Shown here: in pieces, positions 1-45,515 of the stretch
Numbering within the stretch: position 1 is the first letter of the stretch
How the letters are laid out: each line of letters opens with the position of its first letter
Source: Planctomycetota bacterium
GTDB lineage: Bacteria > Planctomycetota > Phycisphaerae > Phycisphaerales > Phycisphaeraceae
Assembly (NCBI GenBank): GCA_029267795.1
Contig: JAJUHR010000001.1
Coordinates: 1-45,515 of the forward strand
Direction: 5' to 3'
Length of the DNA: 45,515 nucleotides
Notes under the pieces: generated by a model
Told to the model about the DNA's origin: nothing
The model's input: the letters and a program-made list of their open reading frames with translations, nothing else
Database searches by the model: none
Translations under genes and position numbers: made by a program

Positions 1-3516
<3,516 letters not shown>

Positions 3517-3520
3517 ACCC

Positions 3521-6349
3521 CTATACCTCCTTCGCCGGGAGGTACACGTAAACGCCCAGCACATCCGGTGGCAACTCGGGTCGAATTTCGTAGCGGACGC
3601 CCTGTATGCGCGCGGCCTCGCGGACGCGGCGGTGAGCGTCCAGAAGTTCCTCCCCGCGGCGGCGGGCGAGCTGCTCCAGTGTCGATTTGATGTGCTTGAA
3701 GTCGTCAAGCACCTTGCGGATGAAGTCGGCGGCCTGGCTTGGGGTGATGTTCTTCTTCGGTTCGGCCGCAAGAAGCCGTTCCGCTTGGTCATTATCCAGC
3801 CATTGCGCCTTGTCCGGCGAACCGGCAAACCCCGCCAGTTGGGAGTCCTCGGCTAGAAGCTCAGCGGTACGGTCGCCGCGACGGGTCAGGATGTGATAAC
3901 GGCAGCGTAGCAGAAGAAGCGTGGTCCAACGGTCCACGGCATCGGTGCGAATCGCGCCGCATCTGCGAGCCACGGTGCCCTCATTATCCAGAGCGGCGTT
4001 CAGGACATACTGAGCCAATCCCTCTACGATGGGATGCGTCCGGCTTAGGTAAAGTACGCCCGGATCCACGGGCAACTCGAACTTCGCCTTGAAGGTCTCC
4101 ACGAAGCCGCAGGCCTCACGGAGCGCGCGGGGGGTTTCGCGGAGGACGAATTCCACGCCGTCCGGCCTGTCCGTTGTGAACGCGCCGTAAGCCTGCAATG
4201 CCTGGCGCACGAAGGTCTCGACATCGGTCCCTGACCCGATAGCGGCGCGGACTGCCTCCATCTCGCGGGATACATCGTTCACGCGGGCTTGAATGCCTTC
4301 TTGGGCGAACATCGTCCGGGAGCATTTTTCCTTCTGGCTCACGTTCTCCCAGTCGGTATGCAGCCGAGCGCGTTCTTCACGAAGGAACTCGTCCATGCCG
4401 GGAAGCAGAGCCTGGGCCGACGCACCCGCGCGTTCCCGGAGCAGCAACCCCTCGAAGATGGCCTCAACGACGGCGTTGGTGTCGGCGGGAACGGGCACCG
4501 AGACGCCTAGCGAGTTGCGGATGGTCTTGTGCTTGCGGAGAAGCACGTCCAAGACAAGCCCGTCAATCTGGTTGTCGATGCCATAGTAGGTCAAAGAGCG
4601 GACGGTCTTGCTGGCCTGCCCGTAGCGGTCTACACGTCCGTCGCGCTGCTCGTGACGTGTGGGATTCCAGGACAGGTCGTAGTGCACGACCGCGTTGAAG
4701 TATTGCTGTAGGTTGATGCCTTCGCTGAGGCAGTCGGTGCAGACCAGCACACGGGGCGAGGACTCGGCCAATTGGCGGACGCGAAGCTCTCGCTCGTCTG
4801 GCGGGAGCAATCCTGTAACTGCTATCACGGCGGTCTTGCTCCCAAGGCGTGAGCGGAGTTCTTGAGCAACGTACTCGGCCGTGGGGATGAAACGGCAGAA
4901 GATAATCGGGTTATAACCGTCATGGATAATGTCCTTGACAAGGGTCACGGCTTTCAGGAGTTTCGCATCGGAGTCGCTGCCCAGCCCCTCTGCTTGGCGG
5001 GCAAAGTCCAACAAGCGACGCCGGACGGCATTGTCAGGAGCCGCCTCCTCGCTGGGATCGCTGCCTGGAACCACGTCGGCGGTTTCGGCCGAGTCGGTGT
5101 CCTCCTGGTCAAGGACCATGCGCCGTCCCACCTCATCGGCCTCCTCCCACGTCTCGGTATCAGCGGAAGCCGAGCGGTTGCGGAGAGTAGCTGCGGCGGC
5201 AGCGGGACTGGAAGCCAAGGAGCGCAAAAGTGCCAGCGCTGACCACCAGCGGACACGAAGGCGATGTTGTCCGCCGGTGCGGTCGGCGACGATCTCCCGC
5301 GCGTAATTCAGCACGCGTTCAAACAGGTTCTTGTATTCCGGGGTGAGCTTGTAGTGTTCCTCGCGGTCTTCGCGGTCAGGGAACACCGTCTCCTTGTCAA
5401 GGAAGTGGCGGATATCTGCCCGGCGACGCTGAACGAAATGCGCGGCAAGCCGGCGACGATGCTTCTCGTTCTCCGGCCCGCCCAGGTCGTCAGGGAGGCT
5501 GGCGAAGTCCGCATTCAGGAAGCACAGGAGGGAGCGGAAGGCCCCTTCCTTCCCGCTGTGCGGCGTGGCCGTAACGAATACCATGTGGCGCGACGCGCTG
5601 GCGGCAAGCGCCTTGACCAATGAATATCGCTGATGTCTGCCGCTCCTGGTGTTCTCCTCCCATGCGGACGAGTGGGCTTCATCGACGATGACCAAGTCAG
5701 GGCAAGTGCGGATGAACTCGTCGCGCCGTCGGTCGGACTTGATGTAGTCGATGGAGACAACAGTGATGGGGTGCACGTCAAAGATGGATTGGTCGCCGCG
5801 ACATTCCCGTTCGAGTCTTCGGACCGTGCCCGGCAAAACCAGTCGAGCGTCGATATTAAACTTCTCGGCCAATTCGCGTTGCCACTGCTCCGCGAGGTGC
5901 GGAGGCGAAAGCACCGCCATTCGCTGGCACTCGCCGCGGTCCATAAGCTCGCGGGCGATCAGCGCGGCCTCGATGGTCTTGCCCACCCCGACGTCGTCGG
6001 CAATGAGCAGTCTGACGGGGTCGAGCTGAAGGGCCATCAACAACGGCACAAGTTGGTAAGGCCGCGGTTCCACCGCGATTCTGCCGAAGGAACGGAATGG
6101 TCCCGCGCTTGAACGGAAGCCCAATCGAAGTGCGTCGCGCAACAGACGGCAGGACCGATAGTCGCCAGATTGCGCCGGATCAGGAAGGGTAAAACTCGCG
6201 GGGTCGACCGACTCTATAGCGGTACATATACCTGCGATTTCATCGTCAGTTCCGCCGAGCGGGCGTAGAACTAGAAGACGCTCCGTAGACTCGGGAAGGA
6301 CAATCCACTCCCGACCGCGGGTTCGCACCAATGAACCGACCGCATGCAT
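3521..6349 (-). CDS. SNF2-family helicase (DISARM DrmD-like)
   Basis: ORF track 3521..6400. Motif I DDVGVGKT, motif II VIVDEAHSS, FVTATPHSGK, motif VI HEQRDGRVDRYGQ. The preferred start is ATG 6349-6347 (MHAVGSLVRTRG), which overlaps the upstream stop as TGATG. Confidence 0.9.
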   Translation of the reverse strand: MHAVGSLVRTRGREWIVLPESTERLLVLRPLGGTDDEIAGICTAIESVDPASFTLPDPAQSGDYRSCRLLRDALRLGFRSSAGPFRSFGRIAVEPRPYQLVPLLMALQLDPVRLLIADDVGVGKTIEAALIARELMDRGECQRMAVLSPPHLAEQWQRELAEKFNIDARLVLPGTVRRLERECRGDQSIFDVHPITVVSIDYIKSDRRRDEFIRTCPDLVIVDEAHSSAWEENTRSGRHQRYSLVKALAASASRHMVFVTATPHSGKEGAFRSLLCFLNADFASLPDDLGGPENEKHRRRLAAHFVQRRRADIRHFLDKETVFPDREDREEHYKLTPEYKNLFERVLNYAREIVADRTGGQHRLRVRWWSALALLRSLASSPAAAAATLRNRSASADTETWEEADEVGRRMVLDQEDTDSAETADVVPGSDPSEEAAPDNAVRRRLLDFARQAEGLGSDSDAKLLKAVTLVKDIIHDGYNPIIFCRFIPTAEYVAQELRSRLGSKTAVIAVTGLLPPDERELRVRQLAESSPRVLVCTDCLSEGINLQQYFNAVVHYDLSWNPTRHEQRDGRVDRYGQASKTVRSLTYYGIDNQIDGLVLDVLLRKHKTIRNSLGVSVPVPADTNAVVEAIFEGLLLRERAGASAQALLPGMDEFLREERARLHTDWENVSQKEKCSRTMFAQEGIQARVNDVSREMEAVRAAIGSGTDVETFVRQALQAYGAFTTDRPDGVEFVLRETPRALREACGFVETFKAKFELPVDPGVLYLSRTHPIVEGLAQYVLNAALDNEGTVARRCGAIRTDAVDRWTTLLLLRCRYHILTRRGDRTAELLAEDSQLAGFAGSPDKAQWLDNDQAERLLAAEPKKNITPSQAADFIRKVLDDFKHIKSTLEQLARRRGEELLDAHRRVREAARIQGVRYEIRPELPPDVLGVYVYLPAKEV

Positions 6350-9300
6350 CAGGCTTTCCCTCCGAAGATATCCGGGTGCCTGGCGATGATGCTTTGCCAA
6401 TCATCGTCATGGGAGAAGCGCACCACCGTCCACCCCTGCTCGGTCAACAACGCTTCTTGCTGACGGTCACGCTGCGCTCGCTCGGGAAACTGGTGGTGAG
6501 GACCATCCACGTAGACGGCGCAGTACAGGTCGCCATAAGAAAAATCAGGCCGGGAGTTGCATTCCTCGATTCGCTTCTGTGCGTGCGTTGGCAGGCGGTA
6601 ATTATGTTCGTCCATAAATCGAAGCCAGCGACGTTCCAATTCCGTATCGCATCTGCGCAGAAGCTGCTCAACATGAGCCACGCGCGTTCCTGAACCACCG
6701 GAAATCCGCACTGTCCCGTTCGCAAGATTCCGAAGGATGTCCGCAATAACCTTTCGGTCCAGAAATTCGTGGTCGGGCTGATTGGTATAACTCATGAGGC
6801 AGTCGTAGCAGGCCGCTTCACAATCTTCCTTGGCGGCAGGTCCACGCTGCAAGTCCTGGCCGGTCGCCGGATCGAAATGGCAAGCGGATAAGGCCGTCTC
6901 GGCGACATGTTTCATGGTGGTCGCGTCTTCCACAAAGCGACGCAAGACGCCCGCGCCGCCCTCGGCCGATTCGTAGAAGAGAAGGGAACGCCGCTCCTCA
7001 AAATTCGGCAGAGGTTCAGCGGCCAACTCATCGTCCTCCAGCTCGAACCAGTTCTGAATGGCGCTCTTGAGGGCCGCTTGGAGAGATGCCATAAGCCCGA
7101 CGCTCGCGGCATCCCGGAGTTCGAAAATAAGACAGTTACGGCGGTCCTCGACGTAAGGAATCACACGCACCCGACGTGGGCTCATCGGGTCATCGTCCTC
7201 GGCCGTTTCATCGTCGCTGCGAGCCCAATAGCCGCGCTCCACGTCGAGGACAAACCCAGTTTGCTCTTGGTGCTTGCGCCGCCGCCAGCCGAGGTTGATC
7301 CGCCACAATGTGGCTGCGTGCCCATAGTACATCGTTGCAACCGGATTTCCGTCTAACTCCACTGTGGCCGTTCTGAAGGATGCTGCTCCCTCTCGCTCGG
7401 CGAACCGTATCGTGGTTCTCAGGTCGTATCCTTGACGCAAGCGTTCTTCTTCATCGCAGTTGATCCGGTCGCGCCGTTTCGTGACGACACTCTGGAGCCG
7501 GAAGAGTTGGCGAAGCGGCGGCCCCAGCCGGGTCCGGCAACGTTCACAGGTGTCGGGACCATTGCCATCCGTCGACATGTGCATGTAACCGCATTGTGGA
7601 CAGATCAGGGCGACGCGCGTGCGAAGGTCGCCTTCCTCTTCCTGGACCGGCAGAATGACTTGGTTGATGATGTAGCGTGAGCCCTCATGGTAAATAATAG
7701 CTCGAGGTCCGAACTCGGAAATCGCCAGGAAACGGGGGCGGGAGACGAAGTCGTCTCGATTGGCCCGAAGACGACGTCCAGGAATATAAGCCGACAGCGG
7801 CAGCCGCGGAAAGCTGTACCCAGGCAGAAATCCTTCGCTGGCGAAGTAGCGATAGCTATAGAAGTCCGACTGGATGATATTCTCCGCGTCCGTCAAGAGC
7901 CGCAGTTGCGCTTCTGCGTCTCTCCGCAGGCGATGAGCTTCCTGTTTATCCTGCGGACTGCGTGATGCGTCCAAGATGATCTGATTCTGCCTTTGCGCCT
8001 GACTGAACGCCGACCGATACAAGCCCCTCCACCGCTCGCAAGCACGGTCAAACTCCCTGCCGACATGGGCAAAGACGGCATCCAACCATGCGCCGTTGAA
8101 ACACACGGCGGCCTCAGCATCGTTACGGATAGTCTGAAGAACACGGTCTGCTCTTTGACGGGCGCGCATCTTGGCGGTGTCATCGCCAATCGCCGCTTTG
8201 ACATGCGACTGAAGCGCCAACGATGGCGGGTCCCCCGCGAGGTCCAAGATGTCCTTCAGCGAGGTGCCAAGTGAAAGTCCGGTTTCCGCCAACCAGAGCG
8301 CCTGAACATGCGACCGCACCAAATCCTCGTTTGCCAGGTCGATCTGCGGAGGAGAAACGATTCCGCCGACCATTTTTTCCTGCCGTCGGTAGAAATATTG
8401 GTCGTGGGGACTGCCAGAGGCACAGTAGGTGAAAACGATCGCGGGTTGTCCGCTCCGACCCGCTCGGCCACTCCGCTGGGCATAGTTTGCCGGAGTGGGA
8501 GGTACGTTGCGCATGTTTACGGTGTTAAGCTGGGCTATGTCGATACCCAGTTCCATCGTCGGCGAACAGTAAAGGATTGGCAGACGCCCCGCGCGAAAGG
8601 CATTCTCCCGCGCCTGACGATCCTCATAGGAAACTTGTGCTGTATGTTCCCGCGCTTCAATCCCACGGGTCTGTGCCGCCATCGTCCGGTAGTATTCTTG
8701 GAAGAATGCGTTGGGCTGTCTGCCTTCTGATGGCATCGTGGGCTGGCGAATAGGATCGTAGTAAGCCCTGGTCCCATCTCCGGCCTTCCATGTCATGGAG
8801 TCAGCCAAGAGCTGATATCCTGGCATTTCACCGGTATCATGTGGTTCGCGGACAACAGTAATGAGGCCGCCAATCTGAAGCGCGTTAAGCAAGCCTTCGA
8901 TGATGTGTGATGTGTCATCCAGAGACAAACGGCCAGCACCGAGCGTTTGCGGCCGACGCAGATATTGCCCGAATCCGCTTCTTGGTGACAGGTAAAGGTC
9001 GCCGCCGTAATCCTGGTTCCTGCGATAGGCTCTGGGATACAGGACAGCCGCATGCTCAAGATCACGAACTTGCTCGTTCTCATCAAATCCCCAAGGCGGA
9101 AGCAATTTCTGGCTACTCTGCAGTAACAGTCGTTCTTGGAATGCCTGATCGAGGTATTCCACCTTGATGGCGAGACTGCGTCGCATCAGGTCCAGAAGTA
9201 CCCGACAGATATCGACGCGCTGATTCACGGAGGCGTGTGCCAACGCTGGGTGCGAAGTTTTCCAAATGTCGTCGGCTTGACAGACTTCACGCAGATAGGG

Positions 9301-11520
9301 GTACTCAATGACCAATAGACCGACCTGCTCAAGGTTCGGAGCCGTGATGCGCCAGCCACACAAGAGGTCTCGGTACAGGCGATAACCCAGTACGCTCCGC
9401 AAGACCCTGTTGGTGTCTTCTCTCGCCTGGAACCGAGCACTGGGATCGCTCGCATAATCCTCAAACGCGAGCCCGAGCGATTCAAATACCCGTATGGCAA
9501 GCTCATCGTGCCGAAGCCCGGAAGCCTCCACCTTCACGGCGGCGCGGTAAAGCGCCGCGCGCAGACGTCCAACTTCCACGAAATCATTAAGATGGCCTGC
9601 CTGCAAGGATGCATCCTGCCGATTGTCCGTAAAGCTGAGGAGTTTTCTGGCTTCATCGGATAATGGCATTTCCCGCAGATGGATGATTGCGGAAAGACTG
9701 AGAATGGTTGTTGCCGTGCTACGACCACCTGCACCCAGCGAACTCAGTTTTTGGAAGTCCGATCCTTGCCGAAAACCGTAAGATACCCCACATCGCAAGC
9801 AGAAACGGAAAGGCGCGGGGACATACCAGGCTGTCAGGCCGTCTGCGGCGACGCGCCCATCAGATGAAACGCGTAGCTCCTGCGGCAGTTCCTTGCGCCG
9901 TCGGGTTGGCAGTTTTCCATCGGCATCAAGCCAGTCATCAGGCAGTCTGGACCGGAACTCGTCGCCTTCTTGAGGCCAAGGATAATCAGTGCTGGCATAG
10001 AGGAACCCGGGCACACTGTCGGGCTCATGATGGGTATCCGAGAGTTCTCGGGGAAGAAGGTGTTCACCCCCAGACGGTTCACGGGGTTCTCTCCGAACGC
10101 AATAGTATTCCTGGCCGCACTCACGGCAGAAAACAAGCGGCAGGAGAATCCGGCTTCTATCGCCCGGGACGAACTGCTGACCGTGAAGCGTGATGTACCG
10201 GTCGGCTTCTGGTTGCAGAGACGCATACGCGGTATCGCCACGACTAATGAATTGGTGAACCCGGAAGGCAAACACCGGAAAGCCAGTTTCTGGATGGGGG
10301 CAAGCGTGACCCACCAGAAGCATCTGCTGAATCGCGCGGGCGCATTCCGCAACAGAGCAGCCGGTAAGGTGATGGAGATCTGTCGCCGCACCATTCTCTC
10401 CGGTGATGCTGCGGGGAATCTGGCGAACCAGACGGCCTGTTTCATATTCACGACGGATACCGAATGTGGTTTCGATCCAAGAAGCAAGTGGGTCGGAGAC
10501 CAGGTCCTCAAAGGATACAGATGGCTTCACAGAACCAGCGGCCACCCGTGCGGCAAGGCGACGCCGGTGTTCCGGGTCGGCAATATCTTCTTCCGGCGTC
10601 ACACGTCGGAGCGTTTCTCCGATAATCTCCTGAGGTCGGACTTCCGCACCGAAAAATCGGGTTGCAACGCGCGCCACTTCCTTCTGTTGGGCTACCCACG
10701 AGTCGCCGCTGGCCAGAGTAGCTGATGTTCCAACGCATTGCAGCCAGTCCGCCGAAAAGACATCTCTGGCGCGCCGGATGAGCATGGCAACATCGGCGCC
10801 CTGGCGTCCGCGATAGGTGTGCAGTTCATCGAGGACCAAGAACCGCAAGCCGGAAGCGGCCCGTACCAATGGGCGCTCTATCGGCCGGGTAAGCAACAGC
10901 TCAAGCATCACGTAGTTGGTGAGCAGGATGTCTGGTGGGTTGGCTACGATCTCATCCTGTTGGTCCTTCGACTCCTGACCAGTGTAGCGACGGAAAGTTA
11001 CGGGGCTCTTGCCTTCTGGGAAACCGAATTTGAGAAACTTCTCCAGTTCATTGACCTGGCTGTTTGCCAGGGCGTTCATCGGATACACAATCACGGCTTG
11101 TATGCCGTGTCCACTCCCATTCTGCAAGACGTGGTCAACGATGGGAACTATGTAGGCCAAACTCTTGCCTGATCCTGTGCCCGTCGTTAAAACATAGTTG
11201 CGTCCTGAGGCAGCCACTCTGATGGCATCAGCTTGGTGCCTGTGCAGTCTGAGCGTCCGGCCAGTATCTGACGATCCAGATTTCAGGCGAAACACGCGAC
11301 GGCATCCGTCGTGAAGTATCTTGGCGTCGACGAGGTCATCGACGGTCTCGCCGGGCTCAAAGCACGGGTTGAGCTGAATCAAAGGATCAGGCCAGAGAAG
11401 CCCGGCAGCTATCTGCTGATTGACCTCCTGGCGAACACGCTCGTCGCGGATATTGATGAAGCTGTTAACGAACGAGGCGTAATCCTCAATGAGCTTTTCG
11501 CGGAGTTCAAAGACGTTCAC
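6349..11520 (-). CDS. 1723-aa DEAD/DEAH-box helicase fused to a DUF1998 (MrfA-type Zn-binding) domain and a C-terminal Vsr/DUF559-like restriction-endonuclease-fold domain (DruE-like, or a fused DrmA/DrmB-like protein)
   Basis: GTG start at 11520 overlaps the upstream stop as GTGA. Motif I TTGTGSGKSL, motif II VLDELHTYRG, GTSATL, motif VI QRSGRAGRSGQ. Internal CxxC pairs CRECGQEY and CLRCGVSY. DUF1998-type cysteines CPQCGYMHMS...CERCRT (about 7530-7614) and CEAACYDCLMSYTNQPDH (about 6781-6830). C-terminal RPDFSYGDLYCAVYVDGPHHQF...RDRQQEALLTEQGWTVVRFSHDD (about 6352-6680). Confidence 0.88.
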   Translation of the reverse strand: MNVFELREKLIEDYASFVNSFINIRDERVRQEVNQQIAAGLLWPDPLIQLNPCFEPGETVDDLVDAKILHDGCRRVFRLKSGSSDTGRTLRLHRHQADAIRVAASGRNYVLTTGTGSGKSLAYIVPIVDHVLQNGSGHGIQAVIVYPMNALANSQVNELEKFLKFGFPEGKSPVTFRRYTGQESKDQQDEIVANPPDILLTNYVMLELLLTRPIERPLVRAASGLRFLVLDELHTYRGRQGADVAMLIRRARDVFSADWLQCVGTSATLASGDSWVAQQKEVARVATRFFGAEVRPQEIIGETLRRVTPEEDIADPEHRRRLAARVAAGSVKPSVSFEDLVSDPLASWIETTFGIRREYETGRLVRQIPRSITGENGAATDLHHLTGCSVAECARAIQQMLLVGHACPHPETGFPVFAFRVHQFISRGDTAYASLQPEADRYITLHGQQFVPGDRSRILLPLVFCRECGQEYYCVRREPREPSGGEHLLPRELSDTHHEPDSVPGFLYASTDYPWPQEGDEFRSRLPDDWLDADGKLPTRRRKELPQELRVSSDGRVAADGLTAWYVPAPFRFCLRCGVSYGFRQGSDFQKLSSLGAGGRSTATTILSLSAIIHLREMPLSDEARKLLSFTDNRQDASLQAGHLNDFVEVGRLRAALYRAAVKVEASGLRHDELAIRVFESLGLAFEDYASDPSARFQAREDTNRVLRSVLGYRLYRDLLCGWRITAPNLEQVGLLVIEYPYLREVCQADDIWKTSHPALAHASVNQRVDICRVLLDLMRRSLAIKVEYLDQAFQERLLLQSSQKLLPPWGFDENEQVRDLEHAAVLYPRAYRRNQDYGGDLYLSPRSGFGQYLRRPQTLGAGRLSLDDTSHIIEGLLNALQIGGLITVVREPHDTGEMPGYQLLADSMTWKAGDGTRAYYDPIRQPTMPSEGRQPNAFFQEYYRTMAAQTRGIEAREHTAQVSYEDRQARENAFRAGRLPILYCSPTMELGIDIAQLNTVNMRNVPPTPANYAQRSGRAGRSGQPAIVFTYCASGSPHDQYFYRRQEKMVGGIVSPPQIDLANEDLVRSHVQALWLAETGLSLGTSLKDILDLAGDPPSLALQSHVKAAIGDDTAKMRARQRADRVLQTIRNDAEAAVCFNGAWLDAVFAHVGREFDRACERWRGLYRSAFSQAQRQNQIILDASRSPQDKQEAHRLRRDAEAQLRLLTDAENIIQSDFYSYRYFASEGFLPGYSFPRLPLSAYIPGRRLRANRDDFVSRPRFLAISEFGPRAIIYHEGSRYIINQVILPVQEEEGDLRTRVALICPQCGYMHMSTDGNGPDTCERCRTRLGPPLRQLFRLQSVVTKRRDRINCDEEERLRQGYDLRTTIRFAEREGAASFRTATVELDGNPVATMYYGHAATLWRINLGWRRRKHQEQTGFVLDVERGYWARSDDETAEDDDPMSPRRVRVIPYVEDRRNCLIFELRDAASVGLMASLQAALKSAIQNWFELEDDELAAEPLPNFEERRSLLFYESAEGGAGVLRRFVEDATTMKHVAETALSACHFDPATGQDLQRGPAAKEDCEAACYDCLMSYTNQPDHEFLDRKVIADILRNLANGTVRISGGSGTRVAHVEQLLRRCDTELERRWLRFMDEHNYRLPTHAQKRIEECNSRPDFSYGDLYCAVYVDGPHHQFPERAQRDRQQEALLTEQGWTVVRFSHDDDWQSIIARHPDIFGGKA

Positions 11521-12899
11521 CGCATCACCTCCCAGTGCCCGCCCTTGGCCGGGCCAACGCGGCGAAGACGGCTAGCGGCCTTCAGAGCGGCAATCTGTTT
11601 CTCGACGGCTCGCGGGGTCAAGCCCAGGGCATCGGCAATTTCCCGAGCGCTTGCCGTGTCTCGTTTCCGCAGGATCACCAGGATTTTCTCCGAACTTTTC
11701 TCCGAACCATCTCCGAACTTTTCTCCGAACCTCTTCTCCGAATCGGGTTCTCCCTCCTTCAGGGCGAACTCAGGCGACCGGTGGAATATCGCCCGGAAAA
11801 ATCCGTCCGGCTCGAAGGTCGGCTCGCGGAGTCCCGCCGCAACCATGATCTCCTTCATTTTGCGGATTCCCATACCGATGCGCTCGACCTTGTGCATACG
11901 GAAGAAGAGGTCAGCGATGAGCTCGTTCCTTCGGATCGAGACCGTACCGAGTTCCCGAACCGATAGGCCCTTCGGCAGACCGCCGGGGTTCACGATCTCC
12001 ACGCGGTCGTCATAGACCTCCACGCTTACCTGCGTACCCGTGATGCTGTAGTCCCGGTGCATGAGCGCGTTTACCACAGCTTCGCGCAGAACCTCGAGGG
12101 GAATCTCGTAGATGTCCTCACGGTTTACACCTCGGATTTCACTGCGGACGTTCAAATGCCTCTTGAGGAAGGCGACGGCTTCGTTGAACTGGGTGAGCAG
12201 GTCGTCGCGCACGTCGCGCCGGTCGTAGATGTGCAGACGGTCCGTTCCCTTGAACGCCAGAAGCGTCATTTGCGCCTGATGAAGGTGCTCATGGACGTCC
12301 TTGGCGAAGAAGAGGATGCCAGAGTTCTTGACCCGCGTCTCGTCCGCCACCTTGAGGCTGCGTAGGAAATCGGGCACGGCGGTTCGGCCGATGCGGATGC
12401 CCGCCTCCTTGATGAAGGCGCGTACCTTGGTCTTGGAGACGTCGTCGAAGGCGAAGCCTTTGACCGTTTTTTCCTCGAACGGGAGCAGCTCGTTCTCTGC
12501 GAACATGATGCGCAGCTCGTCATGGCTCATCTTCTGTGTGTTACCGTCGAGCCGCCGGTAGTAGCCGGAGCCGCAGGAGTACGGCTTCTCCGTGCCTTCC
12601 GGCACGACAACGGCCACGACCTCGCCGACCTGCGCAAGCTCGACGGAGATGGTCGGCTTGCAGTTTCGCGCCAGGCTGTTGATTTTGGCCTTCAGGTCGT
12701 TGCTCAGGCGCTCGCCGACGATGGTCCCGCCATCCCGTACGCCGAGGAGGAGCGTCCCGCCCTTGGCGTTGGCGAAGGCCACAATGTCCTCATCGATGCG
12801 CGGGGTGTACCGCTCCTTGAACTCCACGGTGAGGCCTTCGCCCTCGCGGATAAGGAGCTTCACTTGGTCGGCGGTGATGGTGCAATCCGTGCGCTTCAC
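11517..12899 (-). CDS. Schlafen/AlbA_2 DNA-binding domain, HATPase_c_4 and C-terminal wHTH protein (the family often mis-annotated as RecG-like); putative regulator or sensor
   Basis: LIREGEGLTVEFKE and IVAFANAKGGTLLLGV (AlbA_2). REAVVNALMHRDY (HATPase_c_4). C-terminal ILVILRKRDTASAREIADALGLTPRAVEKQIAALK (wHTH). The preferred start is GTG 12899, which overlaps the HTH gene stop as GTGA. The ORF track extends the ORF to 12968. Confidence 0.8.
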   Translation of the reverse strand: MKRTDCTITADQVKLLIREGEGLTVEFKERYTPRIDEDIVAFANAKGGTLLLGVRDGGTIVGERLSNDLKAKINSLARNCKPTISVELAQVGEVVAVVVPEGTEKPYSCGSGYYRRLDGNTQKMSHDELRIMFAENELLPFEEKTVKGFAFDDVSKTKVRAFIKEAGIRIGRTAVPDFLRSLKVADETRVKNSGILFFAKDVHEHLHQAQMTLLAFKGTDRLHIYDRRDVRDDLLTQFNEAVAFLKRHLNVRSEIRGVNREDIYEIPLEVLREAVVNALMHRDYSITGTQVSVEVYDDRVEIVNPGGLPKGLSVRELGTVSIRRNELIADLFFRMHKVERIGMGIRKMKEIMVAAGLREPTFEPDGFFRAIFHRSPEFALKEGEPDSEKRFGEKFGDGSEKSSEKILVILRKRDTASAREIADALGLTPRAVEKQIAALKAASRLRRVGPAKGGHWEVMR

Positions 12900-13123
12900 T
12901 GCCGCGCCTCCCGCTTGGCCTTTTGTTCCTCTTTCTCCCTGATTCGGTCTAGCCGCGAGGCCAGCCAACAGTCGATGACGTCGCGGTGGAAGCGCCAGTG
13001 CTTACCCACCTTCTGGCCGGGCAAGCTGCCTTCTTGAGCCAACTTATACAAGGTGCTCTTGGAGACCTTGAGATATCCTGCAAGCTCCTCGATGGTCATT
13101 ACATCGCCGGAGTCCAATGCCAT
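12896..13123 (-). CDS. Small excisionase-family (MerR-like) helix-turn-helix DNA-binding protein
   Basis: MTIEELAGYLKVSKSTLYKLAQEGSLPGQKVGKHWRFHRDVIDCWL. The preferred start is ATG 13123 (MALDSG), preceded by GAGGAG. The ORF track starts at 13168. Confidence 0.8.
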   Translation of the reverse strand: MALDSGDVMTIEELAGYLKVSKSTLYKLAQEGSLPGQKVGKHWRFHRDVIDCWLASRLDRIREKEEQKAKREARQ

Positions 13124-13174
13124 TTCATGCTCCTCGTCTCCACGCGAGCCAGTATTGGTCTCAAACAAACTTCG

Positions 13175-13204
13175 CCATTATCAGTTTCTATCAGTTGTTG
13201 TCAA
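13175..13204 (-). promoter_or_regulatory. Candidate sigma70-type promoter of the HTH-to-methyltransferase operon, overlapped by a direct repeat
   Basis: The minus strand reads TTGACA (13204-13199), an 18-nt spacer, then TAATGG (13180-13175). The spacer holds two copies of AACTGATA (+ strand TATCAGTT at 13179-13186 and 13189-13196) at a 10-bp period. Confidence 0.4.
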
Positions 13205-13727
13205 AAAGAAAATCAAAAAAGATGCCAGAGAGCCCACCGATCGCCATGGCCGGACGCCCCACTGCCGACGACTTGGGCCTTTACTGGCTCGCCCGATTGG
13301 GTCTGCAACGGGTCGGAAGAACTGCCCCGAATGTGATGATGATCGTTTCAAGGCAGTCTCCTGGGTGGTTTCCCCGGGTAGTTTTCTAGACAGCCATCAT
13401 TCCAATTATCCTGTTCACCTAGGTTTGGTTCCTTGCCCCCGATATTAATGCTGGAACGCCGTTACCCTTTCGACCTCCCGCCGCCGGTCTTGCCGCCCGG
13501 CTGTGCGGAGGCATTATTGGCCAATTGGCCATCCGTCGGATAGAACCTAGCCTCTCTGCTTGGCGGGGAGGCAACGGACCTATGTGATGGGCAACCTCCT
13601 CCTGTCAACAATCGTTTTCGATTTGGTTTTTGCCCTGATTTGGTGAAAGCAACGTTGCCCCACCCCGTCGCCTTGCGACCTCCTGCCAACGGGATTCACA
13701 GCTATGGTGATTCCTGGCGGCTCCAAA

Positions 13728-15782
13728 CTACCGAACGTTTGGAGAGACGCCTGCCTTTCGCCAAATGTCTTCATTGGCGCAGAAATATTCTTGCCCATCG
13801 GCTCCGTTTCGCCGCAAGTGGACATTTCCTTGGCCTAGAAGGTGCTCCAATAGAGGCATCTTCAGGGCATCCTCGGGCGTCGCATCGGCGGGCTCCTTGA
13901 CCTCTCTTATTAGGTGATAGAGTTGCTTGCTCTTCACCCCCAACTCACGGTTGTTCCCGGGGTCCCCGGACGGGTTCCGAATGAACTTCGTCCTGGAGTC
14001 ATTGAGCTTCGAGACTAGGGCTAGGCCGAGTCGGTTGACTGCTGTCTGCGCAAACTGCATAATCGCATCGGCCAGTCCCGCTGCTCCTTCGATCGCCTCA
14101 TGCTTGTCGGTCTTGACATGCTGCCCGTAGCTTTCCTCGAAGTTGCGGATGCGAACGGGCAGCACAAACGGCTGCTCGGGCGCGCTCCACATGTAACAGT
14201 TACCTCGGATAGGCTCTCCGATCAGATGAGCCAGCACGTCGTCGGAGAAATGGGCGTTGTGGCGGTTGAGTACGCTGGCATCGGACTCGGACAGAAGATG
14301 GAAGGTAAACCAGTTGTCGGCTTGGCTCAGAAGTTCCCCTGCCAATGCTCCAGGTTGTTGGGTGATGAGAATGGCACCAAGTTCGTACTTGCGTCCCTCC
14401 TTCACCCACTCAACGAATGGACTCGATTCCTCCATCCTCTTACCAAGAACACTCTGCGCCTCCTCGATGACGGCGATCGTCGGGATGATCTGGTGCCCTC
14501 CGGTGAAGTTCTCCTGGTTGTGTGAGAAGATATGCCGAAGAAGAAGCCCTGCCACCATTTCGCCAGCAGCGCCACTCAGGAGGCTGATGTCAATCACGAC
14601 GATGCCGCCGCGGCGGAGTCCTTCGACGGTTCCTGACAAGACGCGGCTGTTTGGATCGTGGAGCAAACCGACGACGGCGTTCATGTTGCTGCGAGCTGCG
14701 GCAATCTCTGCAGCTGCCTGTTGAATCTGGTTCTGCTGATAGCCTAGCAGCCGACCGATGTCGGCATCGGCAGCTTGTAGTTTATCTTTGTAGACGAGGT
14801 CAACCATCGCTCGCCAGTCATTGGCGTGCAGCGACTTCAGCTTGATTACGTTCTGGTGTTCCTGCCGATCCGGCGATATACCAATTCCAATTACGTCCCG
14901 CGGCGGGAGATCCCGAATGTCAAGCTTCACATCGCCGACCTTCCATTTGCCGTAGTACGGCGACGGGACTGGGCGTTTTGTGAACACAGCAATTCGGTCG
15001 TGAAGATGTGGGACATCGCATAGACCGGGACGGGCCGGCTTCTTGGCTGTGTCAGGCCAGAAGTATTCCCCATCAGCATCGAAAATGAGTGTACCAACGG
15101 GTAGCCCACCATCGGTGCGGGGATCGGTCCGGTACAACTCGGCAAGCAAATATTTCATCAGATTGGATTTGCCATAACCCGCACGCGCAAACACGACGGA
15201 ACGACGGGAGACCAAGTTGTGGATGTTAAAGAGAACCGGCAACTCCGGGTCCATGGGACGTAGCACCGGGTCTTTGTGGGTGGTTCTGTTCCCGCTGTAG
15301 ACGAACTCGCCGAGCACGTAGTCTCCCAACACCGTCTCGCCGCCGCTTAACTTACAGAGTGTCCCGAGAACCGCCGCGCTTGGCAGCGCCACCCTTGCCC
15401 CCAGGTGAGGCAGGCGGCGTTGTGATGGCACGTACAGCACCTTCTCGTCCACGACTCGGACAGCGCCGAGCAGCTTGATCTGGACACGGTACTTCAGCCG
15501 CTGCTGCTTCAAGTCTTCTGGGACCGCCTGTTGGCGGCGCTGCATCGTGTTGATGTAGTCCTCGCCTTCCGCGCTTGCGAGCAGGCCAGTAGGCACGAAT
15601 CGGGTGATCCGGCCCAGAGCGGCCTCTTCCAACGAACCAAGTTCGACCAAGAGAAACTGCCCCAATTGCGGCCGTTCCATCATGCCAACGTTGTAAGGGG
15701 CGACAATCTCGGCTGCGAATTCCAGGCCCTTCTCATTGAAGCCCTTGAACGTGCCGAAGACCTCAGATTCTGCGAAGAGCAT
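13728..15782 (-). CDS. HerA-like (DUF87/FtsK-HerA superfamily) ATPase/translocase
   Basis: Walker A FARAGYGKSNLMKY, FDADGEYFW, Walker B-like GGIVVIDISLL, AVIEEAQSVL, EGRKYELGAILITQQPGAL. Confidence 0.85.
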   Translation of the reverse strand: MLFAESEVFGTFKGFNEKGLEFAAEIVAPYNVGMMERPQLGQFLLVELGSLEEAALGRITRFVPTGLLASAEGEDYINTMQRRQQAVPEDLKQQRLKYRVQIKLLGAVRVVDEKVLYVPSQRRLPHLGARVALPSAAVLGTLCKLSGGETVLGDYVLGEFVYSGNRTTHKDPVLRPMDPELPVLFNIHNLVSRRSVVFARAGYGKSNLMKYLLAELYRTDPRTDGGLPVGTLIFDADGEYFWPDTAKKPARPGLCDVPHLHDRIAVFTKRPVPSPYYGKWKVGDVKLDIRDLPPRDVIGIGISPDRQEHQNVIKLKSLHANDWRAMVDLVYKDKLQAADADIGRLLGYQQNQIQQAAAEIAAARSNMNAVVGLLHDPNSRVLSGTVEGLRRGGIVVIDISLLSGAAGEMVAGLLLRHIFSHNQENFTGGHQIIPTIAVIEEAQSVLGKRMEESSPFVEWVKEGRKYELGAILITQQPGALAGELLSQADNWFTFHLLSESDASVLNRHNAHFSDDVLAHLIGEPIRGNCYMWSAPEQPFVLPVRIRNFEESYGQHVKTDKHEAIEGAAGLADAIMQFAQTAVNRLGLALVSKLNDSRTKFIRNPSGDPGNNRELGVKSKQLYHLIREVKEPADATPEDALKMPLLEHLLGQGNVHLRRNGADGQEYFCANEDIWRKAGVSPNVR

Positions 15783-15785
15783 ACG

Positions 15786-16949
15786 TCATGCCTCCTTGTA
15801 GCGGATGGCCGCGAGTGATCTGCCCAGATGCTTGAGCCGAAGCAGCCGCTCCGCTTCGTCGGACTTCAAGCCATCGCATATCCCCCGGACGAGGAGGTCT
15901 TGCAAAACTTCGACTTCAAGTCCACTGAGCTTGGCGTAGTCATGTGCCCGCTGGATGCACATTGGATAGTCGGGAATTGGAAAGCCCTGTTGTGCGTCAA
16001 CGGTTAACTGACCAAGGATTCGTTCCGTCTGGTTTGTTTGCCATGCGGCGATGTCCACCGGCCAGACAGGATCGAAGGGGTGGTCGCCGAACTTGACGAG
16101 GTACATCCTGCCCATCGCTTGGTACAGACGTTGACCATCATCTTCAGGCTCCGTTGTTTCGTACGTGTTGAACCAGGTAAGATCGAAGTTGTAACAATCC
16201 TTCTCGATATCATCAGGCACCTTGACGTAACAAGGAAATGGCTTGTGGAAGGTCGCCTCAAGCTCCAGGGCAACCGCCAGCCGACCAAGGACGGCGCTGT
16301 GCTTCGCAACGCCTACGAGGGAGAGGATGACGTTCCGCTTTGCGTGCGATGCAACGCCTTCTCGAAGCTTTTGGTCGATCTGGGGAAATACCTCTCGCTT
16401 AAACGACTTCGTGCGAAGCAGCCCGTCCCGCACCAAGATCGTATCACCACCCCACTGGATTCCCGGATTCGTCGCGAGGTCGTAGAGGACAGCCCATTCG
16501 ATGATGTCGCGGTAGGACCGCATGGCGCCTGTGCTCTTGCCAGACTGGCCAAGTCCTTTCAGCAGGTACGACAAGCCCTCCAAGTCCCTGCCAAGGTCGG
16601 CACATAGCCGCTGCAAGGGTGCCACTGCGTTTGGACTGCCGGCCGTGACGCGATCTTTCAGCTGGTCGATGCTGGCCGTCCCCGGCACCGCGTCCAACAC
16701 GCATTGATTGCCTCTGGAGTCCACAACACGGACCAGTTCGACAAGAGCTGGGTTGAAGACAAGGCGGTTGTCGCCACCATCAGCAGACACGAAGGACACC
16801 GCATTGACGGCATAGGTCCTGAGCGGCTTGATGTCATTACGAAGGCGACGCGCATACTCCCGGAACTTGACCAAGATGGGGTCGTCTGCACGATAGGCGG
16901 CGAGGATTTTTTCTCTCAGTGCCGCGAGGTCGAGATTCGCCAGGGCCAT
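15786..16949 (-). CDS. NurA-like 5'-3' nuclease
   Basis: VSFVSADGGDN (N-terminal catalytic Asp region), ILVRDGLL, LVGVAKHS, IPDYPMCIQRAHDYAKLS. This pattern is typical of the NurA domain. There is a 3-nt gap to the HerA-like gene. Confidence 0.7.
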   Translation of the reverse strand: MALANLDLAALREKILAAYRADDPILVKFREYARRLRNDIKPLRTYAVNAVSFVSADGGDNRLVFNPALVELVRVVDSRGNQCVLDAVPGTASIDQLKDRVTAGSPNAVAPLQRLCADLGRDLEGLSYLLKGLGQSGKSTGAMRSYRDIIEWAVLYDLATNPGIQWGGDTILVRDGLLRTKSFKREVFPQIDQKLREGVASHAKRNVILSLVGVAKHSAVLGRLAVALELEATFHKPFPCYVKVPDDIEKDCYNFDLTWFNTYETTEPEDDGQRLYQAMGRMYLVKFGDHPFDPVWPVDIAAWQTNQTERILGQLTVDAQQGFPIPDYPMCIQRAHDYAKLSGLEVEVLQDLLVRGICDGLKSDEAERLLRLKHLGRSLAAIRYKEA

Positions 16950-16961
16950 GGTTGTCTCCCA

Positions 16962-18176
16962 TTAGCCGCCTGGAGCGGCTCGCCGAAGCGCGGGTACCGT
17001 GCGCGGTTCCGCAAGCAGATGGAGTAGAGCATCCCTTTGCCATGCACGGAACTCGGGCCTGCGGTCCGCCCGCGGAACAAGCCAACGCTCCCTTGCCCAC
17101 TCAGAAACTTTGGCGACGGTTGGCAAGTCGGAGTAGTCAGGTTTGATGGTGAGTCCCTGCAACACCTCCCTTGCGTTTGCCGCCAGGATACAGGCGAATA
17201 CCTCTCGCGCGATTCCGTGTCTGAGAAGGTCCGGGTTCATGCCAATCTGAGAGAGCACCTTGCGGACAGCCCTAAGCCTCCAGTTCGGTCCATCGCCGTA
17301 CTGGTGATTGTTTGCGTAAGCCTCTTCGGCTGTTACCAGGTACTCACGCATGGAAGCAAACAGGCTGTCGGGGATATGAAAGTGCCCCCAGCCTGATGTG
17401 TAGCCCAGCGACTCGAAGAACCGCCGGCCGTTGAGAATCAGCCGGTTATAGACGGCAGAACGGCCGAGGGCAGACGTGGTGGTCACGAGGCATAGGGATG
17501 GCCGCTTCCGCTTCTTGGAGATCAGGCCCCTCGACTTGGCGAACTTGGCGGCAAAGGCATCCCGCACCTCGCTAGTGCCCGCGAGGCAGGCGACCAGTTT
17601 GCCACCCAAGAGCATGTTGTAAGGCGGCACGGCCCCAAGAACATAGGCGTCGAGCACGTTCACAAGCCGCTGCCGGCGCTGTTCAACGGTCCAGCCGATC
17701 CAATCATCCCGGACCTTGAGATTGAACACCGGGTCGCCGAGTGCCATCAGGCCGATCAACTTCCCGTTGGAGTCGTCCCAAACGAGGTACCGCATCCGCC
17801 GGCCGTAGCCTTGAGATACCGGCACGCTCCATGTGAGGCTGGCTAGGCGAAAGAGGTCAGACTGCCAAGTATCTGATGCTACAAGCTCCAGACGTGCGTC
17901 CACCCGGTCTGTGTTAACCTCGCTCCCGTCTGCAAAGTACCGCCGGAGCTTCGGCCAAGAGTTCGCGACCAGCGTGCGCAACCCTGTCAGTTTCTCAGCC
18001 CGCTGAGCTTGGTGCATCCTTCGGAAGCACTCTTTGGTCAGTTCGGGTGGCTGAAGGTGGCCGGAACCTTTGCGCGTGAATCCGAGTTTGCGAAGGTGCT
18101 CGCGAAGCTGCCGCTTGATTCGGGCCTCTCGTGTGAACAACGGGATGTTGGTAGGTTTCTTGCCACGTCTCGGCAC
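16962..18176 (-). CDS. DUF4338-like protein (Druantia DruA-like)
   Basis: GYGRRMRYLVWDDSNGKLIGLMALGDPVFNLKVRDDWIGWTVEQRRQRLVNVLDAYVLGAVPPYNMLLGGKL matches my recollection of the DUF4338 core (G..lRYLV ... RD.wIGW ... R..L). GTG start at 18176. There is a 12-nt gap to the NurA-like gene. Confidence 0.55.
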   Translation of the reverse strand: MPRRGKKPTNIPLFTREARIKRQLREHLRKLGFTRKGSGHLQPPELTKECFRRMHQAQRAEKLTGLRTLVANSWPKLRRYFADGSEVNTDRVDARLELVASDTWQSDLFRLASLTWSVPVSQGYGRRMRYLVWDDSNGKLIGLMALGDPVFNLKVRDDWIGWTVEQRRQRLVNVLDAYVLGAVPPYNMLLGGKLVACLAGTSEVRDAFAAKFAKSRGLISKKRKRPSLCLVTTTSALGRSAVYNRLILNGRRFFESLGYTSGWGHFHIPDSLFASMREYLVTAEEAYANNHQYGDGPNWRLRAVRKVLSQIGMNPDLLRHGIAREVFACILAANAREVLQGLTIKPDYSDLPTVAKVSEWARERWLVPRADRRPEFRAWQRDALLHLLAEPRTVPALRRAAPGG

Positions 18177-18515
18177 GATGCTTACCCCCTAGTTACACCT
18201 TCAGTTCTTGGGGATGGACGTGCAAAAAGGGGCGCAAGTCAGCGCCAGAAGGAATGCACTTGGGTCATCAATATAGCCGTCAGGTGAGCGATGGCCAAGT
18301 AGTTGATGGGGGGCTTTATCGCCTCCATCGGAGCCTGTTATGAACGATCGTCTTACATTGACCCAGTAGCGGTCATCAGGAATTGACCCACCCGGGGAGT
18401 GTGGCGTTGCTGCTGGCCCTGCAGAGTCAGCAGCAACGGATCGTTTCGCTCAACCCAGCTGCCTCGCTGACCCTTGGGGTTTTCATCCCCACACCTATCA
18501 AGGCCGGCCGTGATC

Positions 18516-18641
18516 ATGGCGGATCAATTCGTGAGCATCAGAAAACCCTGACAAGAAGGTCACTCCATCCGGGCCATCGCCCGGCTCACCGGCTACGCCC
18601 GTAAGGAGGCGCTGATCACCCTTGGCTCCGCCCCGCTTCAT
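18516..18641 (+). pseudogene. Remnant of a transposase N-terminal HTH (IS21 IstA-like) with an in-frame TGA
   Basis: Reads MADQFVSIRKP-stop(18549-18551)-QEGHSIRAIARLTGYARKEALI. It is in the same frame as the downstream ORF, and no transposase body follows it. Confidence 0.4.
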
Positions 18642-20237
18642 GTGTCGGAATTTCGGAGCGAGGTGCTCAAGCAGCTCGGTGAGACACGCCTATCCACGGC
18701 GATCGAGACGGACATCGCTGGCGAGCGATCACATGCGAAGGTGCTGGACGTGGACGCCAAGGGATCGCTGCGAGAGATCCACCGCCGCGTCGGTACGGCG
18801 ATCCTGTTCGAGTCGTCAGGTGGACAGCGAGACAAAGTAGCCCACCTGCCGGAACTTCGCTTCGCGCTCGGTAAACCGGATATCGAGACGACGTCCATCG
18901 ATACTGCTGCCATCGCGCTGGAACGCAAGGCGTTCTTCCTCCAGAAGGTCGGCTCCGATGGTTTCAAGGTCTACCACAAGGCCAAGATCGACAAGGCAGT
19001 GCACGACCGGCGAGCATCGTTAGACGACGAGACCGACATCAAGCCGGTGATGCGGAACCTGGCTGAAGAGGAGTTCCGTCGTGGGGCGTCGCTGCCGCTC
19101 GTGCGGTTCCCGGAGGACGAACCGATCCAGGATTCGCCGCGGCTGACGCTGGTGCTCGTCGACCCGGTGCTGGAATGGAACGGCGGGGACCTGCGGCAGC
19201 GGATCGTAGAAGTGACAAAGAACCGCGGCAAATCGTCTCGCCTGTACCCAGGATCGCTCGTCTGGTGCGTGCGAAAGACCGGACGCGACTTGAAAGACAA
19301 GATCGAACTCCTCCAGGCGTGGCGACGCGTGCAGCGCGACGTAATCGATGGCGTGCTCGGGCCAGATTTCGAGAAAGCCGATCGCCAGGAGATCGCGGTC
19401 AAAGTGAATGAAGCCGAGGAAGCAGCGCGTGACGAGGTCTGGGCGGGTTACCGCTGGGTGATTCTCGACAACGCCCAGGAGCCCGGCGGCTTAAGGGTAA
19501 TCGACCTCGGCGCGGGCCACGCGAGCGGCTCAGAGACGCTGTGCAGTCGAATCCTCAGCGCATTGAAGGCGGAGGGGTTGCTGAACGACTCGGTCGGCGC
19601 GGGCTACATCGACCGCAACTGGCCACCGGCGTTCAAGGAATCGGGCGCATGGCCGCTGGCGAGCTTGCGTCAGAGTTTTCTCAACGGCGCCCTAACCCGC
19701 CTCGTCGATCCCGATGCGGTCCTTCGACGCAAAATTGTGGAGTTTGTGCAAAACGGTGACTTTGGCCTCGCATCGGGTCCGAAGGGAGAGGGTACCTACG
19801 AGCGGCTTTGGTTCCAAGAACCGATCACGCCGGATGAAGTCGCATTTGAGCCAGGCGTGGTATTACTCAAGAAACACACCGCGGCATTGGGGAAGCGATC
19901 CAATGCTCCAACCACGCTTGCGGCGGTGGAATCCGAGCCGCCGGCTGGGGCGACGCCCACAAGCGGTGGTCCAAAGTCGCAACCGCCGAAGCTTCCGTCG
20001 GCTCCGCAAACCGTACGTCTGCGCGTCAGTGGCAACGTGCCGCCCGAGCAATGGAACAGGTTGGGCACCAAGATCCTCCCAAAGTTACGGCTCGGGAGGG
20101 ACCTGCAGATCTGCGTGGAGTTCTCGATCACCGCTGAGTCCGGTGTTTCGCAGGAGATTCGCAGCGAGCTGCGGCAAATATTGGATGACCTCAGCTTGAC
20201 CGGTGCACTCCGCGTGGAGTGTTCATCAGCAACCTGA
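18642..20237 (+). CDS. Hypothetical protein, probably a 5'-truncated C-terminal fragment of a large DUF499/BrxC-like P-loop ATPase
   Basis: 531-aa ORF with a GTG start and no Walker A motif. The layout (RLTLVLVDP, SRLYPGSLVWCVRK, LQAWRRVQRDV, WAGYRWVIL, WPPAFKESGAWPLASLRQSF, GDFGLASG) resembles my memory of the C-terminal halves of DUF499 ATPases. It lies immediately downstream of the IS scar. Confidence 0.35.
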   Translation: MSEFRSEVLKQLGETRLSTAIETDIAGERSHAKVLDVDAKGSLREIHRRVGTAILFESSGGQRDKVAHLPELRFALGKPDIETTSIDTAAIALERKAFFLQKVGSDGFKVYHKAKIDKAVHDRRASLDDETDIKPVMRNLAEEEFRRGASLPLVRFPEDEPIQDSPRLTLVLVDPVLEWNGGDLRQRIVEVTKNRGKSSRLYPGSLVWCVRKTGRDLKDKIELLQAWRRVQRDVIDGVLGPDFEKADRQEIAVKVNEAEEAARDEVWAGYRWVILDNAQEPGGLRVIDLGAGHASGSETLCSRILSALKAEGLLNDSVGAGYIDRNWPPAFKESGAWPLASLRQSFLNGALTRLVDPDAVLRRKIVEFVQNGDFGLASGPKGEGTYERLWFQEPITPDEVAFEPGVVLLKKHTAALGKRSNAPTTLAAVESEPPAGATPTSGGPKSQPPKLPSAPQTVRLRVSGNVPPEQWNRLGTKILPKLRLGRDLQICVEFSITAESGVSQEIRSELRQILDDLSLTGALRVECSSAT

Positions 20238-20488
20238 GTGATGGGTGGCCACAGGAGCCCGCGAACCTTCTTGCATGCAAACGGTTACACTGGTCATGCA
20301 GCTCCCCCGTTTACTTCCACATCAACACCTTCCAGCCCGAGAGCTGCTTATTCAAACCAATGTGCGAAGGATTCAGAACGTTATCCCGCGCCGGGACTAC
20401 TCAACTGGGGCACGCTGCGCTTTGCCCCAACCACTCGCCGCTTGCTGGCGGACAAGCTGGCTGTCGACCCGTCCGCGACCAGTTTATA

Positions 20489-23400
20489 TCATGGGTGGTG
20501 GGTGACTATTACTTCATCGTCATTGGATTTGAATTCGTCTATTCTTTTCCACGTTGGGCCAGTAATCTTCGGTTTCCAAACTGGGTTGTCCTTCGAACAT
20601 TCGCAGCAAACCGTCCAGGTTGCTTCGAATTCCAAACTCCACTCATAGTCGAAAGCCTCCGCGACTGTTCCATAGATCAATGTTCCAATCCCAGTAACTA
20701 GACCCCCTAGTCCTCCCCCAGCTTTTCCTCCTGCTATCGCTCCTGCTTTTATTCCTACTACTGTTACTCCTGGTCCTCCTAATGATGCTGGTATTCCGAT
20801 TCCCGCTGCTCCTAATCCTGCCCCGAGAGCACTTCCTATCGCAATCCCCCCCCCTGTTGCTTTGCTTACAGTTTCAAACAAGGGGAAATCCCTTTCCTTG
20901 GACGATCCAGTCCATTTAATGAATATGCCGTCAGGGTTATTGTCACCGCACTTCACGCGCCCCACATGCTCAAACCCGGTATTGTCAGATTCGGTATTTT
21001 TTTTCACCAGGTCCGCGTGGGGTGGCTTATCCTTCTCCCATGCGACCGTACCTTGGTCATTACAAGTAACGTCGGCCTCGAAGTGGAAATGAACCAACGT
21101 AACGGGCCCGGGCCCGGTGAATTGAACCCACGAACCGCCCCGAAACATGGTTTTATCTAGGATTTTTACATCGCCGGTGATCTTCTCTAGTCCTGATGGA
21201 TCGAGGAACATGGTCGGTGCACTGTGGACATATTCGTAGAGGTTCCATCCGCCTTTAAAGCCGATCGGATCTCGCTGCGCGAACCTACCCAGAGTCGCGT
21301 CGTAGGTACGTGCACGGTAGTGATACAAGTCGATTTCCGGGTCGAATTCCCGGCCGGTGTAGAGGTAGCGAGTGTTCCCCGACGGTTCGGTTTGAGCAAT
21401 CACTTTGCCGAACGAGTCGTAGGTGAGGTGGTTGACCACGCCCCCAGAGGAGTCTACCAAGTCGCGAGTGGTGCCGAGGTGATCGGTCAGCAGCCAGAGC
21501 ACACTTGTGGAGTTGCCAGCACCGTCGTAGTTTTCCTGAGCCAGGACCATGTCGACCCCCGGACCGTGCAGATACCGTGCAGCGAGCACCGGTGTGCTTG
21601 GGCCCGTGTCGTCGACATCCACAAAATCCAAAATCACGTCTTCGCGGTCGTAAACGAAATGAGTGGCCCTCGGAAGTGCAGCACCTGCACCATCCGCATC
21701 AACCATCTTCGCGATCCGGCGGTTCAATGCATCGTAAGTAAACTCAACCTCCTGAGTGACGACTCCACCTTCACCGACACGATCGGTCACGCGCACCAAT
21801 CGGTTGCGGTGGTCGTAAGTAAACTCGCGCACTTCGCCGGTGGCGATGTTCATTCGGCGGATCGTGTTGCCTTCGTCGTCGTAGTCGTACGTGAACGTAC
21901 CGTCGGACAGCAGTGTATTGGCAGGTCCCGTCACGTAGCCGTTGCCGTGCAGGTGGGAGTCGAGCCGGTTGCCGTTGGCGTCGTAGGTGTAGCCCTCGTC
22001 AGGGTTGGTCGCGTCGGCGTGGTCGGCGCCGATGAGTTGGCTGCGGTTGTCGTAGGTGTAATCCGTCCGGCCGTCGACGTCGGTGAGGGCCGTGATCTGA
22101 CTGGCGTCGTCGTATTCGAAGTCGAAGAACGAGATGGTCCCCAGCGTGTTGCTGTGGGTTAGATTCCTGATGCGGTTGAGGGTGTCATAATGGTAGCTGC
22201 TCTCAGCCACAAGCCCATTGCCCGCTAGGTCAGCGAATCGCTGGATGGAACCCAACTGACCGATAGGGTTATAGTCGAGGTCGACGCGCTTCTCGGTGAG
22301 GCCCGAGCCAGACTGGGTGATCCGCGTGGTGCGGTCCATGGTGTCGTATGCGTAGCTGGTCACGCCAGCCGCCGTGCCGTCGATGGAGTCCGACACGGCC
22401 AGCACGTTCCCCACTGGGTCGTACCTGTAATCCAGCACGACGTGGGGCGAGCCTGGCGTCCCCGCGTTGTCCACGCGGGTCGGACGGTTTAGGTCGTCGT
22501 AAGTGACAGCCAAGCTGCTGAAACGATCGGTGATTTGGAGCAGGTTGCCTACGGGGTCGTAGCTGCTGGCGATTACCTGGTCGGTGCCGATCCACCTCTC
22601 TTGAACCACCCGATCCAAAGCGTCGTATTCCATTTCCGTGCGGCGGCCGTTGCGGTCGGTCATCGCGACTAAGTTTCCTACCGCGTCGTATTCGAAGGAC
22701 CTCGCTTTCCCGAGTGGATCGATCTCGCGGAAGAGGCGGTTGAGCTCGTCGTATTCGAAAGTGGTCTTATTGCCAACCGGATCGGTGAGGGAAATTAGGT
22801 TGTCGTTGTGGTCGTAGGTGCATTTCGTGATTCCGCCATCCGGGTCGATGGTCTGGGTGAGGCGGTTACGCCCGTCGTAGATGAACTGAGTTTGCCTCCC
22901 GAGTTCGTCGGTTACAGCGATGAGATTGCCCAGGGCGTCGTACGAATAAATCGCCCTCTTGCCCTCCGCGTTAATGATTTCGATTTGCCTGTTCAGAGCG
23001 TCGTAAGTTAGGTGCGTGGTGTTGCCGCGGGCGTCGGTGGCGGCGACAAGGTTGCCCATAGCGTCGTACTGGCTGATCGATCTGTTCCCAAGTGGGTCGG
23101 TGAGTTGAATCTGGCGATCAAGGGCGTCGTAGGTATACTGTGTGGTTCTGCCAAGCTCATCCGTTACAGCCACAAGATTGCCGGCCGCGTCGTACTCCGA
23201 TCGGCTCACATCGCCGAGCGGATTGGTGATGGCAATCAACCGGTCGCGATGATCGTATGTGAAATGGGTGGTTCGACCCAGCTGATCTGTCTGAGTAATC
23301 AGTTGATTCGCTTTGTCATAAGTGGATGTGGACACACCGCCCAGCGGGTCGATCTGGCGGACCAGCCGATCCAGGTCGTCATACTCTGAGCGGGTCCTGC

Positions 23401-26400
23401 GGCCGAGGCGGTCCGTCATCGCGATCAGATTGTTCACTGGGTCGTAGGTGTAGCGAGTGACGTGGCCCAGCGGATCGGTTTCGGCTGTGACGCGGTTGCG
23501 CATGTCGTAGGCGAACTTAGTTACGTGGCCCAGTGGGTCGGTAACGGAAGTGCGGTTGTTGTCCGCGTCGTAGCGGAACTTGGTCACGCCACCCTCGGGA
23601 TCGATGGTCTTCACCAACCTGTTCCGGGAGTCGTATTCGTTGCGCGTGACGTGGCCGTTGGGGTCGGTGGTGGCAACCAGGTTGCCAGCCAGGTCGTAGT
23701 CGGACGTGGTGATGGGCGATTCGAGCGGTCCACCCCCGGAAGCGGCGTCGCCGTCCGGGTCGGGGGCGGTGATCTGGATCAGGCGATCCATCGCGTCGTA
23801 TTTGTTGATGGTGATGTTGCCGCGGGCATCGGTGGTTTGGACCAGGTTGCCATTAGCGTCGTAGTCAAACTCCGTGACGGGTGATGTGAGCGGCCCGCCC
23901 CCGCCCCCGGAAGAAGCGTCGCCATCTGGGTCGGCTTCCGTGATGCGGATGAGGCGATTCAGCGCATCGTACTCGTACTGCGTGCGGTGGCCGTTCTCGT
24001 CGATCACCGCGGTGCGGTTGCCAACGGCGTCGTACTCGTATTCCCGGAAGGCTTCGTCCGGCGTGCCCTTGGCGAAGGTCTCTTTGATCAGCCGACCGAG
24101 GGCGTCGTAGTCATAGTCGGTAACGCGCCCCAGCGGGTTGGTCATGGTGTCGACCAAGCCGTGGGAGGTGTAGGTGTAGGTGGTGACCAAGTCGTCCCCC
24201 CCGGAAGTGGTGTCCAGCTCGCCGACCACTCGCGTCATCTTCAGGACGTTGCCAGTAGCCGGGTCAAGCTCGTACAGCGTCTGCCGGCCCAGCTCGTCGG
24301 TCATGCTCGTCATCTGGTTGAACGTGGTGTCGTAGGTGAACTCGCGACGGCCGCGGCCGGTTGGGACGCCGCCAAGATCGCCACGCTGGTTCAGCAGCAC
24401 TGAGATGGTGCCGGCAGGGTCGTCCACGGTGATGATGTCCAGGCGATCGTCGTGGTTGAGGTCGACCGCGGGGGCCCGGACCGCTGGAGTGCCGGTTGCG
24501 GCGAAGGTGACGGGCGGCGCGAACGTGCCGTCCCCGGCCCCGCGCCAGACGCTGACCCCTGATCGTGGTGTGGTGATCAGGTCGACTTGACCGTCGCCAT
24601 CGACGTCGCCTCCGCTGACCGCTGTGATGGAAGTGCTTGATGTGTACCGCCTTTTGAGAGAGAAAGTGCCGTCGCCGTGTCCGAAGAAGATCGAAAGCAC
24701 GAATTGACCTTTTGCGATTAGATCCTCTCCGGCAGCCGCGTCGAGCAAACCATCCCCGTTGAAGTCGGCGATGTAAAAATCGTCTCGGAGGGGTCTACCT
24801 AAAGTTGGCAGGTTCACAATGGAGGAGAAAGTCCCGTCCCCATGGCCGAGGATCGTGACAAGCCCTCGGGGAGCGTCGCTGGCGGCCACGAGGTCGAGGT
24901 TGCCATCGTTGTTGAGGTCCACGGCCTTGACGACGTTGGTGGCGTGGGGGCTGATGCTGACATCGTGGCGGGTAAAGGTGGCGCCGTCGCCGGAACCGAG
25001 CAGGACGGTGAGTTGCTGGCTGTCGTGGTTGCTGACCACGATGTCGGGGTTGGTGTCCTTGTTGAAATCTGCGATATCCACGCCGCTGATATTGGCCCCG
25101 AGGCTGATGACCTGCGGCGCTCCGAAGGTTCCATCGCCCTGGCCTAAGAGGATCGATGCGCTGCCTTTGGAATGATTGGCTGTAACTAGGTCGATTTTGC
25201 CGTCCTTGTTCAGGTCGCCTGCGGCTACCCGGATGCTGGGTGATAGGGACGGATCGACCCCGATGCTGAAGGATTGTCTGGGCTGGAAGGTGCCCTCACC
25301 GGTGCCCAGGAACACGGAAATAGCGGCCTCGGACCGGTTGGTCACCGCGATGTCCAGGTTGCCGTCGTTATTAAAGTCCGCGGCCAAGTGATCGTAAGGT
25401 GTATCGCCCGCGGGGTAGTCGGCACGTGTGGCGAACGTGCCGTCGCCGTGCCCAAAGAGGATGGAGAGATGGTTCTCACTGCTGGTGGAATTTCCAACCA
25501 CGAGATCTAAGCTGCCATCGTCGTTCAGGTCCGAGACGGCAACGTCCACGGGCTGGGAACCGGTGTCAAACGTCCGATATGGGCCGAAGCCGCCGGTTCC
25601 GTCGCCCAAGAGCACCGAGATGCTATTTCCGCTAATGAGATTGGGGATGATCAGGTCGAGGTCGCCGTTGTGGTCGAGATCGGCGACCTGGATCGCTCCC
25701 TGAACGCCACCGGTTTCGAAGGTATTAAAGGAGCCAAACGTGCCGTCGCCGTTGCCAAGCAGGACAGACACCCGATCGCCGGCGTTGTCATTCCCCGCGA
25801 TCAGGTCGAGGTTCCCATCGTGGTTCAAGTCTGCCGACACCACAAAGACGGGGTTGATGCCGACGGGGAAGTCTTGGAACGGCGTGAAGGTGCCGTCGCT
25901 GTTGCCCAAAATCACGGTCACGCTGCTGCCGGTCGCGTTCTCATAATTTGCGGTTACGAGGTCGAGATTCCCGTCCTTGTTCAGGTCCCCAACTGGTGAA
26001 GTGATTAGATCGTTTACGGGGATCTGGTTGAACGGATCAAAGGTGCCGTCTCCGTTCCCCAGAAGAATCGCGAAACGATCGGCGCTCGTCACGAGAAGAT
26101 CAACGTTGCCGTCCTTGTTCACATCGGATACAGCAACGCTGGATGGGCCAAAGGCGGTGCTGTCCCCCGTTGGGTAATCTACCCGCGGACTGAACGTGCC
26201 GTCGCCTAGCCCCAGTAAGACTGAGATGGTGTTGTCGTTTCGGTTGGGAGAAACGAGGTCGAGGAACCCATCGTCGTTGAGATCAGCCGCGAGGACCTTG
26301 CCCGGGCCTGCGCCAACGGCGTAGTCCCTGCGGGGCGCGAACGTGCCGTCGCTTCCAACGAGGAACACGGAAACCGAGTTATCGTCCAGGTTGCCGGTGA

Positions 26401-29400
26401 CAACGTCGAGGATGTCATCGCTGTTCAAATCCGCCGAAGTGACGTGTGTCGGCCCATTCGTAATGGGCAGGATGGGATTGGGGAACAACGTCGCCGAGTT
26501 GGCCCCGCCGAATGCGATGGGGTCGGAGATGGTGAGAATATTGCCCCGCTCGTCGTAGGTGTAGGTGGTTTCGAAGCCGCGGGCGTCGGTGATCCTCGTG
26601 ATGAGGTTGCGGTTGTCGCGGTTGTAGGTCGGGAGATTGCCGGCACCGTCGTTGGAGGAATGGATCGCGCCCCGCCGGTTGAGCACCGTGTGGGTCACGT
26701 TACCGTTGGCGTCGGTGTGATGGGATTCGGCACTCTCGTCCAGGGGGAAGGCCGAGGGAGAATTGAGCGGGTCAATGGTGTCCTCGGGCGGGAGCAAGGA
26801 GCGAGTTTTTGCGGGGGCAAAGTGGAGTTCGGAGCCGTCCCTACGGATGGCGCCTGTTGCTCGGCCAGCAAAATCGAACAAGGATTGTTCGTGGTTACCG
26901 CGTTTGTCGATCTCCCCGACCATGCGGTGCTGGGCGTCATATTCCCATGTACGGAACGTGCCGTCGGGGTCAGTGATCTTGACGAGGTTGCCGGCGGCAT
27001 CGTATTCGAGTTGAGTGACGCGATTGGCCGGGTCGGTGATTGAGGTGACACGCTTGCCTCCACCAGTGGGACCGGAATAGTCGAAGACAGTCTCCAGGCC
27101 CACAGGATCGGTGATCTTGATCAGCCGGTTCTGGCCGTCGTAGCCGTACGTGGTAATGTTGCTGTTGCGATCGGTCATCGACGCGACCTTGTTCGCGGCG
27201 TTGAACCGATAGACAGTCTGATCCTCGGTGGTGCGCTGGAAGGTGCCGTCGGGGAGCTTGACGAGGGTCGTAAAGTCGGTGGGCGTGGGGATGTACGGAT
27301 CACCGGGGTTGCTTCCGGGGGCAGGCGCCTCGAAGAGCACTTGGCCTCCGTCCCCATTGATCAGCAGCACTGAGCCGTCGGGGTTCTCGGCAATTTCATA
27401 GAGCCCAGTGAGGCCCCAGCCGGCGCCGAAGATGCTATCGATCGAATTGACCACGATGACCTCGTCGGTGCTGGACGATGCCGACCCTATGAAAGTGCTG
27501 CCGTTGAACCGGCGAACTCCGCTGTCGAGCTGGTAGTCGTAGCGTCCCGTGGCAAGCAAGGTTGTGTCTACCTGCAGAGCAATCTCAATGGCCCCGCCGC
27601 TATCCAGGGACCAGAAGTGCTCGCCGCCAGTGAGACCAAACTCTCCGCCTGCGTGTCCAGCCACCTGGTACTGGAATTCACCGCGGGTCAGCGTCATCTT
27701 CGCGATCAGCCGTGATTGAGAATCCGGGGGTACGTTGCGATAGCCCACATGTACGATCGGACGAGGGTCGGCCCGCATCGAATCGTAAGTCAGGGTCTTG
27801 GCGCGGGAGACGCCTAATGACTCGTAGGACGCTAGGTCGTGTGTCTCGATCAGGGCGCCGGAGTGCAATTCAACTTCGGAGTCACCCTTCACTTTCGCCT
27901 TCGAGCAAGGATCACAATCACAATCCTCGCACTTTTTATTTTTTTCGGTGGGTTCCGGTGTGGTTGTTGACGAAGCGAAGAAGTGCCAGGATGAGTTGCG
28001 AATGCCGCCGGTGATGGTTTCGATCATCGAGCCGTCGGGGCTGACCTGGCCGGTGCCGACATTGTCGAAGAAGCCTGTGACAGGGTTGATTGACCAAAGG
28101 TCCATCAGCGTCCCTGGAGCATATCCAGCGGTGTTGGGCAGGGTGAGCTTGGCGGGTTCGAGGAATACCATCTCGCCGGGTTGGATCGTGACCACGATGT
28201 CCGGAAACAGGTTCTCCGGCAGTGGCGCCGGTGTCAGGTTCATCGGCACCTGCGTGATGCTCAGCACGCCTGTAAAGGGATTGCCCTGCTGATCGACCAG
28301 CGTGTTGGCCGCGACGAGCACCATCGCGTCGGAGTCGGGCTGGTCATCGTGATCCAGGTCCGCATGGACGACGTTGTCCTGGTCGGGCGTGATCGGCGAG
28401 CCGCTATCGACGTCCAGGGCCGGCAGGTAGATCGGCCGGTCGATCACGTTGTTCACCCCCGGAAAAACTTCGTGGCCCAGAAGCAGCGGCAGCTTTTCGG
28501 CGATGAAGGGGTAGATCTTGCCCGGCACGTTCGCGTCTTCGCCGTGGACTTTGAGGGTGTCCGCTGGGAGAGGTTCGGTGCCAAAATCGAGCTCAAACGA
28601 GCCATCCACCCCCGTGACCGTCTGCACGGGGCCCACCTCGATCGGTACAGCCACCAACGGCGTGCCATCGGTGTCCAGGATTACCCCCGACAGCCGCGCG
28701 GTGGTCACCGCGTCTGCCACCACGTGCAACGTCACCTCCTGCGTGGTCTGTAGCGCCCCGTCGGAGGCGATTAGCGTGAAGGCATAATCACCCACCTGAT
28801 CTGGCGTGGGGCTGAACGTCAGCGTGCCGTTCGCTTGAAGCATCCCCGTCGGCAAAGCGTCGTCAGACTGAATTGAGAAGGTCACCAAATCTCCGTCGGG
28901 ATCGGTCGCCACCAGCGGCACTTCCAGTTTGTCCCCCGGCATCACCGTGAGCTCACCTACCGGCTCGAATACCGGAGCCTGATTGGGACCACCCACTAAA
29001 ACTTCCGGGGTCAGGTTGAAGCGCACTTGATCGGGGTTATCGAACTCGATCTGAATGGGGTCGCTGATCGCCTCGAAAGCCAGGCCACCCCGCCGAATGG
29101 CCTCCAGGAAGTTGATATAGGGATTGCCACCGATGTCGGTACCTGAGGGGTTGAGCATCGTGACTTCCGGCGGCAGCCCCGGGAACAACACCACCACGTT
29201 GCGGCCCAGGGCCTCGCCGTGGTTCCACACCCGCAGCTCCGCCGTGTAACGACCGGTGGTCTGATTGAACCGCACATTGCTCACCAGCACTTCCACATCA
29301 CTAGAGGGGGTGAGCGTTGAGAGATCTATCGCACTTCCGGGGGCATCCGTCGTGGCCGACACGGGGAACACTGGCGAAGCCACACCCTCCTCGTCCACCT

Positions 29401-31312
29401 CGTTCTCCAGCGACACTACCTCCACCCGGCTGCCCGTGTCCGCGTCGCTATTGAGCATCTGGAGCACCAGCAGGCCTTGATCCAGTGCCCCAAGGCTCGT
29501 CAAGTCGATCCGCACCGTCGCGCCGTCAAAGCTGACCAACCCGGGTACAAAATCGGCCTGATCGCCGGCGAGAGAGAACAGCGCCGTTCCGGGGGCACTT
29601 CCGGGGGTGCCGTGGCCGAGCAGCGTCTGCGACGGGTCGTTCGGGTCGACCAGGTAAACCAGGAACACGTCCTCGATCACCGGAGCCGTGTCGGTGGTGT
29701 CGAAGTGCGGCTCCAGCATCAGCCGCAGCGTACGCGAGCCTTGCTCCTGGCCCAGGTCGATCGGCAGCGTGCTCTGCGCCACGAAGCTGTCGTCCTCGTT
29801 TAGGATCGCTACGTGCCGGGTGATCGTTTGGCTGAAGCTGCTGATGTTGCCGGCGATGTCCGTGGCTGTCGCTGTGAAAGTGTTGCTCCCGAGCGACAGC
29901 GGCACGCCCGGGAACTCGAACAAGCCCGCCTCGTCGGCGGTGGTCGTCGCGCCGGTAAGGTTCAGCAGCACCATGGCCCCCGGTTCGGCTTGGCCCACCA
30001 AATTCACCGCAGCCGCCGCGGTCTCCTGGTCTCCCAGCGGGTTCGGGTCCGAGTCGGTCGCCAAGTCGAGGGTCGGCGTCGCCGCCACCGTATCCAGCGT
30101 GAAACTCAGATCTGCTAAGGCCAGTGCGCCGCCGGAGGTGTCTTCGGCCCGCAGGTGCAGCGTGTGTTGACCATCGGACAGTGGGGCGCCCAGGATCGAC
30201 TCCAGGTCGGTGCGGCCGAAAAGAAACGAGCCGTTGGGGCCCAGCTTGCCGGTGATGTCGACGAAGGAGTTCAGCGGTGTTACGTCGAGGCCGACGCGCA
30301 CCTTCGCCGCGTCCTCGTGGAACGCCACCCGGCCGGTGACCGTCGGATCAAACGTGATCCCGTCGCTCTTGAGCGGGGAATCGTCTGATGCGCCCGCCGG
30401 GGCCGTGTCGCGGTTCAGCGATGTGGTTATACCCATCGGTGCGACCAGATCGGTCTGGAACGTCTGACGGAAGCGGAACAGGTCCAGGTTGTCCACGTCC
30501 CCGTCGGCGTCGCTGTCAAAGAGCGGGTTGTACGGCGTCAACGCCTGGAGCGGCGAGGCTCCGTTCAAGCTGGCGCCGGTGATCCCCAGGCTCTTGCGTA
30601 GGCTGCGCTCCGCCAGCCGCTGCAGCATCCCCCGTACCGAATGCTCCGACGTCTTTGTCAGCTTCAGCGCGGTCAGTCCAGCCTCACTGACCGACGGGAA
30701 CGTTTGGCGGAACTTGAACAGGTCCAGGTTGTCCACATCCCGGTCGCCATCCGCGTCCCCGTAATACCGGTAGAAGTCGAAGCGGTAATCATCGGCGGGT
30801 AAACCGGTGCCGATGCCATCGCCATTGCCGTCAAGGGTATTGCCTTGGCTGTCGGTGATCCCGGCCGACGCCAGCGTCGCGGTGTAGTTGCCGTTAGTTA
30901 GCGTCTTTCCCGCCAGGCCCGGGAACGTCCACGTGGCACGGTTCGTCGCTGGGTCGTACGACACCGCCGTCGCCGCTGGGTCGACCGCTTGCCCCGTGGT
31001 CAGATTCTGCAGGTGAAGGTCCGAGGCCTGCAGGCTCGCTGACACGTCTTTGCTAAAGTCCACTGCGATGCTCGTGACCATCGATCGCTGCAGCGCGTCC
31101 TCGTTGAGGCGAAAGGCTAAGACAGTCGGAGCTCCATCGAGCATGATCCGCGGCTCCAGGGGCTCCAGTCCCGAAAAGATCGCCGTCGGCCGCGCCAGAT
31201 GGTTCTGCCGGCTCGCACGCTGCCGCATCGCCGCCCTCCCGGTGGCCACCCGCTGGTGCAGGTAATAGTTCACAAACCGCGCCGCCTCGTACAACCGTGA
31301 GCTCATCGACAT
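20489..31312 (-). CDS. 3607-aa RHS/YD-repeat polymorphic toxin with an N-terminal LEPR-XLL motif, dockerin/EF-hand-like repeats, Ig-like region, FG-GAP/VCBS array, RHS core and a variable C-terminal domain
   Basis: N-terminus GLEPLEPRIMLDG. Two copies of DADGD.DVDNLDLF.FRQTF. Many YD repeats (e.g. TYDALNRQI, YDAVGNLV). RHS core YLYTGREFDPEIDLYHYRARTYDATLGRFAQRDPIGFKGGWNLYEYVHSAPTMFLDPSGL. Confidence 0.97.
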   Translation of the reverse strand: MSMSSRLYEAARFVNYYLHQRVATGRAAMRQRASRQNHLARPTAIFSGLEPLEPRIMLDGAPTVLAFRLNEDALQRSMVTSIAVDFSKDVSASLQASDLHLQNLTTGQAVDPAATAVSYDPATNRATWTFPGLAGKTLTNGNYTATLASAGITDSQGNTLDGNGDGIGTGLPADDYRFDFYRYYGDADGDRDVDNLDLFKFRQTFPSVSEAGLTALKLTKTSEHSVRGMLQRLAERSLRKSLGITGASLNGASPLQALTPYNPLFDSDADGDVDNLDLFRFRQTFQTDLVAPMGITTSLNRDTAPAGASDDSPLKSDGITFDPTVTGRVAFHEDAAKVRVGLDVTPLNSFVDITGKLGPNGSFLFGRTDLESILGAPLSDGQHTLHLRAEDTSGGALALADLSFTLDTVAATPTLDLATDSDPNPLGDQETAAAAVNLVGQAEPGAMVLLNLTGATTTADEAGLFEFPGVPLSLGSNTFTATATDIAGNISSFSQTITRHVAILNEDDSFVAQSTLPIDLGQEQGSRTLRLMLEPHFDTTDTAPVIEDVFLVYLVDPNDPSQTLLGHGTPGSAPGTALFSLAGDQADFVPGLVSFDGATVRIDLTSLGALDQGLLVLQMLNSDADTGSRVEVVSLENEVDEEGVASPVFPVSATTDAPGSAIDLSTLTPSSDVEVLVSNVRFNQTTGRYTAELRVWNHGEALGRNVVVLFPGLPPEVTMLNPSGTDIGGNPYINFLEAIRRGGLAFEAISDPIQIEFDNPDQVRFNLTPEVLVGGPNQAPVFEPVGELTVMPGDKLEVPLVATDPDGDLVTFSIQSDDALPTGMLQANGTLTFSPTPDQVGDYAFTLIASDGALQTTQEVTLHVVADAVTTARLSGVILDTDGTPLVAVPIEVGPVQTVTGVDGSFELDFGTEPLPADTLKVHGEDANVPGKIYPFIAEKLPLLLGHEVFPGVNNVIDRPIYLPALDVDSGSPITPDQDNVVHADLDHDDQPDSDAMVLVAANTLVDQQGNPFTGVLSITQVPMNLTPAPLPENLFPDIVVTIQPGEMVFLEPAKLTLPNTAGYAPGTLMDLWSINPVTGFFDNVGTGQVSPDGSMIETITGGIRNSSWHFFASSTTTPEPTEKNKKCEDCDCDPCSKAKVKGDSEVELHSGALIETHDLASYESLGVSRAKTLTYDSMRADPRPIVHVGYRNVPPDSQSRLIAKMTLTRGEFQYQVAGHAGGEFGLTGGEHFWSLDSGGAIEIALQVDTTLLATGRYDYQLDSGVRRFNGSTFIGSASSSTDEVIVVNSIDSIFGAGWGLTGLYEIAENPDGSVLLINGDGGQVLFEAPAPGSNPGDPYIPTPTDFTTLVKLPDGTFQRTTEDQTVYRFNAANKVASMTDRNSNITTYGYDGQNRLIKITDPVGLETVFDYSGPTGGGKRVTSITDPANRVTQLEYDAAGNLVKITDPDGTFRTWEYDAQHRMVGEIDKRGNHEQSLFDFAGRATGAIRRDGSELHFAPAKTRSLLPPEDTIDPLNSPSAFPLDESAESHHTDANGNVTHTVLNRRGAIHSSNDGAGNLPTYNRDNRNLITRITDARGFETTYTYDERGNILTISDPIAFGGANSATLFPNPILPITNGPTHVTSADLNSDDILDVVTGNLDDNSVSVFLVGSDGTFAPRRDYAVGAGPGKVLAADLNDDGFLDLVSPNRNDNTISVLLGLGDGTFSPRVDYPTGDSTAFGPSSVAVSDVNKDGNVDLLVTSADRFAILLGNGDGTFDPFNQIPVNDLITSPVGDLNKDGNLDLVTANYENATGSSVTVILGNSDGTFTPFQDFPVGINPVFVVSADLNHDGNLDLIAGNDNAGDRVSVLLGNGDGTFGSFNTFETGGVQGAIQVADLDHNGDLDLIIPNLISGNSISVLLGDGTGGFGPYRTFDTGSQPVDVAVSDLNDDGSLDLVVGNSTSSENHLSILFGHGDGTFATRADYPAGDTPYDHLAADFNNDGNLDIAVTNRSEAAISVFLGTGEGTFQPRQSFSIGVDPSLSPSIRVAAGDLNKDGKIDLVTANHSKGSASILLGQGDGTFGAPQVISLGANISGVDIADFNKDTNPDIVVSNHDSQQLTVLLGSGDGATFTRHDVSISPHATNVVKAVDLNNDGNLDLVAASDAPRGLVTILGHGDGTFSSIVNLPTLGRPLRDDFYIADFNGDGLLDAAAGEDLIAKGQFVLSIFFGHGDGTFSLKRRYTSSTSITAVSGGDVDGDGQVDLITTPRSGVSVWRGAGDGTFAPPVTFAATGTPAVRAPAVDLNHDDRLDIITVDDPAGTISVLLNQRGDLGGVPTGRGRREFTYDTTFNQMTSMTDELGRQTLYELDPATGNVLKMTRVVGELDTTSGGDDLVTTYTYTSHGLVDTMTNPLGRVTDYDYDALGRLIKETFAKGTPDEAFREYEYDAVGNRTAVIDENGHRTQYEYDALNRLIRITEADPDGDASSGGGGGPLTSPVTEFDYDANGNLVQTTDARGNITINKYDAMDRLIQITAPDPDGDAASGGGPLESPITTSDYDLAGNLVATTDPNGHVTRNEYDSRNRLVKTIDPEGGVTKFRYDADNNRTSVTDPLGHVTKFAYDMRNRVTAETDPLGHVTRYTYDPVNNLIAMTDRLGRRTRSEYDDLDRLVRQIDPLGGVSTSTYDKANQLITQTDQLGRTTHFTYDHRDRLIAITNPLGDVSRSEYDAAGNLVAVTDELGRTTQYTYDALDRQIQLTDPLGNRSISQYDAMGNLVAATDARGNTTHLTYDALNRQIEIINAEGKRAIYSYDALGNLIAVTDELGRQTQFIYDGRNRLTQTIDPDGGITKCTYDHNDNLISLTDPVGNKTTFEYDELNRLFREIDPLGKARSFEYDAVGNLVAMTDRNGRRTEMEYDALDRVVQERWIGTDQVIASSYDPVGNLLQITDRFSSLAVTYDDLNRPTRVDNAGTPGSPHVVLDYRYDPVGNVLAVSDSIDGTAAGVTSYAYDTMDRTTRITQSGSGLTEKRVDLDYNPIGQLGSIQRFADLAGNGLVAESSYHYDTLNRIRNLTHSNTLGTISFFDFEYDDASQITALTDVDGRTDYTYDNRSQLIGADHADATNPDEGYTYDANGNRLDSHLHGNGYVTGPANTLLSDGTFTYDYDDEGNTIRRMNIATGEVREFTYDHRNRLVRVTDRVGEGGVVTQEVEFTYDALNRRIAKMVDADGAGAALPRATHFVYDREDVILDFVDVDDTGPSTPVLAARYLHGPGVDMVLAQENYDGAGNSTSVLWLLTDHLGTTRDLVDSSGGVVNHLTYDSFGKVIAQTEPSGNTRYLYTGREFDPEIDLYHYRARTYDATLGRFAQRDPIGFKGGWNLYEYVHSAPTMFLDPSGLEKITGDVKILDKTMFRGGSWVQFTGPGPVTLVHFHFEADVTCNDQGTVAWEKDKPPHADLVKKNTESDNTGFEHVGRVKCGDNNPDGIFIKWTGSSKERDFPLFETVSKATGGGIAIGSALGAGLGAAGIGIPASLGGPGVTVVGIKAGAIAGGKAGGGLGGLVTGIGTLIYGTVAEAFDYEWSLEFEATWTVCCECSKDNPVWKPKITGPTWKRIDEFKSNDDEVIVTHHP
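20492..21187 (-). other. 232-aa C-terminal cargo/toxin domain of the RHS protein, downstream of the DPSGL cleavage motif; contains a glycine-zipper hydrophobic segment
   Basis: The tail begins EKITGDVKILDK. It includes GGGIAIGSALGAGLGAAGIGIPASLGGPGVTVVGIKAGAIAGGKAGGGLGGLVTGIGTLIYG and a CCEC motif. The DNA here is visibly more AT-rich than the rest of the gene. Confidence 0.75.
24380..26470 (-). repeat. Coding array of about 13-14 FG-GAP/VCBS repeats (D.N.DG..D ... G.GDGTF) embedded between two YD-repeat blocks of the RHS protein
   Basis: GDGTF-type motifs counted in the translation: GSDGTF, GLGDGTF, GNGDGTF, GNSDGTF, GNGDGTF, GDGTGGF, GHGDGTF, GTGEGTF, GQGDGTF, GSGDGATF, GHGDGTF, GHGDGTF, GAGDGTF. 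The block edges were read from the DNA (SADLNSDD near 26460, VDLNHDDRLD near 24440). Confidence 0.8.
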
Positions 31313-32065
31313 GGCAATATCCCCTTACCGCCTTCTTGGGATCAGCCCGAACACCGCCGGAATCCAGAGAAAAAATCGATGAAAGAGCAGTCGCCCGCGC
31401 CGAGACGAAACTCGGGCCGAATCAAGCCCACTCGTTAGGCCGCCGCCCGAATCGCCAAGACCGCGCTTGCCAACGCCCAGCTACACGCACGCATCGCCAC
31501 ACCTCCTGGATAAGAAGGTCAGGCCGAAGGAGGCGGAAGGAAGAAGACCGACGGAGAGAACCGCAAGTCAAAGGGGGAGAGTAATTGGGGAGAAAAAAGA
31601 ACAGGCCGTGTTGCACCCACCGGGAACATGGTTATGAGTATAACCACCCGGCCGAAATCGGGTCAATAGAATTTAAGGCCAAATCGTCAACCTTCTGCAC
31701 GCCGGTCTTCAGGCCGAGCCTTTTCCCTAACCACCGATCGCTCCGCCGACACTCAGTAACACTTGACTTGCACCGACGATGGGGATGCGACACCACTCCG
31801 AGGCAACAACTGAGCGATTACCAGAAAAGATTTTTCTGAAGATAAGGTAAGACCGTCACGTACCACTGACGCGACGTTCCCTGAAGATCGGTTCGTTCAA
31901 GAGCCATCCTCAGCCAGCCAAAGTTTGGCTCCCCACGACCCAGTCTTGCCGGCGCTATCGAGGACACTTCTGAGGGCGGTGGCTCTTTGGGGGGCGCACT
32001 TCCGGAAGCAGGGGCACGAGGAAAATGCCGTTGATGGTGTCCTGCTTAAACCCAACGATCGCCAG

Positions 32066-32720
32066 CTAACGTACACCCGGAAAAACCTCCACCGCGAGCA
32101 GCTCCTCACTGCCGGCCTTGAACTCCACGAAGCCCACCATTTCACCGGTCCGCGGGTCTGCCTTCCACACGCCGCACTTAAGGCCCTTGACACGGTCCAG
32201 GATCGGCAGGTCCTCCAATTCACTCTTCTCGCGGATTTTCGGGAGTCCGACAAAGGTATACGTGCCGTGGAAGCGGAGCCCTTGGGTGTAACCTGAGAAC
32301 CGCGCCATGGCATTGCACTTCCGTGTGGCCAGGTGCACGACCTGCGGTTCCCCTACCGGGGTCGAGCACCAGCAGCCGCTTGGCGTACCTTCGCGGTGAG
32401 TGCGGCATCGAAAATCCCCGCGCGCCCCCCATCTTCCCAATGGAGACCTCGATCAGTTCCCCTCCTCCGTCTTCCTTCTGCAGCCTCCGGTCTTCCGGGG
32501 GGTGCTGCTCTCACCAGTGCGGTGACGTAGCGGGGCCTGCCGCCCTGGATCGCCAGATCGTTGAGATGGCAGCGGAGAACCGCGTGTTAACGATCCAGAG
32601 CTGGGGAACTCCCTCGGAACCCCGCCTCCGGAAGTTTTGCCCACGGAAGTATTGTCCCCGAAGCCCGCACCTCACCCTCACGCCCTCACCCCAGGCAGAC
32701 CGCCCCCGATCCCACATCCC
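32066..32720 (-). pseudogene. Frameshifted, 5'-truncated TIGR03032/DUF4915-family gene relic
   Basis: Homology-like segments sit in three different minus-strand frames: PQLWIVNTRFSAAISTI; GRPRYVTAL; GELIEVSIGKMGGARGFSMPHSPRRYAKRLLVLDPGRG; and ARFSGYTQGLRFHGTYTFVGLPKIREKSELEDLPILDRVKGLKCGVWKADPRTGEMVGFVEFKAGSEELLAVEVFPGVR. Confidence 0.55.
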
Positions 32721-32939
32721 CCGTACCCCTCAAGCTACGGATGATCGAAGACCCACCTCAAGCCCGACTCTGATCTTGGACAAAAAGCCTACTCCCCCGT
32801 TAGTGGATGCTGGTCCACAAGCCTGGTAAGGGAATATGGGCCAAGTTTTGCGAGTTGATTTTCTGCGAAATAATAGTACTTTTAGTTATGTAGTGCAATA
32901 TTATTTTGTTTTTCTGCGTTTAATGATAGGAGAGAATCT

Positions 32940-33266
32940 GTGGCACTTATGGACGGCGGAGACAGAAAGCAGGAGGGCTCACGACGGTCCACTGGAAGAC
33001 CGGTTGGGCGCCCTCCGAAGTGGGACAAAAAGCTAGAGTTGCCAATCATAATTCTTTATTATGAAAACGATTACCCAGCTGATAAGTTGCTCATGGATCC
33101 AGAGGCATTGCTAGGGTTCGTTAAAGAGTTACAGGAGCGGGTAGGGCATAAGCTAGACCCGCCCGCAGTGGCTGGGCAACTTTTAGCTTTGCGCAAACTG
33201 GGCAGGCTCCCTCGACTTGGCCGCGCCCATAAAGGGCCTAACTTCATATTTAGTATTGACTTGTAG
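32940..33266 (+). CDS. Hypothetical small protein in the AT-rich edge of the element
   Basis: 108-aa ORF. AGGAGA at 32929-32934 precedes GTG 32940 and ATG 32949. No motif recognised. Confidence 0.4.
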   Translation: MALMDGGDRKQEGSRRSTGRPVGRPPKWDKKLELPIIILYYENDYPADKLLMDPEALLGFVKELQERVGHKLDPPAVAGQLLALRKLGRLPRLGRAHKGPNFIFSIDL

Positions 33267-33425
33267 TTTTTGTGCAATTTCTGCGAAAAAATTTGCAATA
33301 TTCATGATTTGGTGTATATTTTTTTTAGCAGAAATGTTCAATTTTATTCCGGGAACAAGGATAATGCGCTGCAAGGAAATAGGCGTCGTGGGAAGAGACG
33401 CCGGCCAAGTCGAGGGAGGTGGACG

Positions 33426-33686
33426 ATGAACGACAGTCCACCCCCTTCTCAGTCTCGCTCACTCCTGTCCCACCTTGAAACGGCGGAGTTACTGAACATT
33501 TCGTCATCACATCTGTTTTCTCTGATCAAAAGAGGTCACTTCGGTCCCGAGCCAGTGCGGCTCGGGCGTTCGCGACGTTACAGGAGGGAAGAAGTTGAAG
33601 ATTGGATCGCGGCGGGTGCACCGCCAAGGGATCGTTGGCAAATCATGCGACATGGGAGGGATATGAAGCGATGGGGAAGAGGATGA
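33426..33686 (+). CDS. AlpA/excisionase-like HTH protein
   Basis: ATG 33426 follows GGGAGG. LLSHLETAELLNISSSHLFSLIKRGHFGPEPVRLGRSRRYRREEVEDWI. Confidence 0.75.
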   Translation: MNDSPPPSQSRSLLSHLETAELLNISSSHLFSLIKRGHFGPEPVRLGRSRRYRREEVEDWIAAGAPPRDRWQIMRHGRDMKRWGRG

Positions 33687-34042
33687 CTCCGCTAAAAGCG
33701 ATCAGGAAAAAGGTGCTCGAACTGAATTGCGGCAATAGAGAGGTAGTACGCATTGGATCAGTCAAAAGCCCTATGGATGTTCCTGCCGTATTGTGGCCGT
33801 ACAGGTTTGGTCGGATGCCCACCCCCGAGGAGCGGGCGAAATGCGGACCCGATTCGCCCTATGGCGAAATCCTCCGACCGCTCAAAGCTATAGGGGAATA
33901 CTGCCTCGATTGCAGCGGAGGATCGCGCAAAGCGGTCAAAGAATGTCCGTGCGTCAAGTGCCCACTTCATTCATATCGAGAAGGGAAGAACTTGGCCATG
34001 CGGCGGGCAGGTGCTCGCCCGCCTAGAGGCCGTCGTTTCTAA
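33683..34042 (+). CDS. Small Cys-rich (Zn-ribbon-like) phage/element protein
   Basis: ATG 33683 overlaps the upstream stop as ATGA. CLDCSGGSRKAVKECPCVKCPLHSYREGKN. Confidence 0.6.
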   Translation: MTPLKAIRKKVLELNCGNREVVRIGSVKSPMDVPAVLWPYRFGRMPTPEERAKCGPDSPYGEILRPLKAIGEYCLDCSGGSRKAVKECPCVKCPLHSYREGKNLAMRRAGARPPRGRRF

Positions 34043-34130
34043 AAAGGCCGGGGGCAAACAGCCCTTTCCTCATATCAGCAAACCCGGCGGTGGAGGGTCC
34101 ATCGCCCCAAATAAGGTACGGGAGAAAAAT

Positions 34131-35435
34131 ATGCTTTTGCCAAGCAAGCAGGTGGTTGCACGCACGCTCGGGCACATCGACAACAACCAATACCTGGAAG
34201 CTGCCCAGGACTACGCCATGCGGTTCGGTTGGACCATCATCCCCATCGGCGCGGGCGGCAAAACGCCGCCTCGAGGTGTGAAGTGGGAGCGGTATCAAGA
34301 AGGAGCACGTCCTTCTGATGAGGAATTTCGACGGTGGTTTTCAAGGGGCGATGTGGCTGGTCTAGCCGTTATCCATCGAGATGGTCTCTGTGTCCGCGAT
34401 TTCGACGACTCCCAGGCGTATGACCATTGGCAAGCGCATTACCCCGAGCTCGCCAAGTCACTTCCGGCGGTGAAAACGGCGAGGGGTTACCACGTCTATT
34501 TTCGGTGCCCGTCGGCCATGTACAAGAAGTTTGGTGATGGTGAGTTGAGAGTCGGAAGCGGCCACTACACCATCGTGCCCCCCTCGGCTCACGCCTCTGG
34601 GGCGATCTACCAATGGATGATCGAGCCCAACGGAGACATCCCAATCATCGATGATCCAAAGACCGCTGGACTCGTTCCTGCGAGTGATGAGCATAACCGG
34701 GAGTTACTTAGCAAAGATCGACTCCCTGTAACCCCCCTAAATCCCCCTCTATTGAGTGAGTCTGATGTGTCTGATGAGTCTGATATGTCTGATATGTCTG
34801 ATGTGTTTGATGTGTCAAAGTTGGGGCTAGACGAAGCGAGTTGGGCTGCGATAAAGAGCACACTGCCTACAGCAGCGGGCCAGCGAAACCGTCGCATCTT
34901 CAACCTTGTGATGGTGCTGCGAAGGCAAGGATTCCAGAGCGTTCAGCAGTGCAAGCCCATTGTTCAGTTTTGGCATCAACGGGCATTGCCTGCGATCCGA
35001 ACGAAAAATTTTCTGGAGACTTGGACAGACTTCCTGAACGCGTGGGAAAACTACGATCCGGAGAAGGAAGGCCGCCTGGGCAGGGCCATCGCGAAGGCAA
35101 CCGCGCTGACGCCCCCAGCGTCAATCGCGGAGTTCCAAGACGAGCTCTTAAACGTGGTCTGTTGTACGTGCCACGTGCTGGCCATTGAGGGGAAGGGCAG
35201 ATTTTGGTTGAGTGGCCGCGCGCTAGCACTTCCATTGGGCGTTGATCACCGTCGAGTATACGATTGTGTCGACGTTCTCATCTTCGAAGGGATCATCAAG
35301 GTTGTGCAGGAACACTCGCCTAAAAGGGCGCGGGAATTTGAATGGCTGCTCCCGTTGGGTGATGAGCAGCTTCTACAACCCAGTCTTTCCGAAATCTCCG
35401 CGGGCAATGTGGGTATGGAGGACGTTTCCAAGTAG
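34131..35435 (+). CDS. Bifunctional DNA primase/polymerase (PrimPol N-terminal domain) replication protein
   Basis: ATG 34131 follows GGGAGAAAA. FGWTIIPIGAGGKTPPRGVKWERYQ, GLAVIHRDGLCVRDFD, TARGYHVYFRCP, GSGHYTIVPPSAHASGAIYQW. The ORF track starts at GTG 34011. Confidence 0.8.
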   Translation: MLLPSKQVVARTLGHIDNNQYLEAAQDYAMRFGWTIIPIGAGGKTPPRGVKWERYQEGARPSDEEFRRWFSRGDVAGLAVIHRDGLCVRDFDDSQAYDHWQAHYPELAKSLPAVKTARGYHVYFRCPSAMYKKFGDGELRVGSGHYTIVPPSAHASGAIYQWMIEPNGDIPIIDDPKTAGLVPASDEHNRELLSKDRLPVTPLNPPLLSESDVSDESDMSDMSDVFDVSKLGLDEASWAAIKSTLPTAAGQRNRRIFNLVMVLRRQGFQSVQQCKPIVQFWHQRALPAIRTKNFLETWTDFLNAWENYDPEKEGRLGRAIAKATALTPPASIAEFQDELLNVVCCTCHVLAIEGKGRFWLSGRALALPLGVDHRRVYDCVDVLIFEGIIKVVQEHSPKRAREFEWLLPLGDEQLLQPSLSEISAGNVGMEDVSK

Positions 35436-35536
35436 GGAATGGTAGCTGTGGCGAGTTACCCATGCGCTTGCCCGCAAAAATGCCACTTTGCCCTAAGGAA
35501 TTTGAGGATCGAGGATGCTCCTTGAAGGAGGTATGC

Positions 35537-35809
35537 ATGGAGAAGATCAGCGACACTCTCAGAAGAGAATTGAGGGGGGTTGGGCAGACCCATGTGATGG
35601 TTGCCCAAGGTTGTGACCTAAGCCCCTCATCGATCAGCCGGTTCGCGGCGGGGCATAGCGGCCTCTCGTTAGACGCGGCCGATAGGCTCGCCAACTACTT
35701 GGGGCTGCTGCTCGTTTCCGAAAGCGACTGGCGGAGGCGAGAGTCCGTGTGGCGGCTATGGTGTCAGGGGCGGCTGACAAGGGCCGATCCGAAACAGGGC
35801 GGGGGCTAA
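35537..35809 (+). CDS. XRE-like HTH protein
   Basis: ATG 35537 lies 6 nt after GAAGGAGG. GQTHVMVAQGCDLSPSSISRFAAGHSGLSLDAADRLANYLGL. Confidence 0.6.
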   Translation: MEKISDTLRRELRGVGQTHVMVAQGCDLSPSSISRFAAGHSGLSLDAADRLANYLGLLLVSESDWRRRESVWRLWCQGRLTRADPKQGGG

Positions 35810-36240
35810 GACAAGGAAGCATCATCGGTTGGGCCGGCGGATATGGTGTTATCCAGGCGCGTGAAAAATCTTGCACTCCCGGCAATCGCATATCCCGACG
35901 AATTTCGACACATACTTGGCGGAGCGATGGTTGTTCTAAGATCTGACAGAGTGCATACTTGAGTTGGTGAAAGCCAAACGACCAGGCTGAGCGGATCAGC
36001 TTCGACGGAGCATCGGTGCAAGCGGTCTAAGCCGCTACCGCACCTGCAAAGAGGTTGGGCCGACTCAAAGCACCATGTCACGATTCATGGGCGGGAGAAG
36101 GGGACTGTCGTTAGAGATGGTGGATCGGATAGCCGGCCCATCGGAATTAACCCCGTCAGGGTGGGCGAACAGCAGGGGGAGCGAGACGAAGCGGCGAAGA
36201 ACAAGCCGCAAGCGTAAGGTTAGGGAAGGAGAAAATCGTC

Positions 36241-37797
36241 ATGAAGATTCGGCGGATGACCTATACGAAGGATGGACAGCGGCACCAGAGCGAGAAGTTT
36301 TACGCTGTCTTCGTGGACTATTCGGAGGCGCTGCGTCGCCTGCCGCTGTTTTCCGATCGCAAGGCATCGGAAGAGGCGGCACGCAAGATCGACAAGCTGA
36401 ACCAGCGCCGGGCGGCCGGTGATACGCTCCCACCCGAGTTGACGCGATTCGTAGAATCGCTGCCCGCGAGCATCCGCGATCGTCTGGCCGAGTGGGGGAT
36501 CATCGACCCGGCGCGCGTAGCGGCAGCCAAGCCATTACAGGAGCACGTCACCGACTGGGAGGCCTCGCTGCTGGCCAAGGGCAACACCGAGCGGCACGCA
36601 GAGCTGGTTGCCAGCCGCGCCCGCAAGATCTTCGACGCCTGTGGATTCGTGTACTGGTCGGATATCTCTGCGAGCAAGCTGCAATCCGAGTTGGCCGAGA
36701 TGCGGAAGGGTGAGCGGGGCATTGCTGCCCAGACGCACAATTTCTACCTGCAGGCGGCCAAGCAGTTCTGCCGGTGGATGGTTCGGGACGGCAGGGCGAC
36801 GGAGTCGCCGTTGGCTCACCTGCAGGGGCTGAACGTCAAGACCGATCGCCGGCGCGACCGGCGGCCGCTGTCAGCCGAGGAAATCCGACGCTTGTTGGCC
36901 GCGGCATCTTCTGTGGGTGTCCGCCACGGTATGTCGGGTCCGGAGCGGGCCTTGCTTTACCGCTTGGCTGTGGAAACCGGGCTGCGGGCCGGCGAAATCA
37001 GAAGCCTGACGCGGGCTTCGTTCGACCTGGATTCAAGCACGCCCACCGTGACCATCGAGGCTGCCTACGCCAAGAATCGTCGGCGGGACACGTTGCCTCT
37101 ACGCAGCGATACGGCGGCACTCCTCCGCCAGCACCTATCGGACAAATTGCCATCCGCGCCAGCGTTCAAGGTCCCCTCTCGTCGCCAAGTGGCGAGCATG
37201 ATCCGTGCCGACTTGGCTGACGCCCGCAAGGCATGGCTGGAAGAGGCGGTGACGCCACAAGAGCGGGCTGAACGGGAAGCCAGTGCATTCCTTGCCTACC
37301 GCGACGATGCCGGCCGGGTGGCGGACTTTCACGCTCTTCGGCACACCTTCATCTCCAACCTCGCCGCTGGCGGGGTGCACCCGAAAACAGCCCAGGCGCT
37401 AGCGCGGCACTCGACAATCACGCTCACCATGGACCGCTACTCGCACGTGTACCGCGGCGAGTTGGCTTCCGCGCTCGACGTGCTGCCCGATTTGTCTGCG
37501 CCCTTGACGGGTCGCACCGCGGCCACCGGCACCCACGACCAGCCGATTCGGCTTGCAGCCAGCTTGCCACCCAAGGGCGGAACAGGGCGGAGTTTGATGG
37601 AGTCTGGTGGAGTGAACCGCGATGACGATGCGGATCGCCTCGCCGATATCGAAATGCTGGCACATCGCGGAAATACGCGGTCGGACGAAGGGTTGGAAGC
37701 GGTGGGGGTGGGATTCGAACCCACGATCGGGACGAGCCCGATGCCGGTTTTCAAGACCGGTCCATTCAACCACTCTGGCACCCCACCGGCCCGGTGA
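36241..37797 (+). CDS. Tyrosine recombinase/phage integrase
   Basis: AAGGAGAAAATCGTC precedes ATG 36241. Motifs: LAVETGLRAGEIRSL, HALRHTFISNLAAGGVHPKTAQALARHSTITLTMDRYSHV. The last ~32 codons (VGVGFEPT...FKTGPFNHSGTPP) are the antisense reading of the tRNA, so the real C-terminus may be shorter or only fortuitously open. Confidence 0.85.
   Translation: MKIRRMTYTKDGQRHQSEKFYAVFVDYSEALRRLPLFSDRKASEEAARKIDKLNQRRAAGDTLPPELTRFVESLPASIRDRLAEWGIIDPARVAAAKPLQEHVTDWEASLLAKGNTERHAELVASRARKIFDACGFVYWSDISASKLQSELAEMRKGERGIAAQTHNFYLQAAKQFCRWMVRDGRATESPLAHLQGLNVKTDRRRDRRPLSAEEIRRLLAAASSVGVRHGMSGPERALLYRLAVETGLRAGEIRSLTRASFDLDSSTPTVTIEAAYAKNRRRDTLPLRSDTAALLRQHLSDKLPSAPAFKVPSRRQVASMIRADLADARKAWLEEAVTPQERAEREASAFLAYRDDAGRVADFHALRHTFISNLAAGGVHPKTAQALARHSTITLTMDRYSHVYRGELASALDVLPDLSAPLTGRTAATGTHDQPIRLAASLPPKGGTGRSLMESGGVNRDDDADRLADIEMLAHRGNTRSDEGLEAVGVGFEPTIGTSPMPVFKTGPFNHSGTPPAR
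37700..37787 (-). tRNA. tRNA-Ser (anticodon UGA), type II with a long variable arm; CCA not encoded
   Basis: The minus strand reads GGTGGGG-TG-CCAGAGTGGTTGAATGGA-CCGGT-CTTGAAA-ACCGG-CATCGGGCTCGTCCCGATC-GTGGG-TTCGAAT-CCCAC-CCCCACC-G. The 7-bp acceptor stem, 5-bp anticodon stem and T stem were checked by hand. Confidence 0.93.
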
Positions 37798-38078
37798 TTT
37801 TAGCGGTGAACCATCGGGCCGATCCCTTATTTTTTCTTGGGTTTTCGGGCTTCGGCGGAACCGGGCTCAGTATACCAGAGCCTCCCACGGGCCCAGGGAA
37901 AGCTCCCCTTCAGGGCGGGGCATACCCGTCGACCCTCGGCGAGTGCGAGGAACTTGCAAACAGATCGCCGACAGCGGTTCTTTCTCCCGTGGTTGGAGTC
38001 TGTCCGCCCTCGTATCGAAAGACGCTTTGTCGGTTGAGCATTTCGGTTTCTAATAGGTGTATCCCGACCCCCCAGGGG

Positions 38079-40883
38079 ATGGACTGTCCCATGTTAACCC
38101 CATCGAAGCAATCGAACCGGTGGCACCAACTCGAGGCGGAAGAAGTCGTGCGGCTGCTGGACGCAGACGTGCGTATGGGGCTGACTACAGCGGAAGTCAA
38201 ACGCCGCCAGGCTCAATATGGTTTGAACCGGGTTGCCGCTAAGCGTGGCACACCCGCATGGAAACGATTCCTTCTCCAGTTCTATCAGCCCCTGGTTTAC
38301 ATCCTGCTGGGGGCTGCCCTCGTCACGATCTGGCTCGGCGAATACGTGGACGCATCGGTGATTTTCGGGGTGGTTTTGGTCAACGCCGTCGTTGGCTATG
38401 TGCAGGAGGCCAAAGCCGAGAGAGCGATCGAGGCGCTCTCGAGGATGGTGGTGACCGAGGCCACGGTGCGACGCGATGGACGAAACCAGCGTGTACCCTC
38501 GGCGGAGCTGGTGCCCGGCGACGTCGTGCTGTTGCGGTCGGGCGACCGGATCCCGGCGGACCTGCGGCTGTTTCACGTGCGCAGCCTACAGGTGGATGAG
38601 TCGGCCCTCACCGGGGAGTCGGTGCCCGTGCACAAGACCTCCGATCCCCTGGCGCTCGACACGCTCCTAGCCGACCGCAAGAACCTCGCGTTTGCAGGCA
38701 CGCTGGTCACCTACGGTCACGCTGAGGGGTTGGTGTGGGCGACCGGAGACCGTACGGAGACCGGTCGCATCGCTTGGCTTATCTCAGAGGCCACCGATCT
38801 TTCCACGCCTCTGACGAAAAAGATCGCACAATTTAGCAAGCTCCTGCTCAAGGTCATCCTCGGCTTCGCTGGCGTCACGTTCGCGATCGGGCTGTGGCAG
38901 GGCGAAGGGGTCGCCGAGATGTTCATGGCCGCCGTGGCTCTGGCGGTCGGGGCGATCCCGGAGGGGCTGCCCGCGGCGGTGACAATCACGCTGGCCATCG
39001 GCGTCACGCGTATGGCCAAGCGGCGCGCGATCATCCGAAAGCTGCCGGCCGTGGAAACCCTCGGCAGCACCACCGTCATCTGCTCCGACAAGACCGGCAC
39101 CCTCACCGAAAATCAGATGACGGTGCAAGAGATCTTTGCGGGCGGGAAGCTCTTTGATGTCTCAGGCGCAGGGTACGAGCCGATCGGACAGATCCGCCAC
39201 GATGGGCAGCCGGTGGTCATGCGCAATCACGAGGCGTTAACCGAGTGCCTCAAGGCCGGCCTGCTGTGCAACGACTCCCAGTTGGTTCGTGAAGAGGGCC
39301 GGCTCGTGGTGCAGGGCGACCCCACCGAAGCCGCGCTGATTGTGGTGGCGCAAAAGGCAGGGCTGGCGGGGGCCGATCTTGCTCAATTCCACCCCCGCCT
39401 CGATGTGATCCCCTTCGAGTCCGAACATCAGTTCATGGCCACACTTCACGGCATAGGGGGGCTGGGCGAGCGGATTATCTACAAGAAGGGCGCGGTGGAG
39501 CGCCTGCTCGATCGATGCACCGATGCACTCGACAACCATGGGCGAACCGTGGCGCTGGACAAAGAACGGGTACACCGCGCAGCCGAGCAGATGGCCGCCA
39601 AGGGACTGCGGGTGCTTGCCTTCGCTCGCCGCGGCGCCACACGCGAGCATGGGCGGCTGGAGCACCACCATGTCGCGGCGGGCCTGACTTTTCTCGGCCT
39701 GCAGGGCATGATCGACCCGCCGCGTCCCGAGGCGATCGCCGCTGTCAAACGCTGCAAGCGGGCCGGCATCCGTGTGAAGATGATCACCGGCGACCACGTT
39801 CTGACCGCCAAGGCGATCGCCCAGCAGATCGGGCTGATGGACACCACCGACCTGCGGGACCAGGCGCCGCCCTTCGCTCACCCAAGCCATGACCCCCTGG
39901 CCGTTACCGGCCACGAGCTGGATCGGCTTTCCGACGAAGATCTCGGCGACGTGGCCGACCGCGCCGTCGTCTTCGCCCGGGTTGCGCCCGAGCAGAAGCT
40001 CCGCCTGGTCAAGGCGCTGCAGTCGCGGGGCCACGTCGTGGCGATGACCGGGGACGGGGTCAACGACGCCCCCGCACTCAAGCAGGCCGACATCGGCATC
40101 GCCATGGGCATCAGCGGGACCGATGCGGCCAAGGGGGCCGCGGACATGATCCTCACCGATGACAATTTCGCCTCGATCGAGGCGGCCGTGGAAGAGGGCC
40201 GCGGCATCTTCGACAACCTGACGAAATTCATCGTCTGGACGTTGCCGACCAACGGCGGCGAGGCATCGATCCTCCTCTCCGCCGTGTGTTTGGGCGCCAC
40301 CTTGCCGGCGCTACCAGTACAGCTGCTGTGGATCAACATGAGCACCGCCATCCTGCTGGGGCTATTCCTTGTCTTCGAGCCTATGGAGCGCGATCTGATG
40401 GAGCGGCCGCCGCGAGACCCCGGGCAGCCCATCCTCACCTTCCCCCTGATTATGCGGACCGGTTTGGTTACGTTGCTGATGCTGGCCGGTGCGTTTGGCT
40501 TGTTCCTCTGGGAGCAGGAATATCACGGGGCCAGCCTGCCGCAGGCCCGCACCATCGTGGTCAATGTCGTCGTGACGGTGGAGCTGTTTTACTTGCTGAA
40601 TTGTCGCTCGCTGACCCGATCGATGTTTTCGGTGGGTCTGTTCAGCAATCCTTGGCTCTTGGCGGGTTGCGCAGCGATGGTCGCCTCCCAACTGCTGCTG
40701 ACTTACGTGCCGGTCATGAACCGGCTTTTTCACACCGCGCCAATTAGCGGTGCCGCCTGGCTGCGTGTCGTGGGTGTGGCTTTGGCGGTTTACCTCGTTG
40801 TGGGTTTCGAAAAATGGATACGATTTCGACTGGAAAGACGACCTCGCTCGCGGGCAATCGCCCCGAAGGGAACCGATACCTGA
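38079..40883 (+). CDS. Cation-transporting P-type ATPase (P2-type, Ca2+/Mg2+-ATPase-like)
   Basis: ICSDKTGTLTENQM (phosphorylation site), KMITGDH, VAMTGDGVNDAPALKQADIGIAMG. The likely start is ATG 38079 or 38091. The ORF-track start at 37794 overlaps the tRNA. Confidence 0.93.
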   Translation: MDCPMLTPSKQSNRWHQLEAEEVVRLLDADVRMGLTTAEVKRRQAQYGLNRVAAKRGTPAWKRFLLQFYQPLVYILLGAALVTIWLGEYVDASVIFGVVLVNAVVGYVQEAKAERAIEALSRMVVTEATVRRDGRNQRVPSAELVPGDVVLLRSGDRIPADLRLFHVRSLQVDESALTGESVPVHKTSDPLALDTLLADRKNLAFAGTLVTYGHAEGLVWATGDRTETGRIAWLISEATDLSTPLTKKIAQFSKLLLKVILGFAGVTFAIGLWQGEGVAEMFMAAVALAVGAIPEGLPAAVTITLAIGVTRMAKRRAIIRKLPAVETLGSTTVICSDKTGTLTENQMTVQEIFAGGKLFDVSGAGYEPIGQIRHDGQPVVMRNHEALTECLKAGLLCNDSQLVREEGRLVVQGDPTEAALIVVAQKAGLAGADLAQFHPRLDVIPFESEHQFMATLHGIGGLGERIIYKKGAVERLLDRCTDALDNHGRTVALDKERVHRAAEQMAAKGLRVLAFARRGATREHGRLEHHHVAAGLTFLGLQGMIDPPRPEAIAAVKRCKRAGIRVKMITGDHVLTAKAIAQQIGLMDTTDLRDQAPPFAHPSHDPLAVTGHELDRLSDEDLGDVADRAVVFARVAPEQKLRLVKALQSRGHVVAMTGDGVNDAPALKQADIGIAMGISGTDAAKGAADMILTDDNFASIEAAVEEGRGIFDNLTKFIVWTLPTNGGEASILLSAVCLGATLPALPVQLLWINMSTAILLGLFLVFEPMERDLMERPPRDPGQPILTFPLIMRTGLVTLLMLAGAFGLFLWEQEYHGASLPQARTIVVNVVVTVELFYLLNCRSLTRSMFSVGLFSNPWLLAGCAAMVASQLLLTYVPVMNRLFHTAPISGAAWLRVVGVALAVYLVVGFEKWIRFRLERRPRSRAIAPKGTDT

Positions 40884-40998
40884 TCTCTTTCTTCTTCGAT
40901 CGTCTCGGTGCGACCATCACCGTCGGTACAATGGCCTACCGCAGCAAGGAACCCATGGAGGGGGCACAAAGCCTCGCTATATCGCGGAGCCTCGACCG

Positions 40999-41376
40999 AT
41001 GAAGCCCAGTAGCAAAACGCTCATCTTCCCACTCCTGCTGATCACTATCGGGCTCGGTTGGTTGCTCACCACCCTGGGCGTCGCCCCAGGCATCGATTGG
41101 GTCTGGACCCTGAGCCTTGCAGCCATGGGGCTGCTCGCTTTCTTCATCGCCGGTTGCGACAAGATCACCATCGTCGTCGGCCCCTTCTTCTTCATCGCCA
41201 GCGTTCTATCGGTGCTGCGCCAAACCGGTCGGCTTCGGGTCGACGTGGAAATCCCGGTATTGGTGATTGTTGCGGGCGTCTTGCTCCTGATCGCCCGCTC
41301 TCCCGCGGGTCCCATCCCTAAATGGGTGACGGAGCAGTCGGAACTTTCCAGTTCGGCCAAGTCCCCTCCCAAATGA
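40999..41376 (+). CDS. Small multi-pass membrane protein, function unknown
   Basis: ATG 40999. Hydrophobic segments: LIFPLLLITIGLGWLLTTLGV, WTLSLAAMGLLAFFIAG, IVVGPFFFIASVLSVL, IPVLVIVAGVLLLIA. Confidence 0.55.
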   Translation: MKPSSKTLIFPLLLITIGLGWLLTTLGVAPGIDWVWTLSLAAMGLLAFFIAGCDKITIVVGPFFFIASVLSVLRQTGRLRVDVEIPVLVIVAGVLLLIARSPAGPIPKWVTEQSELSSSAKSPPK

Positions 41377-41830
41377 CCGAGCTTCATTGAGAGTTTACGT
41401 CAAGACACGCGGGTGAGATACGATGTGCAGCGTCCAAATAGGGTGTCCCATTGGGCTTTCCACCGCAGCCCCCCAGCAAGATTGTCCACCTGCTGAGTGC
41501 TACCCATCTTTTATGCGCGACTTGCGACGAGTCCCCCAGGATCTTCGACCGGGCTCGTCTCAAGTTCGGGCACGAACGGCCTACGTGGTTGGCGGTATCC
41601 CGAAAACCTGGGCTGCTCGCATCCTTCCAATTGAGTGGGGTTGCTTCGTGGCTCGAATTTGGCGCCGGCCCCCCACGAACTTGTAATCTTAACAGGTTCT
41701 CCACGAGGGCAGATAAGCGTCGTTATTCATTAATTGACAAAATCTTATAAATTATTTATTTCGGATTGCTTCGAGGCTTCATAGCTTGAAGGCCCCAAGA
41801 TTCTGCCGATTCTTCGGGTTTGTGTGCCGC

Positions 41831-41858
41831 TTGACACGGCTTCGCAATGGGCTAATAT
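41831..41858 (+). promoter_or_regulatory. Candidate sigma70-type promoter of the 23S-5S rRNA operon
   Basis: TTGACA (41831-41836), a 16-nt spacer, then TAATAT (41853-41858). An AT-rich block at 41728-41765 lies upstream (UP-element-like) and contains a second TTGACA at 41734-41739. Confidence 0.55.
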
Positions 41859-42006
41859 TCCTCGTTCCTTCGGGTCGATACGAGTCTCGTTCTTGAGGTC
41901 GTACGTCGCGAGGCTTGGAGCCGAGGGTAGCTAAGCTTTTTCTGAGCGAGTCAGTCCAGTCCGGAAGTTGGTCTTCAGCACCGGATCGTGGGACGCTTGC
42001 TCTATC

Positions 42007-42018
42007 GTTCTTTGATAA
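42007..42018 (+). promoter_or_regulatory. boxA-like antitermination element in the rRNA leader
   Basis: GTTCTTTGATAA, preceded by TGCTCTATC, resembles the boxA consensus TGCTCTTTAACAA. Confidence 0.3.
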
Positions 42019-42232
42019 GTGAATACCCAAGCTGAAGTATGCGGATGCATACACCGAGAGCGAAGCTCTTGAGGAGCTTGCCCGCGTCTAGCGATCCGCC
42101 GTAAGGCGGTGAGCGAGGCGCGGGTCGCTGCGCTGTCAATCGTGGCGCAGCGGTTCGTATCGATCTGCGATCGATCCGCCGGGGTGGCTCTGTTTTCGAG
42201 TCTACTTCCGGAGGGTCGGTTTCTGGTCGATG

Positions 42233-45088
<2,856 letters not shown>

Positions 45089-45379
45089 ATCGACCAGAGA
45101 TCGACGCAACACGCGACGACTCCGAACGATCAGGCTCTTTAAGGGTTTTAGTTTTCGGTGTGGCGTCTGCTGCTTCAGCATGGGTATTCAAGTTAAGGGG
45201 GCAAGTGTTGGCGCTGGTGGCTTCGATTAGCCCTGGCGCCAACGGTGCCCGACCGGGGGGAAGATGGGGTAGGAGCAGGGGGCAAGAAAGGGCTTGAGTT
45301 GGTAGGGAAGGAATAGGGGGTACAGGGAGCAGAGAGAAGATTTAGGACGCGACCGGTTAGCGCTGGTCAGCGGCCATTG

Positions 45380-45487
45380 TCGGTGAAGACAGCGGCGGGG
45401 TCACACCTGATCCCATTCCGAACTCAGCAGTTAAGCCCGCCGCGCCGATGATACTGCCTCAGCGGGAAAGTAGGTCATCGCCGGCTT
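45380..45487 (+). rRNA. rrf: 5S ribosomal RNA (short, about 106-108 nt)
   Basis: GTCGGTGAAGAC at the 5' end pairs with GTCATCGCCGGC at the 3' end: 11 of 12 positions, including two G-U pairs. Internal conserved CACACCTGATCCCATTCCGAACTCAGCAGTTAAGC and GGGAAAGTAGGTC. Confidence 0.85.
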
Positions 45488-45515
45488 AAATCACCCGTGG
45501 TTGCCTAAAGCAGCC

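Follow-up and report, generated by a model that had tools for sequence, protein, structure and literature searches.

The window analysed here, 45,515 nucleotides of a Planctomycetota-like genome, contains one very long ORF that combines helicase motifs with what reads as a restriction endonuclease, and it raises the question of which defence system such a protein serves and whether its C-terminal domain cuts DNA. The ORF (6349-11520, minus strand) is open over 1723 codons. Its GTG start shares a GTGA overlap with the stop of the upstream gene, and at the other end the TGA stop and the ATG of the gene that follows run into each other as TGATG. More than 7600 homologues of the product were found, and in over 100 homologues the alignment begins at residue 1. 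Pfam recognizes DEAD, Helicase_C, MZB and DUF559 domains, the first three of which, occurring together in one polypeptide, mark membership of the YprA family; the match to MrfA/YprA (6znp) has an E-value of 3.5e-30. Motif I (TGTGSGKS, residues 112-120), DELH (231-234) and SAT (266-268) all fall before residue 270, and motif VI (QRSGRAGRSGQ) lies at residues 1015-1025, in agreement with the initial annotation, which had placed motifs I-III near the N-terminus and motif VI only around residue 1000. The C-terminal part of RecA2 could be aligned with residues 1076-1197 and 1215-1318 of DruE, the helicase of Druantia systems. Domains and neighbouring genes are located in Table 1.

Table 1. Location of armC, of the domains within its product and of adjoining genes (positions in the window; residues are those of the armC product)
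Feature	Position	Strand	Basis
AlbA_2/Schlafen + HATPase_c_4 + HTH gene, upstream of armC	11517..12968	(-)	Pfam; GTGA overlap
armC, YprA-family helicase-nuclease (nuclease predicted), 1723 aa	6349..11520	(-)	ORF and translation, Pfam, homologues, Bell 2025 Table S1
RecA1 lobe, motifs I-III, residues 94-270	10711..11241	(-)	Pfam DEAD, E 3.9e-27; aligned with DruE 9tu7 98-327
Helical domain, residues ~300-410 (approximate boundaries)	10291..10623	(-)	AF2 model helices 316-406; literature
Beta-rich zinc-binding module, residues ~415-590	9751..10278	(-)	AF2 strands; CxxC 465/468 and 574/577
Probable RecA2 N-terminal segment, motif-IV-like strand KLLSFTDNRQDA, residues ~595-650	9571..9738	(-)	Nearly invariant block
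Second inserted region, residues ~655-940	8701..9558	(-)	AF2, mostly helical; helix and three-strand unit at 867-913
RecA2 C-terminal part, motifs V-VI, residues 948-1080	8281..8679	(-)	Pfam Helicase_C 948-1024
Post-RecA2 helical and OB-CON region, residues ~1085-1479	7084..8268	(-)	Domain names from Bell 2025
DUF1998/MrfA zinc-binding domain, residues 1480-1575	6796..7083	(-)	Pfam MZB, E 6.7e-10
DUF559/Vsr-type PD-(D/E)xK endonuclease domain (predicted), residues 1619-1706	6403..6666	(-)	Pfam, AF2, Foldseek
armA, SNF2/BrxHII/DrmD-like helicase, 942 aa from ATG 6349	3521..6349	(-)	Pfam SNF2-rel_dom and Helicase_C
armB, PglX/DrmMI-like N6-adenine methyltransferase	1..3516, runs off the window	(-)	Pfam Eco57I and N6_Mtase

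Three homologues, HXG08670.1 (P0079), MBW2072408.1 (P0050) and MBW2032151.1 (P0104), are 58-60 % identical to the product with 100 % query coverage, and a preprint by Bell et al. (2025; PMC12458937) enters each of them in its Table S1 under "ARMADA Type I helicase". It is through these catalogued full-length homologues, rather than through a tree, that the protein was assigned to the type I clade. In the same preprint, ARMADA type I is defined by a YprA-like gene followed by a BrxHII-like and then a PglX-like gene, the YprA-like protein ending in a Vsr domain that is predicted to be active; Table S2 there names this domain "active? Vsr" and, for the inserts, gives BrxA-like, MarR-like and zinc beta-barrel domains. 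The gene order of the window is the same: 11520-6349, 6349-3521 and 3516 to beyond position 1, all on the minus strand. PADLOC scored the second gene as DpdE (858 bits) and DrmD (270 bits) and the third as DrmMI (242 bits). Among related loci an SNF2 gene lies downstream of armC in 51 of 52, and a methylase is the third gene in 43 of 45, an order with which the relatives' own gene calls concur. No gene for ArmD, a GajB-like/RelE helicase, follows armC, armA being directly next to it, and no UvrD-like gene was seen in the gene calls of related loci. Cross-reference, gene order and architecture thus form the basis on which the protein is placed as a putative ARMADA type I ArmC. In our judgment the gene is probably the armC of a three-gene anti-phage system of this type (armC-armA-armB), working by the mechanism proposed below. 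The architecture is already known from Bell et al. (2025), so that no new kind of system is described; rather, it was correctly re-derived from raw sequence, and the value of the locus is that of a well-documented example of ARMADA type I from a Planctomycetota-like genome. Among named relatives, Fontivita pretiosa comes closest (76 % identity).

The distance between the two sets of helicase motifs had initially been ascribed to an insert of ~650 residues between the RecA lobes, carrying two CxxC pairs. A large insert is indeed present, and all four cysteines of the pairs (C465/C468 and C574/C577) occur in every one of 120 homologues. They form part of a beta-rich zinc-binding module at the start of RecA2 that agrees with what Bell et al. 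(2025) call a "ZBM beta barrel" and with the type I architecture, in which the zinc module has two or more conserved CxxC pairs. The insert does not simply separate the lobes, however. A motif-IV-like strand, KLLSFTDNRQDA (residues 626-637), lies within it and aligns with LLTFTDSRQ of DruE (9tu7), and positions 1-33 of the Pfam Helicase_C model are not covered by the match; the extra mass therefore lies partly within RecA2, which it splits. The segment around this strand is probably the N-terminal part of RecA2, and it has low pLDDT in a model built without the rest of that lobe. Preceding the zinc module is a helical domain that Bell et al. (2025) term BrxA-like and whose counterpart in the DruE cryo-EM preprint is labelled the five-helix domain. 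The second inserted region is "MarR-like" in the former source and "Cap" in the DruE structure, a domain said in the DruE preprint to have no known homologous structure. Foldseek comparison of the 666-residue insert model with the PDB gave no match (the model is mediocre, with pLDDT 71.7 and pTM 0.49), and even the DruE entries 9tu7 and the 9wae series were absent, though they match in sequence. The BrxA-like and MarR-like labels consequently stay claims of the literature. Beyond motif VI, an additional Cys4 cluster (C1307/1310/1325/1328) is 99-100 % conserved among the 120 homologues, and cysteines C1567/1571/1574 of the DUF1998 domain are invariant. The large insert is no peculiarity of this protein but occurs throughout the ARMADA/Druantia clade; solved DruE sequences show the same RecA1-RecA2 spacing.

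The C-terminus bears most directly on function. The string PDFSY..AVYVDG..H..RD..GW.VVRF, taken at the outset as the signature of a restriction-endonuclease fold somewhere within 6352-6680, occupies residues 1658-1702 (window 6415-6549). DUF559 (PF04480) scores 21.3 bits on the whole protein; for the tail alone the score rises to 26.1 bits (E 8e-6), the curated threshold being 20.6, and 22 of 22 orthologue tails were matched as well (best E 9.7e-9). An AF2 model of residues 1585-1723 (pLDDT 88) has an alpha-beta-beta-beta-alpha-beta core, that is, a PD-(D/E)xK-like fold, which in a Foldseek search of BFVD gave 14 matches at E<=1e-3, to phage DUF559 proteins, Vsr and restriction endonucleases, with DUF559 proteins on top and a best match of E 1.2e-5 (TM 0.52, rmsd 2.8 A over 92 columns). 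The same model found nothing significant in the PDB (best E 0.65), where the weak matches were the FAN1 VRR-NUC domain and PspGI; profile matches in the PDB were limited to 3hrl (E 0.052) and Vsr. The resemblance to DUF559/Vsr is not due to chance, and the fold first proposed for this region is borne out by both the 22 tails and the model.

Whether this domain is catalytic is the point on which an alternative survives best, namely that it has no catalytic role but serves in DNA binding or sensing, comparable to the Vsr domains that are inactivated in Druantia I/II DruE; ARMADA I would then stop phage either through translocation or remodelling, or with the help of another nuclease that it recruits. 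Bell et al. (2025) do describe inactivated Vsr domains in related helicases, and mark the type I domain as "active?", question mark included. Against this stands the retention of four candidate catalytic residues, which are invariant in 22 sequences: across 71 orthologous loci from more than 10 phyla, at identities of only 44-60 %, D1659 is kept in 70, D1672 in 68 (with one Glu besides), H1676 in 64 and D1685 in 68, as would be expected of an active site. The four moreover line up with D, D, H and D of the DUF559 protein 3hrl, and the Asp of the PDF motif with that of RPDF in Vsr. We consider a non-catalytic domain unlikely, and favour a predicted nuclease, for which D1659, D1672, H1676 and D1685 offer clear mutagenesis targets. 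A fused Vsr-type domain that replaces the separate PLD nuclease of DISARM is already part of the description of ARMADA by Bell et al. (2025). As to the absence of DrmC remarked on in the initial annotation, no PLD or DrmC-like gene was detected among the 14 ORFs of the window that were scanned, a set that does not include the RHS gene and small ORFs.

As a predicted helicase-nuclease, ArmC might operate as follows. Its core is that of a YprA-family SF2 helicase (RecA1, RecA2 and the OB-CON-DUF1998 canopy), surrounded by a clade-specific periphery of helical BrxA-like domain, two-CxxC zinc beta-module and MarR-like/Cap region. Host DNA would be marked by the PglX-like methylase ArmB, leaving unmarked invader DNA to be acted on by the SNF2 protein ArmA together with ArmC. 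The latter may load on single-stranded or junction DNA, translocate at the expense of ATP, and cut by means of its C-terminal metal-dependent nuclease (D1659, D1672, H1676, D1685), thereby filling the role that falls to the separate PLD protein DrmC in DISARM and to the fused PLD domain in DruE of Druantia III. For type I we infer that the domain cuts DNA, what its substrate is, which way ArmC translocates and that self is recognized by methylation. DruE has been shown experimentally to be a helicase-nuclease. ARMADA type II protects E. coli in a non-abortive manner that requires the Walker motifs of ArmA and ArmC and the NPPW motif of ArmB; the experiments of Bell et al. (2025; PMC12458937) and of the mBio 2026 paper on EDL933 deal with type II only, and no ArmC nuclease-site mutants are reported there.

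The genes upstream of armC invite a further proposal. The gene whose stop overlaps the armC start encodes a protein of the AlbA_2/Schlafen type and is itself preceded by a small HTH_17 gene. It could be that ARMADA I has here gained a fourth, translationally coupled component, possibly one dedicated to sensing nucleic acid for ArmC or to regulating it; a new ARMADA subtype would then be defined. A homologue was found upstream of armC in none of 52 other loci; any such gain would therefore be an extension that is rare and confined to the lineage, and the adjacency would not be a matter of chance. We regard the idea as doubtful. As a conserved component of ARMADA the gene was rejected, since beyond its absence upstream in all 52 loci only two weak downstream matches were obtained, and it is a local accessory outside the conserved system.

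Farther upstream, 5.4 kb from armC, a bona fide DruA is encoded at 16962-18176 (PF14236, E 4.9e-89), and it might be asked whether the protein is instead a DruE of Druantia, type III-B-like with a Vsr tail and with this DruA as its partner. The best PADLOC models for the protein are indeed DruE3 (331 bits) and DruE1 (291 bits), and Bell et al. (2025) report a Vsr domain in some Druantia III-like helicases. However, the PADLOC assignment was rejected because the matches are only partial and PADLOC-DB 2.0.0 (2023), being older than ARMADA, contains no models for it, while close homologues have been entered under ARMADA type I by Bell et al. (2025). In Druantia, DruE shares an operon with DruH (type III) or with DruABCD or DruMFG; here DruH is absent, and the DruA belongs to a separate cassette with HerA that adjoins the ARMADA genes. 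Homologues of the DruA, 387-aa and HerA genes were found in none of 88 other armC loci, in contrast to SNF2 and methylase genes, which almost always follow armC; a Druantia type I-like system built on the nearby DruA was rejected on the same ground. Nor does the C-terminus fit, being of DUF559 type with its candidate catalytic residues kept, as opposed to PLD in III-A and an inactivated Vsr in types I and II. A Druantia identity is accordingly very improbable. Scarcely credible is a DISARM class 1 variant with DrmA and DrmB fused and DrmC lost, as the DrmD-like and DrmMI-like neighbours and the DUF1998 helicase might suggest, for DISARM class 1 has separate DrmA, DrmB and PLD-type DrmC whereas helicase and DUF1998 are here in one ORF, DrmA-model matches are weak and confined to RecA2 (PADLOC, 49 bits), such helicases fall in a clade with Druantia, defined by BrxA-like and ZBM insertions that DISARM does not have, and apart from DISARM/Dpd (Bell et al. 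2025; PMC12458937), and the published name for exactly this gene arrangement is ARMADA.

Set beside known systems, the putative ArmC differs in nothing from type I ArmC (representative WP_108720193.1), with which it shares a length of ~1720 residues, the order armC, SNF2, methylase, and the succession of RecA1, a helical domain, a zinc module with two CxxC pairs, a RecA2 split and carrying a large insert, an OB region with one additional Cys4 cluster, DUF1998 and, at the C-terminus, only one Vsr/DUF559 domain; peculiar to this locus are the coupled AlbA_2/Schlafen-HATPase_c_4-HTH gene and the adjoining DruA/HerA cassette. [quoted passage not shown] Its genes, however, are ordered armA-armB-armC-armD, with ArmD the GajB-like/RelE helicase, and in many cases it has additional EEP and Vsr domains that are inactive, where a single Vsr domain is found here. 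DruE of Druantia III (9tu7 and 9wae series; 2026 preprints) is alike in its YprA core, in RecA1 and RecA2 motifs lying 750-900 residues apart, and in its peripheral five-helix, large zinc-module and Cap domains, although significant alignment with ArmC is restricted to the RecA lobes and short motifs. It also resembles ArmC in coupling a C-terminal nuclease to the helicase, one that acts on ssDNA-dsDNA junctions, but that nuclease is of the PLD type, the partner is the exonuclease DruH, and there is no methylase. DISARM class 1 has comparable SNF2 (DrmD-like) and N6-adenine methylase (DrmMI-like) partners and a DUF1998-bearing YprA-type helicase, yet its DrmA and DrmB are separate proteins, as is its PLD nuclease DrmC, whereas in ArmC all are fused and the nuclease is predicted to be Vsr/DUF559-type. 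Finally, Vsr (1vsr, 1cw0) and the DUF559 protein 3hrl are only weakly similar to the ArmC domain (E 0.052 to 1), which is DUF559-like in having Asp in "VDG" where Vsr has "THG". The Vsr endonuclease has a zinc site. It is a stand-alone repair enzyme, whereas the corresponding domain of ArmC is fused to a helicase of 1600 residues.

The fused architecture proposed in the initial annotation is confirmed as an observation and supported in its interpretation; it was also already known, having been in print since September 2025 (Bell et al. 2025, PMC12458937). Judged by its sequence relatives, the protein is ArmC of ARMADA type I, since full-length homologues of 58-60 % identity (HXG08670.1, MBW2072408.1 and MBW2032151.1) appear in Table S1 of that paper as 'ARMADA Type I helicase', and many family members carry the JGI annotation 'YprA (DUF1998 family)/very-short-patch-repair endonuclease'. 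The order armC (11520-6349), SNF2 gene (armA), Eco57I/N6_Mtase gene (armB) recurs in Fontivita pretiosa and in four other independent contexts; among loci with enough downstream DNA, the SNF2 gene follows armC in 51/52 and the methylase is in order in 43/45. The GTG start of armC shares bases with the upstream gene's stop codon (GTGA), as does its TGA stop with the next ATG (TGATG); this start is supported by more than 100 homologues that align from residue 1. In a related locus, L002, armC and the SNF2 gene are separated by AbiEi_4 and Fic genes (15306-17086), and a HamA (Hachiman) gene comes after the methylase; the armC-armA junction seems to tolerate cargo. In close relatives (loci L001, L005, L007 and L003, against 1-3516 in the window) the methylase is between 1132 and 1667 aa long, and tblastn matches split near residue 490, which suggests that middle or C-terminal (perhaps specificity) regions of armB may be swappable.

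Features of the armC region and of ArmC (nucleotides of the window for genes, residues for protein segments)
Feature	Position	Strand	Remarks
armC	6349-11520	minus	open reading frame, 1723 codons
armA (SNF2)	6349-3521	minus	PADLOC DpdE 858 bits, DrmD 270 bits
armB (Eco57I/N6_Mtase)	from 3516, off window edge	minus	PADLOC DrmMI 242 bits
AlbA_2/Schlafen + HATPase_c_4 + HTH gene	11517-12968	minus	Pfam; translationally coupled to armC
HTH_17 (MerR/AlpA-type), 90 aa	12896-13168	minus	first of gene string, before AlbA_2/Schlafen gene
DruA (PF14236, E 4.9e-89) + 387-aa protein + HerA-type DUF87 ATPase	13728-18176	minus	cassette
Prim-Pol gene	34011-35435	plus	
Phage-type integrase gene	36241-37797	plus	
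Motif I TGTGSGKS	112-120		in Pfam DEAD match 94-270
Motif II DELH	231-234		in Pfam DEAD match 94-270
Motif III SAT	266-268		in Pfam DEAD match 94-270
Motif VI QRSGRAGRSGQ	1015-1025		in Pfam Helicase_C match 948-1024
RecA1	94-270		predicted layout
Helical domain	~300-410		predicted layout
Beta-rich zinc module, both CxxC pairs	~415-590		predicted layout
RecA2, first part	~595-650		predicted layout
Second insertion	~655-940		predicted layout
RecA2, remainder	948-1080		predicted layout

Full-length ArmC matches Pfam DUF559 barely above threshold (21.3 against 20.6 bits); its last 139 residues alone reach 26.1 bits (E 8e-6), and DUF559 is matched by 22/22 orthologue tails tested (best E 9.7e-9), REase_MTES_1575 by 19/22. 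An AlphaFold2 model of residues 1585-1723 (mean pLDDT 88) has a core of helix, three strands, helix and strand. Foldseek found no significant match for this model in the PDB; in BFVD it gave 14 matches at E<=1e-3, headed by a phage DUF559 protein (E 1.2e-5, TM 0.52, rmsd 2.8 A, 92 columns) and followed by proteins named very-short-patch-repair, restriction and homing endonucleases. With the domain's sequence profile, just four PDB sequences came up at E<=10: three Vsr entries and the DUF559 protein 3hrl (E 0.052), each of them Vsr-fold. The profile aligns the PDF Asp of ArmC with the RPDF Asp of Vsr, and D1659, D1672, H1676 and D1685 with the corresponding 3hrl residues (D, D, H and D). The survey covered 80 loci at 44-60 % identity, drawn from more than 10 phyla on one-genome-per-species contigs; the domain is present in all 71 whose sequence extends to the C-terminus; D1659 is kept in 70 of these, D1672 in 68 (with Glu in one more), H1676 in 64 and D1685 in 68. 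The fold model and the BFVD search, together with residue conservation, thus uphold the suggested restriction-endonuclease-like fold and its candidate catalytic residues. The tail may be non-catalytic, but retention of the acidic and His residues in 64-70 of 71 loci speaks against it. In 10 of 120 close homologues (P0046, P0068, P0089, P0092, P0098, P0099, P0107, P0114, P0115 and P0120; 1833-1849 aa), about 110 further residues (for example ...DLFPQDWRQLL...GRVVGQYVAEV...) follow the DUF559 domain; no description of such a type I tail was found in the accessible text of Bell 2025 (PMC12458937). Homologues P0123 (2078 aa) and P0085 (2040 aa) extend some 300-350 aa ahead of the normal start, with a precomputed PF08852 match in the P0123 extension.

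Motifs I-III lie early and motif VI far downstream, as first noted, and the two intervening CxxC pairs (C465/C468, C574/C577) are 100 % conserved among 120 homologues. Conservation also extends to the DUF1998 cysteines (1567/1571/1574) and to a further Cys4 cluster (1307/1310/1325/1328); Pfam MZB matches residues 1480-1575. The large spacing read initially as a ~650-aa insert between RecA lobes is real, but it is shared with DruE and probably contains the first part of RecA2. The family profile matches two solved DruE sequences, in which RecA1 aligns with 9tu7 residues 98-327 and the RecA2 motifs with 9tu7 residues 1076-1197 and 9wae residues 1215-1318, and PADLOC DruE models show the same RecA1-Helicase_C spacing, which on this comparison is not peculiar to the present ArmC. 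Within the 'insert', the nearly invariant strand KLLSFTDNRQDA (residues 626-637) aligns with LLTFTDSRQ of DruE and resembles SF2 motif IV. Together with the absence of the first 33 model positions from the Pfam Helicase_C match, this strand points to a split RecA2. A mediocre AlphaFold2 model of 285-950 (pLDDT 71.7), for which no PDB neighbour was found, has secondary structure consistent with the layout tabulated above, its confidence dropping exactly at the orphaned RecA2 segment.

Assignment of ArmC to Druantia, prompted by PADLOC DruE matches and a nearby DruA gene, fails: DruH is absent, and none of 88 other armC loci has a homologue of the DruA, 387-aa or HerA-type gene. The cassette, whose 387-aa protein has no Pfam match, is thus a separate unit that shares only the island with armC. 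DISARM fails likewise, given the fused DrmA/DrmB arrangement, the clade-specific inserts in ArmC and, in agreement with the initial annotation, no PLD nuclease (DrmC) among the 14 window ORFs scanned. The ARMADA type I locus is itself preceded by the AlbA_2/Schlafen gene, a homologue of which lies upstream of armC in 0/52 other loci; weak matches occur downstream of the SNF2 gene or methylase in L052 and L085. Four other loci have small related HTH_17 genes close to armC, directly upstream on the same strand in L033 and L084, and on the opposite strand (62 % identity) in L007/L008. The integrase and Prim-Pol genes further along suggest an integrative mobile element as a possible carrier of the defence island. 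These two genes adjoin a P-type cation ATPase.

In the proposed mechanism, ArmB would mark self DNA by methylation, leaving unmarked DNA as the target of ArmA and ArmC; ArmC would translocate along junction or single-stranded DNA and cut it with its predicted fused nuclease. The nuclease step we infer: the available text of Bell et al. 2025 and of the mBio 2026 EDL933 paper, in both of which the experiments concern type II, reports no nuclease-site ArmC mutants. Experimental support comes from relatives of this system. ARMADA type II is described as protecting E. coli non-abortively and as needing the Walker motifs of ArmA/ArmC and the NPPW motif of ArmB. Druantia III DruE, according to 2026 preprints, is a helicase-coupled nuclease that is activated at duplex-ssDNA junctions. 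Its peripheral parts include Cap, five-helix and large zinc-module domains, and the authors who described them found no structure homologous to Cap.
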